Shown in pieces: positions 1 to 64,000 of a DNA stretch of 64,000 nt. The notes under the pieces were generated by a model. The model was not told where the DNA came from, did not search any database, and saw only the letters and a program-made list of their open reading frames with translations. Location: positions 78,675 to 142,674 of the forward strand of contig CAZGEH010000003.1 of NCBI GenBank assembly GCA_964524795.1, written 5' to 3'. A program made the translations under genes and the position numbers. Every line of letters begins with the position of its first letter. Positions within the stretch are counted from its first letter, which is position 1. Origin of the DNA: an uncultured Acidobacteriota bacterium. Lineage in GTDB: Bacteria > Acidobacteriota > UBA6911 > RPQK01 > JAPXNP01.

Positions 1-887
1 TCAGACAACTGGGCCTGCCGGACTCGGAGTGCAGCCTGCAACGCTGGCATGAGCTGGTCGACATCATCAACCACCCCGTGGATGAGGTGACGATCGGCAT
101 CGTCGGCAAGTACGTCGAGTACGAAGACTCCTATAAGAGCCTGCGGGAGGCCCTGATCCACGGCGGATTCCCCACCCGGACCAAGGTCCGCCTGCACTGG
201 ATCGAGTCGGAAGGCCTGGTGGGCGACCGCTGGCAGGAAAGCCTGCGCGCCGTGGACGGAATCCTCGTGCCGGGAGGGTTCGGAGCCCGGGGCGTCGAAG
301 GCATGATCCGGGCAATCACCTTCGCCCGGGTGGAGAAGGTTCCGTATTTCGGGATCTGCCTGGGCATGCAGACCGCAGTCATCGAGTACGCCCGCAACGT
401 GTGCTCGCTCGACGCCAACAGCTCCGAGTTCGATCCCTCCGCGCCGCACCGGGTCATCTACAAACTCAGGGAACTGTTGGGTGTGGAGGAGATGGGCGGG
501 ACCATGCGGCTGGGTGCCTATCCCTGCATCCTGGAAGAAGGCTCGCTGGCTCACCGCATCTACGGGGTGCGCGAGATCTCGGAACGCCATCGCCACCGCT
601 ACGAATTCAACCGGGAATACGAGGACATCCTCGTCAGCTATGGCCTGAAGCTCTCCGGAAACTCCCCCGACCGGAACTTCGTGGAAATCGTGGAGCTGGA
701 AAATCACCCCTGGTTCCTGGGCTGCCAGTTCCACCCCGAGTTCAAGTCCAAGCCGCTCAAGCCGCACCCCCTGTTCGTGTCCTTTATCGAAGCGGCACTC
801 CAGTACAAGAAGCGCCGCGCGGTGCCGCTGACCGCCTACCAGGAGTCGATGCCCGAAGGTTCCCGTCTCCCGGTGCCCGGCCGGTAG
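1..887 (+). CDS. pyrG: CTP synthase, C-terminal glutamine-amidotransferase part (5'-truncated by window edge)
   Basis: The frame enters from upstream of the window (codons from position 3). Translation ...LGLPDSECSLQRWHELVDIINHPVDEVTIGIVGKYVEYEDSYKSLREAL...GICLGMQ...HPEF... is the characteristic PyrG GATase domain with the catalytic Cys in GICLGMQ. Stop at 885-887. Confidence 0.95.
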   Translation, partial: RQLGLPDSECSLQRWHELVDIINHPVDEVTIGIVGKYVEYEDSYKSLREALIHGGFPTRTKVRLHWIESEGLVGDRWQESLRAVDGILVPGGFGARGVEGMIRAITFARVEKVPYFGICLGMQTAVIEYARNVCSLDANSSEFDPSAPHRVIYKLRELLGVEEMGGTMRLGAYPCILEEGSLAHRIYGVREISERHRHRYEFNREYEDILVSYGLKLSGNSPDRNFVEIVELENHPWFLGCQFHPEFKSKPLKPHPLFVSFIEAALQYKKRRAVPLTAYQESMPEGSRLPVPGR

Positions 888-1090
888 CGCCAGCGGCCTG
901 AGCCTTGGAGTTTGCCGTCCACTGCGCCGCTCGCGTTCCTAGGGAGGAGGTAACGGGGTAGCGAGGTAGCGGGGTTGCGGGGCTCCGCGGGGCCTTGGAG
1001 AGGGGCACGGGCAAGCGGCGCCAACCGTCCAACCCGGGCGAGACGCCCGGGCCACGGCAGGCCCCCGGGGAGCTTTCGCCTGGACTGTCT

Positions 1091-1187
1091 GGCACCCCTT
1101 CAGGCTGCCGTCCCTGTTCTTGCTCCGTCCGTCCCGGAGGTTTCCGCTGCGCTTCGACCTCCGGCTATTCTCTGGCATCCCTCCGGG
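1091..1187 (+). repeat. Copy A of a ~100-nt structured repeat (GGCACCCCTTCAGGgTGCC...CCGGAGGtttccgct.cgcttcgaCCTCCGG...CATCCCTCCGGGA)
   Basis: Near-identical sequence recurs at 55910-56005 and 57576-57672 in the same orientation. It contains two internal hairpins (GGCACCC/GGGTGCC and CCGGAGG/CCTCCGG). An upstream CCCGGGC-loop-GCCCGGG hairpin (1028-1062) is shared with copy C (57551-57575). Copy A is flanked by G-rich short tandem units (GTAGCGGGG/TAACGGGG) at 950-995 and 1190-1212. Confidence 0.6.
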
Positions 1188-1392
1188 ACGGGGGTAGCGG
1201 GGTAACGGGGTTTTCTGTGAAGGCCGCGGTGAGATGGGGTCTGGCGGACGCCGGCTCCGGCCTGCCGGGCCAGCCCCCCGCAGCGCGGCCGTCTCGACCG
1301 TGCATCACCGGTCTCACCGGCGATATCCTTGAAGTAGAGCCGGGTCCGGCGGACGGGAGACTCCGATACGCCGTCCCCGGCCGGAACCCCAG

Positions 1393-2808
1393 GTGACACA
1401 TGGTGGACTACGGCTCGTGAAGAACCCTCAGCAGCTTCAACCAGGTTGGGCGGCATCGGCCCTGATTCTCACCCTGGCCGTCGCCGCATGGTGGATCCGG
1501 TCGGCTGGCGGCGGCCCGGAACAGGATCAGACCGATCCAACCGTGTGGCTGTGGAGCGGGGCGGTCACGTCCGACAGCGCCGTGGTCAAAGCCAGGCTGC
1601 GGGACGCGGAGGCCGGCGGGCGCCTGCGCTGGCGTTCCGCCGCTTCCACCGGATGGAACACGTTGCCGGAAGCCGTGCCCGAATCCGCCGATTCCGCCGG
1701 AGTGGTCGCCTTCCGACTTCGCGGCCTGGAGCCGTCCACCGAGTACGTCTATGCCGTCGAAAGCGGTGGGCGGGAGTCGCGTCACGGCCGGTTTCGCACC
1801 TTTGCCCGTGGCCCCATGTCTTTCCGGCTGGCCTTCGGCTCATGTGCCGGAACGGGGTCCAACCACCGGATCTGGGACACCATCCTGGCCACGGATCCCA
1901 CCCTGTTCCTCCACATGGGGGATTTCCACTACGAAAACATCCGCGTGGAACGGCCTGATCTCTACCGGCGCGCCTTCGACCGGAGCCTCAGCTCGCCCCG
2001 CCAGGGTCATCTTTACCGGCAGGTTCCCGTCGCCTACATCTGGGACGACCACGACTTCGGACCCAACGATTCCGACCGGACTGCCCAGGGCAAACCGGCG
2101 GCGCTCCAAGTCTATCAGGAATATGTTCCCCACTATCCCTTGCATGGGACCGGCGGAGAGGTGGCAACCATCCAGCAGTCTTTTGATGTGGGTCGAGTGC
2201 ACTTTATCCTCACCGACGGACGCTCGGAACGATCCCCCGAAGATGAGCCGGACGGGCCGGCAAAGACCATGCTCGGACTCGCCCAGCGGGACTGGTTGCT
2301 GCACGAGCTGGAGGCAGCACGGGACCGCCCGCTGGTGGTCTGGGTGAGCGCTGTACCCTGGATCACCCGCGCCACCGCCGGCAGTTCCGACGGCTGGGAG
2401 CCTTACAGTTGGGAACGGCGCCTCATCGCCCAGCGGATCCGGGAACTCGGCCTTGCCCGGCGGATGGTGATGCTGAGCGGTGACGCCCACATGGTGGCCA
2501 TGGACGACGGAACCAACAGCAACTACGCTCCCGATGCGCCGCCCGGAGAGCATGCGTTTCCCGTGGTTCAGGCCGCTCCGCTGGACCGCTATCCGCAGAA
2601 AAAGGGCGGGCCGTACAGCCATGGCACCCATCCCCGCCGGATCTGGCTCTTCGGCCTGATCCAGGTCCAGCAGTTCGGCCTGATGGAAGTGGAAGACGAC
2701 GGTACAGTGTTGACCGTCCGGCTGACCGGCCGGGACTCCCGGGGCGCCGTGCTGGATGGCATGGAGATGACGCTGCGCTGCCAGGATGGTGTGTGCTCGG
2801 TGCAGTGA
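1393..2808 (+). CDS. PhoD-family alkaline phosphatase/phosphodiesterase
   Basis: N-terminal hydrophobic anchor (AASALILTLAVAAWWI), then PhoD-like metallophosphatase motifs (LHMGDFHYEN, YIWDDHDFGPND, SGDAHM). ORF-defined start; the true start may be an internal codon. Confidence 0.8.
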   Translation: MTHGGLRLVKNPQQLQPGWAASALILTLAVAAWWIRSAGGGPEQDQTDPTVWLWSGAVTSDSAVVKARLRDAEAGGRLRWRSAASTGWNTLPEAVPESADSAGVVAFRLRGLEPSTEYVYAVESGGRESRHGRFRTFARGPMSFRLAFGSCAGTGSNHRIWDTILATDPTLFLHMGDFHYENIRVERPDLYRRAFDRSLSSPRQGHLYRQVPVAYIWDDHDFGPNDSDRTAQGKPAALQVYQEYVPHYPLHGTGGEVATIQQSFDVGRVHFILTDGRSERSPEDEPDGPAKTMLGLAQRDWLLHELEAARDRPLVVWVSAVPWITRATAGSSDGWEPYSWERRLIAQRIRELGLARRMVMLSGDAHMVAMDDGTNSNYAPDAPPGEHAFPVVQAAPLDRYPQKKGGPYSHGTHPRRIWLFGLIQVQQFGLMEVEDDGTVLTVRLTGRDSRGAVLDGMEMTLRCQDGVCSVQ

Positions 2809-2817
2809 ACCGGCCGG

Positions 2818-3237
2818 TCACTCCCCGATCACTTTCACCAGAACCCGCTTCGGGCGGCGGCCGTCAAACTCCCCGTAGAAAATCTGTTCCCAGGGGCCGA
2901 AGTCCAGGCGGCCGGCGGTCACCGCCACCACCACCTCCCGTCCCATGATCTGGCGCTTGAGATGGGCGTCGCCATTGTCCTCACCGGTGCGGTTGTGCTG
3001 GTAGCGGGACACGGGTTCGTGGGGTGCAAGCTGCTCCAGCCAGTCGTCGTAGTCGGCCAGCAGCCCCGGCTCGTCGTCGTTGATGTAGACGGAGGCGGTG
3101 ATGTGCATGGCGTTGACCAGACAGAGACCCTCGCGGATCCCGCTGCGCCGTACCACGTCCTCCACCTGCGGGGTGATGTTCAGGTACTGGCGGCGCGTGG
3201 GAACATTGAACGTAAGGTATTCAGTCATGGATTTCAT
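2818..3237 (-). CDS. YjbQ/UPF0047-family protein (secondary thiamine-phosphate synthase-like)
   Basis: 139-aa C-terminal part of the long minus ORF, starting [29 protein letters not shown]...[16 protein letters not shown]...DNGDAHLK..., which is a YjbQ-family signature. The longer upstream in-frame extension overlaps the divergent promoter region and is judged non-coding. Confidence 0.75.
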
Positions 3238-3361
3238 GGCTGCGGTCCTCCTGCAGGCTGTGGAAGTGAAGGCCCCTCTGGGCTGACCATCGGCCAGCAT
3301 GCAAGTCTGCCGGTGAGGATAGCAGGGGGCGGCGGGTGCTTGACAAGACGGGCCTGCAGTA

Positions 3362-3389
3362 GGAAACTCTAGAAACCATATGAGTTTCC
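3362..3389. promoter_or_regulatory. Perfect 8-bp inverted repeat GGAAACTC-N12-GAGTTTCC overlapping the TetR start codon; putative TetR operator/autoregulatory site
   Basis: Palindrome read directly from the sequence; TTGACA lies at 3341-3346. It sits in the divergent interval between the yjbQ-like gene and the TetR gene, a typical operator position for TetR family repressors. Confidence 0.45.
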
Positions 3390-4072
3390 AAAGTGTCGGC
3401 GAGGACCCGGTTCGCAGCCGCATCCGGGATGCAGCCCGGCAGCGATTCTTCGAGCTGGGCCCGGGACGGGTCACCATGGACGACCTGGCCGGCGAACTGG
3501 GGATCAGCAAGAAGACCCTGTACCGGCATTTCCGGGACAAGCACACCCTGCTGCGCGAAGCCCTGTTCAGTGAGACCGACCGGGTGTTTTCCCAGGTGGC
3601 CGCCATCGTCCAGGATCCGTCTGCGGGAGGCGTCCAGAAGATCGCGGCGCTGGTCCATTTTGTCGGCACGGAGGGGCCGCGCCCCAGCCGGGCCTTCCTG
3701 AACGACATCCTGAAAACCGCCCCCGAGCTGTGGGCGGAGCTGGAACACCGCCGGCGCCAGGTGCTGCGGGACCAGTTCGGTACTCTCTTCCAACAGGCGC
3801 GCCGGGAAGGACATCTGCGGCAGGACGTGCATCCTGACCTGCTGGTGCCTGCGGTTCTGGCCCTGATCGACTCTTTGGTCAACCCGCGGACGCTGGCCGA
3901 GCTGCCCCTGACCGCCGGTCAGGCCATTCGAGAACTGCTGCGGCTGGTAGCCCTGGGAATTCTGTCGGCGGAAGGCAGAGAGGCCTTTCTCAGGACCGAC
4001 GCCGCCGGCGTCGGGCCGGACTCCTTGACCGGCCACCCCGGCAGCCGTCCGGGAAATGAAGCGGAAAGGTAA
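3380..4072 (+). CDS. TetR/AcrR-family transcriptional regulator
   Basis: N-terminal HTH ([45 protein letters not shown]) typical of TetR; first gene of a co-directional efflux operon. Confidence 0.85.
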
Positions 4073-4077
4073 GCAAC

Positions 4078-5391
4078 ATGCGCCTTCTCTTGACCCTGTC
4101 CTGCTGGATCCTGACTGTGCTGCCGATAATGGCGCAGGCGTCCCGCCCGCTGAGCCTGCGGGAAGCGGTCCGCCTGGCAGTGGAGGGTGGCGACGTCCGC
4201 GTGCGCCTTGCCCGCGAACAGACCCACCTGGAGGAGAGCCGGGCCGCCCAGGCCCGCTCCGCTCTGCTGCCGCATCTGTACGGCGATCTGAGCGCCCGGC
4301 GTCAGACCGTCAACCTGGAGGCGTTGGGTCTTCGACCCTCCGGGCTTTTCCAGCCACCCACCCTGGTAGGCCCTTTCGGCACGGTGGATGCCCGCGCCGA
4401 GATCAGGCAATCGGTGTTCGACCTGGGTGACTTCAGACGGTTTCGGGCGGCGCGGACCGGCGTCGAGGCCTCCCAGCTCGAGGCGGAAGACCAGGCGGAG
4501 CAGGCGGCCCAGGCGGCAGCCGAAACCTACCTTGAAGCCCTGCGGGCCCGTGCCTCCTGGCGGACCGCCCAGGCTTCCGTCGAGCTGGCCCGGGAGCTGC
4601 TGGGACTGGCCCAGGAGCGCAAAGACGCTGGCACCGGCACCGGGATCGAGGTGACCCGCGCCCAGGTCCAGCTCTCCCGGGAAGAACAGAATCTGCTGCT
4701 GGCGGAGTACACCTGGCGGAATGCCCTGCTCCGACTGAAGCGCCTTGTCGGGATCGACCTGGGAGAGCCGCTGGAGCTGACCGATGAACTGGGCCGGACG
4801 ATCCACCGGCTCAACATGGAGGAGGCCATGGATGTGGCCCACACCCACCGGCCCGATCTGCAGGCGCAGCGGCTGCGGGTGGAGGCCGCCCGGACCGCCT
4901 GGGAAGCCGCCCGGGCGGACCGGTTTCCTTCGCTGGCGGCGGTCGCCAACTACGGAACCATCGGATCGGCTGTCGGGGACACGATCCCCACCTGGACGGC
5001 CGGTCTTGCCCTTGAACTCCCCATCTTCGACGGCGGGTTGACCGATGCCCGGCGGGGAGAAAAGGCGGCGGCCTGGCGGGCCGAGCAGATCCGCCTGCAG
5101 GACCTGGAGCGCCAAGTCGAGCTGGAGATCCGCCTCGCGCTTTCCGCCGTGACGCTGGCCGAAGGGGAGGTGGGAGTGGCGGATCGCACAGTGGATCAGG
5201 TGACCCGGGAGCTGGAACAGGCCCGGCGCCGATACGGCGCCGGCGTCACCACCAGCCTGGAAATCACCGACGCCCAGACCCGCCTGCACGAGGCCGAAGA
5301 AGCTCGGGTATTGGCTCTCTACCGCTTCAATCTGGCCCGCATTCAACTGGCGGCTGCCGTGGGCAGCCTGCGAAAGGAGCTTCTGCCGTGA
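4078..5391 (+). CDS. TolC-family outer-membrane efflux protein
   Basis: Signal peptide MRLLLTLSCWILTVLPIMAQA, followed by the duplicated coiled-coil/beta-barrel OEP architecture (two repeats with ...LE..R..A.. and YTWRNALLRL...). 4-nt overlap with the next gene. Confidence 0.8.
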   Translation: MRLLLTLSCWILTVLPIMAQASRPLSLREAVRLAVEGGDVRVRLAREQTHLEESRAAQARSALLPHLYGDLSARRQTVNLEALGLRPSGLFQPPTLVGPFGTVDARAEIRQSVFDLGDFRRFRAARTGVEASQLEAEDQAEQAAQAAAETYLEALRARASWRTAQASVELARELLGLAQERKDAGTGTGIEVTRAQVQLSREEQNLLLAEYTWRNALLRLKRLVGIDLGEPLELTDELGRTIHRLNMEEAMDVAHTHRPDLQAQRLRVEAARTAWEAARADRFPSLAAVANYGTIGSAVGDTIPTWTAGLALELPIFDGGLTDARRGEKAAAWRAEQIRLQDLERQVELEIRLALSAVTLAEGEVGVADRTVDQVTRELEQARRRYGAGVTTSLEITDAQTRLHEAEEARVLALYRFNLARIQLAAAVGSLRKELLP

Positions 5392-6608
5392 CGCTCAACC
5401 GCGCGCGTTTCGCCGTGATCCCAGTGGTCCTGTTGCTCCTCCTCGCCCTCTGGTGGTGGAGGAACACGGACGGCTCCGAGTCCGGACTGGAGTTCTCGGG
5501 CAACATCGAGGCCACCGAGATCGACATCGCCTTCAAGACCTCAGGGCGGATCGTGGAGCTGCTGGCCGATGAAGGCGACCAGGTGGAAGCCGGAAAACTG
5601 TTGGCCCGGCTCGATGAAGATCAGCTCCGGGCGCAGCAGCGGGAGATTCTCGCCCAGTTGGAGGGGCTCCGCTCGCGCGAACGGGAACTGCATGCCCTGA
5701 TCCGGCTCCAGGAAGAGAACCTGGACGCCCAGTTGCAGCTCCGGCAGGCCGAGAAGCGACAGGCGGAAGCCCTGCTGGACCAGCTCCAGGAAGGCAGCCG
5801 GCGCCAGGAGGTCGAGCAGGCCCGGGCGGCGGTTGAGGCCGCCCAAGCGGAGGAGTTCCGGGCGCGCTCGGACTGGGAACGGGCCCAGACGCTGTTCGCC
5901 GCGGAGGATATCTCGGCGGCCCAGCGTGACCAGGCGGAGTCCGCCTGGAAACGGGCGCGGGCCGAACTGGCCCGGGCGGAGGAGCAGCTCGCGCTGGTTC
6001 AGGAGGGTCCCCGCCGGCAGGACCTGGAGGCGGCCCAGGCCGGGGTTGCCAAAGCGGAAGCAGCCCTGCGTCAGGCGTCGGCCCAGGGATTGGACATCGC
6101 TCGCAGCCGCCAGGCCCTGCAGACGCTGGCCGCGGAGGCCGAGGCCTTGCAGGCCCGGCTGGCCCAGGTGGAAAGCCGCCTGGCGGACTGCCAGGTGACC
6201 GCGCCCATGGACGGTATCGTGCTCAAGCGGACGGCGGAGCCGGGGGAGATCGTGGCGCCTGGAACTCCGGTGATGACGTTGGGTGACCTGTCCCGTCCCT
6301 GGGTTCGAGGCTATGTGCCCGCGGCTCGGCTGGGGCAGGTCAAACTGGGTGACCGCGTTGAGATCCGGACCGATTCCTATCCGGACCGGGTCTATGAGGG
6401 AAGGGTGGTATTCATCTCCGACCAGGCCGAGTTTACCCCCAAGCAGATCGAGACCCGGGAGGAGCGGGTCAGGCTGGTGTACCGGATCAAGGTGGACGTG
6501 GCCAATCCCCACCAGGAACTGAAGCTGAACATGCCGGTGGATGCCCGGATCCAGCTTGCCGGCCGGGGAACTTCCGGAATCCAGGGAGAAGGGGGAGGGA
6601 ACCGGTGA
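5388..6608 (+). CDS. HlyD-family membrane-fusion (periplasmic adaptor) protein
   Basis: N-terminal TM, long Q/E/A/R-rich coiled coil, C-terminal beta domain (ITAPMDGIVLKR...GEIVAPGTPVMTLGDL). Start overlaps the TolC-like stop (ATGA-type coupling). Confidence 0.8.
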   Translation: MTLNRARFAVIPVVLLLLLALWWWRNTDGSESGLEFSGNIEATEIDIAFKTSGRIVELLADEGDQVEAGKLLARLDEDQLRAQQREILAQLEGLRSRERELHALIRLQEENLDAQLQLRQAEKRQAEALLDQLQEGSRRQEVEQARAAVEAAQAEEFRARSDWERAQTLFAAEDISAAQRDQAESAWKRARAELARAEEQLALVQEGPRRQDLEAAQAGVAKAEAALRQASAQGLDIARSRQALQTLAAEAEALQARLAQVESRLADCQVTAPMDGIVLKRTAEPGEIVAPGTPVMTLGDLSRPWVRGYVPAARLGQVKLGDRVEIRTDSYPDRVYEGRVVFISDQAEFTPKQIETREERVRLVYRIKVDVANPHQELKLNMPVDARIQLAGRGTSGIQGEGGGNR

Positions 6609-7597
6609 ATCCGAGGGCAGACACACCCGTTTTCCCGGGTACTCCACCGAACCCGCAGGCACCGGCGGTCGAAGCGGTGGGGCTGACCCGGCGCTTCGGG
6701 CCGGTGACCGCGGTGGCGGGACTCGACCTCACGGTCAGCCGCGGTGAGATTTTCGGGCTGGTGGGTCCGGACGGAGCGGGCAAGACCACGGTGATGAGGT
6801 TGCTGTGCGGTCTGCTGAACCCCGACGGGGGCCAGGTGACAGTCGGCGGCCGGGATGTCTCCTCGGACCCGGCGGGAGTCCGCGACCGGATCGGATACAT
6901 GCCCCAGCGATTCGGCCTCTATCTGGACCTAACGGTGGAGGAGAACCTGGACTTCTACGCCGATCTGTTCGGGGTCGGCGACCCGTTGCGCGGCGAGCTG
7001 ACGGAACGGTTGCTGAGGATGACCCGGATGTCCGCTTTCCGGCGCCGGCCCGCCGGACAGCTCTCGGGCGGCATGAAACAGAAACTGGGGCTGATGTGCG
7101 CGCTGCTGCACCAGCCCGAGGTGCTGTTCCTGGATGAACCGACCAACGGGGTCGATCCGATCTCCCGGAGGGACTTCTGGGTCATTCTTTACGAACTGGT
7201 CAAGGGGGGGCTGACCGTTGTGTTGTCCACCGCGTACCTGGATGAAGCCGAACGTTGCAACCGCGTAGGGCTGATGTACCGGGGCAGACTGGCGGCCTGT
7301 GACTCGCCGGGGAAACTGGGGCGGCACGTGGAGGAGCCCTGTGTCGCGGTCCGGACCTCGGACCAGCGCCGGGCACGGGAGCTGCTGCAGACCACCCCGG
7401 GAATCCTGGCGGTGATTCCAGCGGGAGCGTGGTTGCACGTGTTCGCCACCCCTGAACTGGTGGAGACGGAGGAGCTGGGCCGGCGTCTGGCGGGCCTGGA
7501 TCCGGTGGAGGTGGAGCCGATCCGGCCTTCCGTGGAGGACCTTTTCATCGCCCTGGTGCGGAAGCAGGAGCTGAGACATGGCCACGCCCGCGGTTGA
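6605..7597 (+). CDS. ABC transporter ATP-binding protein (first of two)
   Basis: Walker A GPDGAGKTT, signature LSGGMKQKLGL, Walker B LLFLDEPT. Confidence 0.9.
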   Translation: MNPRADTPVFPGTPPNPQAPAVEAVGLTRRFGPVTAVAGLDLTVSRGEIFGLVGPDGAGKTTVMRLLCGLLNPDGGQVTVGGRDVSSDPAGVRDRIGYMPQRFGLYLDLTVEENLDFYADLFGVGDPLRGELTERLLRMTRMSAFRRRPAGQLSGGMKQKLGLMCALLHQPEVLFLDEPTNGVDPISRRDFWVILYELVKGGLTVVLSTAYLDEAERCNRVGLMYRGRLAACDSPGKLGRHVEEPCVAVRTSDQRRARELLQTTPGILAVIPAGAWLHVFATPELVETEELGRRLAGLDPVEVEPIRPSVEDLFIALVRKQELRHGHARG

Positions 7598-8522
7598 AAC
7601 AGTGGAACTGACCCGGCGTTTCGGCTCCTTCACCGCCGTGGACCGGGTGTCGCTGACGGTCCAGCAGGGGGAGATCTTCGGTTTCCTCGGTTCCAACGGG
7701 GCGGGGAAGTCGACCACCATCCGGATGCTCTGTGGACTGCTGCAGCCCACCTCCGGCCAGGCGCGGGTGGGTGGGTTCGATGTCTACCGGGAACCGGAGA
7801 AGATCAAGCAAAGCATCGGTTACATGTCCCAGCGGTTCTCGTTGTACGACGAACTGTCGGTGGAGGAGAACCTGGACTTCTTCGCCGGGGTCTATAGCGT
7901 CCCCAGCCGGCTGCGGGAGGCGCGCAAGAACGAGCTCCTCGAAGAAATGGGCTTGCGGGAAATGCGGCGGCGCAGCACCTCCGTGCTGCCGGGCGGCCTC
8001 AAGCAGCGGCTGGCGCTGGCCTGCGCCGTGCTTCATGAACCGCCGATCCTGTTTCTGGATGAGCCGACCTCGGGCGTGGATCCGGCGGCCCGCCGGGAGT
8101 TCTGGGACCTCATCTACCGGCTGGCCGAAGCCGGGCGCACGGTGTTCGTCACCACCCACTATATGGACGAGGCCGAGTACTGCGGCCGGCTGGCCCTGAT
8201 GGACGCCGGACGCGTCATCGCCCTCGACAGCCCTGACGGGCTGCGCCGCGGTCTGGCCGGGGAACACTTCATTCAGCTTGAGGTCAGCGATGTGCTGCAG
8301 GCGGTGCGGGCAACCGCCGACCTTCCGGGTGTTCGGGATGCCGCCATCTTCGGCGGGGGGATCCGGCTGCGGGTGGCCGACCCGGAACAGGCCGCCCGGC
8401 AACTTCCGCCCTTGCTGGCGTCGCGGGGAATCGCGGTACTGGACATCGGGCAGGTGGAGCCGGGCATCGAAGATGTCTTCGTGCTGAAAGTGGAAACCGA
8501 ACGGCGGCGGGAGGGATCGTGA
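7578..8522 (+). CDS. ABC transporter ATP-binding protein (second of two)
   Basis: Walker A GSNGAGKSTT, signature LPGGLKQRLALA, Walker B ILFLDEPTSG. Together with the preceding gene this resembles the split halves of a YbhF-type tandem ATPase. Confidence 0.9.
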   Translation: MATPAVETVELTRRFGSFTAVDRVSLTVQQGEIFGFLGSNGAGKSTTIRMLCGLLQPTSGQARVGGFDVYREPEKIKQSIGYMSQRFSLYDELSVEENLDFFAGVYSVPSRLREARKNELLEEMGLREMRRRSTSVLPGGLKQRLALACAVLHEPPILFLDEPTSGVDPAARREFWDLIYRLAEAGRTVFVTTHYMDEAEYCGRLALMDAGRVIALDSPDGLRRGLAGEHFIQLEVSDVLQAVRATADLPGVRDAAIFGGGIRLRVADPEQAARQLPPLLASRGIAVLDIGQVEPGIEDVFVLKVETERRREGS

Positions 8523-9652
8523 AGCGGCGGCGTCTGCGGGCGATAGCCCGCAAGGAATTCCTGCACATCCTGAGGGATCCGCGCAGCCTGATCATGGCTT
8601 TGGCTCTGCCGCTGGTCATGCTGGCGCTGTTCGGCTGGGCCTTGACGTTGGATGTAGACCGGATCCCGTTGGCAGTACTCGATCTGTCCCGGACCGGCGA
8701 AAGCCGTGAGCTGGTCTCGCGCTTCGAGGGTTCCCGATTTTTCACCGTCGAGGCGGTGGTATCCAGCTATGCCGAACTGGAGAACCTGCTGGACCGCAGT
8801 GTCTGCCTGGCGGCACTGGTGATCCCGCCGGATTTCGCCCGCGACCTGGAGCGGGGACGCGAAGCGCAGGCCCAGTTCATCCTGGACGGCAGCGACTCCA
8901 ACACCGCGTCCATCGCCCTCGGCTACGCCCAGGCCCTGTTCGGCGCTTACAGCCGCGGGCAACTGGAGGGCATCGTCCGCAGTCGAGTCGGGTTCATGCC
9001 CGAGCAGCCGCTGCGTTTGGAATCGAGGGTCCGCTACAACCCTCGCCTTCTGTCCAAGAACTACATCGTACCCGGTCTCGTGGCGGTGATCCTGATGATC
9101 ATCGCCTCGTTGCTGACCTCGTTGACCATCGCCCGGGAATGGGAGATGGGGACCATGGAGTTGCTGCTGTCCACTCCGGTTCGCCCGGCCGAGCTGGTCC
9201 TGGGCAAAATGACGGCCTACCTGGTGCTGGGTGCGGCGGACACCATCCTGGCCGTGGTTTTCGGCGTGGTGGTGTTCCAGGTGCCGATGAAAGGCAGCGT
9301 GATTCTGGCGGCGTTGAGCTGCTTCGTGTTTCTGTGCGGAGCCCTGTGCTGGGGGATCCTGCTGTCGGCGTTGGTCCGCAATCAGCTTCTGGCGTACCAG
9401 TTGGGAATGCTCAGCTCGTTTCTGCCGGCGTTCCTGCTTTCCGGCTTCATCTTTGCGGTGGAGAAAATGCCGCTGCCGGTGCGCCTGTTCTCCAGCCTGA
9501 TCCCTGCCACACATTTCATCGCCCTGCTGCGGGGGATCTTCCTGAAGGGCGTCGGACTCGAAGTGGTGGGCGGGGCGTTGTTGCTGCTTTCAGTTTTCGC
9601 CCTGGTGGTTTTTGCCGCCGCCACCCGGCGGCTGAAAGGAAAGATCTCCTGA
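8519..9652 (+). CDS. ABC-2 family permease (YbhS/YbhR-like)
   Basis: N-terminal cytosolic segment, a large periplasmic loop, then a C-terminal cluster of TM helices (ABC-2 type). Start overlaps the upstream stop by 4 nt. Confidence 0.8.
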   Translation: MKRRRLRAIARKEFLHILRDPRSLIMALALPLVMLALFGWALTLDVDRIPLAVLDLSRTGESRELVSRFEGSRFFTVEAVVSSYAELENLLDRSVCLAALVIPPDFARDLERGREAQAQFILDGSDSNTASIALGYAQALFGAYSRGQLEGIVRSRVGFMPEQPLRLESRVRYNPRLLSKNYIVPGLVAVILMIIASLLTSLTIAREWEMGTMELLLSTPVRPAELVLGKMTAYLVLGAADTILAVVFGVVVFQVPMKGSVILAALSCFVFLCGALCWGILLSALVRNQLLAYQLGMLSSFLPAFLLSGFIFAVEKMPLPVRLFSSLIPATHFIALLRGIFLKGVGLEVVGGALLLLSVFALVVFAAATRRLKGKIS

Positions 9653-10779
9653 TGTGGGGACGCGTCTTTGTGCTGTTTCGCAAGGAGCTGCGCCAGGTTT
9701 GGCGGGAACCGCGGGCCCGGGTCCTCCTGGTCGGTCCGCCGCTGCTCCAGCTCATCATTTTCGGCTACGCCGTGAACCTGGATGTTCAGGATGCCCGGGT
9801 CGGTTGGCTGGACCGCGACCGCACCGCCGCATCCCGGGAACTGAGGGCGGCCTTTGAGGGCTCCCCTTACCTGAGGATTGTGCGGGAAATCCAGCGTGAC
9901 GAGGAGGCTGAGACCCTGCTGGACCAGGGACGGGTGGAAGCGGTGGTTCAGATCAGCCCGGGTTTCGAGACGGACTTGAAGCGGGGCCGCCAGGCAGCGG
10001 TGCAGGTGTTGCTGGACGGTACAAATTCCAACACCGCCGCGATCGTGGGGGCCTATTTCGCGGAAGTGATCTCCCGGTATTCGACCGACCGTCTGCGGGC
10101 GCGCCTGCGGGAACAGGGACTGACGGCGCAGCCTGAAGGAGTCGTCCTGCGCTCCCGGGTATGGTTCAACGAGAATCTGGCCAGCCGCGATTACTTCGTG
10201 CCGGGCGTGGTGGTCAACATCATCGGGCTGGTGACGGTGATGTTGACGGCCATGGCCATCGTACGGGAGAAAGAGCTGGGCACCATGGAACAGCTCATGG
10301 TGAGTCCGCTGCGGCCCGTGGAGATCATGCTTGGAAAGACCCTGCCCTTCGCCCTGATCGGCATCGGTGAGGTGGCTCTGGTAACCAGCGCCGCGCTCAT
10401 GGTGTTTGGCATCCCATTCCGGGGCAAACCATGGTTTCTCTTGATCTGCGCCGTTCTGTTCCTGTTGACGACGCTGGGGGCGGGGCTGTTGATCTCCACC
10501 CTGTCCGGCACCCAGCAGCAGGCCATGATGGGCTCGTTTTTCTTCTTCCTCCCCACGTTCATGCTGAGCGGCTTCGCCTTTCCCATCCGGAACATGCCGG
10601 AAGTCGTGCAGTGGCTGACCCTGGTCAACCCGGTGCGATATTTCATCGAGATCGTACGGGGCATCTTCCTGAAAGGGATCGGGCCGGAAGTGCTGTGGCC
10701 GCAGATGCTGGCCATGACGCTGTTCGGCGTGGGGATGCTGACTTTCAGCTCGCTCCGTTTCCACAAACGCCTGGATTGA
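9652..10779 (+). CDS. ABC-2 family permease (paralogue of the preceding gene)
   Basis: ATG overlaps the stop of the previous gene (TGATG). MWGRVFVLFRKELRQVWREP... is parallel to the MKRRRLRAIARKEFLHILRDP... start of the paralogue, with the same overall architecture. The longer upstream in-frame ORF (from 9139) is an artefact of a shared frame. Confidence 0.8.
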   Translation: MWGRVFVLFRKELRQVWREPRARVLLVGPPLLQLIIFGYAVNLDVQDARVGWLDRDRTAASRELRAAFEGSPYLRIVREIQRDEEAETLLDQGRVEAVVQISPGFETDLKRGRQAAVQVLLDGTNSNTAAIVGAYFAEVISRYSTDRLRARLREQGLTAQPEGVVLRSRVWFNENLASRDYFVPGVVVNIIGLVTVMLTAMAIVREKELGTMEQLMVSPLRPVEIMLGKTLPFALIGIGEVALVTSAALMVFGIPFRGKPWFLLICAVLFLLTTLGAGLLISTLSGTQQQAMMGSFFFFLPTFMLSGFAFPIRNMPEVVQWLTLVNPVRYFIEIVRGIFLKGIGPEVLWPQMLAMTLFGVGMLTFSSLRFHKRLD

Positions 10780-10855
10780 GGCGGCCGGTTCCACTCCACG
10801 GGGATTCCCGGAGCCGAGACCCGGAGGAGGCAGGGCCCATACCCGGTCAGGCCCG

Positions 10856-11857
10856 TTACAGCCCGCCACCCGATTCCACATGGCTGCGGACGGCCGCCTC
10901 CAGCTCCTCAGCCGAGACGGTGGCGGTTCCCAGTTTCCCCACCACGATGCCGGCGGCCAGGTTGGCCAGCAGGGCCGCCTCGACGGTGGTCGCCCCGGCA
11001 GCTTTGGCCAATGACACAGTGGCGATCACCGTGTCCCCGGCACCCGTCACGTCGAAAACCTCGCGGGCCACGGCCGCGATATGGGTCAGGTCGCGCCCGT
11101 CAAACAGGGTCATGCCGCGCTCTCCCAGAGTGATCAGGACCTCGCCGGCCCGGGCCTGTCGGCGGATGATGCGGGCCGCCGCCAGCAGGCGGTTCGGGTC
11201 GTCCAGGAGCAGTCCGGTGGCCTGTTCGGCTTCCTTGAGGTTGGGAGTGATGAGGGAAACCCCGCCGTAGACGCCAAAATCCCTGCGCTTAGGATCGGCT
11301 GCCACGAACTTGTGTTCCGCCCGGCAGGTGGCGATCAGGGAGCTTGTGATGAGAGGATCCACGGCGCCTTTGGCGTAGTCAGAGATGACGACTGAGTTCA
11401 CCCGCTTCACCAGACCCGTCGTCCGCCTGGCCAGGCGGGCCAGGCCTTCTTCGACGGGCGGCCGCGCTTCCCGATCAAAACGGCAGACCTGCTGGTGATG
11501 GGCGATGATGCGGGTCTTGCAGGTGGTGCGTCCCGGCTGGCGAATGACGTCGTCACAGCCGACGCCCGCCCCGGCCAGCAGCTCCAGCAACCGGTCCCCG
11601 TCCGGGTCGGTGCCCACCAGGCCGGCCAGTTCGGCCCGCCCCCCCAGAGCCACGACATTGGACGCCACGTTGGCCGCCCCGCCCGGCAGCTCCGATTCCC
11701 GTTGCACTGCCACCACGGGGACCGGGGCCTCGGGAGAGATCCGTTCGACCGTCCCCCAGATGAAACGGTCCAGGATCAGGTCGCCCAGGATGGCGACACT
11801 GCATCCCTTGAAGGCCCTTACCAGCTCCAGCAGTCTCCGCCCGTTCAGTCGATTCAT
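10856..11857 (-). CDS. PfkB-family sugar kinase, HldE/RfaE domain-I-like (D-glycero-beta-D-manno-heptose-7-phosphate kinase)
   Basis: 333 aa. Shows CSVAILGDLILDRFIWG...PGGAANVA...DVTGAGDTV, the ribokinase-fold anion-hole and GAGD motifs in RfaE kinase-domain order. There is no adenylyltransferase domain II. Confidence 0.7.
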   Translation of the reverse strand: MNRLNGRRLLELVRAFKGCSVAILGDLILDRFIWGTVERISPEAPVPVVAVQRESELPGGAANVASNVVALGGRAELAGLVGTDPDGDRLLELLAGAGVGCDDVIRQPGRTTCKTRIIAHHQQVCRFDREARPPVEEGLARLARRTTGLVKRVNSVVISDYAKGAVDPLITSSLIATCRAEHKFVAADPKRRDFGVYGGVSLITPNLKEAEQATGLLLDDPNRLLAAARIIRRQARAGEVLITLGERGMTLFDGRDLTHIAAVAREVFDVTGAGDTVIATVSLAKAAGATTVEAALLANLAAGIVVGKLGTATVSAEELEAAVRSHVESGGGL

Positions 11858-11869
11858 GTCCTTGCCCGG

Positions 11870-14800
11870 TCATCGAACCGCCAGGTACCCGAACACGTAG
11901 GCAGTGGGTCCCAGCGTCTGCATCACCGTGAATTCCGTCGTTTCGGGAAACAGGAAGATGTCGAAGTATGCTGACAGTGTCGGCCAGCGATCCACCGTCG
12001 GATACAGGGCCGGTGCCATCAGGTTGATGGCCCAGTGTCCCTTGGCGAAGGTCTCCATATCGAAGGGACCGTAAACCGTGATCCCTTGCGGCGGCTCCTG
12101 GTTGGTGCGGCGCTGGTCCACCACCAGGGGATGGAGGGGCTGCCGGAAGCCGATGCCGGTGGTGTATGAAAGCCCCAGGGGATTGGCGCCGATTCCAGTC
12201 TGGCAGGCGGCCACAATGGTTCTCAGCAGTTCGGGATCGCCTGTCAACCGGTGTGCCCGCGCCAGAGTGACCGCCTGAGGTGCCGAGAGTTTGCCGAAGC
12301 CGACCGGCTCCCAGGGATCCTGCTTGGTCCAGTTGAAGCCGGTCCGTTGTGACTGCTGGACTGACCTGGCCGCCTCCCGGAGGATTGCATTGCGGGCGTT
12401 GTTCTGGACCACCGCATCGACATCGCCGGACTCCAGCAGACAGTAGAGAAAGGCGGCGTCACGCTGGTTGTGGCTGCGCCACACAGCCGGATCGGCTGCA
12501 GGACTCGTGAACTTGGTGGTCTCCAGGAAGATGCGGTGCCAGTTCGGATCACCGGTTAGCCGGTAGAGTTCGAGGGCTGCCAGATTGCGGGCATCACGAA
12601 CCTCGTTGAGGGCATTGGCGACGGCGTCCGGGTCAGCCGGCTGAGCCGGCCGCGACTGCAGCCAGGCCGGATACTCCGACTCCGCCCAGGCAGCAGCGCG
12701 CAGGGCGCTGTCCCGATAGACCTGCGCCAGCGCCGGTCCCACCCGCTCCAGGGCGAGCGAGGCCCTTGCCGCCACCCCCGCATAGATGAAGCTGCTCCAG
12801 ACGTCAGGGGCATAGGCCATCACCGGCAGCGATTCCTGCCAGCTCGTCTCGCCGTAACGGGGATGCTCGGCGGATTCGATACCGCCCCGAATCCCCCCGG
12901 AAGGCGTCTGCATCCGGCGATATACGTCAAGTCCCCAGATGGCCTCATCCAGCAGGTCGGGAACCCCATTGCCCGACTCGGGCAGGCCCAGTTCCCCGTC
13001 TTCGAAGGCGCCGGGGAAGGCGAGGATGAGCTCCAGCAGAAGGCGGGCGGCTTCCAGATGCTGGATTCGCCGGTCCCAGTCCCCGGCGTCGAAGTATCCG
13101 CCCCAGGCCTGGGGAACGGGCTCAGAGGTTTTCCCGGCTACCAAATCACCGAAGTTTCCGTCGCGGTTTCCGTTGGCGTCCAGGCCGTTGCCCGAATCCG
13201 CCAAGGTGGCGGTGGACGCGTACACCACCATCCCGTCGTCGGGATGAAAGGCCCGGGGGCGCTCGAAACGGCTGAACGGAGGCCCGATGGAGATCCCGCT
13301 GCGCTGGTGGTAGAAACCCCTGGCGGAACGCCGGTGCGCACGGCGCCACACTTCCGGGCCCACCTCGAACGGTTGGGAGCAACCGACCCCCTGCAAACAG
13401 GCGCGATACACCCCGGGACGGCTCAGCTCGCTGAAGTCCAGCCGATAGACATCGACCCCACTGTAGTTGCGATTGTAGGGATCCTCCGTCCTGTCGGCGG
13501 CCGCCTTGCCGAGGATCACCGGTCCGGACAGGACCGGCGATCCGTCCTCATCCCGGATCTGGAAAGTCGGACTTCCGGTCAGGCTGAGGCCGCCTCCGTC
13601 ACCCATCCAGACGGCCACGTAGCCCCCCTTGAACGGATCATCCGGCCGGAAACCGACCTGGGAAACCAGGACCGCCTCACTAAGATTTCGGTCCGGATCG
13701 TGGTGGTAGGTGATTTCCGGCAGGAAGGACTCATCGAAGCGGATCCGGTACGTTGCTCCCGCCTTCAACGGACCGGGAAACCGGAAATACAGAGTATGCT
13801 CCAGCGGCCATTCGAAAGACCAGACTCCAGTCTGCACCATGTCCCAGGGTGCGGTCCGCCGATAAACCGCCAGGGGATGCCGGCTGGTGGGGAGCGCGGG
13901 ATCGCCTTGAGACTCGATCAGATAGGTCCGCGGCTCCTTCAGTCGGTTCGCTCCCTCAGGACCGGCAAGCAGGGCGGGGACGCCTTGCAGCCGATCAAAG
14001 GGACAGAGCACGTTCCGCTCCGGTCCCACCAGCGCCCCCACGATCTGGCCTCCTCTCCTCAGCCACACCGATCCATATTCGCCGGAGAGTTCCACCATGT
14101 CTCCCGGCTCGGGCTGGTAAGGGACCTGCCGGGCGCCGATACGTTTACCGGACCGCAAGCTCACCGCCAGCATGTCGGGAGCCACCGCACCCACCCGCAG
14201 GATTTCACGCTGAAACCGTTCCCGGACCTGGGAAGGCAAGGCAGGATGATCGGGGGTCCAGACCCCGAAAACGGGGAATGAGGTGATACCGCCCGTCACC
14301 GCCAACAGACGGTCATCCTCCAGGTTCCACCCCTGAACCAGTTCCACGTCCTGGATGCCGGGTATGGTTGCCCAGACCAGCAGTTCGTCCGCCGCCGGCG
14401 AATAGAGGGTCAGGGCTCCGGACCCGGATTCCGCAATCAACAGCCGGATGGCTGCGGGACAGGAAACTCCGCTCCGGAAGACCGCCTCCAGGGCCACCGG
14501 GCGCAAAAGACCTTCGCGGACGGTTTCCCGCCGGTTAGTGATCCGATCCCAACGGACGAGGCGGCCGGCGGCGGTTTCCACCACGTAAACATGACCCGTA
14601 CAGGGGTCCACCGCCGCCTGGGCAGGCTGAACACCCGGGACCAGCACCTCGCGCCGCCGGTCGGGGTAGGAAAATGTTCCCAGCCCGTGGTTCAGTGCAA
14701 ACGACGCCACCTTGGACAGGAAGGCCGCCTCCGCGATCAGCAGGTTGCCGGTAATGGGGTCGAGAGCCAGCTTTCCCGGGTTGTTCAGTCCCTCCAGCAG

Positions 14801-16788
14801 CACGGCTGACTGGCCATTTCGGGGGTCCAGCCGCAACAGCCGGCCGGCACTGGTCGCCGCCAACAGGTACTCCTTGCCGTCGAGAGCCTGCCAGCTCAAC
14901 AGCCCTCTGAGCTGCTGGCCGGCGATCTGGGCTGCCGGAGAACCCTGCCGGCGCAAGATCCTGGTGTTGCCGCCGGAGAGTTCCGCAAGATACCACTCGC
15001 CCCGAAACTGGGAATGGGCCGCCAGCAAAGGGGTCCCGGGAAGCGTGGACGGACCTGCCACGTCGACCGTGGCCCCGACGGCCTCAACGATGCCACGCCG
15101 GGACCACTCGAGGGTCACCGCAACCGGTGCCAGAGGTTCAGCCGCCGGAGCCCGATACATGCCACCGGCGGTGACAGTTCCCACCTGGGTGTCGCCTCCC
15201 GGCCGGCCGTTGACTTTCCAGACCCAGTCCGTTGCGGCAACCGGCATCGTCGAAACCGTTCCGGTTTGCCCGCGGGTGATCTGGGCGGAGGGGCCGGAGG
15301 ATTCCGCCAGACCCGGCGGCGGGGAGAAGTTGTAAGTCGCACCGGGGGAAAGCCGGATCAGGGTCGGCTCGAGACGTGCGACCTCCGCTCCCCCAGGAGC
15401 GAAGCCTCCAGCCGGCGACTGAGGCGGGATGTTGGCCAGCACGCCACGGTGTGATCCGGTTTGGAGTCGCCCGAACAGCGACGTCATCGCCAGTGGGGTG
15501 TCCGCGACGATCCAGACGATGCCTCCAGCCAGTCCCGCGGTTTCGGGAACGAACTCGGTCAGCAGCCTGCTTTCCCGCTGGCCGGGAAGCAGGGCGCCCC
15601 GGCAGGTGCCGACCTGCGAGCCATCGGATCGAACAGCCAGAAGGGTGTAGTTGGCCACGGCGGAACCGGGGTTGAGCAGGGCGATGCCGGTAAAGTAATC
15701 CAGAGTAGTGGCGATGTGGGAAAAGACGGCAGAACTCTGGGACCTGTGTGCCGCCGCAACGGCAGCAACCATCCCCTGTTCAGGAACCGAATACACCAGC
15801 GTGCCCAGCAGGGTCGGCGAGGCCGATCTCACCCGCAGCCAGCCGGTGCTGAGACCTCCACGGAATCCGAAAGTCTCCTCGAGATCCTCGTACAGGCTTT
15901 CAGATGGACCCACCACCCGGGTCACACGGCTGGTGTGCGCCTTATTCGGTCCGAAAGGAGTCCCGTCCGGCTGGAAGGCTTCCATGATGATTTCCGCAGT
16001 GCCGGTGCCGAGATGGACCAGGTAGAGCTCCGACCGGTAGGGCGGGCCGACAGCCAACTGCGGGAAGAGCAGCTCTGATGCGGCCCCCGTAACCGGCTTG
16101 GCGTTGACCGCCCAAGCGTCGGCACCGGTCTCGACCAGTTGGTAGCCGGCAACCGGAACCTGGGACTTCACCAGTACGTGCCCGGGTTCTCCTGTGGGCG
16201 AGGAGCCCAGGTCGGAGGCGACGGAGACCTGGGAAGAACCCCAGGGCGGGATGATCAGACTGCGCTCGCTGGGGCCACCCCTCGTGACCAGGTTCAGGAG
16301 GACGCCCGCGTGCTCCGGATTGGGATTGACCAGAGTGAGTTTCGCCTCGCCCCTGGCGGGCGGGGGAACCGCCTCAAACACAAGCTCGCGAGCCGGCGCC
16401 GGCGTGACGGCTCCGTCCAGCCAGGTGACATCCTGGTCGAACTGAAGAAAAAACCCGGTGAGGGCTGGAGTCCCGGACTCCGCCGCCACCCAGATGCCGT
16501 TCGAGTCGGACCACCCGCTCCCGAAGAGGGACAATGCGACCTCCGCGACTTGGCTCCCTGGCCGCACCTCGAGCTGGACCGGGTTGGAGATGCGTTCACC
16601 CCTCGGCATCCGTCCGGCGTCGTCGTAGGCCGTGAGCCTGACGGAAAGCGTCTGTCCCCCCGTGTTCGACAGAGCGATTCCGGTATGCGTTCCAGGTCTG
16701 TCCGCCAGCCGCGGGATGATCAAACGGTGCTCCTCCGCTCCGAACGGCAGGAACAGATTCAGACAGAGCAACAGGCAGGTGGATGTCA
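11870..16788 (-). CDS. Giant secreted multi-repeat protein with C-terminal GH9-like (CelD N-terminal Ig-like + (alpha/alpha)6) domain
   Basis: The ORF runs to 16981. The probable start is TTG at 16788-16786, 12 nt after AGGAGG, giving a signal-like MTSTCLLLCLNLFLPFG. About 1,100 aa of beta-rich repeats (Ig/NHL-like segments such as TGHVYVVETAAGRLVRWD) precede a C-terminal region with GH9-like motifs (WGGYFDAGDWDRR, NPLGLSYTTGIG...PLHP). Confidence 0.65.
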
Positions 16789-16832
16789 AGGATCGCAGGT
16801 CCTCCTGATCGCAGGCAAGTGGCGGTACCGGG

Positions 16833-18023
16833 TCACACGTAACCTGACACCGCCGGCCGGTGGCGCGCGCCACGCTCCTGCGCGATCCGCTCCACATAGC
16901 CGCTGGCGCGCAAAGCCGCCAACGGGTCTGCCGGGAGGCCGCGCCGTTGGCGCCAGGCCCGAATCCAAGGGCGGACATCACGCCGGAAAGCCTCCTTGAG
17001 ACACTCTTCCGCGTCCACCAGGCGGCACTCGTTCTGATACTGCACCAGGGCCGCGAAGTCCACGGTCGCCGCCTTCACCCACAGTTCCTGGACCGTGTCC
17101 ACCGTCTGGACCATCGCTTCCAGCTTGCCCTTGAGATTGTGGCTCTGGTCCACCATGAAGGCGATGCAGGGGGTTGAACCGGTTTCCCACTGGTACAGCC
17201 GGATCTCGTAGAAGACGCGGAACATCTGGTAAGGATCGATGGAGCCGACGGTGAGGTCGTCGTCTGCGTAACGCCGGTCATTGAAATGGAAGCCGCCCAG
17301 CATGTTTTCGCTGAGCAGCCAGGCGACGATCTGCTCGATGTTCTGGGTGGGATAGTGGTGACCTGTGTCCACCAGCACGCGAGCCGAAGCCCCGGCCTTG
17401 GAGGCGTGCAACAAGGCCATCCCCCAGTCGGCGATGTCGGTGTGGTAGAAGGCGGGTTCGAAAGGTTTGTATTCCACCAGCATCCGCTCTTCCGGCTGCA
17501 GCATGGCCGCGACTTCCCGCAGGCCTTCCTCGAACCATTGTTTGCGGCGCCGGATGTGCGCGGTTCCCGGGTAGTTGGAGCCGTCGGCAAACCACAGGAC
17601 CAGCTCCCGGCTGCCCACCGCCCGCATCAGGCGGACGCTCTCCCCGATGTGGTCAAGGGCCTTGCGTCGTACCGCCGGGTCAGGGTTACCCAGTGAGCCG
17701 TATTTGTAGTCCTGGTCCTCGAACAGGGTCGGGTTGATGGAGCCGATCCCCAGCCCCAGCCGGCGGGCATGCTCGACAATGGCGGCAGCCCGCTCGATTC
17801 CACCCGGGAAGTCCCAGGCCGCATGGACGGCCACCGTAGGGCAGCAACCCGTCAAACGGTGGACCTCCGCGGCGTCCTGGAGTTTCTCTTCGATGGTGGT
17901 GGCGGCAGCCGGCTGAAGGAATTTTCCGAAACGCGTCCCGGTGTTGGCAAAGCCCCAGGAGGGAAGCTCGATCCGAAGCTGGTCCAGCACCAGGGCCGCC
18001 GTCTGTTGCAGCGAGTGGTCCAT
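16833..18023 (-). CDS. L-rhamnose isomerase, Pseudomonas stutzeri L-RhI type (xylose-isomerase-like TIM barrel)
   Basis: Strong resemblance to P. stutzeri L-RhI, as recalled: PSWGF.NTGTRF, YKYGSLG, GGFHFNDRRYADDDL, MVDQSHN, YRASGY-like C-terminus. Confidence 0.8.
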   Translation of the reverse strand: MDHSLQQTAALVLDQLRIELPSWGFANTGTRFGKFLQPAAATTIEEKLQDAAEVHRLTGCCPTVAVHAAWDFPGGIERAAAIVEHARRLGLGIGSINPTLFEDQDYKYGSLGNPDPAVRRKALDHIGESVRLMRAVGSRELVLWFADGSNYPGTAHIRRRKQWFEEGLREVAAMLQPEERMLVEYKPFEPAFYHTDIADWGMALLHASKAGASARVLVDTGHHYPTQNIEQIVAWLLSENMLGGFHFNDRRYADDDLTVGSIDPYQMFRVFYEIRLYQWETGSTPCIAFMVDQSHNLKGKLEAMVQTVDTVQELWVKAATVDFAALVQYQNECRLVDAEECLKEAFRRDVRPWIRAWRQRRGLPADPLAALRASGYVERIAQERGARHRPAVSGYV

Positions 18024-18167
18024 GCCTTGTCTCCCGGCCGCTCATACTACCCGCAGTGCGGCTTCCTCACCAGCCCTGTTGCCGAGGTGTCTGCTGAAGG
18101 AGGATCTGTAGTATATTTAGCCGATTCTAAATTCCAGTCAGATCAGGACTGGCTCCGCGAGTCATTC

Positions 18168-18191
18168 GGATCACGCGGATCACGCGGATCA
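18168..18191. repeat. Tandem 9-mer GGATCACGC x2.7 (GGATCACGCGGATCACGCGGATCA) in the divergent promoter region
   Basis: Read directly. It is preceded by an AT-rich stretch and a CCAGTC-N7-GACTGG hairpin (18134-18152). A related GGATCmCGCGGAT core recurs at 43459, 47091-47125 and 55686. Confidence 0.5.
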
Positions 18192-18209
18192 GAGGGGAGG
18201 CAAACAACC

Positions 18210-18965
18210 TTGGGGAAGCGCTGGATCGTGGTGATGGCCTGGCTGTGGCCGGCTGTGGGATTGGCGCAGGAGGAACTGATCACCGATCGGCCGGACCAGA
18301 CCGAGTCCGCGGTGGTGGTGGCGCCGGGGACGCTCCAGCTTGAGACCGGCTGGATCTGGGAACGGCATGAGGGGACCAGCCGGCACGGATTGCCCGGCAC
18401 CCTGTTGCGCCTGGGGTGGCTTACCAGGCTGGAGCTCCGCCTGGGGTGGGAAGGCGGACAGTGGCTTCGGAACAGCGGGGACCGCTGGACGGCCGGCATC
18501 GGCGATGGTGAACTGGGGGCAAAGCTGGGCCTCTGGGGAGGCCCGGAATCAGCCAGCCAGGGGGCGCTCCTGGTGGGAGTCGGCTTGCCTTGGGGAAATT
18601 CCGCCTTCAGCTCAGGTTCTGTGGACCCGTCCCTCCGGCTGTCGGTGGCTCACGAGCTGGACGACCGGATGGGTCTCGGCTGGAATCTGGGCTGGACTTG
18701 GCCGGGAAACGGCGGAAACAGGGATTCCCGATTGTTCTACACGGTTTCCTGGGGGGTGGAGCCGGCGCCCCGATGGGGGGTTTTTCTCGAAGTGTTCGGC
18801 GACGCCTCGACCGGGGCCGGCGGCCACACGACGTCCCTCGACGGGGGGGGCACCTGGCTGGCGGGAGAACGCTGGCAACTGGACGCCTCTGCCGGGGTGG
18901 GCCTGACCTCCGGCGCACCCGACTGGTTTGTGGGCGTGGGATCGTCTTTCCGTTGGCCCCACTGA
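18210..18965 (+). CDS. Outer-membrane beta-barrel protein (MetA-pathway phenol-degradation-like / small OM transporter family, tentative)
   Basis: TTG start 10 nt after GGGGAGG; signal peptide MGKRWIVVMAWLWPAVGLAQEE; ITDRPDQTES start of the mature protein; alternating amphipathic beta-strands rich in G/W/L. The upstream in-frame ORF extension from 17769 is rejected. Confidence 0.5.
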   Translation: MGKRWIVVMAWLWPAVGLAQEELITDRPDQTESAVVVAPGTLQLETGWIWERHEGTSRHGLPGTLLRLGWLTRLELRLGWEGGQWLRNSGDRWTAGIGDGELGAKLGLWGGPESASQGALLVGVGLPWGNSAFSSGSVDPSLRLSVAHELDDRMGLGWNLGWTWPGNGGNRDSRLFYTVSWGVEPAPRWGVFLEVFGDASTGAGGHTTSLDGGGTWLAGERWQLDASAGVGLTSGAPDWFVGVGSSFRWPH

Positions 18966-19015
18966 GTGTTTCGGATCAGGACGAATCCTCCGGGGCGCCG
19001 CAGGTCTCGGACTGG

Positions 19016-20359
19016 CTATACCGGCCCGGAAGACGGTTCCTCAGCGGCAAGTTCGCGGTAGCGCCGGCCGGCGTACCGCGCGGCAAAGACCCAGACACAG
19101 ACGATCAAGAGGGTAAAAAGAGACAGCCAGCGCACGGAAGAGAAGTCGGAAAACCAGGTCGTGACGGCCAGGCTTACGCCGATCGCCACCACCTTGGCGA
19201 AGCGCTGGATGAACATGTCGATGAAGGCCTTGGCCTTGTATTTCTCGTCCTTGGAGGTCGGCACATACAGGGCTTCCTTGGCCGACTGGTTGAGGGAATA
19301 AGCAAACCCGCTGTCCGCGGTGTTCAGGAGGCTCCCCGCCCACAGCACGGGCAGAGCCAGAAAACCTGCGGACCCCATGGCGATGGCCATCGGCAGGATC
19401 AGCAGGGCCGTACCCATGCCGAAGCGGGTCATGATGAAGCTGGTCACGAACAACTGGACGAACATGGAGACCCAGTTGCTGAGCGCATAGATGGTGCTCA
19501 GGTGGACCCCGATGGCATCGCCGTCCAGGTAATGGGCCACGATGGCCTTGAACTGGAAGTCCACGACCTGCGAGGTGATTTCGTAAAGGCCCACGATGGC
19601 AACAATCGCCAGCAGATACGGCGACCGGAAAACCAGACGTGCGCCCTCCAAAGCGGCACTGGATCGGCTGGGCTCGGGCGTCCCGCCGCCGGTGGCCGGA
19701 CGTCCTACCTCCTGCGGCGGGTGGCGGCTCACCAGCCGTCCCGCTCCCCAGGCGGCCACCAGGATGATGGCGGCCATCCCGGCGCAGATCCACAGCCAGT
19801 GGGCGGCTGAGAGCTGCTGGATCCAGACCCGCAGCACCAGGGTGCCGAAGGCTCCGCCCACGACGCCCCCCAGAACGATCAAACCGTAGAGCCGGCGGGC
19901 CGCCTCGGGAGTCACGGAATCGTTGAGAAAGGCGAAAAACGCGGTGACCATCAGGGAGTTGAAGAGGTCGCCATACAGATAGAACGACCACACGGTGAGA
20001 TCGCCGGGTTCGTTGATGGTGAGCGTATAGAGGGCGTAGGCCGGCAGGATGAACCCCATGAAGGCGTAGGTAAGCTGCTGGCGTCGCAGGCGGCGGGAGA
20101 GCCAGGTGAAGACCACGACGGCCCCAAGGGCCACGAACATGTTCAGCACCTTGGCCAGCAGTTCCGCCTGGGCGGCTGTGAAATGAGCGCCCGCCAACAA
20201 TAATCCCGAAGTGTCGTAGTACTGGATGAACAGCGCCGATTTCAGCGGCTTGAGAACCCAGAAAGAAGTGATGACGAGGAAGAAGTACAGGAACATCAGC
20301 AAGGCCAGCGGAAGCTCCTCCCGGCGGATGTCCATGAACGCTTTCAGCGGAGTTGCCAT
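19016..20359 (-). CDS. TLC/Npt-family nucleotide (ATP/ADP) transporter-like membrane protein
   Basis: 447 aa, about 11-12 TM helices. The N-terminus ELPLALLMFLYFFLVITSFWVLKPLKSALFI matches the hallmark start of TLC/Npt1 translocases (LP.ALMMF...Y..LR..KD). Confidence 0.65.
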   Translation of the reverse strand: MATPLKAFMDIRREELPLALLMFLYFFLVITSFWVLKPLKSALFIQYYDTSGLLLAGAHFTAAQAELLAKVLNMFVALGAVVVFTWLSRRLRRQQLTYAFMGFILPAYALYTLTINEPGDLTVWSFYLYGDLFNSLMVTAFFAFLNDSVTPEAARRLYGLIVLGGVVGGAFGTLVLRVWIQQLSAAHWLWICAGMAAIILVAAWGAGRLVSRHPPQEVGRPATGGGTPEPSRSSAALEGARLVFRSPYLLAIVAIVGLYEITSQVVDFQFKAIVAHYLDGDAIGVHLSTIYALSNWVSMFVQLFVTSFIMTRFGMGTALLILPMAIAMGSAGFLALPVLWAGSLLNTADSGFAYSLNQSAKEALYVPTSKDEKYKAKAFIDMFIQRFAKVVAIGVSLAVTTWFSDFSSVRWLSLFTLLIVCVWVFAARYAGRRYRELAAEEPSSGPV

Positions 20360-20373
20360 TCCGGCCTGTCCTT

Positions 20374-20958
20374 TCAGCCGCCCAGTTCGATGGTTCCCGG
20401 CAGCAGCCGGATGGTTTTCAAGCCTCTCGGGAGCGGGATGGGTCCGGTGGGGTCAAAAGGCGGGTCCTGTTTCTCCCCCAACTGCTTCAGCAGCAGGTCC
20501 ACCAGGCTGGGGGGCAGAGGGACGCCGTTCACGGAGGCGGACTGGGTCCGATACCGGGCCACTCCGCCCGTGCCTTCCACCAATCCTTCCAGAGCGAGGC
20601 GCTGTCGGCCCGAAAGAAGGCTTCGAAACAGCGCCGCACCGGCCGAGTCTCCCAGATTCACCTGGTCCAGATCCACATCGATATCCGCCTGGAACCGGCC
20701 TTCCAGGACCCTGACCGCCACCGAGCGGACGGCCGTCACGCGGTTGGCTTCGACCTCGGTGCTGATGAAAGTGTTGAGTTCTCCCTCCGTCACGACGAAC
20801 CGGTCACCAGGCTGGACGCCGGTTTCCAGCGACCTCAGAAGTTCAGCCAGGCCCCCGCCGGCCAGCGGAAAGGCCGGCGAAGCGAGCCCCAGGGCCGCAA
20901 TCATGACCAGGCTGGCGATGGTTCGTCTGGACATCCGGCGGGTTCCTCTGCAGTCCAT
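20374..20958 (-). CDS. Hypothetical secreted protein
   Basis: Probable start at the internal MSRRTIASLVMIAALGLASPAFPLA (signal peptide). No recognisable family. Confidence 0.4.
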   Translation of the reverse strand: MDCRGTRRMSRRTIASLVMIAALGLASPAFPLAGGGLAELLRSLETGVQPGDRFVVTEGELNTFISTEVEANRVTAVRSVAVRVLEGRFQADIDVDLDQVNLGDSAGAALFRSLLSGRQRLALEGLVEGTGGVARYRTQSASVNGVPLPPSLVDLLLKQLGEKQDPPFDPTGPIPLPRGLKTIRLLPGTIELGG

Positions 20959-22478
20959 CAGAGCAGAAAGGACAACGCGATCCAGAGGGGAACGAGGACG
21001 GCCAGAGCGTATCCCATGTAGCCGAAGAAAGAGGGCATCCTGATCCCGGACTGTTCCGCGATGGTCTTGACCATGAAGTTGGGACCGTTTCCGATATAAG
21101 TGTTCGCTCCCATAAAGACGGCTCCCAGACTCACCGCGATCAAAAACGCCTCCAGGATCTCCCGACCTCCTGCGAGCTGGACCAGGGCTCCCGCCGCCGG
21201 CAGTGTCGCCGCGGTTTCGAAGAAGACCACGTAGGTCGGTGCGTTGTCGAGAAAACTCGACAGCGCCCCCGTGGCCCAGAAGAAAGCAAACGGCGTATCC
21301 AGTCCCAGCGAGGCTCCCCGGGCATGAAGGATCTCGATGGGGACCTGCATGCAGATGAAGATTCCAGAGAAGAGTGCGGCCACCTCGAGGATGGCGGTGT
21401 AATCGAAGCGGTTGAGACGGCGGGTCTCGGGGCGCGTCACATGCAGGGACAGCACCACCAGCATGAGCATCACTACTTCGCGGAAAAAGACCGGAGGGAT
21501 GAAGGCTGTGCCCAGAAACGGTTTGCCCGGCACCAGAAAAGCCACCGCCGTTACCACCCCCAGGATCAGGGGGATGTTGACCAGGCCGGTCACCCGCAGA
21601 GGCCGAACCTGGGTCTCATCGCTGATCAGCGCCCTCACCGGTTCGCGACGGTGCATGATGCGGTCCCAGATGCAGTAGATGACCAGCAGAGTTCCATTGA
21701 CGGCCAGCCAGTAGGGCCAAAGTTTCAACGTCCAGGTGAACGGAACTCCCCGGAGATAGCCGAGGAACAGCGGCGGGTCTCCAATCGGCAGCAACAGCCC
21801 CCCGCAGTTGCAGACGATGAAAATGAAGAACACCACCGTATGGACCCGGTGTTTCCGCTCCGCGTTGGTCGCCAGCAGCGGCCGGACCAGCATCATCGCG
21901 GCTCCGGTGGTCCCGATGAAGCTGGCAAGGATTGCGCCCAGTCCCAGGAACGCCGCGTTGACCCCGGTGTGGGCGGGAAGATCTCCGCTCAGATTGATGC
22001 CGCCGCTGATGACGTACAGGCTGAAAAGGAGAACGATGAAGGGGATGAACTCCGCCAGAATGGCGTTATCGAAGACCGCCCGCACGGTGTCCAGGCCCGG
22101 ATTGCTGGCTGCTCCATGGCTGAAGTGGTCGGCGATTCCGCCCGGGTGGACCAGGCCGTAATAGGCCAGGGTGATCCCGGACAGCACCAGGGCGACCAGA
22201 AACTTGTGGGTGTTGGAATGCCACCAGTGCTGGGTGGCGCGGATCAGGGGGAGGACGGCGATGGCCAGCAGCAGACCGGCAAACGGCAGGACGGCCCACA
22301 GGGATGGTACAAACGTCACGGGTGCCGCATGACCCTCTTCCGGGGCATGACCGGTGGAGATGAAGCCTCCCGTCAGCAGGGCCAGATACACGAGCACGAC
22401 CACCAGAATCGACAGCGAGACGAGCCGGGAGGTCCGGGTCATCTCGGCGAGAGCTTCCTGTCCCAAGGCGACGCTCAT
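20958..22478 (-). CDS. ArsB/NhaD-superfamily (CitMHS-like) ion transporter permease
   Basis: 506 aa polytopic membrane protein with duplicated halves; the C-terminal YIGNGPNFMVKTIAEQSGIRMPSFFGYM is typical of NhaD/ArsB-fold permeases. Confidence 0.55.
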   Translation of the reverse strand: MSVALGQEALAEMTRTSRLVSLSILVVVLVYLALLTGGFISTGHAPEEGHAAPVTFVPSLWAVLPFAGLLLAIAVLPLIRATQHWWHSNTHKFLVALVLSGITLAYYGLVHPGGIADHFSHGAASNPGLDTVRAVFDNAILAEFIPFIVLLFSLYVISGGINLSGDLPAHTGVNAAFLGLGAILASFIGTTGAAMMLVRPLLATNAERKHRVHTVVFFIFIVCNCGGLLLPIGDPPLFLGYLRGVPFTWTLKLWPYWLAVNGTLLVIYCIWDRIMHRREPVRALISDETQVRPLRVTGLVNIPLILGVVTAVAFLVPGKPFLGTAFIPPVFFREVVMLMLVVLSLHVTRPETRRLNRFDYTAILEVAALFSGIFICMQVPIEILHARGASLGLDTPFAFFWATGALSSFLDNAPTYVVFFETAATLPAAGALVQLAGGREILEAFLIAVSLGAVFMGANTYIGNGPNFMVKTIAEQSGIRMPSFFGYMGYALAVLVPLWIALSFLL

Positions 22479-22529
22479 AAAGACTCCAGTCGCGAGTGGT
22501 GATTGTGGGCCCGTGAAAGCGGCAAGTGA

Positions 22530-22883
22530 TCAGTCGTCCACTCTCTCCACCACCATGGTCACCTGTTTCTGACCCTCACGGATCCGGTAGTAGACATGGA
22601 CATAAGCGCCGGGACCGAAATCGCTCCCCTTGATCGAGCTTTCCACCATCTGGAACTCCAGCGGGCCCTTCTTGGTACGGATCACCAGTGTGTGCGGAGA
22701 GATCGTCTCCACTGTCCCGTAAACATCGAAGCTGCGTTCCTCCAGAGGTTTCTCCTTGGACCACAGCTTCCAGAAGCAGCCGGGCTGTAACGGCAGGAGG
22801 AAAAGCAGCAGCAAGCCGAGGGCCGGATGAAACCGGACCTTCACCGGCCGGCTGAAGCGGCGAAAAACGTCAGGATGCGGCAA
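22530..22883 (-). CDS. Small lipoprotein, hypothetical
   Basis: Candidate lipobox LLPLQPGC after a hydrophobic stretch; about 85-aa mature beta-rich domain. The start is uncertain. Confidence 0.35.
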   Translation of the reverse strand: MPHPDVFRRFSRPVKVRFHPALGLLLLFLLPLQPGCFWKLWSKEKPLEERSFDVYGTVETISPHTLVIRTKKGPLEFQMVESSIKGSDFGPGAYVHVYYRIREGQKQVTMVVERVDD

Positions 22884-23304
22884 CTTGGAGAACCTCCGCG
22901 AGAAGTTGCTTGATCTGTTTCTCCAGGTGGTTGCGCACCGCGCGGTAGGCGATGATCTTTTCCGCGGGAGTCACCCTCACTGCAGCCGGGTCCGGGACCT
23001 TCCACACCGCGGAGGGTCTGGCGGCAAGCTCCTCCAGGCGGGTCTCGGCTTCGCGGTCCAGGGCGATCACATGGCTGTAATTGCTGAGGTGTTTGCGATC
23101 CAGCGGCTCCACCTGGATGAGGGAAATGTCGACTCCAGCCTCATTCATCGCCCACTGGCAGTAAGGGTCGACAGCCGGTTCGAAGGGACCGGCTGTCTCC
23201 ACCTCCACCATCTGACCGGCCAGGTACCGTGTCAGGCCCTCCGCCATCAGCCCTCGGCAGCAACTGCCTCCCACCACGTAGAGTATGCGCGGACGCTGCG
23301 CCAT
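22870..23304 (-). CDS. Low-molecular-weight phosphotyrosine phosphatase / ArsC-like (LMW-PTP fold)
   Basis: MAQRPRILYVVGGSCCRGLMAEGL resembles the LMW-PTP/ArsC P-loop (C-x5-R); the downstream DR...D pattern is present. The start is chosen at the internal Met so that the P-loop is N-terminal; the ORF extends to 23358. Confidence 0.55.
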   Translation of the reverse strand: MAQRPRILYVVGGSCCRGLMAEGLTRYLAGQMVEVETAGPFEPAVDPYCQWAMNEAGVDISLIQVEPLDRKHLSNYSHVIALDREAETRLEELAARPSAVWKVPDPAAVRVTPAEKIIAYRAVRNHLEKQIKQLLAEVLQVAAS

Positions 23305-23477
23305 CGTCGATTTCACTCCGGCCTGGAAACTTGATGCCCGCAGCCGCAGCTTGGGCATAAACGCCGGCTATCTTATCACCCGCGGCTGACTTCGCGGCAA
23401 TACCCGCGGAAGGACCGGCGAGTGTCAAGAAGGCTTGGGCACCGCGCCGGCGGACTGGAATCGATGCCGGCCGCCGG

Positions 23478-24656
23478 TCACGGCCTCCGCCCGCCCTGGC
23501 AACGCCGGGCCAGGCCCTGGAGTCCGAAGACCACGAGAAAACCGGCGCAGGGCAACGCCATCGCCACCGCAATCCCATCCCATTCCGCTGCCAGACCGGC
23601 CGCCCAGGGCACCAGCATCCCCCCTGTGAGAGCCACACTCATCAGGACTCCGATGACGGTTCCGGAAAGCGCCGGATACCGGCTCGAGGCCTGCCCGATC
23701 ACAGTCGGGAAAATCAGCGCCATGAACAGACCCGTCAGACCGCTGTACAGGTAGCCGCTTTGGCTGTCACCCGCCGCCAGCAGCAGGCCAAGCGAGACGG
23801 CGGACCCCAGCGCTCCCGTCTGAACCACCGTCGCCGGCGAGTACCGCTGCAGCAGCCAACTGGCCGCAAAGCGGCCCAAGATGAGAGCACCCCAGAATGT
23901 GGACAGATAAAAGGAAGCTCCGCCGGGGGTCGCCCCCAGCCGTTCCACCGCAAAGGTCGTGAGCCAACCGCTGGTCGTGATCTCGTTGCCAGACTGGAAG
24001 AACAACAGCACTGCCAGCACCAGGATCAAGGGGTCACGCAACAAACCCAGCGCCTGACCCACCGGAAAGCCGGCCGCCTGCTTGGGGGCGGGGAACCGGG
24101 CCAGGGCAAAGACAATTCCCGTCACCGCCGCCAACCCCGCCGTCGACAGCAGGATCCCGGCCAAACCCAGCCGGCTGAGCAGAACTCCGATCACCAGGGG
24201 AATCGTAAACGTCCCCAGGCCGAAGAAAACGCCGAGCCGGTTCAGCGCCACTGCCGCCCGCTCCGGGTAGAGATCGGCCACCAGGGCGTTGGTGCCCACG
24301 TTCAGCCCGCCCCCTCCCAGGCCCAGCAGAAAACTGCCCGCCACCAGAGCCCCATATGAAGCTGCAACCGCCAGCAGTCCCAAACCGGCTCCACAGCTCA
24401 GTGCGCTCAACACGAGGAACAGCCGGTAACCAAACCGGTCAAAGGTGGGACCGCCGAACAGGGTCACCAGCAAAGCCCCCAGGTTGAGGAAAAGGAAAAG
24501 ACTGCCTGCTTCCGCCGGGTTGAGACGGACGGCCTCGAACAGGGGCGGCAAGATCGATCCCAGCGTCGCCAGGGCAATCCCGAAAACGAAGATCCCCAGA
24601 TGCGAAGCCCAGGTCAGCGGATCACTCCAGTAGGCACGGTCGGCGGTCGGCATCAT
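23478..24656 (-). CDS. MFS transporter
   Basis: 12 predicted TM helices with MFS-like loop motifs (GPTFDRFGYR, GLGGGGLNVG). Confidence 0.75.
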   Translation of the reverse strand: MMPTADRAYWSDPLTWASHLGIFVFGIALATLGSILPPLFEAVRLNPAEAGSLFLFLNLGALLVTLFGGPTFDRFGYRLFLVLSALSCGAGLGLLAVAASYGALVAGSFLLGLGGGGLNVGTNALVADLYPERAAVALNRLGVFFGLGTFTIPLVIGVLLSRLGLAGILLSTAGLAAVTGIVFALARFPAPKQAAGFPVGQALGLLRDPLILVLAVLLFFQSGNEITTSGWLTTFAVERLGATPGGASFYLSTFWGALILGRFAASWLLQRYSPATVVQTGALGSAVSLGLLLAAGDSQSGYLYSGLTGLFMALIFPTVIGQASSRYPALSGTVIGVLMSVALTGGMLVPWAAGLAAEWDGIAVAMALPCAGFLVVFGLQGLARRCQGGRRP

Positions 24657-25412
24657 TCCCCGCGCAGACGCCGGCGGTAGGCGTCGAAGACCTGGTGGTT
24701 GTGATCCGGGCGAACGCCGGGAACATTGGGCGAGACGAAAGTCGTCAGGTGGCCCCCCCGGGAGCGCAGCGCCTGCGCCGTCTCCGCCACCAGCGCCATG
24801 CTGATCGCAATGACCGCCAGGGTCGAGCCGGCCCCCACCTTCTCGATCTGCCCCACATCCACCAGGGCGTCTTCAGGTGGGACGCAGTTGTCGATGACCA
24901 GGTCGGCGGCATCGGCCAGCTTCCGGCCCGAGGAGTGGACGGGCGCCGATCGGCGGTGGTTCTCCAGGGAGGTAACAGCGATCACCCGGGTGCCCCGTTC
25001 CCGGACGTAGAGAGCCGCCTCGATGGGCGCTGCGTTCAGACCACCGTGGGAGTACACCAGCAGACAGTCTTTCCCACTGAAGGGGTACTCCGCCAGGAAG
25101 TTGGCGATATAACCTTCCCGCCGCTCGAGCCACAGGAGCTCCGGCGCCCCTCCCGGTCCGACGACGTTGAACCACATCAGCCTGGGATCCATCAGCGGGC
25201 GGAAACCGACGAAGCTCCCGTAGCGCGGGAAGACGTCCAGCACCGGGATGACGGAATGCCCGCTGCCGAACAGATAGACCCAGCCGCCCGCCTGGATGCT
25301 GTCGGCCATGATTCCAGCCGCCTGCCGGATAGCGTCGGCCTGGGACCTGCGGATATGGCCCAGCAGCCGTTCGGCCTCATCGAAATAACGCTCGCTGCTC
25401 ACCCTGACTCTC
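24653..25412 (-). CDS. SIS-domain protein (sugar-phosphate isomerase/binding family)
   Basis: GTG start 7 nt after AGGAGGAG. VSSERYFDEAERLLGHIRRSQADAIRQAAGIMADSIQAGGWVYLFGSGHS... is a SIS phosphosugar-binding fold. The upstream Gly/Arg-rich in-frame extension is judged non-coding. Confidence 0.6.
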
Positions 25413-26274
25413 CTCCTTCCAGCCGGGCGGCTGCCGCCGCCCCCAGAACCCCGGCCTCCAGGCCGAGGCTGCCGGGCTGCACTCTCACCCGTTTGACGGC
25501 CTCCGGCTGTGACCATCGCTGCATGGCGTCCAGTGCGTCCTGCTTCATCCATTGCCAGCTCCGGCTGACCCCCCCGCCCAGCAGAATGAGCTGAGGGTTT
25601 AGCAGGCTGACCAGCAGGGCCAGAACCCTTCCCACCACCGAACCCACCTCGGCGAACAGCCGAATCGCCCCCGGGTGCGCGGAGGCGGCCAGGGACGCCA
25701 GTTCCGGCACGGTTCCGGCAAGACCCCGCCGGCAAGCATGGCGCACAATGGCCGGGCCGGCTGCCACCTCCTCGAAATGGCGGAGTTCCCCCTCGAAACT
25801 GACCGGGACCCAGCCCACCGAACCTGCAATCTCATCATGGCCGCGAACCAGCCTCCCTCCGCTCACGATCCCCGCCCCGATGCCGGTGCCCAGGATCAGA
25901 TACACCACATCGCGGCAACCCCGAGCGGCTCCGTAGAGCAGCTCGCCTAGAACCGCGGTGTTGCGGTCGCTCTCCACCACCACCGGCAGCCCCGACGCTT
26001 CCGCCAGCCGTGAACGCAAGGGAATGTAGTCCCAGCCGGGGATGTTGGGCGCCCAGACCCGTCCCGTGCCGCGTTCCGCGATTCCCGGAATGCCGATCCC
26101 CGCCGCCCGGACACCCTGCTCCCGGTACCGGCGGAGCAGTTGGACAAGCTGTTTCACCACTTCCTCCGAGCCGGCTGCATCGGTCGGCTGGACCTGCAGG
26201 CTGGACACATGGCCGTCCCTGTCCACCAGTCCGGCGGCGATTTTCGTCCCTCCGAGGTCAATACCGAGATACAT
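25399..26274 (-). CDS. ROK-family sugar kinase (glucokinase/N-acetylglucosamine kinase-like)
   Basis: MYLGIDLGGTKIAAGLVD, a central LILGTGIGAGIV, a C-terminal GHDEIAGSVGW...LLGGGVS (ROK motifs). The ORF extends to 26343. Confidence 0.8.
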   Translation of the reverse strand: MYLGIDLGGTKIAAGLVDRDGHVSSLQVQPTDAAGSEEVVKQLVQLLRRYREQGVRAAGIGIPGIAERGTGRVWAPNIPGWDYIPLRSRLAEASGLPVVVESDRNTAVLGELLYGAARGCRDVVYLILGTGIGAGIVSGGRLVRGHDEIAGSVGWVPVSFEGELRHFEEVAAGPAIVRHACRRGLAGTVPELASLAASAHPGAIRLFAEVGSVVGRVLALLVSLLNPQLILLGGGVSRSWQWMKQDALDAMQRWSQPEAVKRVRVQPGSLGLEAGVLGAAAAARLEGGESG

Positions 26275-26285
26275 GTCGCCGCCGC

Positions 26286-27032
26286 TCACGAACTGATGCC
26301 GGGAATGTGGCTCAGGAAGTACGGAAGCTGCTTCCGCCACCAAGGCCAGTCATGATCCACGTCGAACCCCCAGTAGTCAATCCAGGCCGGAACCTCCTTC
26401 TTCCGCAGGATCCCTTCCAGAGCCCGGGTGTCGGCCAGCATCGGTTCCTCCCAGGCGCCTTGGCCCACGCAGATCACGATGAAGCTCCGCCGGTACCGAT
26501 CCAGGTACCAGGGATCATGGAGGTTGGGGAGATACAACAGGGGACTGTTCAGATAGACCCCCTCGTCCACGTAGTCCCCGACAAACATCTGGAGCTGGTA
26601 GAGGCCGCTCAGGGCGATCGTTCCCTCGAACACGTCCGGATGGCGGAAGAAGAAGTTGGCGGCGTGATAGGCACCCATGGAACAGCCGGTGGCCAGCATC
26701 CGGGGGTACCCTCCGCAATGGTGGCGGACGAAGGGCGCCACCTCCCGAACCAGGTAGGCGTCGTAGTCCTCGTGACGCCGGGCCCGCTCCGCCGGGTGGG
26801 CGTTCCGGTTGCACCACGACTCCGAGTCGACGCTGTCTACGGCGAAAAGTTTGACCTTTCCGCCCTCGATCAGGCTCCCCACCGCCTCCACCATGCCAAA
26901 GCCTTCAAAGTCGTAGAAACGGCCTGCCTGCACGGGGAACACCACCACCGGCTTGCCGTAGTGCCCGTAGACCTTCAGTTCCATGTCCCGGTTCAGATGC
27001 GGGCTGAACCACCGGTGGTACTCGACGTGCAT
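26286..27032 (-). CDS. Esterase-family protein (esterase D / enterochelin-esterase-like alpha/beta hydrolase)
   Basis: MHVEYHRWFSPHLNRDMELKVYGHYGKPVVVFP...GCSMGAYHA (GxSxG)...DHDW, i.e. PF00756-like. Start chosen at the internal Met (ORF to 27122). Confidence 0.6.
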   Translation of the reverse strand: MHVEYHRWFSPHLNRDMELKVYGHYGKPVVVFPVQAGRFYDFEGFGMVEAVGSLIEGGKVKLFAVDSVDSESWCNRNAHPAERARRHEDYDAYLVREVAPFVRHHCGGYPRMLATGCSMGAYHAANFFFRHPDVFEGTIALSGLYQLQMFVGDYVDEGVYLNSPLLYLPNLHDPWYLDRYRRSFIVICVGQGAWEEPMLADTRALEGILRKKEVPAWIDYWGFDVDHDWPWWRKQLPYFLSHIPGISS

Positions 27033-27042
27033 TGCAGGGCTT

Positions 27043-28206
27043 TTACAGGTCGGCCCGGGCCTGGATGAAGTCGGCCATGGCGATGACTTCGTCCAGCTCC
27101 GGTGCCCTGACCAGGTAGGCATAGTCGCCCATGGCGTCCCGGAACAACGGGTTCATGGGCTGATGATTCACCAGTCGGCCTCCACACCACGAAACCACCG
27201 CGTCATGGCTGTGGAGGTACCTGCGGTCGTTGCGCCGGCTGACATAGGCGCAGTGGAAGATCCGCTCGAAGGAGAAGTCCACCGCTGTCCCGGTGACAAC
27301 CGCGGCCCAGCGGCGATACAGATCGATGTCGCTGGCGAAGTTGAACATGTCCACCGTGGGTCCGCCTGGCGGCCGCATGTTGACCTCCAGCGCCAGCAGC
27401 TTGCCCTCCGGGGTGCGGAAGAACTCGAAGTGGAAAAACCTTTCCCTGACTCCAAACGCCCGGAGAATCGCCCGGCCGGCCTGCTCCAAGTCCCCCGGCA
27501 GGCGGCGCAGGGTGTAGTAGTAGATGTCCGTGTTCTCGTTGACGGTCTCCATGATCCCCCGGCTGTACTGGAGCGAGGAGAAAAAGACGGGATTGCCGTC
27601 ACGGTCCGTCAGTCCGTCAAAGGTCTGGATGATTCCGTTGACAAACTCCTCCAGAAAATAACCTTCCGGAGAATCGGCCAGAAAACGCTCCAGCTCGGTC
27701 TCTGAGCGGATCGCCCAGGTTCGTGCGGCACCCACTCCGATGTCCGGCTTGGCGACCAGGGGGTAACCCACTTCGGCTGCGAAATTCCGTGCAGCCTCGG
27801 GCGAGGTGTATACCTGTCCCCGGGCAACCGGCACTCCGGCCTGCCGGAAAACCTCCTTCATTACCGACTTGCGCTTGACGGGGGGCAGGTCCTGGATCTT
27901 CGGCCCCTCGATGTTGAAGTCGGTGCGAAGCCTCGCCTCGGTCTCCAGCCAGTACTCGTTCAGGGAATCCAGCCGGTCGATTTTGCCGAAGTGCCAGGTC
28001 AAGTACCCCATCCCCCGGATGAGTTCCCCGTAGTGGTGGAGATCCTGGACCTGGAAGTAATCATTCAGGGCTTCCCGCAGTTCACGCCGCAGGGAGTCGC
28101 CGGGGGTGTGTCCGAGCCCCAGGACGACCGCGCCCAGCTCCCGGAGACGGACGCAAAAGTGATAGTAGTTCGGCGGGAATTCGGGGGAAAGGAAGACGAT
28201 GTTCAT
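27043..28206 (-). CDS. ATP-grasp domain protein (carboxylate-amine ligase-like)
   Basis: 387 aa with a central ATP-grasp signature (GYPLVAKPDIGVGAARTW...FLEEFVNG...LALEVNMRPPGG). Confidence 0.6.
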   Translation of the reverse strand: MNIVFLSPEFPPNYYHFCVRLRELGAVVLGLGHTPGDSLRRELREALNDYFQVQDLHHYGELIRGMGYLTWHFGKIDRLDSLNEYWLETEARLRTDFNIEGPKIQDLPPVKRKSVMKEVFRQAGVPVARGQVYTSPEAARNFAAEVGYPLVAKPDIGVGAARTWAIRSETELERFLADSPEGYFLEEFVNGIIQTFDGLTDRDGNPVFFSSLQYSRGIMETVNENTDIYYYTLRRLPGDLEQAGRAILRAFGVRERFFHFEFFRTPEGKLLALEVNMRPPGGPTVDMFNFASDIDLYRRWAAVVTGTAVDFSFERIFHCAYVSRRNDRRYLHSHDAVVSWCGGRLVNHQPMNPLFRDAMGDYAYLVRAPELDEVIAMADFIQARADL

Positions 28207-28326
28207 GGGGTGGAGCCAGCATAAGCGAAACCGGCGGTGAAAGAAAACGCATTCCAGCCGCGCCGTTCGCCGAGTGCACGCAGGTGGACGCCAGAAAGGC
28301 CGGGGCCGGGGTGAAGGCCGCCGGGG

Positions 28327-28971
28327 TCAAAGTTCTCCGTTGAGGAAGGGGTTGGTGACGCGCTCCCGTCCCACGGTCGTCGCCGGCCCATGACCCGGAT
28401 GCAGCACTGTGGAATCGGTCAGGGAAAGGATCTTTTCCCGGATCATCCGGAGCAGCAGCCGGGGATCGCCGCCGGGGAGATCGGTGCGGCCCACCGAACC
28501 CGAAAAGATCAGGTCGCCGCAGAAGACATGTTGGCCGACCACCAACGACACGCTGCCAGGCGAGTGCCCGGGTGTATGAAGGACCCGAATCTGCAGGTCG
28601 CCCAGCGGGATGACGTCCCCTTCGGCCAGATACCGGTCCACTGGCGGGGCGGGGTCGTACCGGAAGCCGAACCACTCACCCTGCTGGGACAGGGCATTGT
28701 AGAGGAACTCGTCGGCGGCATGGAGGTAGACAGGGACATCCCTCCTTTCCTTGAGCCGGCGGATGCCGCAGATATGGTCCATGTGCGCGTGGGTATTGAG
28801 GATGGCGGCCAGCTCGAGACCTTGGCCCTCGAACCAGGAAAGCATCTCCTCGACTTCGTCGCCCGGGTCGATGTAGGCCGCCTTTCCAGTGCGCGGACAA
28901 GCCAGCAGATAGCCGTTTTTCATCATTGGGGCCACGGCCCGCACTTCGATCAGCGGCTGGCTGCACATCAT
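28327..28971 (-). CDS. MBL-fold metallo-hydrolase (glyoxalase II-like)
   Basis: HAHMDHICG (HxHxDH), HTPGHSPGS, CGDLIFSGSVGRTD, HPGHGP. Start MMCSQPL 9 nt after GGAG. The long upstream in-frame extension of the ORF to 29913 is antisense to the next gene and rejected. Confidence 0.8.
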   Translation of the reverse strand: MMCSQPLIEVRAVAPMMKNGYLLACPRTGKAAYIDPGDEVEEMLSWFEGQGLELAAILNTHAHMDHICGIRRLKERRDVPVYLHAADEFLYNALSQQGEWFGFRYDPAPPVDRYLAEGDVIPLGDLQIRVLHTPGHSPGSVSLVVGQHVFCGDLIFSGSVGRTDLPGGDPRLLLRMIREKILSLTDSTVLHPGHGPATTVGRERVTNPFLNGEL

Positions 28972-29052
28972 CGCCACATTCTCCCGAAGGGCCTTGTGCC
29001 AGTTCAAGGCGGACGATTTCGGCCCCGCCGCAAGCCCGTATAATTGGGCGCC

Positions 29053-30612
29053 ATGCCGGAAGCACGGGGATATCTGGTCCTCAGCGACTTCCACCTGGGT
29101 GAGGGAAGAGACCCCGCGACCGGTCGCGTGTCTCCACGGGAAGACTTCTTCTTCGACCACGAATTCTCGGTGTTCGTGGATGCTTACCTGGACGAGACAG
29201 TCTGGGGCGGCCTCCAGTGGACGTTGATCCTCAACGGCGACCTCATGGATTTCCTGCAGGTGACGGATGCCCCGGCCACCGGCGAATGGCGGGCGGACCC
29301 CCGTTACGGACTCAAGGCTGGCCGCCGGGAAAGCTGCTGGAAGCTTCGCCGGATCGCCGATGGACACGAGGAGTTTTTCGATGCCCTGGCCCGTTTCGCC
29401 GCCCGCTTCCCGGTGGTCATCATCGCCGGGAACCATGACGTGGAGCTGACCTATCCCGAAGTCCAGCAAACTTTGCGGGAAGTGGTGTGCAGCCGTCTCT
29501 CCCCGCCGCAGGCGGAGGCTGCAGCCCGGCACCTCCAGATCAAGGACTGGTTCCACTTTGATGGACTCGTCTACGTCGAACACGGACACCGCTTCGATTC
29601 CCTCAACAGCTTCCTTTACCCGCTCGATCCACGGCTGCCGCACATCCGGGGAAGGTCGGAAGAGGATCTCGACGATGTGGAGCTGCCGCTGGGCTCGCTG
29701 TTTGTCCGCTATCTTTTCAACCAGGTGGAAACCGCCTCGCCTTTCGCTGACAACATCAAGCCCGCCACCCGGTTTATCCGCTGGTTCGTGTTCCGCCACC
29801 CCTGGCGCGCCCTGCACTTCTTCTTCTCGGACGGCCGGGAGATGATGAGGCGCATCCGCCGAAACTCCCGGCGGCTGCCGGCCCGCGCTTACCGTTCGCG
29901 GGAGGAGTCCCATAACCGGCGGCGGGAGATTCTGGTGGAGGAGGTTCGGGGACGGCTGGGGATGGAACCCGACGCGGCCCGAATCCTGCTGGCGGAGCTG
30001 GAAAGCCTGACCGTTCCGCCCCTGCTCCGCGAACGTCGCACCTGGAAGTGGGCCCTGGCCAGGTTCCTCATGGGGCCCTATCGCACCCCCCTGGTCGGTG
30101 CGGCCGTTCTGGCAGTTCTGGTCCTGGGACTGCTGCTGGCCGTCGCGCCACTGGTCTTGCCGGAAGGATTACGCACGCTTGTGGGCGCGCTGCCGGGCTG
30201 GACCGCGGCGGGAGCGGAAGTGGTCCGCTGGTTCTTCCTCCTGGAGTCGGCCGGTTTGGCGGCCTGGTATCTCGGCGGGTTTCGCCGCTCGCGCCAGGAG
30301 GAACGGGAGTGTCTGCGCCGGTGTGCCCGCCAGATCCAGCGCATCACGGGTGCCCGCTTCGTCCTGATGGGACATACCCATGATCCTGATCTGTGGCGCC
30401 TGGACACGGGTGCGGAGTATTTCAACTCCGGTACCTGGACCCGGGTTTTCGGCGAGGACTGGGTGCTTTCCCAGGAGAAGGAGCTGAACTACGTGCAGAT
30501 TGAGCCGCGCGGCGGACAGTGGAAGGGTCGACTCATGAAATGGGAGCCACAGGCGGGCCGGGGACGTCTCGCCTATCTGTTCAAGGAGCCGGGCGGCCGG
30601 TCAACCCCCTGA
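29053..30612 (+). CDS. Calcineurin-like metallophosphoesterase with an internal membrane-spanning insert
   Basis: LVLSDFHLG, LILNGDLMDF, IIAGNHD, YVEHGHRFD, LMGHTHDP (all MPE motifs). Two or three TM helices sit between motifs (VGAAVLAVLVLGLLLAVAPLVL...). Start set at ATG 29053 because a perfect TATAAT (29039-29044) overlaps the ORF's TTG at 29044. Confidence 0.65.
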   Translation: MPEARGYLVLSDFHLGEGRDPATGRVSPREDFFFDHEFSVFVDAYLDETVWGGLQWTLILNGDLMDFLQVTDAPATGEWRADPRYGLKAGRRESCWKLRRIADGHEEFFDALARFAARFPVVIIAGNHDVELTYPEVQQTLREVVCSRLSPPQAEAAARHLQIKDWFHFDGLVYVEHGHRFDSLNSFLYPLDPRLPHIRGRSEEDLDDVELPLGSLFVRYLFNQVETASPFADNIKPATRFIRWFVFRHPWRALHFFFSDGREMMRRIRRNSRRLPARAYRSREESHNRRREILVEEVRGRLGMEPDAARILLAELESLTVPPLLRERRTWKWALARFLMGPYRTPLVGAAVLAVLVLGLLLAVAPLVLPEGLRTLVGALPGWTAAGAEVVRWFFLLESAGLAAWYLGGFRRSRQEERECLRRCARQIQRITGARFVLMGHTHDPDLWRLDTGAEYFNSGTWTRVFGEDWVLSQEKELNYVQIEPRGGQWKGRLMKWEPQAGRGRLAYLFKEPGGRSTP

Positions 30613-30628
30613 CGGTGCCGGGGACCTC

Positions 30629-31558
30629 GTGGTATCATCCTGCCTCCCCACTGAGACAGGAACAAGCGGAAAGGGCGCCGTGGTGTCGGAACGCAGGTAT
30701 TCGACTTGTGAAGTCGCCCAGATGTGGAACGTCAGCGAGTCGACGGTCAAACGGTGGACCGACCTCGGCCTTCTGCAATGCGTGCGCTCCCCGGGAGGAC
30801 ACCGCCGGTTCCGTCTGGAGGACCTCATCGAGTTCCAGCGCCAGCGGGCCTTCGAGGCGACAGGCCTGCTATCCACCGACGAGTGGGAAGAGCCGAACCT
30901 GGAGACCTGGCTGAACTGCAGAAATTTCGATAAGGTCAGAGAACTTCTCCTGTACCTGGCAGCCCAGAACCAGCGCTCCAAAGTCAGCGGACTGCTGGAT
31001 CGGCTTTATCTGCGGGGGATGGCACTGGAAGAGATTTACGAGGAAGTGCTGGCGCCGGTGCCGGCCCTGACGGGCGAGGCGGGGGCCATCGACGGCTTCA
31101 GCGAAGGGCAGTCGCTGCTCGCCCGCAACCTGATCGAGGAAGCGCTGAACCACTTGGGTCCCCGTCTGATCCGGCGTCGGCCCAACGGCCGGCAGGTCCT
31201 GTGTGCTTCACCCGTTTCGGGCTGCCGGCTGCCGCTGACTTTTCTGACCCGCCTCCTGGAGATCGAAGGCTGGGAGACCTTGTATCTGGGCGACGAGGTA
31301 CCGCTCGCCACCATGTCCCAAATGGTGGAGACCGAACCGGTGGGCATGGTGTGTCTCTACTGCGACGGTCGTGCGGGCGCGGTCACCGGCGGAAGAATCC
31401 TCGGCCAAGCCGCCCGGCGCTATCGGATTCCCGTCCTGCTTTCGGTTCCGCGGGGAGAAAAGTCGAACATTCAGGGCCTCGAACCTGAGGAACGTTTCGA
31501 CAATCTCCAGGACTTTCAGCGCTACGTCCGCAAGGCAGGAGCAGGCCTTCGCGACTGA
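30629..31558 (+). CDS. MerR/excisionase-type HTH regulator fused to a cobalamin (B12)-binding-like domain (CarH/LitR-like architecture)
   Basis: HTH: YSTCEVAQMWNVSESTVKRWTDLGLLQCVRSPGGHRRFRLEDL. The C-terminal Rossmann-like B12-binding-type region (…VLCASPVSGCRLPLTFLTRLLEIEGWETLYLGDEVP...) lacks the His of the usual E/DxHxxG motif. The start could instead be a GTG about 45 nt downstream. Confidence 0.55.
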   Translation: MVSSCLPTETGTSGKGAVVSERRYSTCEVAQMWNVSESTVKRWTDLGLLQCVRSPGGHRRFRLEDLIEFQRQRAFEATGLLSTDEWEEPNLETWLNCRNFDKVRELLLYLAAQNQRSKVSGLLDRLYLRGMALEEIYEEVLAPVPALTGEAGAIDGFSEGQSLLARNLIEEALNHLGPRLIRRRPNGRQVLCASPVSGCRLPLTFLTRLLEIEGWETLYLGDEVPLATMSQMVETEPVGMVCLYCDGRAGAVTGGRILGQAARRYRIPVLLSVPRGEKSNIQGLEPEERFDNLQDFQRYVRKAGAGLRD

Positions 31559-31668
31559 TGTTGGAGCTGTGCGGATCGGGTGCCCGGAAACCTGCGACGC
31601 AGCCCACGAGGCCGGGCAGAGTTATGGCCGTACCGGGATCCTTGCTGAAGCGGCGGTGGCTCCCGGCC

Positions 31669-32619
31669 TCAGCGCCGGAACAGGCTCTTGAGAATGAACA
31701 GGAGATTGGCCGGACGCTCCGCCAGACGGCGCATGTAGTAAGGCGCCCACTGGGTACCGAACGGGACGTAAATCCTCATCCGGTAGCCCTGGTGCGCCAG
31801 CTCCAATTGCCGCTCCCGCCGGACGCCGTACAACATCTGAAATTCGTATCGATCCAGCCCGATCCCGAGCTTCCGAACGGTGGCCAGAGCGTGCCGGATC
31901 ATGGCGTCGTCGTGGGTCGCGATGGCGGAGTAACCCGGCGAAACCAGCATGATGTCCAGCAGCCGCCGGAAATTTCGATCCACGTCCGATTTGCGCGGAA
32001 AAGCCACCTCCGGCGGTTCCATGTAGGCCCCTTTGCAGAGCCGGATGTTGCAGCCCATGGCCGACAGCTCCCGGACGTCCTGCTCGCTGCGGTAAAGATA
32101 AGCCTGGATGACGATTCCTACCCGCTGCAGCCCGAAACCGTCCAAAGCGTGGCGGAACAGGTCGAGGGTAGCCTGGGTATGAGCCGACCCCTCCATGTCG
32201 ATCCGCACAAAGTTGTTCAGTTCGGAGGCGGTCTCGAGAATTCGACGGAGGTGGTACCAGGCCAGGTTGCGGTCCACTTCCAGTCCGAGTTGAGTCAGCT
32301 TGATGGAGATGGTCGAGTGGATCCCTGAACTGTGAATCTGCTTCAGGAGATTGATGTAACCGTTGGTGGCGCGCACGGCCTCGCTCTCCTGGGTGACCCC
32401 TTCGCCGAGCTGGTCGAGGGTGGCCAGGATGCCGCCGCGGTTCAGGTCTCGGACCACGGCGATGGTCTCCTCAATGGTCTCGCCGGCGACGAAGCGGCGG
32501 AACAGGCCGGAGTAACGGCCAAGAGTTGCAAAGTGGCGGACCAGGAACGGATTGGCGGCGGCACGGAGCAGGAGGTTGCGCAGCATGCAGAGATCTGGCC
32601 TTTCCTTCGGGGGCGGCAC
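31669..32619 (-). CDS. Proline dehydrogenase (monofunctional PRODH)
   Basis: PRODH TIM-barrel motifs (ISIKLTQLG, DMEGS, IVIQAYL, YEFQMLYGV). The true start is possibly the internal MLRNLLLRAA. Confidence 0.8.
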   Translation of the reverse strand: MPPPKERPDLCMLRNLLLRAAANPFLVRHFATLGRYSGLFRRFVAGETIEETIAVVRDLNRGGILATLDQLGEGVTQESEAVRATNGYINLLKQIHSSGIHSTISIKLTQLGLEVDRNLAWYHLRRILETASELNNFVRIDMEGSAHTQATLDLFRHALDGFGLQRVGIVIQAYLYRSEQDVRELSAMGCNIRLCKGAYMEPPEVAFPRKSDVDRNFRRLLDIMLVSPGYSAIATHDDAMIRHALATVRKLGIGLDRYEFQMLYGVRRERQLELAHQGYRMRIYVPFGTQWAPYYMRRLAERPANLLFILKSLFRR

Positions 32620-32637
32620 GATCCCGCGCCCGGTCGG

Positions 32638-32988
32638 TCAAGGTTGCGGTCTTTCGTATCGGGCGGTCACCACCGTCTTGATCCCTCCCCGCACGTTGAA
32701 GTCTCCTACCACCTCACAGCGGAGCGGTTCACTGGCGGCCACGAAGTCGTCCAGGATCCGGTTGGTCACGTGTTCGTGAAAAATCCCCTGGTCCCGATAG
32801 GACTGCAGGTACAGCTTCAACGATTTCAGCTCGACGATCTTCCGGTCCGGGACGTAGGTGATCCGGATGGTGGCGAAGTCCGGCTGTCCGGTCCGGGGAC
32901 AGACGGCGGTAAATTCCGGGCAGGTGATCTGCACCTCGTAAGGGCGCCCGGGATACTGGTTGGGAAAGGTTTCCAGGATGGATGTCAT
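32638..32988 (-). CDS. queF: NADPH-dependent 7-cyano-7-deazaguanine (preQ0) reductase
   Basis: [26 protein letters not shown]...[10 protein letters not shown]...HE, the QueF catalytic Cys and the QueF motif E(S/L)K(S/A)hK(L/Y)(Y/F/W). Confidence 0.85.
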
Positions 32989-33015
32989 GTCTTTTCTCGC
33001 CTCTCGGAGATGGGG

Positions 33016-34746
33016 TCACCTGCCGACCCGATGGGGTGCCGGACAGGTCGTGTAGAGATACCTTTTCACCTTGCGGGTGGTGGTTTTCTCGAACTCCTCC
33101 CTGCGCAGGCTGAACTTCTTCACCCGCTTGTAGCCCGCCAGAGACTGGTTGACACGCTTGACCTCGGCGGCGATGACGTCCCTTACCCGTGCGTCTTCGA
33201 ACACAACCGGTCCGAATTCCCGGTCGAAGGCAGCCAGATCCGGCACGATGATGGCCTGAACCTCGGTCAGTGCGGGATCCGGGTCAGGTCCGCCCCACAC
33301 CAGAGATTCCAGGATGTAGGGGCTGTCGTTCAGCAGTGCCTCGATCTCTTCCGGATAAACGTTCTTGCCGTTGGGGGTGACGATTACCGACTTGCGGCGG
33401 CCCGACAGGTGGAGAAAGCCGTCCCGGTCGAAGTAGCCCAGATCACCGGTGAACAGCCGGCCGTCGCGGATGGTTTCCCGGGTGGCGGCCTCATTTTGAT
33501 AGTAACCCTGCATCAGGCACGGACCCCAGACTACGATCTCGTCATCGATGATCTCCACCACCGTCCCCGGCAATGGGAAGCCGACCGACTCGTCCCGGTA
33601 ACGGTCCACACGGTTGACCGCGATAATCGGCGAATACTCGGTCATGCCGTAGCCCTGAATGAATTCGATGCCCAGACGCCGGAAACCCTTGGCCACTTCG
33701 GGATGGACAGCCGCACCACCGGAAATCAGCAGTCGCAGCCGGCCGCCAAACCTCTCATGGATCGGAGCGAACAGCCGGCGGCGGAGATCCATCCCCATCC
33801 AGCGCCCGGCTCTCGCCAGCACTTTCGCCAGAGCGAACTTCCGGCTCCCCCGCTCCTGGATTCCAGCCTCCAGCCTCCGGTACATGCTCTCGAACAGCGC
33901 CGGAACCCCCAGCATCACCGTGGCCTGGGACTCCCGCAGGTTGTCTGCGATCCGCCGCAGCCCTTCCGCATAGTAGACCGCCGCTCCCTGATAGAGCGCG
34001 GTTAGGAATCCTGCCGTGCATTCGTAGGTGTGGTGGAGCGGCAGCACCGACAGCAGGACATCCTGGTGGCCGATGGAGACGTGGGAGGATACGCCGACAA
34101 TATTGGCCGCGATGCCCCCATGGGACAATAGGACCGCTTTGGCCGCCCCGGTGGTACCCGAGGTGAAGATCAGGGCGGCGGTGTCTTCCGGTGTGACCGT
34201 GCGTTCCAGCCAGCGCCGATCCCCCTCCTTGAGACGCCGGAAGCCGAGCGCCAGGAGCTGGTCGATCCCGGTATCCGCGTCCGGCTCTTGGCCGTCCATG
34301 GTCACCACCGCTTGCAGCTCCTTGAGATCGGCAGCCAGGTCACGGGCCATGCGGAGAAAGCTTTCTGAAGTCACCAGCAGACGGCTCCCGGAGAAAGCCA
34401 AGATGTGGCGGATATCGTGCTCCTTCAACTCCTTGTCGACCGGGACCGCCACCATACCGCTGGTCACGGCCGCCAGATAGGTGATTGCCCAGCCGATCCG
34501 ATTCTCGGACAGGATCGCGATCCGGTCGCCCTTCTCGAAGCCCATTTCGAGAAAGGCGGTCCCCAGCGCTTCGACCTTTCGGCGAAGCTCCGCGTAGGAG
34601 ACCGGCTGATAGACCCCTTCATGTTTCTCCGCCAGGGCCGGGCGGGATTCATAGCGACGCTCAGCCTCGAAAAGCAGTTCCCGAAGTGTCGACAACGGAT
34701 AGACCGGGAAGGCAGGATCGGCCACGGGGGCGGATTCTATCGGCAA
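33016..34746 (-). CDS. AMP-dependent synthetase/ligase (long-chain acyl-CoA synthetase-like)
   Basis: AMP-binding motif IFTSGTTGAAKAV, then GYGMTE, TGDLG, and a C-terminal hinge and Lys. Confidence 0.85.
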   Translation of the reverse strand: MPIESAPVADPAFPVYPLSTLRELLFEAERRYESRPALAEKHEGVYQPVSYAELRRKVEALGTAFLEMGFEKGDRIAILSENRIGWAITYLAAVTSGMVAVPVDKELKEHDIRHILAFSGSRLLVTSESFLRMARDLAADLKELQAVVTMDGQEPDADTGIDQLLALGFRRLKEGDRRWLERTVTPEDTAALIFTSGTTGAAKAVLLSHGGIAANIVGVSSHVSIGHQDVLLSVLPLHHTYECTAGFLTALYQGAAVYYAEGLRRIADNLRESQATVMLGVPALFESMYRRLEAGIQERGSRKFALAKVLARAGRWMGMDLRRRLFAPIHERFGGRLRLLISGGAAVHPEVAKGFRRLGIEFIQGYGMTEYSPIIAVNRVDRYRDESVGFPLPGTVVEIIDDEIVVWGPCLMQGYYQNEAATRETIRDGRLFTGDLGYFDRDGFLHLSGRRKSVIVTPNGKNVYPEEIEALLNDSPYILESLVWGGPDPDPALTEVQAIIVPDLAAFDREFGPVVFEDARVRDVIAAEVKRVNQSLAGYKRVKKFSLRREEFEKTTTRKVKRYLYTTCPAPHRVGR

Positions 34747-34784
34747 CAGTGGGGCCTCGCAAGCCGGGCCGGCCAGGCTGCTCC

Positions 34785-35747
34785 TCAGGAGCCCACTTCA
34801 GGGTAGGACAGTTGGATCATGTCCCGGCGCAGGTTGGAAGGCAGGCCAAACTGGACGGTCTCCTGGCGTGTCACCAGAGTCTCCACAGTGGCCCCCGAGC
34901 GGCTGAAAAACTCGAGCACTTCCTCGACCAGACGTTCCGGAGCGGAGGCTCCGGAAGTCAGACCCACCACCCGGACACCTTCCAGCCAGTCCGGTCGGAT
35001 GTCGCGGACATCGTTGATCAGCCAGGCAGCCGCCCCGCGCCGTCTTGCCTCTTCCACCAGCCGATTGGAGTTGCTGCTGTTGCGGGCTCCCACCACGAGG
35101 ATCAGGTCCGCCCGCCGCGCCAGCTCCCGCACCGCCTCCTGCCGGTTCTGCGTCGCGTAGCAGATGTCCTCCGAAGGCGGATGCTGGATGGACGGAAAAC
35201 GCCGCTGAAGCGCTTCAACGATGGAACGCGTGTCGTCCAGACTCAAGGTCGTCTGGGTAAGGTAGATGAGCTTTTCGGGGTCCGGCACCTCCAGGCTGTC
35301 CACATCCTCGACGGATGTTACCAGCACCATGTTTTCCGGTGCTTCCCCCATGGTCCCTTCCACCTCCTCGTGGCCGGCGTGGCCGATGAAGAGGATGGTG
35401 AAGCCTGCCGCCGCAAAACGCCGCGCTTCCAGATGGACCTTGGTGACCAGGGGACAGGTGGCGTCGATCACCTGCAGTCCCTTTTCACGGGCGGACGCCC
35501 AGACCTGGGGAGATACTCCGTGGGCGCTGAAGATGACACGGGCACCGTCGGGGACCTCGTCCAGTTCACTGACGAAAATCACTCCCCGGCTTCTCAGTTC
35601 CTCCACCACGTGGGGATTGTGGACAATCTCCTTGCGGACGTAGAGCGGTCCCTCGTAAAGGTCAAGCGCAATGCGGACGATGTCCACGGCCCGTACAACT
35701 CCGGCGCAGAATCCGCGCGGACTGGCAAGGATCACTTTCTCCGGCAC
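34785..35747 (-). CDS. ispH: 4-hydroxy-3-methylbut-2-enyl diphosphate reductase
   Basis: ASPRGFCAGV, ATCPLVTKVH, HNPHVV, SSNSNRL with the three conserved Cys of the IspH/LytB Fe-S site. Confidence 0.9.
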   Translation of the reverse strand: MPEKVILASPRGFCAGVVRAVDIVRIALDLYEGPLYVRKEIVHNPHVVEELRSRGVIFVSELDEVPDGARVIFSAHGVSPQVWASAREKGLQVIDATCPLVTKVHLEARRFAAAGFTILFIGHAGHEEVEGTMGEAPENMVLVTSVEDVDSLEVPDPEKLIYLTQTTLSLDDTRSIVEALQRRFPSIQHPPSEDICYATQNRQEAVRELARRADLILVVGARNSSNSNRLVEEARRRGAAAWLINDVRDIRPDWLEGVRVVGLTSGASAPERLVEEVLEFFSRSGATVETLVTRQETVQFGLPSNLRRDMIQLSYPEVGS

Positions 35748-35764
35748 AGCAACATCCTAACAGG

Positions 35765-37523
35765 TCAGGGCAAGGGGCCGGGGTTTCCGGGCTCTCCCAG
35801 GATACGGTGAAGCCAGTCCACCAATGCCTCCCGATAGGACCACTCCGGCCGACCCTCCCAGTTCTCCAGCCCATGCGGCGCGCCCTCCAGGGCTACCAGC
35901 CTCGTCGAAACACCCAGCTCCAGCAGCCGCTCGTACATCCGGCGGCCCTGCTCCCACAGCCGCTCCGCCGTGCCGTGGATCAACAGTACCGGGGGCATTC
36001 CGGCATGGACATGGTAGTAAGGCGAGATCCGCCGCAGCAGCTCCCGTCCCGTTTCGTCCCATTCCTGATGCCGGAGCAGGCGCACCAGGAACGACCGGGG
36101 ACCGGCGTCAGTGACCAGGGGCAGGAAATCGTAGACGCCGTAAAAGGAAACAATCCCCGCCACGCGACAGGACTGACGTTCCACGGGATCCGGGTCAGCC
36201 GGCCTGCCGGCGCAGGTTTCCAGCCCCACCTGCATCGCCAGGTGCCCGCCGGCGGATTCCCCCAGCAGGACGATCCGTCGGGGATCCACCTTGAACTCCG
36301 GTGCATGGTGTCGGATCCAGCGGACGGCCCTGCGAATGTCCTCGAACTGGTCGGTGACCGTCACCTCCGGAGTCAGCCGATAGTCGACTGAAAACCAGGC
36401 GAAGCCGGCTCGCGCCAGGAGGCCCAGCAGCGGGGCCAGATAAGTGACCTTGTCGCCCGCTTCCCAGCCGCCGCCATGCACCAGGACCACCGCTGGGAAA
36501 GGTCCGGCGCCCGCAGGTATCCAGGCGTCCAGCAGCAGAGGGGTATCGCCCCGCGCCCCCGCCCGGTGGGCAAAAGGGATGTTCTTGCGCAGGTTGAAAT
36601 CGCGGGGATCGGCCGGGGCCGGCTGCAGGCCGCCCGCGCGCCTTTCCAGCCAGTCCGCCAGAATGCGGCGGTAGCCCTGCTGGGCGGGCAGCCAGTTCTC
36701 GGCCCGATGTCCGGCTTCCTCCACCTCGAAGACGGTACAGTCACCATGGGCGCGCTGGATCTGGGCGCAGTAATCGTAAACCTGGCTGACAGGCACTTCC
36801 GAATCGGCGCCCCCATGAATCAGCAGCAGCGGCGGCATCCCCTCGGCCGCCGCTCGGGACAGCGGGAGCCGGTCCGGTGACGCCCCGCCGCCGGTGAGCT
36901 GCCGTCGAAACGCTCCGCCGGAGTTCCATTCCCGCAACGACGTGGGATCATAGAGCCCGCCCACCAGGATCAGGCCGTGGACTCGCCCGGGATGGGCGGC
37001 GGCGACACGGGCCGCCAGATAGGCGCCGGCGTGTTCACCCAGGAGGCAAATACGGCGGGGATCCACTCCGAACCAGCCCGCATTGCATTCGATCAGCGAC
37101 AAGGCGGCATCCAGATCCGAAAGCTGTTGCTGAAGCGTTGTACCGGGGCCGACTCGATAGTCCACCGAAAACCAGTTCAGCCCCAAGCGGGTGAGAAATT
37201 CGAACCATTGGGTTACAAAGGCGGTGCGGCTTCCTCCCGACCAGGCGCCGCCATGGATCAGCATCACTCCAGGCCGGGACGGACCGCCGCCGTGGCTGAA
37301 AGCATCCAGCGCCAGCCGACGGCCGTCGATCTCCCGGTAAACGATCTCCCCCTGCACACCAGGCACGATGTAGTTTCCGTTGGGATTGCCGACTACGGGC
37401 TGGGGGCATGGTTCGGGCCCGGCGCCGGCCAGGCGGGGCTGGACGAGCAGCAGCAACAGCAGCGCCGTTCCCGGCAGGAGGGTCGGGTTTCCCCGTCGGG
37501 TACCCCGGAGAGTCATGCAGCCC
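35765..37523 (-). CDS. Secreted tandem alpha/beta-hydrolase (two esterase/lipase-fold domains fused)
   Basis: 586 aa from MGCMTLRGTRRGNPTLLPGTALLLLLLV (signal peptide). Two successive HGGAW/HGGGW oxyanion motifs, each with GxSxG (GEHAG, GESAG) and a C-terminal HG. The 385-codon upstream in-frame extension is antisense to glgC and rejected. Confidence 0.7.
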
Positions 37524-37807
37524 ATCCTAGCAGGAGCCAAGACAGGACTGCGCAACCCCGCGCTCCCTGCGTGTCGGCATCGGGTCTGGACTGCGCCCCC
37601 GCGCTCGCTCCAGCTCGGGTTCACAGGGCAATCGAACGTGGGATGCCCGTTGTTCGACTCTGCCTCCTGTCTCCCGTTCCCTGCATTCCGCCTCCCTCCC
37701 CTCGCCGGAGGACTTCCGTTGCAGCGTCGGGTATTCTGATTCACAGTTGGGACCGAGGTTTTTTTGCGGCGAGACCAGGACGGAGCAGGATTGAGGAGGA
37801 AGGATCC

Positions 37808-39145
37808 ATGGCTGTTTCGATGGAGCGTCCCCAGCGTGGCGTCGGCATTCGGGAACTGGATCGGCTGACCACCTTCATCCTGGCCGGAGGCAAGGGAGAG
37901 CGCCTGTATCCACTGACGGAGCATCGGGCCAAACCTGCAGTCACGTTTGGGGGAATCTACCGCATCATCGACTTCACACTGTCCAACTGCATTAACTCGG
38001 GCATTCGGAGAGTCTATGTATTGACCCAGTACAAGTCCGTATCGTTGGCCCGCCATATCAAGGAGGGCTGGAACATGTTGCCCAGCGAGCTGGGCGAGTT
38101 CATCGAAGTGACCCCGGCGCAGCAGAGGTATGGCGAAAACTGGTATCGGGGCACGGCCGACGCCATCTTCCAGAACATCTACACGGTGGAGCGCGAGAAT
38201 CGTGACTTCGTGCTGATTCTGGCAGGGGATCACATCTACAAGATGGATTACTCGAAGATGCTGTCCTTCCACCTCGATCACGGAGCGGACATCACCATCG
38301 GGGCCGTCGAAATGCCGATCTCCACCTGCCGCCTGTTCGGGGTCCTGCAGGTGGACGACGGTTACCGGGTGACCGAGTTTGCCGAAAAGCCCGAGGTGGC
38401 GCGGCCCATTCCCGGCAAGCCGGACTCCATCTACGCCTCGATGGGAATCTATCTTTTCAACAAGGAGAACCTTTTCGAAGATTTGATCCCGGCTGTGGCA
38501 CACGAAAACATGCGGGATTTCGGACAGGAGATCCTGCCTTCTCTGGTGGAAAAGCGGCGGATCCTGGCTTACGAATTCGAGGACGAGAACCACCGGGTGC
38601 CTCCTTACTGGCGCGATATCGGGACGCTGGACGCCTTTTATGAAGCCAACATGGATCTGGTCTCGGTAGACCCCCAATTCAACCTGTACGACGCCCGGTG
38701 GCCGGTGCGCAGTTATCAGCCTCCCTTTCCGCCGGCCAAGACGGTCTTCGCGGATCCCGGAGAGGGGGCCCGCCGGGGAGAAGTCCTGGACTCGCTGGTG
38801 AGCTCAGGATGTATCGTCAGCGGCGGCCACGTCCGCCGCTGCATCCTTTCGCCGAAGGTCCGGGTGAACAGCTACGCCCACGTGGAGGATTCCGTCCTGA
38901 TGCACGGGGTTGAAGTGGGGCGACGCGCCCGGATTCGCCGGGCTATCATCGACAAGTACTGTACGATCCTGCCGGATACGGTGATTGGCTACGACCCTGA
39001 GGCGGATCGCAAACGCTTCACGGTGACCGATGGAGGGGTGGTGGTGATTCCGGCCTCCCGGGTGGTCGGGCCCGACAAGACCACCCCGGCCTGGATCGAC
39101 CCGGTGGTCCGCTACACCCGTGGGCCTCGGACCGTTCTGTCCTGA
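37808..39145 (+). CDS. glgC: Glucose-1-phosphate adenylyltransferase
   Basis: LAGGKGERLYPLT, GTADAIFQN, ILAGDHIYKMDY, C-terminal left-handed beta-helix; RBS GAGGAGGAAGG 5 nt upstream of the ATG. Confidence 0.9.
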   Translation: MAVSMERPQRGVGIRELDRLTTFILAGGKGERLYPLTEHRAKPAVTFGGIYRIIDFTLSNCINSGIRRVYVLTQYKSVSLARHIKEGWNMLPSELGEFIEVTPAQQRYGENWYRGTADAIFQNIYTVERENRDFVLILAGDHIYKMDYSKMLSFHLDHGADITIGAVEMPISTCRLFGVLQVDDGYRVTEFAEKPEVARPIPGKPDSIYASMGIYLFNKENLFEDLIPAVAHENMRDFGQEILPSLVEKRRILAYEFEDENHRVPPYWRDIGTLDAFYEANMDLVSVDPQFNLYDARWPVRSYQPPFPPAKTVFADPGEGARRGEVLDSLVSSGCIVSGGHVRRCILSPKVRVNSYAHVEDSVLMHGVEVGRRARIRRAIIDKYCTILPDTVIGYDPEADRKRFTVTDGGVVVIPASRVVGPDKTTPAWIDPVVRYTRGPRTVLS

Positions 39146-39197
39146 GGAGGCCTGCTGCCAGGCTTTGGGGACCGGGCGAGGAAACAGCGACCGTGGC

Positions 39198-39221
39198 GTT
39201 CGGCTGGCCGACCGGCCGAAC
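39198..39221 (+). terminator. GC-rich hairpin GTTCGGC-N10-GCCGAAC downstream of glgC (weak or atypical terminator candidate)
   Basis: Perfect 7-bp inverted repeat with a nested GGCCG/CGGCC, followed by the A/T-rich TGTATTCAAAAAT rather than a clean U-tract. Confidence 0.3.
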
Positions 39222-39720
39222 TGTATTCAAAAATCCGAACGGGAATTCAATATCGTGAACAGCACCGGCGCCCACGGGAGTCCCCGGAAGGCGGGAGGAA
39301 AACCCGGCCGGCAGCCTGTAAACTGATGACAGTGAAGCCCATTATATCTTCAGGCGACAGCCTGCGGTATCGCTTGGCATCGTTCTTGCTCCCATACAAG
39401 ACGACTCGGGCAAAATCTCCTGTTCCGGCAAAGCAAGGGCTGGGGATTGGGAGCGAGTGGAGTTGGAGAAGGGGGGCCAGGTTGGGACAGGCCTCGCCCC
39501 CCCGTCTCCTCGGAGGGACGCAACCGTATGGGATGGTGCGCCTGGGGTCACTCTACCGCTTTTCCGGTTGAGTTGCAAGCTTTTCGCGAATTTCTGCGAG
39601 GAGAATACAGGATAATGTTGACCAGCCGCCTGCGGACGTGGACCCGGCTGAGCGGCCATCCGACGGGGTCCGCTGCGTCCCTGGTAGGCTGTCGCACCGG
39701 CTGACCCGTTGCGTGGGGGC

Positions 39721-40554
39721 TCAGGCGGAAGTGGAAGGCTGTCCTAGAAGGTCGCGGATGAACTCCTGTTTGGGACTGCGCTGGTGCACTCCTTTGCGCA
39801 CTGCGATCAGTTCCGCTACCACGCTGACCGCAATCTCCTCGGGTGTCTCCGAACCGATGGGGATCCCGATGGGGGCGTAGAGGCTTTCAAACCGTTCCGG
39901 CGGGTGGCCTTTCTCCAGCAGCGATTCCACGATCAGCTTGATCTTCCGCCGGCTTCCCACCAGCCCCACATAGCATGCCCCGGTTTGGACCGCCTGTTCG
40001 GTGGCGATCTGGTCGAAGCGGTGGCCGCGGGTGACAATCAGGAGGTAAGTCGCCGGACCGATCTCCATCCCGTCCAGTGCCTTCTCCATGGGACGGACCA
40101 GAATCCGCTCCGCATCCGGGAATCGCTCGGGGTTGGCGAAAGTCTCGCGGTCGTCGATGACCGTGACCCGGAACCCCACGCTGGCAGCCAGCCGGCAGAT
40201 TGCCTGACCCAGATGCCCGGCACCCAAAATCACCAGCCGGGGGTCGGGAACGATCGGCTCCACGAAAATCTCCACCGTTCCTCCGCAGACGAGGCCCTCG
40301 TTCTCGGCATCCTCTTCGGTAAGTTCGTAACGAACCAGCTGCGCCTTGCCCGAACGGATCACTTGACAGGCCGCCTGCCAGACTTGGGCCTCGACACAGC
40401 CTCCCCCCACCGAGCCGAGAGTCGTTCCGTCCTCACGGATCAGCATCTTGGCGGCGTCCTTGCGCGGCGTGCTCCCCAATCGGCGGACAATGGTGGCCAG
40501 TGCCGCCGACTCGCCCCGCTCCCGGATCCTCACGATCTCCTGGTAAACGTCCAC
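39721..40554 (-). CDS. XdhC/CoxI-family protein (molybdo-enzyme maturation factor-like)
   Basis: N-terminal XdhC/CoxI domain (ALATIV...GSTPRK), then a Rossmann-like domain (VILGAGHLGQAI...LIVTRGH). Confidence 0.7.
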   Translation of the reverse strand: MDVYQEIVRIRERGESAALATIVRRLGSTPRKDAAKMLIREDGTTLGSVGGGCVEAQVWQAACQVIRSGKAQLVRYELTEEDAENEGLVCGGTVEIFVEPIVPDPRLVILGAGHLGQAICRLAASVGFRVTVIDDRETFANPERFPDAERILVRPMEKALDGMEIGPATYLLIVTRGHRFDQIATEQAVQTGACYVGLVGSRRKIKLIVESLLEKGHPPERFESLYAPIGIPIGSETPEEIAVSVVAELIAVRKGVHQRSPKQEFIRDLLGQPSTSA

Positions 40555-40601
40555 CCGCCCATTCTACCTGCGGGTTCGCGGTGCTGCATCCGGGGACGCT
40601 G

Positions 40602-41807
40602 TCATCCCTGGCGTCGCAGCACCGTACACACCGAGGCGCAGATCGGCCCACCGATGTTGAACGTCGCCGCCACCTGCGCATTCTCGACCTGCAGCGGAGG
40701 AGGGGCCTGTCCCAGCAACTGCCAGGCGCACCAGCCGATCATCGCGACGCCGGTGGCCCCGATGGGATGTCCCTTGGCGATCAGGCCGCCGGAAGTGTTG
40801 ATGGCGCAGGGTCCGCCCACTGCCGCCCGTCCTTCGGCCCAATAATGAGCACCCCGGCCGTAGTCGGCCACACCCAGGATTTCGGCTGCCAGCGCCCCCA
40901 TGACCGTGAAACAGTCGTGTACCTCAGCCACCTGCACGTCGGAGGGTCTTACCCCCGCCATCTCGTAAGCCTTGCGCATGGCCCCAATGGCTCCCGCGGG
41001 GCGCAGAACATCCCGGCAGGACCGCCGCAGCGGATCGGTGGCTTGGGCGTATCCCGCAATCCGGACACAATCGTCGGGATGCAGGCCCACCCGGCGCAAA
41101 CCTTCGCGGGTCGCCAGAATCAATGCCGCATAGCCGTCGGAGATCTGGGAACAGTCGTATGTCTTCAGCGGCAGGCCCGGGACGACATACCGGTTGAAGC
41201 CGCCGATTTCCAGAGCCTGCTCCAAAGACAGCTCCACACTGCGCATCTGGGCGTACGGGTTGTGGCGGGCATTGGCGTACTCCTGGACCGCCACGGCGGC
41301 CAGTTCCCGTTCCGATACCCCGTGGGCATCCATGTACTGTTGCATGATCTCGGCGAAGATGTGGGGAAAGACGTAGGTCTTTCCTTCCCGCTCGTCAGGG
41401 TGGGAAAAGCAGCCCAAAGCCTCACCGACCACCTTGCCGTCGGCCTTGCCGGCGGAGTCCCGCATCTTCTCGTAGCCGACCGCCAAGCCCAGCTCTCCCC
41501 ATCCGAGCAGGAGCTTCTGGATCACTGAGAGCACAGCCTGTCCCCCGGACGCACAGGCATTCTCGACCGCTTCGATGGGTTTTCCTTCCAGGCCCGGAAT
41601 CCCTGCCAGCAAACCGGCCAACAGGCCCTGGCGGTTCAGGGTGAAGTGGCAGGTGGCACCCACGGAGGCGACATCCACCGCCGCCGGCGGGATTCCCAGA
41701 TTTCCGCAGACCCCTTCCACCGCCCGCTGGAGGATCTGGGCCACCGAGAGGTCGTACAACTTTCCAAATTCCGACTGGTGATAGGAGGCAATGTAGATGG
41801 GCCGCAT
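40602..41807 (-). CDS. Thiolase-fold protein (acetyl-CoA C-acyltransferase / SCP-x-like)
   Basis: Start MRPIYIASYHQSEFGKL 8 nt after GGAGG. Active-site Cys context VENACASGGQA; C-terminal HDCF...NTSGGLIAKGHPIGATG. Confidence 0.75.
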   Translation of the reverse strand: MRPIYIASYHQSEFGKLYDLSVAQILQRAVEGVCGNLGIPPAAVDVASVGATCHFTLNRQGLLAGLLAGIPGLEGKPIEAVENACASGGQAVLSVIQKLLLGWGELGLAVGYEKMRDSAGKADGKVVGEALGCFSHPDEREGKTYVFPHIFAEIMQQYMDAHGVSERELAAVAVQEYANARHNPYAQMRSVELSLEQALEIGGFNRYVVPGLPLKTYDCSQISDGYAALILATREGLRRVGLHPDDCVRIAGYAQATDPLRRSCRDVLRPAGAIGAMRKAYEMAGVRPSDVQVAEVHDCFTVMGALAAEILGVADYGRGAHYWAEGRAAVGGPCAINTSGGLIAKGHPIGATGVAMIGWCAWQLLGQAPPPLQVENAQVAATFNIGGPICASVCTVLRRQG

Positions 41808-41844
41808 CCCCTGTTCCTCCGCTGGTCCGCCGTACGGCCTCCGG

Positions 41845-42714
41845 TCAGCCGGCTTTGGCGACCGGGCGCCGCGGGTCCGTAATCCATTCGCTCCATGATC
41901 CGGCGTACAGCCTCGGCCTCCCCAATCCAGCGTGTTCGAAGGCCAGCACGTTGAGGGCTCCGGTGACGCCGGAACCACAGTAACAGATCAGCTCCTCGGG
42001 GACGAGGGCACCGCACAGCGCCTCCAGCTCCAGCCTCAGCTCGGCTCTGGGCCGGAAGCAGCCGTCCGGGCCAAAGTTCGCCTGAAACGGGTGGTTGCAC
42101 GCCCCGGGAATGTGGCCGGCGACCGGGTCAATGGGTTCGAACTCTCCACGGAAACGCTCCGGTGCCCGGGCGTCCACCAGACGCGACGAGCAGCCTTTCT
42201 CCACCAGCTCCGCCACCTCCACGACACCGGCAACCATCCCGTCACGAAGCCGGACCTGCAGGTTTCCCCGGGACGAGGGTGCGGACGGCGAGGGAGAACC
42301 AGACTCCACAGGCAGGCCGCGGGCGCACCACACCGGCCAACCTCCGTCCAGCACCGCCACCGCCTCGTGTCCAAGCCATTTCAAAAGCCACCAGAGCCTT
42401 GCCGCCACTGAACCGCCCGCGTCGTCGTAAGCAGCCACTTGAGCAGAATCGGTCACCCCCTGGCGAGTCAGCCGTTGGGCGAGGCCGACGGGATCCGGCA
42501 GAGGATGGCGGCCCGTGACGCCAGGGATGACCGGTGCGGAAAGATCCTCGTCCAGATGGAGGTAGCGGGCGCCAGGAATCCTGGAGCGGCCGTAGTCGCG
42601 TCGTCCCCGGTCGGGATCGTCCAGGGAAAAACGACAGTCGAAAACCCGCCAATGGGGTTCGGCCAGGTGACGGGCCAGCTCTTCCGGCGTGATCAGGGTG
42701 GTGAAGATTTCCAT
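41845..42714 (-). CDS. Rhodanese-domain sulfurtransferase (tandem rhodanese, SseA/thiosulfate sulfurtransferase-like)
   Basis: Two rhodanese domains; catalytic loop CYCGSGVTG in the second. Confidence 0.8.
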   Translation of the reverse strand: MEIFTTLITPEELARHLAEPHWRVFDCRFSLDDPDRGRRDYGRSRIPGARYLHLDEDLSAPVIPGVTGRHPLPDPVGLAQRLTRQGVTDSAQVAAYDDAGGSVAARLWWLLKWLGHEAVAVLDGGWPVWCARGLPVESGSPSPSAPSSRGNLQVRLRDGMVAGVVEVAELVEKGCSSRLVDARAPERFRGEFEPIDPVAGHIPGACNHPFQANFGPDGCFRPRAELRLELEALCGALVPEELICYCGSGVTGALNVLAFEHAGLGRPRLYAGSWSEWITDPRRPVAKAG

Positions 42715-42839
42715 GCTCCGCCCAGTCTAGAACGAATTCTGGGCCGTGGTCAGCGCCATCCGCCCGCCTGCCTGGGCACGCGGCTGGGTCTCGCCGCAGG
42801 CGTTCGGCTCAGACGGCTGGCCGGATTGGGGGCCGCCAC

Positions 42840-43406
42840 GTGGTACATTCGTGGACCATGGCACGGTTCCGACTGCTGCGGTACTGGATCGGCTGGTTGC
42901 TGGGGTTGGCGGCGGCAGCCGGCCCCGGCTGCACTTCCACCCCTCCCGAGGGGACTCCCATCGACCTCGAAGCAATGCGGGAGTTCAAGCCGTTCGAGCT
43001 GCGGACGCTGGGGGGCGAGACCCGACGGCTCGATGACTATCTCGACCGCGTCACGCTGGTGGCTTTCTTCTTCCCGACTTGAGGGACCTGCAATGCGGAG
43101 TTGCCGCATTTGCAGGACATCTACCGGCGGTACCAGGACCGGGGTATGGCCATGGTGGCCATCAACGTGGTTCCCGAGCAGGATCCCCTGGTGCCGGGTT
43201 GGATCGAAGCCGGGGGCTATACCTTCGACGTGCTGGTGGGCGCCAGCACGGAGGAGATCTTTCGGGACTATGGGATGACGGGTGCGCCTTTGACCTTTCT
43301 GCTGGATGCCGACGGCAAGATCCTGGCCCGCTGGGACGGCTACCAGCCGGGTGCCGAGACGGCGGTCGAGGAACGGATCCAGGCCGCTCTGGCCGCGGGC
43401 GGGTAA
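42840..43406 (+). CDS. TlpA/ResA-like thioredoxin-fold lipoprotein with in-frame UGA at the first redox position (probable selenoprotein, U-G-T-C motif)
   Basis: ORFs 42840..43082 and 43101..43406 are in the same frame and are separated only by TGA (43080-43082). The read-through product …RVTLVAFFFPT-U-GTCNAELPHLQDIYRRYQDRGMAMVAINV...APLTFLLDADGKILARW… aligns with TlpA/ResA (…FWASWCGPCRAE…GFVVLGVNVD…IPTTFLIDRDGKIV…). Signal peptide with GPGC lipobox-like cysteine. A SECIS-like hairpin follows immediately (listed separately below). Confidence 0.65.
43087..43116 (+). promoter_or_regulatory. SECIS-like hairpin 4 nt 3' of the in-frame UGA
   Basis: CCUGCAAUGCGG-AGUUG-CCGCAUUUGCAGG: a 12-bp stem with a single bulged U and a GU-containing apical loop about 20 nt from the UGA. 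This matches the geometry of bacterial SECIS elements such as fdhF. Confidence 0.55.
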
Positions 43407-43519
43407 GGTGCCGGCGGGGCTGCCGGCCGGCGGATCCCGGCCCAAGGCCCAAAAAGGGGTCCGCGGAAGATCCGGCGCCGACTGGCCGTCCGGCGTTCAG
43501 ACTGTCTCCGCCTCCGGCT

Positions 43520-45586
43520 ATGATGGCAGCAGGCATGGCCCGATCCCGGAACGGCGGTTGGCGAAACCCGGTCCCGTTTCTTTTCGCCGGCTTAATCTGG
43601 GTGCTCCAGCCGTTGGCTGCCGTCCCGTCCGAAGGGGAACTTTCCCTTTCCGCTCTGGACCGCCACCCGAAGATCTTCAGCCCCAGAGTACAGGGCGAGT
43701 CGTGGACATGGTGGCTGCCGGCAGGGTTCGACCGGCTGGTCCTGCCTGTGTCCGGCGGCGTGCTGGTGGAGTCTTCCGATGCCGAAATGATTGCGTGGGC
43801 CCGGCGGGGATCCCCCTGGACCCTGAACCAGCTCCCCGCTGCAGGAGCCTCATACCGGGGGCAGATGGCGGTGGTGATCGTCCCCTGGCCCCATTACGCC
43901 GAACTGGTGGTGGGCGAACGGCTCGGCATCCGGTTTGTCTTCCCCCCCGGGAGAGAAAGCACGACCCCATCAGAGATCGTGGCGGCGTTGGTGGAAGACG
44001 ACCTGCTGGCGCCGGCCCGGGTCTTCCGCCAATGGCGCCGCTCGCCAACCGGCGAAGGCGGCATCCCGGCCCCCCGGCCGCTGTCCCGGAAAGCCGAAGA
44101 GCGGCCTGCCGTAGGGCGGCTTTTCGGAGCCGCGCACTTCTACCTGTGGGGGCCGATGCTTTTCAGCCGCCACGACGTACGACGGGGTGGTTGGGCAGCC
44201 TGGGCTCGGATCCTGGCCGGCGCTCCGGAGGGGTCGGCGCCCGCCCGATTGTGGCGGGAACTGGGAGCTGACGCCCGGGCGGCATTCGAGAAGCTGGCCG
44301 AAGGGAGCCACGAGACAGGATCGCTCACCGCCCGGGCCGCTGGCGGCGTCGATCGAGCGCTACGGGATCCTCGCTGGCTGCAGCAGCCGGCGGAAACTAC
44401 TCCCGCCGCCGTGATCCACCGAAACCGGGAGGAACTGGAGCAACTGTTCGCCCCATTTCTTGAACCGCCCGCCACCTGGGGGGACGGCCCTTCCAGGACG
44501 ATGATCGATGCGCTTTCGGCCGCCGGGATCCGTCGTGCCGTTCTGCTGTTGAGCGAACTCCACGGGGCTTCGCCGCGCCCTGAGCTGGCCGCCTACGCTG
44601 CCGCCGCCGGCTATCTAATGGGTCCTTACGATTCCTACCACTCGGTTCACGATCCGGACGCCCCACCCGATGAGACTTGGGAAACGGCCCAGTTCGACCG
44701 GGAGGCTTACCTGCAGGGACGCATCCTGGACCCCGAGGGTCGGGGCCGGCCCGGTTTCCGGGGGCGGGGCTTCCATTTCTCGCCGATTGCGGCCTGGCCC
44801 TGGTTTCTGGACCGTGTCGGCCGGTTGGCGGCGCAAATCCCTTACAACGCCTGGTTTGTGGACTGTGATGCCACCGGAGAACTGTTCGACGACTACCATC
44901 CCGACCATCCGGCAACACGTGTGGACGATCTCGCCGCCCGGCGCCGCCGGTTGGAGTGGCTGGGCCGGGAGCGCGGCCTGGCGGTGGGAAGCGAGGAAGC
45001 GTCGGTCCTGGTGTCGGATGTTGTGGATTTCGGACAAGGTGTCCAGACCCCGTATCTGGGGCATCTGGATCCCGTCCTGTGGGATCCGGAGAGCCCCCAT
45101 TTCCTGGGCCGTTACTGGCCACCCGAGAGTCCTGCCCGGTTCTTCGGTGAGGTGCCCGTGGCACCCTCCCTGCAGCGACCGTATTTCGACCCGCGGGTCC
45201 GGGTGCCACTGCTGCGGGCGGCCTTCGGGGATGAGGTGGTGATGAGCCACCACTGGGAAGGTGACAACTTCAAATTCCGTGATGTGGCTGAAATCCGTGA
45301 GCTGATGGAGATCCTCCACATGACGGCGCCGCTTTACCATCTGAACCGGGACACCTGGCCGCGCCGCCGGCAGCGGATCCTGCGCCATCTGGCAGTCTGG
45401 GCCCCGCTGCACGAGAAGCTGGCGACCGCCGCCCTGACCCGGTTCGAGTGGCTGACACCCGACCGTCTTGTGCAGCGCACAACCTTCGAATCGGCGGAGG
45501 GCTCTTTCCGCATCACGGTCAACCTCGACGCCGTCGAACGGGAGGGGATTCCCCCCCGCTCGGTGCGGGCGGAGGGCGGAGGGTAG
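43520..45586 (+). CDS. Hypothetical secreted protein (about 688 aa; possible glycoside-hydrolase-like TIM barrel, unassigned)
   Basis: Start MMAAGMARSRNGGWRNPVPFLFAGLIWVLQPLAA (signal/anchor). No motif I can assign with confidence. The upstream in-frame ORF extension from 43079 overlaps the selenoprotein gene and is rejected. Confidence 0.45.
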   Translation: MMAAGMARSRNGGWRNPVPFLFAGLIWVLQPLAAVPSEGELSLSALDRHPKIFSPRVQGESWTWWLPAGFDRLVLPVSGGVLVESSDAEMIAWARRGSPWTLNQLPAAGASYRGQMAVVIVPWPHYAELVVGERLGIRFVFPPGRESTTPSEIVAALVEDDLLAPARVFRQWRRSPTGEGGIPAPRPLSRKAEERPAVGRLFGAAHFYLWGPMLFSRHDVRRGGWAAWARILAGAPEGSAPARLWRELGADARAAFEKLAEGSHETGSLTARAAGGVDRALRDPRWLQQPAETTPAAVIHRNREELEQLFAPFLEPPATWGDGPSRTMIDALSAAGIRRAVLLLSELHGASPRPELAAYAAAAGYLMGPYDSYHSVHDPDAPPDETWETAQFDREAYLQGRILDPEGRGRPGFRGRGFHFSPIAAWPWFLDRVGRLAAQIPYNAWFVDCDATGELFDDYHPDHPATRVDDLAARRRRLEWLGRERGLAVGSEEASVLVSDVVDFGQGVQTPYLGHLDPVLWDPESPHFLGRYWPPESPARFFGEVPVAPSLQRPYFDPRVRVPLLRAAFGDEVVMSHHWEGDNFKFRDVAEIRELMEILHMTAPLYHLNRDTWPRRRQRILRHLAVWAPLHEKLATAALTRFEWLTPDRLVQRTTFESAEGSFRITVNLDAVEREGIPPRSVRAEGGG

Positions 45587-45998
45587 ATCGAGATTGAAAG
45601 TCGTCACCCCTCAGTCCCAATCCCTGTGACCCGGCCCGGATTTGAACTCGCCGGCGGACGGTGCGAGAATGCGCGTCGGCAACTGGAGGCAGGATGAGCC
45701 GGCGACGATCTTCCGGATGTGAAGTCTGCAGGCTGCGGCGGGCAGCGGAACGATGTCCGGAGACGTGGTTGGCCCGGATTTGGCGCTGGCACACCACCTG
45801 GTGTCCGGGCTGGAAGCGGTATCAGCGGGAACTCACTGCCCGCCGGGAGAGCGGGGCAGAACTCTCCCAGCCGCCTGCGGCCCCAGCAGTGGGCTGATGA
45901 AAGAGAGCGCACCAGGGCCCGCGCCGGTAACTCTTGGGGGAGAGAACCGGCGCTGATGGGCAGGTTCCAGCTTCCAGAGGAACGCGTCAGAGGAGGGG

Positions 45999-47066
45999 TT
46001 GGGGTTGGAAAGCAAATTGTCTATTCCAGGGGTGGTGTTGTGTCTTTCGATGACGGTGGGGGCGATGGCCCAGGCTTCCGGGAAACAGAACGAGCCTCCG
46101 GAGCCGGGCTTACTGGCCAGCTGGTTCGAACTCCAGTCCGCAATCGTGGGGGTTCGATACCGGTTTGCAGAGGACAGCCGGGGCGAAACCACACTCAACC
46201 AGCTCCAGCACAAGCAAGCATTCAAGGCCCGGCTGCGGTTCGACCCGCGGGGAAAGGTGACCCTGAACGGCCTGTTGACCAGCGGCGGTAGTGCCATCGG
46301 GAGCTGGAATGACACCGGATGGGGAACCGGGGAAACGGCCACCAGCCTGCACCTCACCCAACTCTACCTGGCTGTAGCGCCGGCGCAAGGCGTGGAAATC
46401 CAATACGGCGGGATCACCGCCATCCGGGGAAAATCCACCGAAATCACGAGCTACGACAACGACAACTTCATGATGGGTGGACGCTTGATCCTGCGGCGTC
46501 CCGCTGACCTTTTCTTCGACGAAATCGCCGTCACGTTCTCGCATCTGGGTGACACCCGAACCCCGAACATCAACAAACGGTTCCACCGGCTGGCGGAATC
46601 CAATTACCACCAGTTTCTGGTGGCGAAACAGGTGCACGATCGGGTGGGCGTCTCAGTGGACTACACTTTCCACGAGGGCCGGGAAACCCTGCGGCAGGGC
46701 GTGGTCGTGAAGCTTCCGGACTCCCGGGTCCTCGACTCTCTCACCTTCGAAGCTTACGAAAGGGTAGACGTCCAGCGTGATTTCGGTTTTGCCGTGCACG
46801 GCGACAAGGTGGTCCACCAGCGGTTGCGGCTGGGAGGCGGTTACGCCGACATCGACCGCAACTATGGCGGACTGAACGCCGACCGGTTCGACAAGGGTCG
46901 GCGGCTGTTCGTGGTGGCCACAGTCCCCCTGGCGCCGAACCTGGGACTTGAGACCTTCATCCAGCGTGCGGTAGCCAACGACTTTCCCATCTCCAACCGT
47001 CTCCGCTTCGACGTGGTCTTGACCTACAACCTGGTTCCTGCGCTGAAGCGGACCGGGCTGTTTTGA
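45999..47066 (+). CDS. Outer-membrane beta-barrel protein (porin-like), hypothetical
   Basis: Signal peptide ...VVLCLSMTVGAMAQA; alternating beta-strand pattern; C-terminal aromatic residue (…LKRTGLF). TTG-type start; the alternative TTG at 46005 has better RBS spacing. Confidence 0.5.
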   Translation: MGLESKLSIPGVVLCLSMTVGAMAQASGKQNEPPEPGLLASWFELQSAIVGVRYRFAEDSRGETTLNQLQHKQAFKARLRFDPRGKVTLNGLLTSGGSAIGSWNDTGWGTGETATSLHLTQLYLAVAPAQGVEIQYGGITAIRGKSTEITSYDNDNFMMGGRLILRRPADLFFDEIAVTFSHLGDTRTPNINKRFHRLAESNYHQFLVAKQVHDRVGVSVDYTFHEGRETLRQGVVVKLPDSRVLDSLTFEAYERVDVQRDFGFAVHGDKVVHQRLRLGGGYADIDRNYGGLNADRFDKGRRLFVVATVPLAPNLGLETFIQRAVANDFPISNRLRFDVVLTYNLVPALKRTGLF

Positions 47067-47090
47067 GGGCAGAGTCAGGAGTCGGGAACT

Positions 47091-47125
47091 CGGATCCCGC
47101 GGATGACACGGATCCCGCGGATGAG
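47091..47125. repeat. Direct repeat ACGGATCCCGCGGATGA x2 embedded in a ~140-bp imperfect palindrome (47075-47215)
   Basis: cggatcccgcggatgacacggatcccgcggatgag, followed by gagtcgcattgc...gcaatgc and ccgcgggatcgg (the arms are reverse complements). Each unit contains the palindrome ATCCGCGGAT. It sits between the porin-like gene and the sulfatase-like operon, upstream of a TTGACT...TGATACTTAT promoter-like stretch (47240-47270). Confidence 0.5.
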
Positions 47126-47322
47126 TCGCATTGCTAGGTCCCGCTCCGCGGGATCGGTGTGATCCGAGTGACTCCGCAATGCCACCCAGATGTCAGCTTC
47201 GCTCCCGACTCCGGGTTCCCGACTCCTCTCCCCTCTTCCTTGACTCGCCATGCCGCCCGGGTTGATACTTATGCCAATTTACAATTCTGATTTTCCATCC
47301 ATTGGAACAGCGAGGTGGGGGT

Positions 47323-49804
47323 ATGGCGGCGTTACCGCGAGGGTGCCGAGGTTGGGTGGTCCTGGCAGGGTCCGTTCTGGGTCTGGCCGTGGGGCCGTCC
47401 TGCGGAGGAGGGGGAGCAGGGGAACCGGCGGCGGTCCGCCTGGTTGACGTGTTTCCGTCCGCCACCGTCGAGGGAACTCCGGTGGATGTAACAGAACCCG
47501 ATCCCCTCGACTGGTGGAAGTTTGCCGAACCTCCGCCGAATACGATCGCCGCGGAGAGCCGTGCCACCTGGGGTTGGAAAGCATACGACGCCGTCTCCGG
47601 CCTGAAGCTCCGAGACGGACGGCTCACCGGTCGTACCAGCGGAGCCCTGCCGGTCCTGGCGGCCTCCCGCTTCACCAGCCTGGACGAGAGCGATCTGCTG
47701 CACGCGGTAGAGATCCGCATGCGGGTCAGTGCCGGCACCACCGTGACCATGGCAGCCTGGGGCGAAGCCGAACTCAAGACCCCCGAGCTGATCGGAATGC
47801 TCCGCGGAGCCCCGTTCCGCCTCCAGAGCCCGATCCTGCCGGGCGACGAGTTCCACACCTACACCCTGCAGCCCCCAATAGCCCAACCGCTCGCCCAGAT
47901 GAAGCACCTGATCGTCGTGCCCACCGACGCCGCCGGTGCGGATTTCGAGATCGACTCGATCCGGGTCATCTCCCGCCGGGAGCATCTGGCCAGAATCCCC
48001 TCGGGAGTCGGTTGGCAGGGCCTGTCCGAGATCTACCGGGAGACGGTCGTCGCCCGTTCCCCCGAGGTGATTCACCTGCCGCTGGAAGTTCCTCATGAGG
48101 CCTGGCTCGAACTCCATGTGGGAACCATCGAGCACGACCCGGTTACCTTCAGGGTGGGGGTCTCCGCCGGCGGTGAGGAGACTCCGCTGCTGGTGCGAAC
48201 GGTCACGGTCGCGCACCGGTGGGAGACGGTTCCCCTTGATCTTGCCGCCTATGGAGGCCGGAACGTGACCTTGAACCTGGGACTGGCAGCGGACGACCCC
48301 GGCAAGGTCGGCTTCTGGGGTGGAGTCACTTTGCGTCGGCGCGCCCCCGCGAGCCCGGTTGCCACTGACCGGAAGGCCGTATCCGTCTTGGGTGAAGCCG
48401 CCGGCCGGCCGCCTCAGGGTGTGATCCTGGTCGTGGCCGACACACTGCGCCGGGATCATCTGAATTTCCATGGCTACAGCCGCGAAACCGCCCCCTTCCT
48501 GGCGCAGCTTGCCGCTTCCGGGACGCTGTTCGAGGACAATATCGCACAGGCCACGTGGACTAAAGTCTCTGTCCCCTCCATGTTGACCTCCCTCTACCCG
48601 ACATCGAATCGCATCCACGACATTCCGGACCGACTCTCGGCGCAGGCCACCACCCTGGCAGAGATCTTCCGAGAAGCGGGATACGCGACCGTTGCCTATT
48701 CCTCGGTGCCCTTCACCGGCAAACTGACCAACCTGCATCAGGGATTCGAAGAGCTGCACGAGGTGACTTCGGTGCGCGCCGGGGAATCGCGCGAAAGCAA
48801 GACGGCCCGGGAGTATGTGGACCGCCTGACCCGCTGGCTCGAACTGCACGGCCGGGGACCGTTCTTTGTCTTTCTTCACGTCTTTGACCCCCACGATCCG
48901 TACGAACCCTTCCAGCCATACAACTCGCTTTGGGCCGATCTTTCCCGCAAGCCGGAACACGAACAGCAGCTCGAGACGGTTCGCAAGTTCATTGAAGACC
49001 CGTTGCTCAAGCGTTTCGGAATGCCCAGCCGCGAGGAATTCAGGGCGGCCGGCGTCGACGGGGACGCTTTCGTCGCTTACGACAAGGACTGGTACGACGG
49101 CTCGATCCGGGGAATGGACCGCGAAATTGCGCGGCTGGTGGAGCGACTGGGACAACTGGGCCTAAAACACCGTACGCTGCTGGTCTTTACCAGCGACCAT
49201 GGCGAGGAGTTTCTTGAACACGGTCGGACCTTCCACGGGCAGAATCTGTACGGAGAGCTGACCAACGTTCCCCTGTTTTTCCACTGGGAGGGTGTCGTTC
49301 CCGCCAACCTGCAGATCCAGAAAACCGTGCAGAACGTCGACATCATGCCGACGGTGCTGGCGCTGAGCCATTTGCCTGTCCCATCCGGGATTGCCGGACA
49401 GGACCTGCTGCCCCTGATGGCCTCGAAACAGCCAGGCGGCTCGTCGGCATCTCTCTCGGCGTCAGCCGCGGAACTCCGGCCGGCGATCTCCGAACGGCTG
49501 GAAACCCGGGCGCTTGCGGGGCCTCCGCCGCGGGGAACCGCCTCGGTGGCGCTCGTGCTGGACGGCTGGAAATTGATACACAACTACCAGCGTGTGGAGG
49601 GGCAACCGGAGTACGAGCTATACCGGCACCGCGAGGACCCGCTCAATTTCAACAATGTCGCCGCGGACAATCCCGAGGTAGTCTCCCGACTGGCCTCCGC
49701 GCTGGAAAAGTGGCGGGAGGCGGCCCTGGCGGCCCAGCTTCCCGAGGCGGACTCCACGGAAGGCCTCAGCCGCGAAGAACTGGAGCGCCTCAGAAGCCTG
49801 GGCT

Positions 49805-49815
<11 letters not shown>
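47323..49815 (+). CDS. Sulfatase-like hydrolase/transferase (alkaline-phosphatase superfamily) with about 340-aa N-terminal domain of unknown function; lipoprotein
   Basis: Start MAALPRGCRGWVVLAGSVLGLAVGPSCGG (lipobox). The C-terminal half carries the sulfatase fold (VILVVADTLRRDHLNFHGY...FVFLHVFDPHDPY...FTSDHGE), but the formylglycine motif C/S-x-P-x-R is replaced by T-W-T-K-V-S-V-P-S-M. Confidence 0.65.
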
Positions 49816-51939
<2,124 letters not shown>

Positions 51940-51943
<4 letters not shown>

Positions 51944-53904
51944 AAAGGATCGCTCTGCTGGTGTTGCTGGGTGGGGTGGCGGCGATGGCGGCTCTGAGCC
52001 TGGAATCCCCGCTGTCGGCACCCAGAGTGATTGTGCTGGGGATCGATGGCATGGACCCGCGGCTGCTGCAGCGGTTCATCGATGGGGGAGACTTGCCGCA
52101 TTTCAAGGAGCTGGCGGCAAGAGGCGGCTTCACGCCGCTGCAGACGACGATGCCGCCGCTGAGTCCGGTGGCGTGGTCCACGTTCATCACGGGTACCCTC
52201 CCCCAAAGCCACGGAGTGTTCGATTTTCTGCACCGGGATCCCGTGCGGCTACTGCCGGAATCCGCCATGGCCAGAACCACCCCGCCCGGCTGGACGCTCT
52301 CTCTGGGTTCATGGGTGATCCCGCTGGAAGCCGGCAAGATCGAACAGCTCCGCCAGGGCCGGGCTTTCTGGCAGTACCTCTCGGAGCGCAAGATCCCGGC
52401 CACCATATTCCGGATGCCGGTGAACTTTCCACCCGTGGAGGCGGGACATGCCTTGTCCGGAATGGGAACGCCGGACCTGCTGGGAACTTCCGGCACGTTT
52501 ACGTTCTATACCAGCGGCGCCGTGCCGGAGCATGAGGTTTCAGGCGGGCGGATCGCCCCGGTGAAGGTCGAGAGTATGCAGGCGGTCATGAAGCTGGAGG
52601 GCCCCGCGAACACTTTCCGGCTGCTGCCGTCACCGCAGGGGAAAGCGGAGCATCCGCTTCTTGTGGTCGAGCTGTCGGCGGATCTGGACCCGGAACTTCC
52701 GGCGGTGCGGCTGCAGGTTCAGGGCCAGGAGCTGGTCCTCCAGGAAGGGGAGTGGAGCGACTGGGTCCCCCTGGAGTTCGAGGCCATACCCTACCTGGTT
52801 ACCGTGCATTCGGCCTGCCGCTTCCACCTGCAGCAGGTGCGTCCGGAGTTCCGGCTCTACGTGAGTCCCCTGCAGATCAGCCCTGCATCGCCTGCCATGC
52901 CCATCACCTATCCCGCGGACTGGGCGGGCGACCTTCACCAGCATCTGGGGCTCTTCTATACCCAGGAGTTGGCGGAGGAGACCAAAGGGTTTTCGTCCGG
53001 GATCCTTTCGGGACGCGAGTTCTGGGAGCAGTCCCAGTTCGTGTATCAGGAGCAGCGGAGGATGTTGGACAGCGCCCTGGAGGATTTCAAGGACGGCTTC
53101 CTTTTCTTCTACTTCTCCAGCGTCGATCAGGGTTGCCACATGTTGTGGCGGTACTCCGACCCGGACCATCCGGCGTACGTGGAAGATCCCCCGCTGAGTG
53201 CGGGTATTCGGACCCTGTACCGGGAGATGGACGAGGCCCTGGGCAGGATCCTGGCCGTGGTCGATGATGATACAACCCTGGTGGTGATGTCGGACCACGG
53301 CTTTGCCCCGTTCTACTGGGAAGTCAACCTGAATTCGTGGCTGCTGGACCGGGGGTACGTCAGGCTGGAGGATCCCACCCGGCGGGACGGGTTCACCGCT
53401 TTCGCCAACGTGGACTGGAGCGGTACCCGGGCCTACGCGGTCGGTCTGAACGGACTCTATGTCAATTTGCGGGGACGGGAAGGGAAGGGGATCGTCTCTC
53501 AGGGCAGGGAGTACGAGGCGATCCTGGATCGGATCGAACAGGACCTGCTGGCCATGGTGGACCCGCGTAACGGGAATCGCCCGGTCTCCTATGTGTTGCG
53601 GGGCGGTGAAGCCGCCGGCGCCGCCGGCCGCCGGGGCCCGGACCTCATTGTGGGCTACGCTTATGGTTACCGCAGCTCCTGGAAAAGTCCGCTGGGCGAG
53701 TTTCCGCTCACCATCTTCCAGGACAACCTTGATCCCTGGAGCGGAGACCACAGCATGGATTACCGCCAGGTGCCGGGAGTCCTGCTGAGCAACCGCCGCA
53801 TTACCCTGCCGGAACCGGCGCTTTACGACCTGACGGTGGCGGTGCTGGACGAGTACGGTATCGCCCGACCGGAGGGAATGCTCGGACAGGACTGCCTGGA
53901 CTAA
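51940..53904 (+). CDS. Alkaline-phosphatase-superfamily protein, paralogue of the preceding gene
   Basis: Signal peptide; VIVLGIDGMDPRL…MPPLSPVAWSTFITGTLPQSHGVFDF; VVMSDHGF; SGDHSMD. 4-nt overlap with the upstream gene. Confidence 0.6.
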
Positions 53905-53918
53905 AGGAGGCGAGGCAA

Positions 53919-54110
53919 GTGTTTGGACCTAAAGTGAAGCTGGACAAGGGCCTTTACGAGCGAGTCCGGAAATATGCCGGACTGGCCGGCTACTCCTCGG
54001 TGGACGAGTTTGTGGCTCACGCCCTCGAGAAAGAGCTGGCGAAGCTGGAGGACGCGGGCTCGGAGGAGGAGATCAAGAAGCGCCTCCGAGGCCTTGGTTA
54101 CATTTCGTGA
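53919..54110 (+). CDS. Small ribbon-helix-helix-like protein (63 aa), hypothetical
   Basis: GTG start 9 nt after AAAGGAGG. KVKLDKGLYERVRKYAGLAGYSSVDEFVAHALEKELAKL has a beta-strand plus two-helix RHH-like pattern. Overlaps the next gene by 4 nt. Confidence 0.4.
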   Translation: MFGPKVKLDKGLYERVRKYAGLAGYSSVDEFVAHALEKELAKLEDAGSEEEIKKRLRGLGYIS

Positions 54111-54946
54111 GAGAGGTCATGCCGGTCGTCATTCACTGGGTGAGCACGGGTCTGCGCGAGGTGCTGGACCTCGTGGTCTATCCGCTGGCCGGGCTGGATC
54201 CCGTGTGGGCACTGGCTTTACTGTCCCTCTTGACCGGTCTGGCCATGCTGTGGATTTACAGCCGCTTTTCGGACCAGACGGGCATACGGAGCTCCAAGGA
54301 CAAGATCCGGGGATATCTGCTGGGAGTACGTCTCTTCCAGCATGATGTGAGGGTGGTTCTGGGATTGCAGGCGCGCATCCTCCGGGAAACCCTCACCTAT
54401 TTCCGCCACTCCCTGACGCCGCTGGCCATCATGTTGCTGCCGTTGGTTCTGGTGGTGACCCAGCTTTACCTGCTTTTCGGGCAACGTCCTCTGCAGCCGG
54501 GTACCACGACCCTCCTGCGGGTCCAGGTGGACGCGCCGGACCTGCTCGACAGGGTGAGCCTGGAGGCGTCACCCGCCTTGGAGGTGGAGGCCGGTCCGGT
54601 GCGTGTGTCCAGGACCGGCGAGGCGGTCTGGAGGGTCAAGCCACGGATTGAGGGCCGGCACTCCATCCTGATCCGGGTCGGGGAGCGGCGGATCGAGAAG
54701 GAGGTTTACGTGGGAACCTCCTGGGGTATGGTCTCCAGTCTGCGGACTTCCGACTGGCTGGACCTGCTGCTTTATTCCGGTGAGTCGCCGCTGGACCCGG
54801 AGGCAGGCGTGCGGGCCGTTGAACTCGTCCATCCACCGCAGGAGATCTCACTGGCGGGCTGGAGAACCGACTGGCTGGTCTGTTTCCTGATCTTCTCGAT
54901 GGTCACGGCGTTTGGGTGCAAGGGTTTCTTCGGCGTGGAACTGTGA
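54107..54946 (+). CDS. Integral membrane protein, hypothetical
   Basis: 279 aa; N-terminal TM helices, a central soluble region and a C-terminal TM; no known family recognised. Confidence 0.45.
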   Translation: MREVMPVVIHWVSTGLREVLDLVVYPLAGLDPVWALALLSLLTGLAMLWIYSRFSDQTGIRSSKDKIRGYLLGVRLFQHDVRVVLGLQARILRETLTYFRHSLTPLAIMLLPLVLVVTQLYLLFGQRPLQPGTTTLLRVQVDAPDLLDRVSLEASPALEVEAGPVRVSRTGEAVWRVKPRIEGRHSILIRVGERRIEKEVYVGTSWGMVSSLRTSDWLDLLLYSGESPLDPEAGVRAVELVHPPQEISLAGWRTDWLVCFLIFSMVTAFGCKGFFGVEL

Positions 54947-54952
54947 GGCTCG

Positions 54953-55564
54953 ATGCGTTGGCTGAGATCGATCCGTTACCGGTGGATGCAACCTGTCACC
55001 GTCGTCTCGGGACTGCCCCGGTCAGGTACCTCCATGACAGTCAAGATGCTGGAGGCGGGGGGGCTCCCCGTTTACACCGACCGGGCACGCCGTCCGGATA
55101 TCGACAACCCGGGTGGGTACTACGAGTTCGAAAGGGTGAAGCGCCTGGCGGAAGAGACAGACAAACACTGGGTCGCCGAGTGCCGGGGCAAGGTGCTGAA
55201 GGTTATCTCCTTCCTGCTGCCCGATCTGCCCTCTGAACTGGCTTACCGGGTGGTGTTCATGTCGCGGGATCTGGACGAGGTGGTGGCGTCCCAGAACAAG
55301 ATGCTGCAACGGCGGGGCGAGCCGTTGCAGGATGATGGGGTGGTCAGGCGCATGTTCGAGGACCATCTGCTGCGAATCGGCCGCTGGATCGCGCAGCAAC
55401 CGAATTTCCGGCTGCTGGAGGTGCCGTATGCGGAGGTGGTGCGGTCGCCCGAGCTCCAGGCCCGCCGCATTCGCGATTTCCTGGGCGACCCTCGGCTGGA
55501 TGTCCTGAAGATGGCGGAGGTGGTGAATCCGGAGCTGTACCGCAACCGCTCGGCAAGCATCTGA
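54953..55564 (+). CDS. Sulfotransferase-family protein (PAPS-dependent)
   Basis: VVSGLPRSGTSM is the 5'-PSB P-loop of sulfotransferases (PKSGTTW-like), and RVVFMSRD is 3'-PB-like. 203 aa. Confidence 0.6.
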   Translation: MRWLRSIRYRWMQPVTVVSGLPRSGTSMTVKMLEAGGLPVYTDRARRPDIDNPGGYYEFERVKRLAEETDKHWVAECRGKVLKVISFLLPDLPSELAYRVVFMSRDLDEVVASQNKMLQRRGEPLQDDGVVRRMFEDHLLRIGRWIAQQPNFRLLEVPYAEVVRSPELQARRIRDFLGDPRLDVLKMAEVVNPELYRNRSASI

Positions 55565-55909
55565 GGAGCCACCGCTTCGCCGATTCGAGAGATCCCGCTC
55601 CGGGCACGGCCGGCGCGGTGAGTGCACTCCCGCATCCGCCAGCAGGGCGGAGCGTCGGTGGGAACCGGGGGCCACTGCAATGATTCCGCCGATCCCTCGC
55701 ACCACGCGGATCAACCCGAAGGCCGCGGCCTAAGCCGTGGAATTCGTCTCTGCATGATGGGGTCGGACCACGGCAAGTGATTGATAAAACACGAATTAGG
55801 CCCAGAAAAGATGGCTCCAGAAGGGCCTCGGGAGCCATTTGTACCCCCCAAGAATCGCCTGTAAGGCACTGTGTGTCCCTGAACCTCGCGGCGGCCAGGT
55901 CGGTTCTCT

Positions 55910-56005
55910 GGCACCCCTTCAGGGTGCCGTCCTGGTTGTTGGTCCGTCCGTTCCGGAGGTTTCCGCTCCGCTCTGACCTCCGGCTACTTTCTGGCAACTC
56001 CTGGG
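55910..56005 (+). repeat. Copy B of the ~100-nt structured repeat
   Basis: GGCACCCCTTCAGGGTGCCGTCCTGGTTGTTGGTCCGTCCGTTCCGGAGGTTTCCGCTCCGCTCTGACCTCCGGCTACTTTCTGGCAACTCCTGGGGGA; more than 85% identical to copies A and C. Confidence 0.6.
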
Positions 56006-56349
56006 GGATGCTTCCGGCTGGGCTCACGTCGGACGGGCGTCCATACCGGCCATGGTTCGGATGACTCTCTACACCGGTGAAGATGCGGTAGCCAAAGCCC
56101 CTGGTCTGGCACAGAGGGGGCTGCCCGCCGTACGACCAATCCAAATAGTGGGCACGAGACCCGGCGGCTTGCGGACCCGTGTTGGCTGTATGTAGTCTGG
56201 GACTCGCTCGGGACCGCATCGGGTATCGTCGGCGTCCAGAACGCCGCCGCGCGCTGGACGACACTCAACGCGAGACCATGGAGGCACGGTCTTTCGAGAT
56301 CCTTGCGGATGTGATTGCTGCAGCCGCCTAGAAGGAGACCCGGTGGGTG

Positions 56350-56670
56350 TGAATGCGCAAAGGCTCGTGACGGAGATGGCGGAGATAAAGGAAGCGCGGC
56401 AACGTTCTGCGGACGGTCCCCTGAGGGGTGTACCTGTTCGGCTCTTAGGCGCAGGGGAAAGCGGACGAGGAATCGGATGTGAACGTGCTTGTGGTCGTCG
56501 ATGATTACGGCAGCTACGGCGCTGAAGTCGAACGGACTGGAACGCTCGGTGCGGAACTTCCGTTGCGGCAGGGGGTGAGCGGGAGCATAGTGTTTTTCCG
56601 GGAATGCGAGTGGCGCGGAGGCGATACACCGTCTCTGGTCACCGTGGGGCAGCAGGCGATCACCGCATGA
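56350..56670 (+). pseudogene. Degraded MNT-type nucleotidyltransferase (antitoxin) paralogue with an in-frame stop and a frameshift
   Basis: The region reads …QRLVTEMAEIKEARQRSADGPLRGV(Y)LFGS*AQGKADEESDVNVLVVVDDYGSYGAEVERTG…, versus intact …LKERLAQLYGERLRGVYIFGSYARGEADEESDLDVLIVLDQVENYSAEIDRTG…. It is followed by an 11-codon stub MKEATRKLLEW that matches the HEPN start MKEEARKLLEK. Confidence 0.55.
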
Positions 56671-56703
56671 AGGAGGCAACCCGTAAGCTTCTCGAGTGGA
56701 CCC

Positions 56704-57024
56704 ATGAAAGAGAAATTACAAGTGGTTCTGGCAAAGCTCAAGGAGAGACTTGCGCAACTCTACGGAGAAAGGCTCAGGGGGGTGTACATCTTTGGTTCAT
56801 ACGCCCGCGGCGAAGCCGATGAGGAGTCGGACCTGGACGTGCTCATCGTCCTGGACCAGGTTGAGAACTACTCGGCCGAGATCGACCGGACCGGCGAAAT
56901 CGTCTCGGCGCTATCGTTGGAATCAGGCTTTACCATCAGCCGGGCATTCGCCTCCGAGGAGCGCTGGCTGGCGGACCAGACGATGTTTTTCTTGAACGTA
57001 CGTGAGGAAGCGGTGTCGGTATGA
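56704..57024 (+). CDS. MNT-family nucleotidyltransferase (minimal NTase; antitoxin of an HEPN/MNT module)
   Basis: GSYARGEADEESDLDVLIV is the Pol-beta-type GS…D.D motif. 106 aa. Its stop overlaps the ATG of the downstream HEPN gene (ATGA). Confidence 0.8.
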   Translation: MKEKLQVVLAKLKERLAQLYGERLRGVYIFGSYARGEADEESDLDVLIVLDQVENYSAEIDRTGEIVSALSLESGFTISRAFASEERWLADQTMFFLNVREEAVSV

Positions 57025-57406
57025 AGGAAGAAGCCCGAAAGCTCCTGGAGAAGGCGGAACGCGCCCTGGAAGCGGCGCAAAGGCTGCACCGAGACGGGGA
57101 CTACGAATCCGCGGCGGGACGGGTGTACTATGTAATGTTTCACGCGGCTCAGGCCCTGCTGCGGCAGCAAGACCTGCGTTATCGCAAGCATGCAGGGGTC
57201 CACGGTGCCTTCGGGGAGCACTTCGCCAAGACCGGTCTGCTAATGTCAAGTACCACCGTTACTTGCTGGATGCCTTCGATGATCGCCTTCGCGCGGATTA
57301 CGAGATTGACGGCCTCGCAGGGCTGGGGCGTCGCTCTGCGGGCTTACTCCACGGTTTCAGGCTGAGTCGACGCCTCCAGCGCCGGGCACACGCGGCGCCG
57401 CCCTGA
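57021..57406 (+). pseudogene. HEPN-domain toxin gene, frameshifted (-1 near 57245)
   Basis: Frame 1: MKEEARKLLEKAERALEAAQRLHRDGDYESAAGRVYYVMFHAAQALLRQQDLRYRKHAGVHGAFGEHFAKTGLL, with the R-x4-H HEPN motif. It then loses similarity. The canonical continuation …KYHRYLLDAFDDRLRADYEIDG… is in a neighbouring frame (ORF 57002..57406). Confidence 0.7.
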
Positions 57407-57575
57407 CAAGCCGACCGCCCGTGGCTCAGATCTCGGCCGTGCTACCTTCGCGGGCGGGATCGTCCCCATCTGGCACCGAGAGAAGAGTTCTTCTGTCCTG
57501 CCGGCGATTCTTTGCCGGGAGAAGGGCACGGAGGATCGGCGCCTGCCGTCCCACCCGGGCAAAACGCCCGGGCCT

Positions 57576-57672
57576 GGCACCCCTTCAGGGTGCCGTGCTG
57601 GTTGTTGGTCCGTCCGTTCCGGAGCTCTCCGCTCCGCTTCGACCTCCGGCTACTTTCTGGCATCCCTCCGGG
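57576..57672 (+). repeat. Copy C of the ~100-nt structured repeat
   Basis: GGCACCCCTTCAGGGTGCCGTGCTGGTTGTTGGTCCGTCCGTTCCGGAGCTCTCCGCTCCGCTTCGACCTCCGGCTACTTTCTGGCATCCCTCCGGGA, preceded by a CCCGGGCaaaacGCCCGGG hairpin as in copy A. Confidence 0.6.
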
Positions 57673-57841
57673 ATGCCTCGTTCAGCCTCGTTCACTGGCA
57701 TTCGCGGCGCTCTTGTCTGGTCTATCCCCGCCTCTCCAGCTGGCTTGGGGTGCCTGCCGCCGCTTCGGTTTGCTACAATCTGCAACTTGGGGCATTTGCC
57801 TCGGAGGAACCAAGGAACCACAATCGGGAGGGGGAAGAGAA

Positions 57842-58300
57842 ATGAGACGTTTGGTTACGCTGCCCCTCGTGGTGCTGTTGAGTGCCGGTATCTTCGCAGC
57901 GTGTCAGCGCGTCGAAGCACCGGCTCCGTCGCGCGTCGAGCCTGCGAAAGATGGGATCTTCGTGCATATCAAGTCTGGACCGGATGATGCTCACAGCGTG
58001 CTCATGGGATTGCACCTCGCGCAGAGGATGGCCTCAGACCGTGACGTTTTCGTTTACTTCGACGTCAAGGGCATCAATGTGGTCCTCAGGTCCTCGGAAG
58101 ACCTTACCTTGGAGCCCTTCGGGTCGGCCCGGGAGATGATCGCCGACCTTCTCTCACGGGGCGTTTCAATCCAGGCTTGCCCCGGTTGGCTGAAAGCTCT
58201 CGGCCACACGCCGGAAGAACTTTTGGAGGGAGTCCAGGTGGCCGACAAGGACGATTTCTTCACCTTCACCGCCGGGCGGATTCTGACGATTGACTACTAG
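57842..58300 (+). CDS. DsrE/DsrF-like (YchN-fold) lipoprotein, hypothetical
   Basis: RBS GGGAGGGGGAAGAG; signal peptide MRRLVTLPLVVLLSAGIFAAC (lipobox). IFVHIKSGPDDAHSVLMGLHLAQ…VFVYFDVKGINVV…IQACPGW resembles the DsrE/DsrF-like sulfur-relay fold. Local GC is lower than the surrounding sequence. Confidence 0.45.
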   Translation: MRRLVTLPLVVLLSAGIFAACQRVEAPAPSRVEPAKDGIFVHIKSGPDDAHSVLMGLHLAQRMASDRDVFVYFDVKGINVVLRSSEDLTLEPFGSAREMIADLLSRGVSIQACPGWLKALGHTPEELLEGVQVADKDDFFTFTAGRILTIDY

Positions 58301-58973
58301 ACGGTGCAGTGGACCCATCAGTTCGCTTTCAAAGCATCACAGCATCACCCTGAGATTGCGCGGGCGGTTCCTGCTTCACCGTACCGCCGGTCATCCAGCA
58401 AACCGCCAACCGTTTTTTCGTCGCTGCCAGGGTGAAGACCGCCCGGCGGAATCTTGGGAGCTCGGGTGCCCTCTCGATGATCCTGAGCCCTGCCGGGGCG
58501 GCTGACGCCGCTTTAACCTGGGCTCTCAGTGGTTTTCGCCCCTCCGGGGATCTTGGCCGAACCCCACGCCTTTCGTTGATCGTGAAGCAGCCCACCTGAA
58601 ACTTTAAAGCCCTGCCGACGGCGGACTTCACGGACCACGCCTGTATTCATCGTCTTAAGGTACCTCCAAATGGGGCGTGACCAACTCCTGACTGCCAATC
58701 TCCAATTCCCGGTTCGCCCCGGCTGACGTCGTAGTGAGTCCCTTGTTTTTTCCTGGAAGTTTCTTTCAAATAGCGGTGCCTCCGCCGGAGTCGAGACTGC
58801 TGTTTTACGCTCTGGATCGGCGGCGGAAGCATGGGGGGAGGCGCGAGCCGGCGGCGGCGACCTGTGGGAAGCGGTTGCGTGCTTGCCGGCTTCGACGGGC
58901 GTCTCCCATCCGAGGTCTGCGCCCGGTCCCGCGCCGCAGACGCAGCAATTGCCAAGGACGGAGGAGGTACGTG

Positions 58974-61544
58974 ATGTTTGAACGGACCCGCCACACACGG
59001 ATATCCCGATTCCTTTGCCCGGTTTTGGTCTTCTGGCCGGCCGCCCTGTTGAGTACGAGGGTCTTGCCGGCGGCCCCGGTCCCTCTTCAGCTCAACGAGC
59101 TCGAGTATTTCGAGAAGCCCGGCCTCAATGTTCTGGTCTTCAGTAACCAGTACAACGGCATGTTCTTCGACGAGAAGACGGCCGGGATTGAGCTGATTCA
59201 CCACGGCGTGAGAACGGCTACGGGAGGTGCGGTCCGCGTGCGGCATACGCCCGAGCAGTGGGATCAGATTCCCGAGGTGAAGGAGCGCAGGGTCGATCGG
59301 GAGAGCAACCGGATCGAAGTGGTGCTCCGCTATGCGGACTTCGAATTCGAGCCGCGCCTCGTGGTCGAACCCGATGAGGAGGGCTTTCGGATCGCCGTAT
59401 GGCTGGATCGTCCCCTACCCGAACGCCTGGTCGGCCGGGCCGGCCTGAATCTGGAGTTCCTCCCGGCCACCTATTTCGAGAAGACTTACGTAATGGACAG
59501 CACACCGGGGATCTTGCCGCTCTATCCCGAAGGTCCGGTGGAGATGCGCCTGGCCGCTGCACTGATTCCCCAGTTTGCTGGCCACAACACGTTCGACGAT
59601 CGGGGGCGCGGCGAGTTTCCGGAGCCGCTGCCCGTGGCCGCGGGCCGGCGCTTAATTCTGGCGCCGGAGGATCCCGAGCGGCGGGTGGACATACATTCGA
59701 ATGGCGGGGACTTGCTGCTGTTTGACGGGCGCAACGTGGCGCAAAACGGCTGGTTCGTCGTGCGGACCTTGCTTCCGGCTGAATCCAACGGGAAGGTGGT
59801 GGAATGGTCGGTCCGGCCCCACACGATTCCAGACTGGAAGCGCCCGCCGAATATTGCGTTCTCCCAGGTCGGTTATCACCCTCAACAGAAGAAGGTGGCC
59901 GTCATTGAACTCGACAAGAACGACACGCCGCTGGATAGCGCCGTGCTGTTGGAGATCGCTCCCAGCGGTGAACGCGTGGAAGCGTTTCGCGCCGCGCTGC
60001 AATCCTGGGGCCGGTACCTGCGCTACAACTACGCGATCTTCGACTTCAGCGAGCTGCGTAAATCGGGGACTTACTGCCTACGTTACGGCGACGTGGAATC
60101 GGGCGCCTTCCCGATCCACGACCGGGTCTATTCCGGGATCTGGCATCCGACGCTGGATGTCTTCTTCCCGGTGCAGATGGACCACATGTTCGTCAACGAA
60201 GCGTACCGGGTGTGGCACGGAGCAGCCCACCTGGACGACGCGCGGCAGGCGCCCGTCAACCACCAGCACTTCGACGGCTACCGGATGGGCCCGTCGACGG
60301 AGACGCCATACGAGCCGGGCGAGCACATCCCGGGACTGGCCGTGGGCGGGTGGTTCGACGCCGGGGATTTTGACATCCAGACGCCCTCCCATTGCGCGAC
60401 GGTGCATTCGTTGGCCGAGACGTGGCGGTTGTTTCGGCCGGAGCGGGATCAGACCCTGATCGATCAGGACCGCCGCTTCGTCGAGATTCGCCATCCCGAC
60501 GGCAAGCCCGACATCCTCCAGCAGATCGAGCACGGAGTCCTGCAGCTGGTGGCTCAGCATCGCGTCTTCGGGAGGGCGGTCACCGGCATCGTGGATCCTC
60601 TCCTGCACCAGTACCATCATCTGGGAGACGCCGTAACCCAGACCGACGGCAAGATCTACGACCCCGGCCTGAAACCCTACGAGGTGCAGGGGGATCGCAG
60701 TGGAACTCCCGATGACCGCTGGGTCTTCACCAATCGATCCGCGGCCGTGAACTACTTTTCGATCGCCGCCTTGGCGGCGGCAGCCGAGGCTTTGCGGGGC
60801 TACAACGATCCGCTGGCGGCCGAGTGCCTCGAACGCGCCCGGGCGGCTTGGCAGGCCGAACTTGAACAGGCCGAAGCGTCAGCGCCGGCCTCCGGGTGGG
60901 AGGCTGCGATGCGCCAGGGGGCGGAGCTGTCGGCGGCCCTGGAGCTGTTCCGCGTCACCGGCGAAAAGGCTTACGGTGACCGTTTCCAGGAGCTGCTCTG
61001 GCCCGCGCTGGAGCGCAGTCTTGGTCGCACGCTCGCTACAGGCGTCCGGGCTGTGCCGTTCTTCGACGCCGCATTCCGGGAGCGGCTGAAGCCCTACGTG
61101 GAAAGATACCGGGAGGAGATGGCCAACACCGAACGGGAGAATCCCTTCGGCGTTCCTATCACTCGGGGAGGTTGGGCGGGAAACTCAGCCGTCGTGGGCT
61201 TCTCGATGACCGCTTACTATCTTCATCGGGAGTTTCCGGAGGTGATCGATGCGGAGCCGGTTCTCCGGGGGCTGAACTATCTGTTCGGCTGCCACCCGGC
61301 TACGAATACTTCGTTCGTCTCGGGAGTCGGGGGCAGGTCGAAAAACATCGCCTACGGCAACAACCGAGCTGACTTCAGCTTCATCGCCGGAGGTGTCGTG
61401 CCGGGAGTGTTGATTCTCAAACCGGATTTCCCCGAGAACAAGGACGACTGGCCATTCTTGTGGGGGCAAAACGAGTACACGATAGGCATGAGCGCTCAGT
61501 ACCTGTTGCTGGCGAACGCGGTGAACAGCCTGCTCCAGCGGTGA
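58974..61544 (+). CDS. GH9-like glycoside hydrolase with long N-terminal extension (CelD N-terminal Ig-like domain + (alpha/alpha)6 catalytic-type domain)
   Basis: ATG 6 nt after GGAGGAGG; signal peptide MFERTRHTRISRFLCPVLVFWPAALLS. NIAFSQVGYHPQQKKVAVIEL is a CelD_N-like Ig domain. GGWFDAGDFD has the DAGD catalytic pair; the C-terminal GQNEYTIGMSAQY has the NE..DYN-like acid. The upstream in-frame ORF extension from 58734 is rejected. Confidence 0.65.
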   Translation: MFERTRHTRISRFLCPVLVFWPAALLSTRVLPAAPVPLQLNELEYFEKPGLNVLVFSNQYNGMFFDEKTAGIELIHHGVRTATGGAVRVRHTPEQWDQIPEVKERRVDRESNRIEVVLRYADFEFEPRLVVEPDEEGFRIAVWLDRPLPERLVGRAGLNLEFLPATYFEKTYVMDSTPGILPLYPEGPVEMRLAAALIPQFAGHNTFDDRGRGEFPEPLPVAAGRRLILAPEDPERRVDIHSNGGDLLLFDGRNVAQNGWFVVRTLLPAESNGKVVEWSVRPHTIPDWKRPPNIAFSQVGYHPQQKKVAVIELDKNDTPLDSAVLLEIAPSGERVEAFRAALQSWGRYLRYNYAIFDFSELRKSGTYCLRYGDVESGAFPIHDRVYSGIWHPTLDVFFPVQMDHMFVNEAYRVWHGAAHLDDARQAPVNHQHFDGYRMGPSTETPYEPGEHIPGLAVGGWFDAGDFDIQTPSHCATVHSLAETWRLFRPERDQTLIDQDRRFVEIRHPDGKPDILQQIEHGVLQLVAQHRVFGRAVTGIVDPLLHQYHHLGDAVTQTDGKIYDPGLKPYEVQGDRSGTPDDRWVFTNRSAAVNYFSIAALAAAAEALRGYNDPLAAECLERARAAWQAELEQAEASAPASGWEAAMRQGAELSAALELFRVTGEKAYGDRFQELLWPALERSLGRTLATGVRAVPFFDAAFRERLKPYVERYREEMANTERENPFGVPITRGGWAGNSAVVGFSMTAYYLHREFPEVIDAEPVLRGLNYLFGCHPATNTSFVSGVGGRSKNIAYGNNRADFSFIAGGVVPGVLILKPDFPENKDDWPFLWGQNEYTIGMSAQYLLLANAVNSLLQR

Positions 61545-61559
61545 AACGGCAGTGCCTGG

Positions 61560-61840
61560 GGGAGAACAATTTCGTCCGGACGGTGCTGTCGCCGCTGATC
61601 GCCAGAATCCAACTGCAACTGTTTGAGGTCGGGGCGGTGATCCTTGCTGTAGCCATAGGTGATGCGGGGAAAGGGGAAGACCGTTTCCCGGAAGTTGTCC
61701 GGCAATGGATCGACAACCGCCACGCAGTCGATGCCGTGCTCAAGCAGATGACCAAGACCGCCGAACGGGCCATGGAACTGCTGCTGACGCAGCCGGAGGA
61801 TGCGACCAGGTAACCTCCGCCCCGGCCATCGTGTCACGAA
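61560..61840 (-). mobile_element. IS1634/IS4-family transposase remnant (fragment, pseudogene)
   Basis: The minus-strand translation contains …FRETVFPFPRITYGYSKDHRPDLKQL…; the GYSKDHRPDLKQ block is a hallmark of IS1634-type transposases. Flanking sequence has lost similarity; only about 115 codons remain open. Confidence 0.5.
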
Positions 61841-61951
61841 ATTACGTTCACAACCTGCGGATAGTCAGCCTAAGGCCCTTCTGGAGCCCCTCTTCGACGG
61901 CTAAGCTTTGTCATTTGAGTCTCTTGCCGCGGTCCGACCCCATTTGGCGTC

Positions 61952-63076
61952 TCACCGGATCACGCCGCACTTCCGGTAGAAATCGCGGACCCGAGGATCC
62001 CGCAGGAGCGGACGATGGACCTGGTGGAGAAACAGGCCGGGAGCACCATTGAGTTCCAGTACCTGGAACGAGTCGGGGGTCCACACCACGTCCCAGGCGA
62101 GCCCTGGGGCGAAAGGCATGCGGGCCGCAGCCGCCAGGATCCGCTCCACCGTCGCGGCCCAGCGCGGAATTCCCACACCTTCAATGGGCGCCCCCGTCTC
62201 GGGATGACACGGGTGCCGCATCAGCCTGCCTGCAGCCGAAAGACAGGCAGCCCTCCCCAGCTCACCTCCCGGACCCACCTCCGCACTGAGTCCCCCGCGC
62301 CCTCCCTGAAAATTGTCCACCGGGAAAGACCGGGAGGAACCGATACGTTGGGCAGCCGCGGCGAGAAACGGTCCACCTCCGCAGAAGTCCCACAAGGTCA
62401 GCAGGCGCACGGTATTGGTGGTTCGGGGATACAGCCCGCGGGCATACTCCGCCTGTTCCGCAAACGACGTCACGATGTAGCGCCCCGGCCGATTCAGGAC
62501 TGCCGGAAGCTGGTCCCAGGCCAGAGGCTGGCCGTTAACCTGCAAAGCACCGTTGTGACGGGACAGGAAAACGAGTCCCATCCCCTTGCAACCTTTGGCG
62601 GGCTTGATGACCAGTCTGCCGTTCCCCTCCAGCAAAGCCCCCACGGCGTCGGCAGGTTCTGCAGGCAGTCCCCGGTGGTCGGCCGGACGCCACCGACCGC
62701 CCTCCAGGCAGCCGAACAGGCGGGGCGCAGGCACGTCGAGAGCCTCCATCAACAGGGAGAAAACCGCTTTGTTGTTGACGACGTGATCGGCGGAGCCGTT
62801 GATCCGCGGGCTGTACAACGAGCGGTGGAAATCCGGCAGATATTCGCCGATCGCCTCATCGAGGCGGTAGAGAGCGGCTGACCGGGGGACAAACCCGTGG
62901 ATGAATGCGTGCCAGCGGGTTCTGGCCGAGAGCGGCGGCCAGCGCTCCAGGCTGGCCCTGAGGAAGGACACCAGTCCCTTCAGCGTCCTCAGCCTCAGGT
63001 CCACCCACGCAAAGCTGTCGAAGGGGGCGGAGCGCCATTGAGGGCGGTTCGGCGGTTGCGGGCATGGTTCCGGCAT
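61952..63076 (-). CDS. ATP-grasp protein of the sugar-transfer-associated / alpha-L-glutamate-ligase-related type
   Basis: 374 aa; …GRLVIKPAKGCKGMGLVFL…RYIVTSFAEQ…LELNGAPGL…, ATP-grasp nucleotide-binding elements without a RimK N-domain. Confidence 0.5.
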   Translation of the reverse strand: MPEPCPQPPNRPQWRSAPFDSFAWVDLRLRTLKGLVSFLRASLERWPPLSARTRWHAFIHGFVPRSAALYRLDEAIGEYLPDFHRSLYSPRINGSADHVVNNKAVFSLLMEALDVPAPRLFGCLEGGRWRPADHRGLPAEPADAVGALLEGNGRLVIKPAKGCKGMGLVFLSRHNGALQVNGQPLAWDQLPAVLNRPGRYIVTSFAEQAEYARGLYPRTTNTVRLLTLWDFCGGGPFLAAAAQRIGSSRSFPVDNFQGGRGGLSAEVGPGGELGRAACLSAAGRLMRHPCHPETGAPIEGVGIPRWAATVERILAAAARMPFAPGLAWDVVWTPDSFQVLELNGAPGLFLHQVHRPLLRDPRVRDFYRKCGVIR

Positions 63077-63207
63077 CGGTCCTCGCGATGTTGGTTATCC
63101 TACCGGACCAGTGTCGACTCCGCGAGATTCCTGAACTGTCCCCAACTGTGCTGCGTTTTCGGTGGTCTAACACCAAGAACGCGATTGCCTCGCCCGTGAG
63201 GGCGGGG

Positions 63208-64000
63208 AGGAGCCAGTATGCGCCAGGATGGGCTTTCCATGGACCGGCGGGTCGAGGCGGCCCGCTGGACCGTCACCCGGATTCTAATGATCTGCCTGGT
63301 GCTGATTTCGGCCGGCGCCGGAGTCTACTTTTATCCCTCCATCAGCCGCTGGGCTTCCGCTGATCGTTCGATCGACCTGTCGAGACTACGGACGGGCCGT
63401 GTCAGTCGGGGAGACCTGCTGCGTGACGTCTCGGTGCAAGGTCGGGTGGTGGCCGCTGCGCACCCTACCCTGGTGAGTCCTGCTCAGGGAGTCGTCACCT
63501 TGTTGGTGAAGGCCGGCGATGTGGTGCGCCGCGGACAGGTGATGGCTCGGGTGGAGAGCCCTGAGCTGGAGAACAGCCTGTTGCAGGAGCGCTCGACGCT
63601 CCTGTCGCGGCAATCGGAGCTGGAGCGATTGGTGATCGCCAACCGCCAGGCCGACCTTGAAAACCAGCAGGAGATCGCGTTGCTGGAGGTGAAGTTACGG
63701 GCCTCCCGCCGAGCCATGGAGCGGGCAAAGGAGCTGTTCGATGCCGGGCTGGGCAGCGCCATCGACTACCAGAAGTCGCTGGATGACCTGCAGGTTGTCG
63801 AGATGGAGCTGGAGCACTCCCGGCACAAGCTTGAGCTGAGCCGCGAAACCGGAGCGTTCGAGGTGAGGACCCGCGAGCTGGAAATCCAGCGCCAGCAGCT
63901 GGTGATCGAGGAACTCGAGCGACGGGTCGACCGTCTGGGGGTGGTCTCTCCCGTGGACGGACTGGTGTCGCGCGTCGAGGTCCGCGACAAGGATACCGTT
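63208..64000 (+). CDS. HlyD-family / membrane-fusion (periplasmic adaptor) protein, 3'-truncated by window edge
   Basis: ATG 6 nt after GGGAGGAG; N-terminal TM (ILMICLVLISAGAGVYF); biotin-lipoyl-like beta segment (AHPTLVSPAQGVVTLLVKAGDVVRRGQVMARVESPELE), then a long coiled coil. No stop before the window end. Confidence 0.6.

Follow-up and report, generated by a model that had tools for sequence, protein, structure and literature searches.

Gene 1, on the minus strand of the window (the whole stretch of 64,000 nucleotides that was analysed), is best explained as encoding a secreted chimera, in which a phylum-typical surface module is followed by an active GH9 enzyme acting on a glycan other than crystalline cellulose, with the second GH9 gene of the window placed in a separate clade; we give this reading somewhat better than even chances. 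The protein, a chimera of about 1,620 aa in an Acidobacteriota lineage, consists of some 840 N-terminal aa that form a phylum-typical extracellular module, followed by varying C-termini in other Acidobacteriota proteins, and of 777 C-terminal aa in which a widespread, exported GH9 unit is present in full. Its features are:

11870..16789, minus: gene 1, a 1,639-aa secreted multidomain protein with a TTG start; stop codon at 11870-11872
16736..16789, minus: short leader at the N-terminus, MTSTCLLLCLNLFLPFGA (aa 1-18); probable Sec signal peptide
15410..16732, minus: four tandem beta-sandwich domains of ~110 aa (aa ~20-460; AlphaFold model)
14270..15232, minus: Ig-like domain (aa ~520-585) and six-bladed NHL-type beta-propeller (aa ~589-840; model, Foldseek)
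11873..14203, minus: complete GH9 unit (aa 863-1639, 777 aa), homologous end to end to stand-alone exported GH9 proteins of ~780 aa
13700..14203, minus: N-terminal beta domain of the GH9 unit (aa ~863-1030; strands at unit-model residues 7-175)
13391..13678, minus: CelD_N Ig-like domain (aa ~1038-1133; Pfam PF02927, E 2.4e-6)
11873..13342, minus: GH9 (alpha/alpha)6 catalytic domain (aa ~1150-1639; Pfam PF00759, PDB profile matches, fold search)
13079..13090, minus: DAGD Asp pair D1234/D1237, inside the family-invariant AWGGYxDAGDWDRRIQHL
11933..11935, minus: E1619, an invariant Glu and putative catalytic acid in YFDIFLFPETTEFT

Reality of the fusion

The ORF of gene 1 runs uninterrupted to the stop codon at 11870, and its 4920 nt (16789-11870+1) hold 1,639 codons and the stop. 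The best-fitting in-frame start is the TTG at 16789, with AGGAGG 11 nt upstream, and a database entry (P0001) is identical over 1,639 aa. The preliminary description, which gave 1,640 aa and an end at 16788, had the gene right and its end 1 nt short. An orthologue with 73% identity (P0237) has an ATG at the equivalent position, followed by the same short hydrophobic leader (MWFLSLLLAINTLVPAWG), which is also conserved in homologues of the N-terminal module; from its sequence, the leader is probably a Sec signal peptide, and pLDDT is low over aa 1-19 in the AlphaFold model. A longer ORF from a GTG at 16981 is unsupported and runs into the upstream isomerase gene.

The fusion is real and conserved: the 73% orthologue has the same synteny. 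In an exhaustive HMMER search of 1.84 billion representatives, theirs is the one 50%-identity cluster that matches both propeller and GH9. The halves differ in phyletic affinity, the N-terminal module being of Acidobacteriota and the GH9 unit nearest to Verrucomicrobiota, Planctomycetota and Armatimonadota, as might be expected if an assembly chimera or a frameshift had brought two genes together. Such an artefact is scarcely credible, however, since the same unbroken architecture recurs, beside unchanged neighbours, in independent assemblies (73% identity), the identical protein is found in NCBI, Logan and JGI sources, and GC by codon position is even along the whole ORF.

The N-terminal module

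The N-terminal model is confident (pLDDT 88.8) and all-beta, six-bladed propeller included, with pLDDT mostly above 90 in the beta-sandwich region. This agrees with the early impression of Ig/NHL-like beta repeats over about 1,100 aa; in the model of the GH9 unit, more beta domains precede the catalytic domain. Homologues match Pfam DUF5719 in the beta-sandwich region (P0014 aa 37-210, E 1e-8), while the Pfam search gave no DUF5719 match for gene 1 itself, and subtilases and phosphatase-like proteins end in these same ~420 aa. For the propeller, there are NHL Pfam matches in the module homologues P0005 and P0007 and a weak PQQ_2 match in gene 1. With the Ig-like domain included, Foldseek retrieves the PknD sensor (1RWI, TMt 0.72) and the Ig-propeller proteins BACOVA_00264 and BT_3476 (E ~1e-9). 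These two 'auxiliary nutrient binding proteins' (PDB 4HW6, 3TC9) and the NHL sensor domain of PknD are, like gene 1, extracellular, with an Ig followed by a six-bladed NHL-type propeller. Identity is 9-18%, however, and the gene 1 module differs from them by four extra beta-sandwich domains and by its covalent fusion to an enzyme.

Gene 1 aa 17-817 have homologues in more than 100 Acidobacteriota proteins, whose C-termini are variable. Since it forms the N-terminus of so many proteins, the stretch of the first ~840 aa is an independent Acidobacteriota extracellular module and not a GH9 accessory. The propeller and Ig array had been suggested to suit surface presentation or carbohydrate binding, and it does resemble a surface or binding module. 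Judging from architecture alone, the module would most likely serve as a cell-surface anchor or in glycan binding.

The GH9 unit and its active site

Nine homologues match gene 1 aa 862-1639 with their aa ~26-785 at 50-52% identity in BLASTP. The N-terminal beta domain of the unit has no Pfam match and is conserved throughout this stand-alone family. Pfam coordinates refer to the longest ORFs, which begin 64 (gene 1) and 80 aa (gene 2) upstream of the adopted starts; in this numbering CelD_N covers 1102-1197 of gene 1 (E 2.4e-6) and 371-455 of gene 2 (E 7.3e-8), and the GH9 domain (Glyco_hydro_9) covers 1214-1646 of gene 1 (E 8e-22; 78.6 bits, cutoff 27.7) and 493-870 of gene 2 (E 1.7e-16). 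The model of the gene 1 unit (pLDDT 87, pTM 0.90) is matched by Foldseek to 3X17, 6DHT, J30 and CelD (TMt 0.77-0.82). The early GH9 assignment is thus confirmed for both genes, with a CelD-type Ig ahead of the GH9 domain in each, by Pfam and by PDB sequence or profile matches, and for gene 1 also by the fold.

The motifs first noticed (WGGYFDAGDWDRR, NPLGLSYTTGIG...PLHP, GGWFDAGDFD and NEYTIG) are all present, and both genes do retain the two Asp of DAGD, while the canonical residues that should follow are missing. The motif AWGGYxDAGDWDRRIQHL is invariant in 122 aligned sequences and in alignment A1, and its DAGD aligns with that of 3X17, 6DHT and CelD. E1619, preceded at nine residues by the invariant D1610 and followed at two by T1621, is put forward as catalytic acid from sequence conservation; the sequence alignment of the family to solved GH9s stopped short of this region.

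The gene 1 unit shares the CelD_N Ig and the (alpha/alpha)6 core with the endoglucanases metagenomic 3X17, C. thermocellum CelD (1CLC), J30 (5U0H) and A. acidocaldarius Cel9A (3EZ8). Its family profile matches the first three at E 7.9e-43 (3X17) to 1.5e-33 and 3EZ8 at 4.3e-13, but identity is 18-25% only. An extra beta domain of ~170 aa before the Ig and the additional 840-aa module are not found in these enzymes, and their DAGDY(G/N)KY and HPHHR stand opposite DAGDWDRRIQH and QHPLxxD in gene 1. It could be imagined that gene 1 encodes a conventional secreted endo-beta-1,4-glucanase foraging on plant or algal cellulose, with N-terminal beta domains that bind cellulose or anchor the cell. Endoglucanases (3X17, J30, CelD, AaCel9A) are indeed its best sequence and fold matches, source databases automatically annotate its homologues as 'endoglucanase', and the catalytic Asp pair is kept. 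This reading nevertheless seems unlikely, though it carries real weight: the invariant motifs differ, the Pfam search of gene 1 found no recognised cellulose-binding CBM, no GH5, GH48, GH6 or beta-glucosidase gene is adjacent in the window, and photoautotrophic cyanobacteria commonly encode members of the family, inside exopolysaccharide biosynthesis clusters.

Relatives in exopolysaccharide clusters

The GH9 unit has 1,486 matches, in Planctomycetota, Verrucomicrobiota, Armatimonadota and cyanobacteria. Its stand-alone relatives of ~780 aa bear signal peptides or lipoboxes, and elsewhere the unit is modular, being fused to RTX, Laminin_G_3, Sde182-like and cadherin-like domains. At 24 of 80 genome loci of the stand-alone family, mostly cyanobacterial, the gene lies inside a Wzx/Wzy exopolysaccharide cluster, with Wzy, Wzx and/or GT4 in its 6-kb flanks, mostly directly adjacent, and in many cases Wzc, GT2 and epimerase genes close by; this synteny comes mostly from one phylum, and part of it is shared ancestry. 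The members nearest to the gene 1 unit (50-57%) are from Verrucomicrobiota, Armatimonadota and Planctomycetota and have variable contexts, and the cluster-embedded cyanobacterial ones are more distant (44-50%).

Hydrolases are also encoded inside exopolysaccharide biosynthesis loci in the case of BcsZ (GH8), PslG (GH39) and ExoK (GH16). The cyanobacterial members resemble these in being exported and in having Wzy, Wzx, GT4, Wzc and GT2 genes as direct neighbours, but BcsZ, PslG and ExoK belong to other GH families, and in the window gene 1 has no such cluster around it. A comparable role for the gene 1 unit, trimming or releasing the envelope or capsule polysaccharide of its own host and co-expressed with a heptose-7-phosphate kinase, would fit the homologues within Wzx/Wzy clusters, the export of the protein and the envelope-sugar kinase HldA, which in both orthologous loci follows downstream after 12 nt. 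It is improbable, given that the neighbourhood of gene 1 in the window contains no gene for a glycosyltransferase, Wzx, Wzy or Wzc, that an 840-aa surface module is atypical of periplasmic processing enzymes, and that the cluster-embedded members are not the nearest relatives.

A functional precedent for gene 1 is the GH9 endo-xanthanase of Paenibacillus nanensis (6FHJ), a multimodular, secreted enzyme that cleaves a bacterial exopolysaccharide in its beta-1,4-glucan backbone; xanthan activity is not implied for gene 1. It is matched by the family profile (E 1.7e-8) and the fold search (E 1.1e-17), far more weakly than the endoglucanases, and its accessory modules are CBMs instead of a propeller module.

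Two separate GH9 branches

58974..61544, plus: gene 2, an 856-aa exported GH9 protein of a different clade (ORF, Pfam)
60357-60368, plus: D462/D465 of gene 2
61473-61475, plus: E834 of gene 2

Gene 2 has a signal-peptide-like N-terminus, a conserved N-domain of ~250 aa with no Pfam match, CelD_N and GH9. The two genes had been taken for paralogues in one subfamily marked by DAGD(W/F)D. This does not hold, since BLASTP between them is insignificant except for a 12-residue motif match and profile-profile comparison (hhalign) gives 74% probability and E 2.8e-5, against E 7.9e-43 for the gene 1 family profile with the solved 3X17. Nor is the motif a subfamily mark: Ig-containing GH9s normally have an aromatic next to DAGD (DAGDY in 3X17, BoGH9A and CelD), and in the gene 2 family this position is variable and the aromatic is not conserved. 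What does stand is that each gene falls in a clade well apart from characterised cellulases.

The gene 2 family (~855 aa) has at least 7,995 matches, with 59-71% identity among the matches listed. At three loci its neighbours are GH106, GH29, GH95, GH51-like, GH3, esterase and TonB receptor genes; in the window, gene 2 has no polysaccharide-utilisation-locus-like surroundings. The best PDB match of the single sequence (E 2.5e-8), and the second-best of gene 1, is BoGH9A (6DHT), a xyloglucan-specific endo-beta-1,4-glucanase of Bacteroides ovatus. BoGH9A acts on a decorated beta-1,4-glucan, and the gene 2 family stands amid side-chain-removing glycosidases in the three loci. Identity is about 20%, however, the match falls to E 1.9e-5 with the family profile, and gene 2 has the extra ~250-aa N-domain and long insertions. 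Gene 2 is, in this reading, an ordinary representative of another GH9 clade, separate from that of gene 1. In the three loci examined, this other clade is found among catabolic glycosidases.

Neighbouring genes and rhamnose

16833..18023, minus: L-rhamnose-isomerase-like TIM-barrel sugar isomerase, 396 aa (PF01261, TIGR02635), 43 nt upstream of gene 1
10856..11857, minus: D-glycero-beta-D-manno-heptose-7-phosphate kinase, HldA type (TIGR02198), 12 nt downstream of gene 1

Orthologous loci (L003 and L004) keep both the isomerase and the heptose kinase beside the gene 1 orthologue. The preliminary description had proposed that both GH9s form one new DAGD(W/F)D subfamily acting on a rhamnose-containing polysaccharide, from which rhamnose would pass to the adjacent isomerase. 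The isomerase-like gene is there, on the same strand and in an arrangement kept in the orthologue, and its TIGR02635 match reaches E 2.2e-145; in both GH9s the second residue past DAGD is an Asp, and at one locus of the gene 2 family a GH106 rhamnosidase is a neighbour. The isomerase, however, scores 484 bits, below the curated equivalog cutoff of 531, and the third gene of the putative operon, a pfkB gene, is by its TIGR02198 match (369.7 bits, cutoff 345) assigned as an envelope-biosynthesis heptose-7-phosphate kinase and not a catabolic kinase. Rhamnulokinase, aldolase and rhamnosidase genes do not adjoin gene 1, and no isomerase is found beside the stand-alone relatives in four annotated contexts or among the annotated recurrent neighbour clusters of the 80 genome loci. 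Furthermore, GH9 enzymes split beta-1,4-gluco-configured linkages and not rhamnosidic bonds, the two genes are no nearer to each other than to other GH9s, and the aromatic after DAGD is unconserved in the gene 2 family. The proposal as a whole is therefore very improbable, and the link of gene 1 to rhamnose is weak.

A proposed role for gene 1

From family chemistry, the gene 1 unit would be an inverting beta-1,4-glycanase, and it should be active because the Asp pair D1234/D1237 and the invariant C-terminal E1619 are kept. Its likeliest substrate would be a bacterial or algal glycan with beta-1,4 linkages, soluble or decorated, for example the backbone of an exopolysaccharide. We propose with moderate confidence that it is such a glycan and not crystalline cellulose, because the active-site motifs differ from those of cellulases and cyanobacterial homologues lie in Wzx/Wzy clusters; as a counterpoint, the solved structures nearest to the unit are endoglucanases, so that it may act on plain beta-glucan. 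GH9 enzymes that cut the backbone of a bacterial exopolysaccharide are known, namely xanthanases (PMC10881899, PMC11002231).

We found no biochemical data on either GH9 clade in the literature. Genes 1 and 2 are genuine GH9s from two separate, widespread and biochemically unstudied branches, and the sole unusual feature is that gene 1 joins a complete GH9 enzyme to an Acidobacteria-typical surface-protein module.

Reading frame and two-unit architecture of gene 1

11870..16789, minus strand: gene 1, 1,639 aa, an N-terminal module (N-module, about 840 aa) followed by a GH9 unit (aa 863-1639)
58974..61544, plus strand: gene 2, 856 aa, the second GH9 protein

Gene 1 is a continuous minus-strand ORF with its end at 11870. 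The best start is an in-frame TTG at 16789, preceded by an AGGAGG 11 nt upstream, and the resulting protein of 1,639 aa is 100% identical to the public entry P0001. The orthologue P0237 (73% identity) has an ATG at the equivalent position, followed by a matching short hydrophobic leader. A longer GTG start at 16981 was rejected, since it would run into the 3' end of the isomerase gene upstream and finds no support in the orthologue. The preliminary description had the ORF right and its end at 16788 one base short; the peptide strings that it quoted are all found in genes 1 and 2. The uninterrupted architecture is repeated at 73% identity in independent assemblies, at loci that share the isomerase, the giant gene, the pfkB kinase, an ABC-2 transporter, CitMHS and TLC/MFS, and an assembly artefact as the origin of gene 1 is essentially excluded.

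Two independent lines of evidence demonstrate that gene 1 is a chimera of two complete units. On the N-terminal side, more than 100 proteins, nearly all of them from Acidobacteriota where named, match aa 17-817 only. The match always lies at the N-terminus of the homologue itself, and the C-terminal regions beyond it vary (LRR, DUF11, CARDB, cadherin-like, IPT and others). On the C-terminal side, stand-alone proteins of about 780 aa align with aa 862-1639 at 50-52% identity, from just past their signal peptide to the final residue.

In the model of aa 1-865 (pLDDT 88.8, pTM 0.88), four beta-sandwich domains of about 110 aa are followed by a disordered linker, then by an Ig-like domain and a six-bladed propeller. 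The structures it resembles best are Bacteroides "auxiliary nutrient binding proteins" with an Ig domain and an NHL propeller, and the NHL sensor domain of PknD (1RWI; Foldseek TMt 0.72). The 1RWI match and Pfam NHL matches in the homologues P0005 and P0007 place the propeller in the NHL group; in this region gene 1 itself gives a weak PQQ_2 match only. Together with the model of aa 856-1639, this bears out the preliminary description, in which about 1,100 aa of beta domains precede a GH9 region. DUF5719 (PF18986) has no Pfam match above threshold in gene 1, and the relation to this domain is indirect because the match occurs only in a homologue (P0014, E 1e-8, aa 37-210). A literature search on DUF5719 found nothing.

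As a module in its own right, the stretch encoded at 14270..16732 on the minus strand heads the more than 100 Acidobacteriota proteins (P0003-P0106) over about 800 aa, with interchangeable C-terminal partners that also include cohesin. The first 420-440 aa or so of gene 1 recur at the C-terminal end of subtilases and phosphatase-like proteins, as seen for about 420 aa in the subtilases P0112 and P0115 and the phosphatase-like P0107. The N-module resembles a carrier or anchor scaffold specific to the phylum and may act as a surface or binding module. The fusion thus highlights a modular surface-protein scaffold of Acidobacteriota.

Family membership and active site of the GH9 unit

Pfam matches to CelD_N and GH9 uphold the preliminary assignment of both genes to GH9. 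In gene 1, PF00759 (GH9) scores E 8e-22 (78.6 bits against a cutoff of 27.7) and CelD_N E 2.4e-6, the two together spanning aa 1102-1646 in the numbering of the longest ORF; in gene 2 the values are E 1.7e-16 for PF00759 and E 7.3e-8 for PF02927 (CelD_N). A profile of family 1, that is, of the stand-alone relatives of the gene 1 GH9 unit, matches the solved GH9 structure 3X17 at E 7.9e-43. A structure prediction, which the preliminary description had proposed as a check, gives for aa 856-1639 a beta domain, a CelD_N Ig domain and an alpha-helical barrel (pLDDT 87, pTM 0.90). The fold is that of GH9, with Foldseek TMt values of 0.77-0.82 to the Ig+GH9 structures 3X17, 6DHT (BoGH9A), 5U0H (J30) and 1CLC (CelD), and the search also matches a GH9 xanthanase.

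The motif AWGGYxDAGDWDRRIQHL is invariant in 122 aligned family-1 sequences. It includes D1234 and D1237, which align with the DAGD of 3X17, BoGH9A and CelD. The aromatic residue after DAGD had been regarded as an atypical feature; these three solved enzymes all have DAGDY, and such a residue is by itself nothing unusual. Near the C-terminus D1610, E1619 and T1621 are invariant (YFD....P..xEFT). E1619 follows D1610 by nine residues and precedes T1621 by two, the spacing of PROSITE GH9 signature 2. In the homologues P0410 and P0419, Pfam matches reach profile positions 433-435 of 444, a range that includes the E1619 region. The alignments of the full family-1 profile and of its C-terminal profile to solved GH9s ended before E1619. 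In gene 2, D462, D465 and E834 are invariant in its own family (family 2), and the C-terminal DWPFLWGQNEYT fits D-x4-W-x3-E-x-T; a C-terminal profile of this family gave no GH9 match in the PDB. Since the profile alignments to the PDB do not reach the E1619 and E834 regions, the catalytic acid is a predicted one, E1619 being the probable residue in gene 1.

The active site of the gene 1 clade is cellulase-related and clearly remodelled, because the HPHHR of solved GH9s (3EZ8, 6DHT) is replaced by QHPL(v/h)(v/i)D, in gene 1 LHPLVVD. The conserved His-x-Arg of GH9 signature 1 is not found in gene 1. The unit is probably catalytically competent. A role as pseudo-enzyme or lectin was considered and rejected as unlikely, since neither the Asp pair nor the Glu varies.

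Gene 2 and its clade

For gene 2 the best start is the ATG at 58974, which provides a signal-peptide-like N-terminus and agrees with the 856-aa entry P0239. Family 2 is very large, its search giving at least 7,995 matches, with members of 59-71% identity in Acidobacteria, KSB1 and Ignavibacteria. The family keeps GGWxDAGDxDI, with a variable residue at the aromatic position, and QNE(Y)(T/V). Its N-terminal domain of about 250 aa (59079..59828 on the plus strand) is matched by neither Pfam nor NCBIfam and is very strongly conserved, the stretch YNGMFFDEKTAGIELIHHGVRTATGG, for example, being nearly invariant across phyla. A conserved insert, WHGAAHLDDARQAP...HFDGY, is present in the catalytic domain ahead of the DAGD motif.

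In three loci, the neighbours of family 2 encode GH106, GH29, GH95, a GH51-like enzyme, two GH3, an esterase and TonB-dependent receptors, a setting that speaks for the catabolism of a decorated glycan. The best single-sequence PDB match of gene 2 is BoGH9A, a xyloglucanase, in agreement with this setting. None of the genes next to gene 2 in the window is related to carbohydrates. It is an ordinary member of a large uncharacterized clade.

Genes 1 and 2 had been proposed to share one DAGD(W/F)D subfamily. This proposal does not hold: BLASTP of the two GH9 regions finds the 12-residue motif only (E 0.059), hhalign of family 1 against family 2 gives 74% probability at E 2.8e-5, the aromatic position is variable in family 2, and the neighbour contexts differ. 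The family-2 profile matches 3X17 at 5e-13, versus the E 7.9e-43 of family 1. From these comparisons, the two genes belong to two large separate GH9 clades with altered active-site motifs, with more than 1,400 matches for family 1 and at least about 8,000 for family 2.

Some other genes of the window may be mentioned here. Further hydrolases are encoded at three sites. They are a tandem esterase of 970 aa that combines Peptidase_S9 with BD-FAE/Abhydrolase_3, a glycosidase resembling GH129 (E 1.3e-88), and a sulfatase of 837 aa with two genes of the phosphodiesterase family after it. As a set, they suggest an organism that degrades sulfated or complex glycans. Just upstream of the gene 2 region, two small overlapping ORFs resemble, by eye, a nucleotidyltransferase/HEPN-type toxin-antitoxin pair.

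35765..38677, minus strand: hydrolase site
43079..45586, plus strand: hydrolase site
47302..53904, plus strand: hydrolase site
56704..57365, plus strand: two overlapping ORFs of 106 and 114 aa

Neighbours of gene 1 and the rhamnose hypothesis

16833..18023, upstream of gene 1 with a 43-nt gap: isomerase gene, TIGR02635 E 2.2e-145
10856..11857, minus strand, 12 nt past the gene 1 stop: D-glycero-beta-D-manno-heptose-7-phosphate kinase (HldA-type, pfkB), 369.7 bits against a cutoff of 345

The isomerase, gene 1 and the kinase are probably co-transcribed, as suggested by the short gaps (12 nt and 43 nt) and the conserved synteny. A consensus scan for promoters and terminators over 10.5-18.6 kb gave nothing above shuffled expectation.

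The adjacent isomerase was the ground on which a rhamnose-containing substrate had been suggested for gene 1. Its product scores 484.3 bits, below the TIGR02635 equivalog cutoff of 531.35, and is a close relative of L-rhamnose isomerase whose specificity is not assured. The heptose-7-phosphate kinase is an enzyme of envelope-sugar biosynthesis and no catabolic kinase. The three genes form no recognizable rhamnose pathway. GH9 chemistry is the inverting hydrolysis of beta-1,4-glycosidic bonds; with cleavage of gluco-type bonds of this kind there is no reason to expect a rhamnosidic substrate, and the rhamnose hypothesis is among the less likely ones.

Genes for heptose biosynthesis are scattered around the gene for this putatively secreted glycanase. 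Besides the stand-alone HldA-type kinase, there is a SIS_2 (GmhA-like) gene at a greater distance within the syntenic stretch, at 781..1530 of L003, an orthologous locus, and a ROK gene at 25399..26343 on the minus strand of the window can be listed with them.

Rarity of the fusion

A scan of GTDB species representatives found the fused architecture in none of 80 loci, all of which match aa ~830-1639 only. The window's own genome was likewise not returned, and rarity was therefore re-tested with HMMER, by searching 1.84 billion cluster representatives exhaustively with aa 500-1639. Propeller plus GH9 was matched by one cluster only; the 149 other best matches cover the GH9 unit alone. Elsewhere the unit is fused to RTX repeats, to three Laminin_G_3 domains, to a Sde182 nucleoside-hydrolase-like domain or to C-terminal cadherin/Big_9 domains (P0359, P0419, P0415, P0382). 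The unit is therefore modular, and its fusion to the propeller belongs to a single lineage. In these varied combinations the GH9 unit recurs as a mobile catalytic cassette. With its unique fusion, gene 1 represents a new architectural variant within a known enzyme family.

Exopolysaccharide clusters and the role of the gene 1 clade

Family 1 is common in filamentous cyanobacteria, according to the scan of species-representative genomes. These organisms are no cellulose foragers. When the neighbouring ORFs of the 80 loci were clustered (flanks of 6 kb), genes for Wzy_C, Wzx (Polysacc_synt_3) and/or GT4 were present within the flanks of GH9 in 24 loci, mostly directly adjacent to it. The 24 loci come mostly from filamentous cyanobacteria, and the synteny lies mostly within this one phylum. 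Where full flanks are present, the GH9 gene usually occupies about 6001-8300 of the locus.

Loci with Wzy_C, Wzx and/or GT4 near GH9
First part: L014, L016-L017, L019, L021-L026, L028, L036, L043, L046
Second part: L058, L060-L061, L064, L067-L068, L071, L077-L078, L086

A Wzc-type kinase, GT2 and an NAD-dependent epimerase are often nearby, and the order Wzy(-) GH9(+) GT4(+) Wzx(+) recurs across several genera. The stand-alone proteins have signal peptides, in cyanobacteria with lipobox-like leaders. This pattern is characteristic of a glycanase that belongs to a Wzx/Wzy-dependent exopolysaccharide pathway. In other exopolysaccharide systems, other GH families fill the glycanase role. A precedent for the fold exists in the GH9 xanthanases, which cleave the backbone of a bacterial exopolysaccharide (PMC10881899, PMC11002231). 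A literature search for characterized members of either clade, or for GH9 in exopolysaccharide clusters, found none beyond this precedent. A conserved neighbourhood of stand-alone relatives in heterotrophs was looked for in four contexts (members of Planctomycetota type or unassigned); the genes found there differ and give no hint of a substrate.

Gene 1 would be a secreted, probably cell-surface-displayed GH9 glycanase, in which a lineage-specific fusion has linked an Acidobacteriota surface or binding module with an entire exported GH9 unit from the DAGDWDRRIQH clade (family 1). A soluble or decorated beta-1,4-linked glycan, for example an exopolysaccharide backbone of bacterial or cyanobacterial origin, is a more likely substrate than crystalline cellulose. 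The exopolysaccharide link has its limits for gene 1: in the window, no Wzx, Wzy, Wzc or glycosyltransferase genes flank it, and its unit is closer to members from heterotrophs (50-57%) than to cyanobacterial ones (44-50%). Chief among the rival readings is that of a conventional endoglucanase; both genes are already in public databases, auto-annotated as GH9/endoglucanase. Processing of the organism's own polysaccharide is a less likely role. It could further be speculated, as a rather doubtful proposal when taken as a whole, that the clade is a dedicated class of exported non-cellulase GH9s processing Wzx/Wzy exopolysaccharides, a counterpart of BcsZ or PslG within GH9, and that one of them has been captured on an Acidobacteriota carrier module and is displayed on the cell, where it attacks the matrix of neighbouring bacteria or cyanobacteria.

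Neither divergent, uncharacterized clades of GH9 nor domain fusions confined to one lineage are rare, and the present findings are useful leads that will not surprise the specialist. The most interesting lead is the location of the gene 1 clade in cyanobacterial exopolysaccharide clusters. Both genes carry the label "endoglucanase" from automatic pipelines and would enter surveys as cellulases. If the exopolysaccharide link is functional, "cellulase" counts in metagenomes would overstate the cellulose-degrading potential of Planctomycetota, Verrucomicrobiota, cyanobacteria and Acidobacteria.

Follow-up and report, generated by a model that had tools for sequence, protein, structure and literature searches.

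A 64,000-nucleotide stretch of DNA (hereafter the window; GC content 64.5%) contains, on its plus strand, a reading frame at 42840-43406 that is interrupted by a lone in-frame TGA at 43080-43082 (translated flanks VAFFFPT*GTCNAELPHLQ, with the asterisk marking the TGA). Does this codon end one gene ahead of another, mark a broken gene, or specify selenocysteine (Sec)? The comparisons described below make it very probable that 42858..43406 is one gene, whose UGA at codon 75 specifies Sec and which encodes an exported TlpA/ResA-like oxidoreductase with a UxxC redox center. The case for a selenoprotein is built on comparative data, namely a conserved TGA column and a conserved hairpin, and not on the hairpin by itself.

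Reading frame and predicted protein

The first-pass annotation of this DNA had described two ORFs (42840..43082 and 43101..43406) that share one frame and are separated by the TGA as their sole break. Translation confirms this arrangement, and so does the shared third-position GC content, which is 0.82 on the 5′ side of the TGA and 0.84 on the 3′ side in the same frame, a coding signature common to both halves. Beyond this TGA, the gene contains zero further stops or frameshifts, and translation ends at the true stop, a TAA at 43404..43406 (+). The same annotation had proposed a read-through product of 188 amino acids. A single read-through protein is retained here, but its length is not: the ATG at 42858 (MARFR...) is the likelier start than the GTG at 42840, because it is conserved in the closest orthologue (locus L008) and yields a typical signal peptide. 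The predicted selenoprotein gene thus occupies 42858..43406 (+) and comprises 182 codons plus the stop, corresponding to a product of 182 amino acids. The in-frame UGA (43080..43082, +) would encode Sec residue 75, replacing the N-terminal nucleophilic Cys of a CxxC motif, and the redox motif would read U75-G-T-C78.

Five independent assemblies, each from a different sample (three JGI metagenomes, two SRA runs), agree at every base of the gene region, indicating that the TGA is no sequencing error. In each of the five assemblies, gene callers report two ORFs, one of 74 amino acids and one of 86 or 98 amino acids, which are labeled hypothetical.

When U is replaced by C, the read-through protein matches two Pfam families across the UGA, both over residues 42-164: AhpC-TSA (PF00578; 60 bits, E value 2.9e-16, cutoff 26) and Redoxin (53 bits, E value 4.4e-14, cutoff 26.6). 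The best sequence matches in the PDB are ResA (4nmu, E value 1e-12; range for ResA entries, 1e-12 to 1e-9) and DsbE-type thiol-disulfide oxidoreductases. These domain and structure matches bear out the earlier description of the product as a thioredoxin-fold protein of the TlpA/ResA type. In the PDB alignment, FFFPT-[U]-GTC lies opposite FWGTW-C-KPC, which places the UGA at the catalytic first Cys of the W-C-x-x-C motif.

Family assignment at a finer level gave scores below the NCBIfam cutoffs for ResA (NF002854; 63 versus 170), DsbE(CcmG) (TIGR00385; 38.9 versus 123), and TlpA (NF047696; 28 versus 230). As every score is far under its cutoff, the protein was rejected as an orthologue of ResA, CcmG/DsbE, or TlpA. 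Membership in the WAxxUGC selenoprotein family (NF041054) was likewise rejected at 19 bits versus a cutoff of 300; the motif of the window protein is UxxC (U-G-T-C), not U-G-C. Forms of the protein with a long N-terminal extension, described below, score similarly to the short form in NCBIfam.

At the N terminus, a basic segment precedes a hydrophobic one, which is followed by a Cys. As read from the sequence, 42858..42932 (+) encodes a signal peptide whose end, MARFRLLRYWIGWLLGLAAAAGPG-C25, resembles a lipobox. When compared with the lipobox pattern [LVI][ASTVI][GAS]-C, the AGPG-C of the window protein is non-canonical. The Cys that closes the hydrophobic segment is kept in the orthologues (AAVAAAC in L008, LIGAGC in L010, and LGLAAC, a canonical lipobox, in L095). 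The product is probably an exported lipoprotein located outside the cytoplasm.

Conservation of the UGA codon and of the downstream hairpin

The first-pass annotation had placed the UGA at the first Cys of the CxxC motif and had asked whether orthologues carry Cys or TGA at this column. Both occur. Among the fetched loci in which the motif could be located, the column under the window TGA holds TGC in 46, TGT in 21, and TGA in three; the 67 Cys homologues, together with the ResA alignment, establish the position of the UGA. These homologues share an invariant FFFPTCxxCN motif. Close ones show 40-52% identity to the window protein, and the sources of close homologues are soil metagenomes and Acidobacteriota/Vicinamibacterales metagenome-assembled genomes (MAGs).

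The method of searching determined which forms were found. A search with the full read-through protein returned Cys forms only, whereas Sec fragments were recovered with the C-terminal part and then with a profile built from the fragments. The profile search identified 26 clusters of “proteins” of 77-127 amino acids, all of which start directly past the redox motif. DNA was fetched for seven of these 26 clusters, and in each case the fragment proved to form the downstream half of a gene split by TGA. Most of the lineages added through fragments are extended at the N terminus by 200-380 amino acids of helical, TPR-like sequence.

In total, TGA is present at the catalytic column in nine lineages, the window and eight others, which come from independent metagenomes and MAGs of unrelated samples and assemblies. 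Amino acid identities of these eight range from about 85% down to about 35%. The closest form (L008/L009) is 85% identical and syntenic on its left side, with rhodanese, thiolase, and XdhC genes, and L010 is 56% identical, with a GC content of 60% and an unrelated genomic context. The remaining TGA forms read FNFFFPT*GRCNAELLHMQ (L092-94), VNFFFPG*TVCEAEFPHLE (L095), VNFFFPG*TTCAAEFPHLE (L096/97; GCA_041578355.1 and GCA_041568635.1), VSFFFPS*PTCRAEFPHLQ (L098; GCA_975959865.1), VNFFFPG*PTCDAEFPHLQ (L099; GCA_041630155.1), and VTFFFPT*RVCNAEFPQLQ (L100).

Selection was assessed against two orthologues, L008 and L010. On either side of the UGA, dN/dS is 0.07-0.2 (pS 0.5-0.7), with synonymous sites half to fully saturated, indicating that both halves are translated and under purifying selection. 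Orthologues that end at this position and are followed by an independent downstream ORF had been named beforehand as an observation that would speak against Sec. What we observed is that the TGA itself is conserved across the lineages and that, in the two orthologues tested, the sequence is selected on both sides of it.

The gene neighborhood is not conserved. Synteny with L008 is confined to the left side, and L010 as well as the Cys homologues have unrelated neighbors.

A SECIS-like hairpin lies in the coding sequence directly downstream of the UGA (43087..43116, +). Folding reproduces the element as it was first described, with 12 bp, one bulged U (43110), an AGUUG loop, and a start 4 nt past the UGA. 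The 5′ arm CCUGCAAUGCGG (43087-43098, +) and the 3′ arm CCGCAU[U]UGCAGG (43104-43116, +) enclose the apical loop AGUUG (43099-43103, +); 16 nt lie between the UGA and the loop, and 6 bp between the loop and the bulge. The conserved core, GCGG-AGUUG-CCGC, occupies 43095-43107 (+). The hairpin by itself has a calculated folding energy of -18 kcal/mol, and the stretch 43077-43130 one of -20 kcal/mol (z = -2.5 versus shuffles).

The published model for bacterial SECIS elements (bSECIS) specifies a loop of 3-9 nt, an upper stem of 4-16 bp, a distance of 16-37 nt from UGA to loop, a minimum free energy of -7.5 kcal/mol or lower, and a G in loop position 1 or 2 that is usually followed by G or U (PMC13188914). 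Comparison with this model, which had been suggested together with RNA folding, showed a stable hairpin (-18 to -20 kcal/mol) that agrees with all published constraints, having a 5-nt loop with G in position 2 followed by U, 12 bp, and a spacing of 16 nt. Rfam gave no match, either for the whole window at gathering thresholds or for 43040-43180 at E values up to 10; a match would not be expected, as Rfam lacks a general model of bacterial SECIS elements.

The hairpin had also been called unlikely by chance. Taken alone, it is less exceptional. The window contains 1517 TGA trinucleotides; at 21 of them (1.4%), the 40 nt downstream fold at least this stably, and 17% of the 1517 satisfy a crude test of bSECIS geometry. 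Because so many sites pass this test, the hairpin by itself is moderately unusual and constitutes weak evidence in GC-rich DNA; it is its conservation that counts.

Each of the nine lineages has the loop AGUU[G/U/C] exactly 16 nt past the UGA. The apical stem is GCGG/CCGC in all but L092, which has GCAG/CUGC: here, a synonymous GCG to GCA change is compensated by a CCG to CUG change, converting a GC pair into an AU pair at the cost of replacing Pro with Leu. The hairpin sequence doubles as the code for the conserved peptide AE[LF]PH. The longest run in the gene that is nucleotide-identical among the window, L008, and L010 comprises seven codons, TGC AAT GCG GAG TTG CCG CAT. Elsewhere in the same three sequences, 27% of the amino acid-invariant codons are nucleotide-identical, and the probability of a seven-codon run is about 1e-4.

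When eight lineages are aligned, 89.8% of the cells at paired positions can pair, versus 26-59% with slid partners. In three pairs, both partners have changed within the eight lineages, a result matched by 37-60 of 500 shuffles; this control is only moderate because most of the stem never varies. The hairpin thus appears to be conserved as a structure, with modest covariation. The same stretch in the Cys homologues has a mean folding energy of -10.3 (sd 2.8), versus -20, -19.2, and -14.4 in the first three Sec forms. A scan for other hairpins with an AGUU[G/U] loop past a TGA gave hits at position 61693 of the window and position 6017 of locus L089, both of them out of frame.

Probable selenocysteine decoding and alternative explanations

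We infer Sec insertion at the UGA and the presence of SelA, SelB, SelC, and SelD in the genome. The first-pass annotation had stated that the window lacks selenium-utilization genes, and our searches agree. ARAGORN detected no tRNA, including tRNA-Sec, in the window or in the flanking or related loci, and Pfam identified no SelA, SelB, or SelD domains among about 30 window ORFs, the precomputed hits for 31.8-52.7 kb, and about 10 kb past each end. The search for Sec machinery thus spanned the window plus about 10 kb on either side, about 84 kb altogether, and these 84 kb contain no second selenoprotein candidate. A scan for further in-frame TGAs flanked on either side by coding signal returned only ordinary adjacent genes. 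Genes for cytochrome-c maturation, Sco, and CcdA are absent from the vicinity of the gene. At a locus of the L095 type, which belongs to another organism, an AIRS/AIRS_C match lies beside Formyl_trans_N; we take it to be PurM.

In the mechanism that we propose, a SelB-type elongation factor carrying Sec-tRNA(Sec) would bind the apical stem-loop as the ribosome arrives at the UGA. U75 would then be inserted, and the protein would be exported and probably lipid-anchored. By analogy with the chemistry of TlpA, ResA, and CcmG, the selenolate of U75 would attack a substrate disulfide or an oxidized periplasmic Cys, C78 would resolve the mixed selenenylsulfide (Se-S) intermediate, and the Se-S bond would be re-reduced by a CcdA/DsbD-type membrane reductant encoded elsewhere.

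Several other explanations of the TGA have to be weighed against decoding as Sec. A sequencing or assembly error, or a reassignment of TGA (code 4 or 25), would account for a bare in-frame TGA and for nothing more. An error conflicts with the identity of the five independent assemblies. As to the code, TGA terminates 25 of the 34 long coding-like ORFs of the window and is therefore a normal stop that has not been reassigned; moreover, no other gene in the window continues coding past an in-frame TGA. We consider error or reassignment extremely improbable. A pseudogene, in which a nonsense mutation has converted TGC or TGT of a Cys-type TlpA-like gene into TGA, is conceivable inasmuch as a single nucleotide change suffices and pipelines report the gene as two fragments. 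Such a mutation would not be expected to be kept in nine diverged lineages, whose identities of 35-85% exclude contaminant copies of one sequence. Nor does decay agree with dN/dS of 0.07-0.2 on either side at near-saturated synonymous divergence, with the absence of further stops or frameshifts, or with a downstream hairpin whose core is the most conserved part of the gene, all of which render a pseudogene very improbable.

Of similarly low probability are two separate polypeptides, namely an N-terminal lipopeptide of 74 residues and a C-terminal fragment of about 100 amino acids with its own translation start. In-frame TTG and ATG codons do follow the TGA (43101, 43110, and 43146), and gene callers choose such starts. 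However, the candidate starts vary by lineage (M or L at ELPHLQ, MQ..., and MVAIN...), marking them as gene-calling artifacts, and TTG 43101 lies within the hairpin loop with an abutting GGAG and zero spacer. Separate translation would also halve the thioredoxin fold and its CxxC center and leave the downstream fragment without a signal peptide. Leaky or programmed read-through is the alternative that accepts a single protein: a near-cognate tRNA would insert Trp, Cys, or Arg at the UGA, stimulated by the hairpin and independently of Sec machinery. In principle, read-through can be favored by a conserved hairpin that follows the stop codon, and about 84 kb of sequence contain no Sec machinery. 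Against this stand the exact coincidence of the UGA with the catalytic Cys column in nine lineages, a hallmark of a Sec/Cys pair, and the adherence of the hairpin to the bSECIS rules for spacing and loop G. Furthermore, a single mutation would create a Cys codon, by which Cys could be inserted far more efficiently. We know of no hairpin-driven bacterial read-through of this sort for thioredoxin-fold genes and regard this explanation as improbable. Decoding of the UGA as Sec thus remains the preferred reading.

This reading would correct the annotation of a selenoprotein gene that is split into two “hypothetical” ORFs in every public assembly checked. It would also make the host a likely Sec user. 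The host is probably an Acidobacteriota MAG, as the cluster of a neighboring gene is labeled “Acidobacteriota bacterium”; selenoproteins have been documented in some Acidobacteriota (PMC1794560).

Relation to known selenoproteins and SECIS elements

Established families of predicted selenoproteins include a Prx-like thiol:disulfide oxidoreductase (PF00578), a thiol:disulfide interchange protein (PF13098), and a UGC-type TlpA (PMC1794560, PMC9312934, PMC13188914). TlpA/Prx-like selenoproteins with a thioredoxin fold and a UxxC motif form a class of long standing (PMC1794560, PMC13188914); knowledge of UxxC thioredoxin-fold selenoproteins that have Cys counterparts dates back to the mid-2000s. 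These reviews assign proteins by domain and motif, a rule under which the predicted window protein (PF00578, UxxC) falls in the Prx-like thiol:disulfide oxidoreductase selenoprotein class. It shares with this class (UxxC/UxxU; e.g. WP_010940744.1) the AhpC-TSA domain, the thioredoxin fold, and Sec as the N-terminal residue of UxxC. In both cases, Cys homologues exist, and the SECIS is located directly downstream inside the coding sequence. The window clade differs from the Prx-like class in its motif, FFFP[TGS]-U-x-x-C-x-A-E-[LF]-[PL]-H, which has no Trp before the active site, in its lipoprotein-type signal, and in the TPR-like N-terminal extension of 200-380 amino acids carried by many members.

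The UGC-type TlpA proteins (NF041054/cd02966) have a TlpA/ResA-like fold and Sec in the redox motif in common with the window protein, whereas the U-G-C motif of NF041054 contains one residue fewer between Sec and Cys. Cys-type ResA, TlpA, and CcmG (DsbE) exhibit the same fold, the same CxxC position, and extracytoplasmic targeting, which for the window protein is predicted from its signal sequence. In contrast to these proteins, the window protein would use Sec in place of the nucleophilic Cys.

No NCBIfam model covers the FFFP[TGS]-U-xx-C subfamily, whose genes appear in public records as two hypothetical fragments. The sequences could represent a distinct, unnamed subfamily of TlpA-like selenoproteins, defined by FFFP[TGS]-U-x-x-C-x-A-E-[LF]-[PL]-H, found in Acidobacteriota-type and other uncultured lineages, and comprising short lipoprotein and TPR-fusion forms with a rigid SECIS. 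The window gene would then be its founding example; we judge this reading to be about as likely as not. What may be new is the FFFP[TGS]-U-xx-C clade, its rigid SECIS, and the TPR-fusion forms, and the conceptual gain is small, as thioredoxin-fold selenoproteins with UxxC are already known.

The hairpin resembles bSECIS elements (as modeled by bSECISearch; E. coli fdhF/fdnG type) in being an in-ORF stem-loop after the UGA, with a small loop that has a G followed by U on its 5′ side, and in its bulged U. Compared with the bSECIS consensus, GCGG-AGUUN-CCGC is clade-specific, and the spacing of 16 nt is invariant in the window clade and lies at the lower limit of 16-37 nt. The loop ends (A and G) are unpairable in the window, whereas they form an A-U pair in L095, L096, L098, and L100, which are four of the nine lineages. 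The signature UGA-N16-AGUUN, together with the GCGG/CCGC stem, could seed a hidden Markov or covariance model that recovers the subfamily, including its TPR fusions.

Long forms of the Sec-containing protein and a candidate redox partner

In most of the other lineages with a TGA at the same catalytic column, the Sec-containing TlpA-like domain constitutes the C-terminal portion of a larger protein of 340-490 amino acids. The N-terminal extension of these long forms comprises 200-380 residues, is helical and TPR-like (with only faint matches to the Pfam TPR models), and is itself preceded by a signal or lipobox sequence. Long-form genes are found at 2828-4303 in locus L092, 3861-5234 in L095, 2290-3306 in L096, 1861-3303 in L098, 1326-2303 in L099, and 852-2339 in L100.

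In L095, the Sec-TlpA-like gene is adjoined on its downstream side by a gene on the same strand (5484-6488) that encodes a 334-residue Pyr_redox_2 protein of the thioredoxin-reductase type. Contigs 3.4 Mb, 3.2 Mb, and 349 kb long show the same arrangement, and the Pyr_redox_2 protein could be a redox partner of the Sec-TlpA-like protein. The window lacks this neighbor.

A Cys-form homologue and the quality of the assemblies

A search with the C-terminal part of the protein retrieved a Cys-form homologue of 188 amino acids (P0142), which contains …FCFPTCSPCNAELPHFQ… and retains the NAELPH peptide that is otherwise specific to the Sec form. P0142 may represent a recent Sec-to-Cys conversion, or a conversion in the opposite direction.

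The S-adenosylmethionine synthetase of L094, another locus with the catalytic TGA, is called as two open reading frames (3197-3943, N and M domains; 4049-4378, C domain) separated by a gap of ∼100 nucleotides. This split may reflect an assembly frameshift in that contig, and some ERZ assemblies may contain errors. Three ERZ assemblies nevertheless agree on the TGA of the TlpA-like gene.

Surroundings of the selenoprotein gene

Divergent from the selenoprotein gene lie three genes on the minus strand (39721-42714), encoding a rhodanese, a thiolase, and an XdhC-family maturation factor. The rhodanese is a two-domain, 3-mercaptopyruvate-sulfurtransferase-like protein that scores under the NCBIfam cutoff. 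Synteny of this block is kept at the locus of the 85%-identical Sec-form orthologue (L008) but not at that of the 56%-identical one (L010).

Among all folds downstream of TGAs in the window, the highest stability (about -27 kcal/mol) belongs to a perfect 13-bp hairpin, GGAUCGCCGGUCC…GGACCGGUGAUCC, at about 13511-13550 on the minus strand. It sits within an open reading frame of 1735 amino acids with a GH9 domain (11870-17074, minus strand), and the adjoining TGA is not in frame.

Outside the window, about 1.7-4.4 kb to the left of its first position, lies a gene cluster of restriction-modification type (L089, 2981-5678), which encodes a DNA cytosine methylase, a Vsr mismatch endonuclease, and an EcoRII-C-domain protein. 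Within the window itself, genes for the degradation of polysaccharides and esters are abundant (11870-17074, minus strand; 43520-45586, 47449-53904, and 58734-61544, plus strand), which points to a glycan-degrading lifestyle of the organism. Their products are two GH9/CelD_N proteins of very large size, a GH129 protein, a sulfatase, and three Phosphodiest-family enzymes.

Follow-up and report, generated by a model that had tools for sequence, protein, structure and literature searches.

The REPs of E. coli have documented roles in stabilizing mRNA, attenuating transcription and binding proteins (summarized in PMC3733652 and PMC8266576). TIRtrons and their TIRYT transposases were described by Di Nocera et al. 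(2013; PMC3733652), and the Acido-Lenti-1 RNA motif (RF01687) by Weinberg et al. (2010; PMC2864571). Y1 transposases of subclass 1.2, with the consensus YIKNQKEHH (Table 1 in PMC6006769), were listed in a 2018 survey as lacking REPs and as mostly restricted to Cyanobacteria and Bacteroidetes (PMC6006769). The repeats considered here lie in a window of 64 kb, the whole stretch of DNA that was analyzed, from an uncultured Acidobacteriota bacterium, and are probably solo non-autonomous REP/BIME-type DNA elements of a REPtron-like system.

A repeat search of the whole 64 kb detected three direct copies, at 1089-1188 (copy A), 55908-56007 (copy B, 83% identical to the first) and 57574-57673 (copy C, 88%), and no further copy; the boundaries and parts of the copies are given in Table 1. 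A previous examination of the letters alone (hereafter the sequence-only reading) had described them as near-identical elements of about 97 nt on the same strand. Three direct plus-strand copies are indeed present, but their identities over 109 aligned nt are 78.9% (A/B), 82.6% (A/C) and 85.3% (B/C, the most similar pair), which is not near-identity. All three are intergenic singlets, located, as had been stated, immediately downstream of plus-strand genes and in the same orientation as these flanking genes; copy A occupies the interval between pyrG (end 887) and a PhoD-like gene (called start 1417). The two internal hairpins recognized earlier, P1 (GGCACCCC/GG(G/C)TGCC) and P2 (CCGGAG(G/C)T/ACCTCCGG), are found in A, B and C, with one mismatch (GAGC) in P2 of copy C, but a third hairpin at the 3' end, P3 (GCAUCCC-UCC-GGGAUGC, with one mismatch and one wobble in copy B), had been missed. 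P3 is similar to P1, and TCTGGCA precedes both (five matches versus 0.07 expected by chance). When the three copies were folded singly, on either strand, the structures were inconsistent, with weak z-scores for A and B, and folding was uninformative until relatives of the element were found.

Table 1. Coordinates of the repeat copies, their parts and neighboring features in the window.
Feature	Position	Strand	Remarks
Upstream module of copy A	1003-1053	+	About 50 nt shared with copy C; also kept beside copy A in L041
Copy A	1085-1193	+	R1 76.3 bits, E 6e-18
Copy A, P1	1091-1109		
Copy A, P2	1134-1164		
Copy A, linker	1165-1174		CTAT+TCTCTG
Copy A, P3	1175-1190		
Abhydrolase_10 remnant	55627-55695	-	Last 23 codons; tblastn match to residues 738-760 of the L040 protein (760 aa), 87% identity
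Copy B	55904-56013	+	R1 80.7 bits
Copy B, P1	55910-55928		
Copy B, P2	55953-55983		
Copy B, linker	55984-55993		CTAC
Copy B, P3	55994-56011		
Decayed MNT-like ORF	56479-56670	+	No Pfam match
MNT antitoxin gene	56704-57024	+	Intact; PF01909, 47.9 bits
HEPN toxin gene	57021-57365	+	Profile match confined to positions 1-69 of 117, therefore frameshifted
Upstream module of copy C	57524-57573	+	Directly abuts P1 of copy C
Copy C	57570-57678	+	R1 86.6 bits
Copy C, P1	57576-57594		
Copy C, P2	57619-57649		
Copy C, linker	57650-57659		CTAC
Copy C, P3	57659-57677		

The first family search, in which an exact 20-nt core pattern was run against GTDB genomes, matched 28 places, and the complete three-hairpin layout is present in 26 of them. 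These full-length relatives belong to MAGs of Verrucomicrobiota, Acidobacteriota (Pyrinomonadaceae) and Phycisphaerae; the relatives of the window itself are Acidobacteriota MAGs. Since the pattern selected for the core 20-mer, the strong conservation of these positions is in part an ascertainment effect. A covariance model (R1) then gave 57 copies, 28 of which had not been selected by the core pattern. In the 57 copies aligned to R1, 97.4% of the stem cells are paired, versus 87.3% in shuffles, and double changes affect 10 pairs (87 cells); none of 500 shuffles reaches the observed values, and slid controls give 27-52% pairing. Compensatory changes occur in all three stems, and P2 covaries, with A-U, G-C and U-A all seen at a single pair, in copies not selected by pattern, so that the conserved structure for which a covariation check had been suggested is borne out. 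The element has a length of 83-116 nt, typically about 105 nt, and three hairpins. The core pattern had no match in viral contigs, and a metagenome search with the lineage-specific pattern TCCGTCCGTNCCGGAGNNNTCCGC returned one locus (L031), which contains no element and was discarded as a chance match. The family spans at least Acidobacteriota, Verrucomicrobiota, Lentisphaerota, Planctomycetota, Hydrogenedentes and Sumerlaeota, and the window copies are not a private three-copy segmental duplication.

While only singlets occur in the window, copies in other genomes lie side by side and on both strands. Head-to-head pairs 0-10 nt apart are present in five loci (L004, L007, L012, L014 and L027), tail-to-tail pairs about 6 nt apart in three (L005, L018 and L030), and a cluster of four alternating copies in another (L011); the three 8-kb loci with tail-to-tail pairs come from one MAG and together contain at least 11 copies. 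A Y1 (HUH) transposase gene of 147 aa is flanked by two inverted copies in all nine loci examined, five of which were chosen via the element and four via protein homology alone. In the five element-selected loci a Y1_Tnp gene (PF01797, 72-80 bits; NF033573) lies between the inverted copies. In the four protein-selected loci, which come from Lentisphaerae, Hydrogenedentes, Sumerlaeaceae and Victivallales, the minus-strand copy stops 12-17 nt short of the ATG, the plus-strand copy begins 11-27 nt after the stop codon, and no tnpB is present. In the nine loci the flanking copies have their P1 ends inward, at 11-27 nt from the ends of the transposase gene. This transposase is IS200-like (NF033573, 62-65 bits) and contains the DHVHLL and Y---Q motifs; its Y motif, YIKSQDAHH or YIKGQEEHH, matches the subclass 1.2 consensus, and its closest solved structure by sequence is that of ISDra2 TnpA, E. 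coli TnpA-REP not being matched. The 3' arm of P2 runs straight into CTAC in 54 of the 57 copies (26/28 among those not selected by pattern), including B and C in the window, where copy A has CTAT. Read on the complementary strand, this tetranucleotide is GTAG and stands 5' of the hairpin, like the REP hallmark GT[AG]G.

The conserved structure could in principle also be that of an RNA, in which case the copies would be divergent members of the Acido-Lenti-1 sRNA family, that is, trans-acting or cis-regulatory plus-strand structured RNAs located downstream of genes and acting via their hairpins and linker. The covariation of all three stems, the co-orientation of the window copies with the flanking plus-strand genes and the retention of copy A across species are consistent with this possibility, as are sub-threshold matches of the 3' parts of copies C (57646-57675, 23.9 bits) and A (16.1 bits) to RF01687, to which copy B has no match. 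However, the gathering score of this family is 37, and the Rfam check proposed in the sequence-only reading found no family at gathering thresholds in the window and eight loci. Furthermore, abutting inverted dimers, copies on both strands and inversion around a transposase are unlike a gene with a fixed direction of transcription, and neither a promoter- or terminator-like signal nor a U-tract was found beside the copies. Among 1136 cells there are 8 G-T/T-G and 7 A-C/C-A pairs, wobbles making up 0.7% without strand bias. Published Acido-Lenti-1 itself forms multi-copy arrays on both strands with an upstream P1-like hairpin, and may likewise consist of DNA elements of this kind. The rarity and strand symmetry of the wobbles and the adjacency of copies on both strands argue for DNA rather than RNA. 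The RNA reading is therefore unlikely, and of the earlier suggestion of a dispersed structured RNA it is the conserved structure that stands, while RNA as the molecule is probably wrong. TGGCAC was also considered as part of a sigma-54 promoter and dismissed on visual inspection, as it is not correctly spaced from any GC element.

A protein-coding origin is still harder to entertain. According to this explanation, the repeats would be fragments of a repeated minus-strand coding sequence (ORF MPE[NS]SRRSKRSG.LR.GR..N..G.LKGCQ), which is open across all three copies and starts with ATG in two. The sequence-only reading had rightly noted both the open frame and substitutions without codon pattern: variable columns are spread 6/4/5 over the codon positions. 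Lengths are distributed 11/20/26 over the three mod-3 classes, without favoring multiples of three, and conservation tracks base-pairing, not amino acids. Family members also differ by indels that would shift the reading frame. The copies do not belong to a conserved protein-coding gene, and the codon-position, indel and base-pairing data together refute the coding explanation, whose probability is close to nil.

Identification of the repeats as REP-type elements, one of several options that had been put forward without a named family, is based on a family that is multi-copy in singlets, inverted dimers and alternating clusters, on the GTAG tag and on the inverted copies around tnpA. Family membership, conserved hairpins, dimer and cluster organization and transposase linkage are all direct observations. 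The MITE-like option fails, because the element has neither terminal inverted repeats nor a target-site duplication, and a DDE transposase is absent; a MITE of a DDE transposon was likewise dismissed since the end hairpins are direct, not inverted, and no shared duplication is seen directly beside A, B and C. In the proposed model, the plus strand of the element consists of P1 (TCTGGCA-CCC / GGG-TGC), a variable spacer of 20-30 nt and P2 (CCGGRGGT ... ACCYCCGG), with CTAC immediately after it, from where a conserved linker, TnTCTGGCA, leads into the P1-like hairpin P3. The inverted element pair around the Y1 gene, together with the scattered copies, is organized like a REPtron and the REP/BIME population that accompanies it. 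As with IS200/IS605 TnpA and the TnpA-REP of E. coli, the transposase is expected to bind the folded hairpins on single-stranded DNA, e.g., at replication forks, and to cut and rejoin beside them, which would lead to the elements being copied or moved in trans (PMC6006769; PMC8266576). A clean filled versus empty site was not found, and we therefore infer both mobility and the exact ends of the element. No transposase gene or remnant was detected in the 64-kb window (tblastn, best E 0.02). For the window's organism the cognate enzyme is putative; the linkage to tnpA comes from other genomes. As is known for some REPs, the copies may have a host role in stabilizing or terminating the upstream mRNA. 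A literature search of limited coverage found no prior description of the three-hairpin family or of REPs with subclass 1.2 enzymes, and the chances are about even that this composite three-hairpin REP of about 105 nt and its subclass 1.2 Y1 transposase constitute a new lineage of REP-transposase partnership extending across phyla. As a corollary, the orphan Acido-Lenti-1 "sRNA" would represent P2, linker and P3 of a DNA element of this type instead of an RNA gene.

The surroundings of copies B and C, which are 1556 nt apart, provide information on the history of the window copies. A decayed tandem MNT/HEPN module had been reported in the roughly 1.6 kb between them; this holds for the frameshifted HEPN gene and the decayed MNT-like ORF, but the MNT gene is intact. 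The description of this DNA as a lower-GC islet is modestly true (MNT 56% GC and HEPN 61%, versus 64.6% for the window), and the DsrE-like sequence said to lie beyond C is a weak match (15.7 bits against a cutoff of 22.7). The MNT/HEPN cargo (56479-57365) is context and lies outside the element. Two relatives (L039 and L040) carry an intact Abhydrolase_10 gene where the window has copy B, the toxin-antitoxin genes and copy C. Nucleotide synteny with both relatives stops at window position 55690, 214 nt to the left of copy B. The remnant of the Abhydrolase_10 gene (Table 1) marks the left breakpoint, near 55690, of the segment with B and C that replaced this gene; its right boundary was not located in the comparison with these relatives. 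The segment carrying B and C is recently rearranged. It could be argued that B and C act in recombination or attachment, or terminate a composite mobile unit, and bound an MNT/HEPN cassette, as they are direct repeats and the most similar pair (85%), surround 1.56 kb of slightly lower-GC toxin-antitoxin DNA and belong to a segment that is missing as a whole from two relatives. Yet the breakpoint is not at the element, the window contains neither an integrase nor a recombinase or transposase, the repeats are not attC-like in that they have no overall imperfect palindrome, and elsewhere the family consists of dispersed REPs without cargo. With no integrase or recombinase nearby and a B-C bracket that is not the edge of the rearranged segment, the attachment-site proposal of the sequence-only reading is not sustained, and an explanation of this type is very improbable. 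Integron attC sites were considered separately and rejected, because the element has three independent hairpins, not one long imperfect palindrome, and because no integrase is found among the genes around B and C. A bolder extension of the REP-type explanation, in which two direct copies could mobilize the cargo between them, as B and C bracket MNT/HEPN, has little support.

Copy A has a different history. An orthologue is present in the pyrG-phoD spacer of a related Acidobacteriota MAG (L041, 819-928, 74.9 bits), where a 171-nt block is 80% identical to the window and the remainder of the spacer is unalignable. Occupation of the orthologous site in a related species indicates that copy A is ancient. 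Its conservation above that of its surroundings could alternatively be due to a function for the host, exerted as RNA or as DNA, as opposed to selfish persistence. In this context, the solo copies might be exapted REPs that now serve as 3'-end mRNA stabilizers, transcription attenuators or protein-binding sites between co-directional genes. Conservation of copy A together with its upstream hairpin module, in a spacer that has otherwise diverged beyond alignment, and the location of all three copies just downstream of plus-strand genes point in this direction. However, the orientation bias is not significant with only three window copies, no U-tract or terminator-like context is found, and gene conversion among copies could likewise slow divergence. 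Exaptation is therefore improbable on present data, and is in any case compatible with the REP-type explanation, not its alternative. The upstream module shared by A and C (GGGCACGG..CGGCGCC..CCGTCC.ACCCGGGC-loop-GCCCGGGCC) is separated from P1 by about 35 nt in copy A. It contains the extra CCCGGGC-loop-GCCCGGG hairpin that had been noticed in these two copies, at 1025-1053 and 57546-57574 (0 expected by chance). No decayed inverted partner element was found in the module with R1, and these approximately 50 nt fall outside what the REP-type model explains.

In all, an unexplained structured repeat becomes an identifiable class of selfish DNA. The window alone is ordinary: its REP-like copies are all solo, the first of them ancient and the other two within the segment that was recently rearranged. 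For the annotation of Acidobacteriota and PVC genomes, elements of about 105 nt should count as REP-type repeats rather than sRNA genes, Rfam Acido-Lenti-1 matches probably deserve the same treatment, and the elements are likely to cause breaks in assemblies. Subclass 1.2 Y1 transposases, which had no known substrate, gain a testable candidate in the GTAG-tagged hairpin between two similar hairpins, which lends itself to synthesis as an oligonucleotide. This would be a second, independent case of a small HUH enzyme alongside a non-autonomous population of hairpin repeats, here of class 1 and not class 2, and it bears on the origin of REP-RAYT partnerships from IS200-like ancestors.

Among known systems, the IS200/IS605 family, with its palindrome-associated miniature derivatives, resembles the element in its IS200-like transposase and in that P1 and P3 are two similar same-strand hairpins, like the LE and RE hairpins recognized by TnpA. 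However, the gene lies between two whole inverted elements instead of inside one, between LE and RE, and tnpB is absent. Identity as an IS200/IS605 insertion sequence was rejected on account of the inverted flanking elements, their proximity to the gene and the absence of tnpB; the 11-27 nt that separate the gene from the repeats are too few to accommodate IS ends of its own. TIRtrons also have a Y1 transposase gene between long inverted repeats, the repeats form moderately abundant families (singles, dimers and groups), and their hosts include Acidobacteria, e.g., Koribacter versatilis. In contrast, most TIRYTs are of subclass 2.1 with C-terminal HTH domains, neither of which is found here, and the GGGGWSAS motif shared by TIRtron TIRs (PMC6006769) is absent.

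Acido-Lenti-1 resembles the 3' half of the element in having a hairpin, GGCUA plus a linker of about 9 nt (about 12 nt in all) and a 5-bp hairpin with a 3-nt loop, and its member soil_Contig16071 (GGCUAUUCUCGGGUGUCCCUACGGGACG) closely matches copy A (GGCUAUUCUCUGGCAUCCCUCCGGGACG). It is also multi-copy, occurs on both strands in Acidobacteria and Lentisphaerae, and has an upstream P1-like hairpin in the published flanks. The differences are a P2 loop of 4 nt in the model versus 13-20 nt here, coverage by the Rfam model of two of the three hairpins, and annotation as an sRNA of unknown function without a link to a transposase. Canonical Acido-Lenti-1 copies and the three-hairpin family coexist as separate elements in one locus (L014), and a short-loop variant flanking tnpA in another (L037) aligns full-length to RF01687 at 24.4 bits.

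The REP/BIME (REPIN) elements with RAYT/TnpA-REP of E. coli, Pseudomonas and Stenotrophomonas share with the present family the presence of extragenic hairpin repeats in many copies. REPtrons share a hairpin with GTAG at its 5' foot, the occurrence of singlets, head-to-head or tail-to-tail dimers and alternating clusters, and the small Y1/HUH gene between inverted copies, and the pairing of two sequence subtypes within dimers is reminiscent of the Y and Z REPs of E. coli. Nevertheless, the textbook REP is a single palindrome of 20-40 nt, whereas the element described here has about 105 nt and three separate hairpins on one strand, and, in a further difference from REPtrons, P1 and P3 are alike in direct orientation. 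RAYTs belong to class 2 (Y---NP), while the transposase here is of class 1 (Y---Q--HH, subclass 1.2; PMC6006769), and while REPtron hosts are Proteobacteria, the hosts of this family are Acidobacteriota, PVC phyla, Hydrogenedentes and Sumerlaeota.

Exactly three direct copies of the element (copies A, B and C) were recovered from the window by repeat search, in agreement with the sequence-only reading, and a search of the window with R1, a covariance model built from element copies, returned only these three. The earlier description of the copies as near-identical was too strong, identity being 79-85% over 109 aligned nt. Both hairpins named from the sequence are present, and a third at the 3' end (P3) had been missed; it is similar to the first (P1), and TCTGGCA precedes each. 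The motif CTGGCAYCCCTYCRGGRTGCC has five matches versus 0.07 expected by chance. As had been noted, substitutions among the three copies, across which a minus-strand frame is open, show no codon-position bias; since element lengths (83-116 nt among genomes) do not favour multiples of three either, this ORF is a by-product.

Positions of the features discussed, in the window and in loci from other genomes
Feature	Sequence	Position (nt)	Strand
Copy A (repeat search)	Window	1085-1193 (1089-1188)	+
Copy B (repeat search)	Window	55904-56013 (55908-56007)	+
Copy C (repeat search)	Window	57570-57678 (57574-57673)	+
A/C upstream module, ~50 nt	Window	1003-1053; 57524-57573	
8-nt unit tracts	Window	951-985; 1190-1212	
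Direct repeat, 73 nt	Window	6890-6962; 7815-7887	
Abhydrolase_10 remnant	Window	55695-55627	-
Intact MNT gene	Window	56704-57024	
HEPN gene region	Window	57021-57406	
HEPN frameshift	Window	near 57240-57250	
ORF in frame with HEPN C-terminal part	Window	57002-57406	
152-aa ORF read as DsrE-like	Window	57842-58300	
Counterpart of copy A	L041	819-928	
Acido-Lenti-1 copies	L014	420-465; 2177-2222; 2317-2362; 5843-5890	
R1-type head-to-head dimer	L014	4897-5102	
Palindrome, 69 nt	L032	472-540	

The copies belong to a large family. An exact search with the 20-nt core CCTCCGGCTAYTYTCTGGCA across 185,579 species genomes gave 28 matches in 27 loci, which disposes of the private segmental duplication that the sequence-only reading had held open. 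The whole three-hairpin architecture is found in 26 of the 28: P1 (TTCTGGCACCC-loop-GGGTGC) and a variable spacer, the central hairpin P2 (CCGGAGGT-loop-ACCTCCGG) and the linker CTACTYTCTGGCA, then P3 with a stem of 5-7 bp. The other two matches, in coding-like sequence, are chance hits. Carriers belong to the Verrucomicrobiota (Limisphaerales, Pedosphaera, Opitutales), to the Acidobacteriota (Pyrinomonadaceae) and to the Phycisphaerae, although the labels of a few MAGs are doubtful. The proposed internal structure is conserved and covaries in the 57 strong copies that R1 identifies in the loci collected: standard pairs occupy 97.4% of stem cells versus 87.3% in column shuffles, and both sides change at 10 of 20 pairs (87 cells). 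None of 500 shuffles reached the observed pairing and covariation values, and slid controls gave 27-52% pairing. Because the 3' arm of P2 was fixed by the search pattern, its covariation was judged on copies found by the model alone, in which the arms still covary (CCGGAGGT/ACCTCCGG, CCGGGGGT/ACCCCCGG and CCGGTGGT/ACCACCGG).

The element behaves as DNA, like REP/BIME elements. In other genomes the R1 search found adjoining copies on both strands, in a REP-like organisation that includes head-to-head pairs 0-10 nt apart (L004, L007, L012, L014, L027), tail-to-tail pairs with a gap of about 6 nt (L005, L018, L030) and, in L011, four copies in alternating orientation. Wobbles are rare and symmetric (8 G-T/T-G versus 7 A-C/C-A among 1136 cells), which is not usual for a transcribed, strand-specific RNA. 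The four bases directly 3' of P2 are CTAC in 54/57 copies, and in 26/28 of those obtained without pattern selection; read from the complementary strand, the hairpin has GTAG at its 5' foot. This is the hallmark tetranucleotide of the largest REP super-family (PMC3733652) and the guide-like motif in TnpA-REP substrates (PMC6006769, PMC8266576).

The family is also associated with a transposase gene. Four loci have head-to-head pairs 460-480 nt apart that surround an ORF of 152-172 aa encoding a Y1_Tnp/IS200-like protein (PF01797, 72-80 bits; NF033573, 62-65 bits), and tblastn revealed a fifth flanked transposase in L015. Homologues number 6852 at E<=1e-10, mostly of 147 aa and often labelled 'REP element-mobilizing transposase RayT' by JGI. 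For a non-circular test, four loci were picked by protein and taxon alone (L032, Lentisphaerae; L035, Hydrogenedentes; L037, Sumerlaeaceae; L038, Victivallales). Each of the four genes is preceded by an opposite-strand R1 element, ending 12-17 nt ahead of the start codon, and followed by a same-strand one that starts 11-27 nt past the stop; P1 lies toward the gene on both sides, so that tnpA stands between inverted elements in 9/9 loci (five element-found, four protein-selected). These gaps leave no room for separate IS ends, which rules out an IS200/IS605 element, and the arrangement is therefore REPtron-like, that is, a tnpA gene flanked by inverted REPs. The nearest solved structures are ISDra2 TnpA entries, with DHVHLL aligned to DHVHLL and the tyrosine motif YIKSQ to YIESQ; E. 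coli TnpA-REP gave no match in this solved-structure search. The DHVH, WQ and YIK(S/G)Q(D/E)(A/E)HH motifs and the 147-aa length match 'subclass 1.2', which has the consensus YIKNQKEHH and a median length of 148 aa (Quentin et al., 2018; PMC6006769). Its table entry reads 'no' for REP and lists Cyanobacteria and Bacteroidetes (PMC6006769), and a literature search found no later paper tying subclass 1.2 to repeats. If it acts as IS200/IS605 TnpA and TnpA-REP do in biochemical studies, the Y1 enzyme would recognise the hairpins folded in single-stranded DNA and would cut and rejoin next to them, so that the elements multiply in trans; candidate primary recognition sites are the sequence-invariant GTAG-P2, or P1 with P3 (similar to LE and RE hairpins).

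Two P2 subtypes, 'GGTCnnCGC...CGACC' and 'GGTRTCG...CTCAACC', were seen (L005, L018, L030, L032, L038), the stem of the latter often having G-C in place of an A-U pair. Tail-to-tail dimers combine one copy of each, reminiscent of the Y and Z REPs in E. coli BIMEs, and in three REPtron-like loci the former lies upstream of tnpA and the latter downstream. L032 also contains a near-perfect GC-rich palindrome, unrelated to the element, both strands of which are matched by several microRNA models (up to 46 bits, below thresholds).

No tnpA gene or remnant was found in the 64-kb window, whose three copies are solo members of this REP-type family of a REPtron-like system. The window proteins group with proteins of an Acidobacteriota MAG in which the genes flanking copy A have 88-94% nucleotide identity and the same pyrG-phoD spacer holds an orthologous copy (L041, 74.9 bits); copy A is therefore older than the lineage split. 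Identity is 80% over the block that runs from the hairpin module through P3, and the remaining spacer is unalignable, so copy A is conserved above its surroundings. The CCCGGGC-loop-GCCCGGG hairpin reported upstream of both A and C is indeed there, within a shared module that also contains a GGCGCC palindrome and is absent from copy B; R1 did not recognise this module as a decayed inverted element partner. Tracts of an 8-nt unit (GGGGTAGC / GGGGTAAC / GGGGTTGC; three matches versus 0.01 expected) flank copy A and its module on both sides and are absent from the orthologous spacer in L041. A tandem repeat specific to this lineage, with the block set into it, could account for them, as could processing of the block. 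Elsewhere in the window, coding-looking sequence holds a direct repeat with 78% identity between two units 925 nt apart.

A stretch of 1556 nt separates copies B and C. The tandem MNT/HEPN module within it had been called decayed, which holds for a frameshifted HEPN gene and an MNT-like ORF; an MNT gene is intact. The called 114-aa HEPN product aligns to positions 1-69 of the 117 in PF05168 and no further, since the C-terminal half, with the expected sequence (KYHRYLLDAFDDRLRADYEID), is encoded in another frame; the gene is called alike in two independent assemblies, L001 and L002. The lower-GC islet amounts to a modest dip (MNT 56%, HEPN 61%, window 64.6%), and the DsrE-like assignment beyond C is faint (PF02635, 15.7 bits versus a cutoff of 22.7). 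In two relatives (L039, L040), the gene next to that for the sulfotransferase is a convergent, intact 760-aa Abhydrolase_10 gene, of which only the last 23 codons are left in the window; synteny ends at ~55690, and the remnant marks a breakpoint there, left by replacement or deletion. No element is present at the B/C-equivalent site in either relative. The hydrolase gene was therefore replaced by a segment that carries copies B and C and the toxin-antitoxin remnant between them, and since the breakpoint is 214 nt left of copy B, the elements do not delimit this event.

An Rfam scan of the window returned nothing at curated thresholds; at permissive ones, Acido-Lenti-1 (RF01687, gathering score 37) weakly matches the 3' ends of C (23.9 bits) and A (16.1 bits). 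Its published alignment has the layout of P2-linker-P3, with GGCUA and a linker between a first hairpin of 8 bp and a second of 5 bp, and over 28 nt one soil member and copy A have almost the same sequence. In the flanked version, the Lentisphaera and Koribacter copies have an upstream hairpin too, resembling their 3' hairpin, and constitute the same three-hairpin unit. Acido-Lenti-1 is also arrayed, with copies on both strands. In the tnpA-flanking elements of L037 the P2 loop is short, and these elements align full-length with RF01687 (24.4 bits). The Pyrinomonadaceae MAG locus L014 has four canonical Acido-Lenti-1 copies, two at or above the gathering score (39.8 and 39.4 bits, permissive-filter run), together with an R1-type dimer, and therefore two related repeat families in one genome. 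From these sequence likenesses we infer that Acido-Lenti-1 and the R1 family are probably sister REP-type families.

At the level of the window, the element is an ordinary repeat. The family picture is moderately new: subclass 1.2 enzymes gain a candidate substrate, and the orphan Rfam motif Acido-Lenti-1 can probably be reinterpreted. Compared with textbook REP-RAYT systems, the system described here differs in the size of its unit, in having three hairpins and in the class of its transposase.

Follow-up and report, generated by a model that had tools for sequence, protein, structure and literature searches.

The window, by which we mean the whole 64-kb stretch of DNA analysed, carries the remnant of MNT/HEPN two-gene toxin-antitoxin (TA) modules, and not a working one, with a sulfotransferase-like gene (54953-55564) to its left and a DsrE-like gene (57842-58300) to its right. 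Four elements follow one another on the plus strand: the pseudogene of a first MNT gene (MNT1psi, 56343-56670), the stub of a first HEPN gene (HEPN1, 56667-56696), an intact minimal nucleotidyltransferase gene of the antitoxin type (MNT2, 56704-57024) and a broken second HEPN gene of the UPF0332/PF05168 type (HEPN2, 57021-57312). We class the locus as a remnant because an intact toxin ORF of ~127 aa is missing, HEPN2 having suffered deletions and HEPN1 being reduced to 10 codons. A first-pass annotation had described a decaying MNT/HEPN array in three parts with an antitoxin as its only intact gene; all of these parts are present where it placed them, and MNT2 is indeed the sole intact gene of the array. 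The islet is bracketed by two plus-strand copies of a 100-nt structured intergenic repeat (direct-repeat family D1), namely rep2 on the left (55908-56007) and rep3 on the right (57574-57673, with similarity to rep1 reaching upstream to about 57520), and the repeat also lies upstream of the array in L005, a contig representing a second lineage discussed below.

The MNT2 ORF encodes 106 aa, the length seen in 105 of 119 close homologues, and matches the Pfam nucleotidyltransferase families PF01909 (NTP_transf_2; 47.9 bits, gathering score 21) and PF18765 (38.7 bits, cut-off 26.9). Its GS-X10-D-X-D motif, GSYARGEADEESDLD, is complete, in line with the earlier description of this gene as intact with a GS...D.D motif. 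Furthermore, MNT2 scores 178.9 bits against a profile of its family and the L005 variant 181.2 bits, set against a mean of 179.1 +/- 5.4 for the homologues. As far as can be read from its sequence, MNT2 still looks functional.

HEPN2 begins at 57021 and overlaps the MNT2 stop as ATGA (57021-57024), as had been noted, and its repaired translation reaches 57.9 bits against the Pfam HEPN family PF05168 (gathering score 22). When intact 127-aa homologues were aligned by tblastn, residues 1-74 fell at 57021-57242 and residues 75-97 at 57242-57310 in the next frame. A single base has been lost after 57240 (CTGCT-AATG in the window, CTGCTTCATG in L005) at a site outside any homopolymer run, which confirms the -1 frameshift that the first-pass annotation had placed around 57245. 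That annotation had also drawn the gene as far as 57406. Homology stops at 57312, and tblastn with eight intact homologues, run to look for a HEPN2 C-terminus surviving in a different frame, gave only noise beyond this point. Compared with L005, the window has lost 141 nt here (L005 positions 1451-1591, junction between 57312 and 57313) and with them the final ~30 codons and the stop codon, a deletion that had gone unnoticed. Because of this deletion, 57313-57406 is not HEPN coding sequence, and its part up to 57403 on the plus strand is the native sequence downstream of HEPN2, with 87% identity to L005 1592-1683. The motif reported as R-x4-H is in fact R-x5-H (RKHAGVH): an alignment of 12 HEPN family members has an invariant R55-K-H57...H61 and a separate R..DY segment, with no RX4HXY. 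A search of 5.8 billion proteins returned no intact HEPN2 with more than about 80% identity.

The MNT1 pseudogene, recognised by tblastn with its closest intact relative, P0248, and by Pfam Polbeta/NTP_transf_2 matches that become detectable only once the translation is repaired, starts with a GTG preceded by a GAAGGAG ribosome-binding site. Residues 9-27 of P0248 match 56376-56432 in one frame and residues 26-106 match 56425-56667 in the next, the latter with 75% identity, and since the match switches frame there, we place the frameshift at 56425-56432. An in-frame TAG at 56446-56448 occupies the site of the Tyr in the relatives' GSYARG. Both of these lesions had been recognised in the first reading of the sequence, which did not mention that the catalytic DxD has changed to DVN (56476-56484), so that the motif is destroyed (GS, stop, ...DVN). 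The stop of MNT1psi overlaps the start of the HEPN1 stub as ATGA. A fused stub of this kind had been proposed with a length of 11 codons; the stub itself stands, and its HEPN homology covers the first 10 codons (MKEATRKLLE, 56667-56696), beyond which the remainder of HEPN1 is deleted and the MNT2 start follows after 7 nt. The 12-mer AAGCTTCTCGAG is found both in the stub and at the beginning of the HEPN gene that partners MNT in an MNT1-type module (L119), and the deletion junction between MNT1psi, the HEPN1 stub and MNT2 is identical in L005.

The exact MNT2 protein is also encoded on contigs L001-L004, which come from three metagenomes of JGI (3300037465, 3300043267 and 3300043178) and the SRA run SRR12686701, are 99.9-100% identical to the window in DNA over 1.1-12.3 kb and carry every lesion; L003 stops at 57676 and L004 at 57680. 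We conclude that the lesions are not assembly errors, because they are the same in four independent assemblies and because different lesions occur in the second lineage. The reading in which the stop and frameshifts are sequencing or assembly errors, or in which HEPN2 is expressed by programmed frameshifting, so that one or both modules would be intact, draws some encouragement from the probable origin of the window in a metagenome-assembled genome. Error in the frameshift and the stop, a concern raised by the first-pass annotation itself, is excluded by the recurrence of the lesions across the four assemblies, and the 1-nt loss does not lie in a homopolymer run. In addition, the other, 59-nt deletion of the second lineage is reproduced in two samples, programmed frameshifting is unable to restore the ~30 HEPN2 codons lost to the 141-nt deletion, and the catalytic Asp is gone from MNT1psi as well. 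We regard this reading as effectively refuted and give it next to no credence.

The second lineage was reached via P0241, a non-identical member of the 90% cluster of MNT2, and is represented by L005 and L006, contigs from two further JGI samples that are mutually identical over 1,461 nt. L005 aligns to 55783-57403 of the window with an equal architecture, flanking repeats included, and with a flank identity of about 83%. The HEPN1 deletion junction and the MNT1psi frameshift are common to both lineages and are therefore the older events. The TAG of MNT1psi is specific to the window, L005 having TAC at this site together with 9-nt and 6-nt deletions of its own and FTS in place of FGS. In HEPN2, L005 retains the base that the window has lost after 57240 and possesses the native C-terminus, ending in EIDGAFDGEAGAMRIGQVREFIAAARFHLERQG before the stop codon, and it is without the 59 nt corresponding to window 57081-57139. 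As these lesions are non-overlapping and lineage-specific (1 nt and 141 nt against 59 nt), each lineage inactivated HEPN2 on its own, and both have an intact MNT2. The MNT2 proteins of the window and of L005/L006 share 91.5% amino-acid identity, and 8 of the 9 differences lie in variable columns. We note that the persistence of an intact MNT2 in both lineages, with differences mostly in variable columns, speaks against a model of simple decay and fits continued selection too. Metagenome and genome scans for further lineages of the array gave only family members of at most 69% identity from other organisms, and any model of its decay is read from two lineages only.

Comparison of the window with L005 gave nucleotide identities of 76-86% for the flanks and MNT1psi, 95.3% for MNT2 and 96.1% for the HEPN2 pseudogene. 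Nei-Gojobori estimates from these two lineages yielded a dS of 0.20 and an omega of 0.74 for MNT1psi, which is near neutral, and a dS of about 0.08 and an omega of about 0.2 for the HEPN2 remnant, which points to constraint until recently. For MNT2, dS was 0.085 and omega 0.45, from 9 non-synonymous and 6 synonymous differences, a ratio not significantly below 1 (Fisher p=0.13). Three disabling events have struck HEPN2 and none MNT2; the neutral probability of this distribution, calculated by length, is 0.16, which is low but not decisive. Furthermore, the synonymous divergence of MNT2-HEPN2 (about 0.08) is smaller than the divergence of the non-coding flanks (p=0.005) and of MNT1psi (p=0.06). 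This hints that the MNT2-HEPN2 segment was exchanged between the lineages by recombination more recently than its surroundings, with constraint on codon usage as an alternative account, and the low synonymous divergence means that a timeline of simple vertical descent may be wrong.

How the two modules came to lie side by side can be addressed by comparing their MNT genes with each other and with genes elsewhere. The first-pass annotation had proposed duplication followed by inactivation of the toxins, and the inactivation has held up, HEPN1 and HEPN2 both being dead. A local tandem duplication of an MNT-HEPN module, or of MNT with the first HEPN codons, followed by decay of the upstream copy, is attractive in that duplicating MNT together with the first 10 codons of HEPN would yield exactly the layout MNT-HEPN(1-10)-MNT-HEPN, and both MNTs belong to the same 106-aa family. 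The supposed copies are nevertheless only about 60% identical in DNA and 39% in amino acids. A search with the repaired MNT1psi translation found intact 106-aa proteins of other organisms at 63-70% identity, among them P0248, P0250 and P0251, and P0251, from an NC10 MAG, has an intact 127-aa HEPN partner whose start contains the same AAGCTTCTCGAG as the HEPN1 stub. Neutral decay adds equally to all distances measured from MNT1psi, and is therefore unable to explain why it lies closer to foreign proteins of another sub-clade than to its neighbour, or to invert that ranking; at the DNA level the HEPN1 stub, too, has its closer match in the HEPN partner from that clade. A duplication origin thus appears improbable. 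Because MNT1psi is closer to foreign proteins (63-70%) than to MNT2 (39%), the array is, to judge from these identities, a tandem stack of two different modules of one family and not a pair of local copies.

We assign the module, on the basis of its predicted proteins, to the UPF0332-type HEPN/MNT family and not to the HepT/MntA equivalog. The nearest solved structure is PDB 9xbd, a complex of a HEPN protein of 125 aa and a nucleotidyltransferase of 120 aa, and AF0298 (2hsb) belongs to the same group. In phmmer comparisons with the 9xbd chains, MNT2 (E=1.3e-16) and reconstructed HEPN2 (E=1.5e-17) aligned nearly end to end. The array resembles UPF0332-type modules (PF05168 with PF01909/PF18765) in gene order, MNT preceding HEPN, in the ATGA overlap, in its Pfam domains and in size (MNT of 106 aa, HEPN of about 127 aa), and hundreds of homologues at 50-77% identity occur in many phyla. 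It differs from them in that the HEPN partner is dead and the remnant of an older second module is fused upstream.

In the type VII HepT/MntA system, the HEPN protein is of the DUF86 type with an RX4HXY motif and an acceptor Tyr, and the MNT antitoxin, with its GSX10DXD motif, AMPylates the HEPN toxin (PMC11586414; PMC7641770). Here, as there, a minimal nucleotidyltransferase antitoxin with GSX10DXD is encoded upstream of a HEPN toxin gene, and MNT2 matches 5yep weakly (E=0.009). The HEPN of the window, in contrast, belongs to PF05168 and not to DUF86/HepT, carrying RKHAGVH and an R.R.DY segment without RX4HXY. MNT2 scored 35.4 bits against the NCBIfam MntA equivalog NF047752, below the cut-off of 60, and for HEPN2 there was no NCBIfam match, HepT included. 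A literature search on 9xbd/9xbc or 'UPF0332' found no paper, so the mechanism of the UPF0332-type subfamily is taken by analogy: the module logic is likely to be that of an RNase neutralised by AMPylation, as in type VII. PDB 9xbc, a Tyr-to-Phe variant of the 9xbd HEPN inside the R.R.DY segment, hints at a Tyr acceptor in this subfamily as well.

The surroundings of the islet show that it occupies a variable spot. In L007, a related Acidobacteriota MAG, 89% identity over 51269-55690 gives way to an unrelated hydrolase gene, and L005 has, beyond its right-hand repeat, a TolC-like gene that the window lacks; it is this break in synteny and this extra gene that mark the spot as variable. The base composition of the islet (58-66% GC) does not differ from that of its surroundings, and compositional distinctness was rejected as a feature of it. 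The 100-nt repeat, with its three hairpins, may possibly be a new structured RNA or a recombination element that moves or exchanges such cassettes. No known RNA family matched it at gathering thresholds, L005 giving an unrelated weak match to DUF805b. Two copies of the repeat gave sub-threshold scores with the covariance model of the Acido-Lenti-1 RNA (RF01687, gathering score 37 bits), 23.9 bits for 57646-57675 and 16.1 bits for 1161-1190, with no match at rep2 or in L005. Fold z-scores on the plus strand (-0.5 to -2.8) were not convincing, and a terminator scan picked up a single terminator-like site, within rep2, a yield that does not exceed that of shuffled sequence. Two further candidates were discarded: a basic peptide encoded on the minus strand of the repeat was rejected by eye, differences between copies being mostly non-synonymous, and an integron attC-like repeat was rejected, informally, from the sequence, which has separate hairpins and not one imperfect palindrome. 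Neither the small ORFs of the spacer (56052-56331) nor the ORFs that cross rep3 matched any Pfam family.

We consider it probable that this small, eroding islet of selfish TA genes records two rounds of toxin-first decay, caught at different stages. Two different UPF0332-type MNT/HEPN modules would once have stood head to tail. A deletion would then have removed codon 11 of HEPN1 and all that followed, up to a point 7-10 nt short of the MNT2 start, leaving the first toxin dead, and the orphaned MNT1 would have drifted neutrally, acquiring the frameshift now common to both lineages and subsequently its lineage-specific hits. MNT2-HEPN2 would have remained under constraint for longer, and while this module was live, MNT2 would most likely, by analogy, have neutralised the HEPN2 RNase by nucleotidylylation. 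Finally, HEPN2 would have been knocked out in each lineage, through the loss of 1 nt and of 141 nt, in either order, in the window and through the loss of 59 nt in L005. MNT2 would now be an orphan antitoxin that will probably follow MNT1, and may still look functional because too little time has passed since the loss of HEPN2. Loss of an antitoxin while its toxin is active is lethal, whereas loss of the toxin is harmless or beneficial, and it is from this asymmetry that an order of toxin first and antitoxin later would arise.

The divergence between the lineages fits this order of events, with MNT1psi near neutral, the HEPN2 remnant at an omega of about 0.2 and MNT2 at 0.45. In a census of 36 family loci by tblastn criteria, an ascertainment-biased set, both genes were intact at 32 loci, HEPN was damaged beside an intact MNT at 3, both were damaged at 1, and the reverse combination was found at none. 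A comparable two-step decay, toxin first, has been described in Photorhabdus, with 185 copies in which only the toxin is pseudogenised, 186 in which both genes are and 8 in which only the antitoxin is; such decay is expected to pass through a stage at which the toxin is dead and the antitoxin still intact (PMC13617665). More generally, the locus resembles documented cases of toxin-first erosion (Belot et al., Mol Biol Evol 2026, PMC13617665) and the orphan antitoxins of Klebsiella (PMC7192599) in that the toxin is truncated or deleted and the antitoxin ORF persists, and it shares with the erosion cases of PMC13617665 a small islet in a variable region, the lack of any remaining mobile-element genes and repeated independent loss. 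Those surveys concern type II systems of Enterobacterales, in contrast to the MNT/HEPN module with its enzymatic antitoxin in an uncultured, probably acidobacterial lineage, and, unlike the cases they describe, two successive rounds of decay are preserved here in one locus.

The intact state of MNT2 might instead reflect selection for an orphan antitoxin that acts against a homologous HEPN encoded elsewhere in the genome or on plasmids or phages. The first-pass annotation had already raised anti-addiction or immunity as a role for this antitoxin. Both lineages, having lost HEPN2 through separate lesions, carry an undamaged MNT2, whose replacements are conservative and lie in variable columns and whose omega of 0.45 is below 1. 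MNT2 also retains 36 of the 37 columns in which conservation across 105 homologues reaches 90% or more, with a profile score typical of the family; the one exception, column 81, is Val in 97% of homologues and has changed in both lineages, to Ala in the window and to Thr in L005, which weighs on the other side. MNT2 further matches the PADLOC PDC-S09 profile PDLC04903 over its full length (107.8 bits; residues 2-104 align to positions 2-106 of the 108 in the profile), although this says little about function, as the family is a candidate single-gene defence defined by association. Anti-addiction is, moreover, an accepted concept (PMC13617665; PMC7354431), and the example of the chromosomal ccd of Erwinia chrysanthemi acting against the F-plasmid ccd is, in the form in which PMC13617665 cites it (Saavedra De Bast 2008), similar in that a chromosomal antitoxin is able in principle to neutralise an incoming homologous toxin. 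That classical case involves a complete chromosomal TA system, unlike the lone antitoxin found here.

Several observations weigh against selective retention. The omega of MNT2 does not fall significantly below 1 (p=0.13), MNT1, which was orphaned before it in the same islet, was left to decay, and the 64-kb window contains no other HEPN or MNT gene, including a cognate HEPN for MNT2. Its SD-like sequence is weak, and a promoter scan found none of the sigma-70-like type. An intact antitoxin next to a dead toxin is, besides, the default transitional state. It therefore seems unlikely that MNT2 is being kept by selection in this way, and we hold it similarly doubtful that it serves as a stand-alone nucleotidyltransferase conferring immunity to HEPN toxins of the same subfamily from plasmids, phages or other TA islets. 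If such immunity were real, the repeated, independent loss of the toxin in the two lineages would be adaptive, a way of turning an addiction module into an anti-addiction gene.

For annotation, HEPN2 and MNT1 are best recorded as pseudogenes, and the ORFs of 114 aa and 63 aa that pipelines call here are artefacts. The sequences also allow the ancestral HEPN2 of a little-studied subfamily to be rebuilt. The finding is real but ordinary, and reveals no new mechanism. Its interest lies in the locus as a compact natural record of how a chromosomal TA system dies, toxin first and then antitoxin, with two successive rounds in one locus and parallel toxin loss in two lineages, so that what has been quantified in the type II systems of Enterobacterales would extend to an MNT/HEPN module with an enzymatic antitoxin in an uncultured lineage.

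The position occupied by the toxin-antitoxin islet is a rearrangement hot spot. Synteny between the window and L007, a related Acidobacteriota MAG (GCA_054683035.1), ends at 55690, just 5' of the islet; from L007 position 4429 onward the two differ, the sulfotransferase gene having as its next neighbour in L007 an Abhydrolase_10 gene on the opposite strand. On the other side, the contig of a second lineage carrying the same array (L005, 1754-2377) has a TolC-like gene after the right-hand copy of a 100-nt repeat, where the window has a DsrE-like gene.

This 100-nt repeat brackets the islet in both lineages. A repeat search placed one copy on the forward strand at 1089-1188 of the window, with further forward-strand copies to the left (55908-56007) and right (57574-57673) of the islet, and L005 holds copies at 122-213 and 1681-1787. 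All are intergenic, share 76-88% identity across the window and L005, and lie in every case in the same orientation as the flanking genes. The family is marked by the conserved blocks CCCCTTCAGGGTGCC, TTCCGGAGGTYTCCGC, CGACCTCCGGCTA and TCTGGCA and by up to three hairpins per repeat, and the copies at 1089-1188 and 57574-57673 have some 55 nt further upstream in common. Close to the right-hand copy, at 57676 and 57680, short contigs of other assemblies break off. Compared with Rfam, the repeat returned only Acido-Lenti-1, at sub-threshold scores (23.9 and 16.1 bits; gathering score 37). Possible identities for the repeat are a structured RNA, a REP/MITE-like element and a recombination substrate.

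Further out lies a 21-nt inverted repeat, ATGGGGTCGGACCRCGGCAAG, whose arms (55757-55777 and 61923-61943; 20 of 21 positions matching) form the ends of a 54-nt pair, I1, and enclose not only the islet but also the DsrE-like gene and a GH9 glycoside hydrolase. The left arm coincides with the start, at 55756, of L003, the matching contig of an independent assembly. The inverted repeat could be due to chance, or its arms could mark the two boundaries of a larger variable segment. Elsewhere in the window, a 73-nt direct repeat (6890-6962 and 7815-7887; 78% identity, spacing 925 nt) probably reflects two paralogous coding segments.

Within the islet, the MNT2-HEPN2 segment at 56794-57312, in which MNT2 is the only intact gene and HEPN2 the broken toxin gene, is 96-97% identical to L005, synonymous sites included (dS ~0.08), whereas the flanks and the upstream pseudogene MNT1psi are 76-86% identical. 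This difference suggests either that the segment was recently exchanged by recombination or that its synonymous sites are constrained. Two ORFs predicted here by gene callers in public assemblies, one of 63 aa (P0249) at 56479-56670 and a 114-aa 'UPF0332 family' ORF (P0016) at 57021-57365, are not genes: the first is a piece of MNT1psi, the second a piece of the frameshifted HEPN2.

When MNT2 is compared with 105 homologues, the sole conserved column from which it departs is codon 81 (56944-56946), which is Val in 97% of them. The two lineages differ at this position, the window having Ala and L005 having Thr. In HEPN2, the L005 lineage has Cys (~1438-1440, equivalent to window 57299-57301) in place of the Tyr in the conserved RADYEID segment. 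PDB 9xbc differs from 9xbd, a solved complex of HEPN and nucleotidyltransferase from this subfamily, in having Phe instead of the equivalent Tyr, and the RADYEID Tyr may therefore be where this HEPN subfamily is modified or an active-site Tyr.
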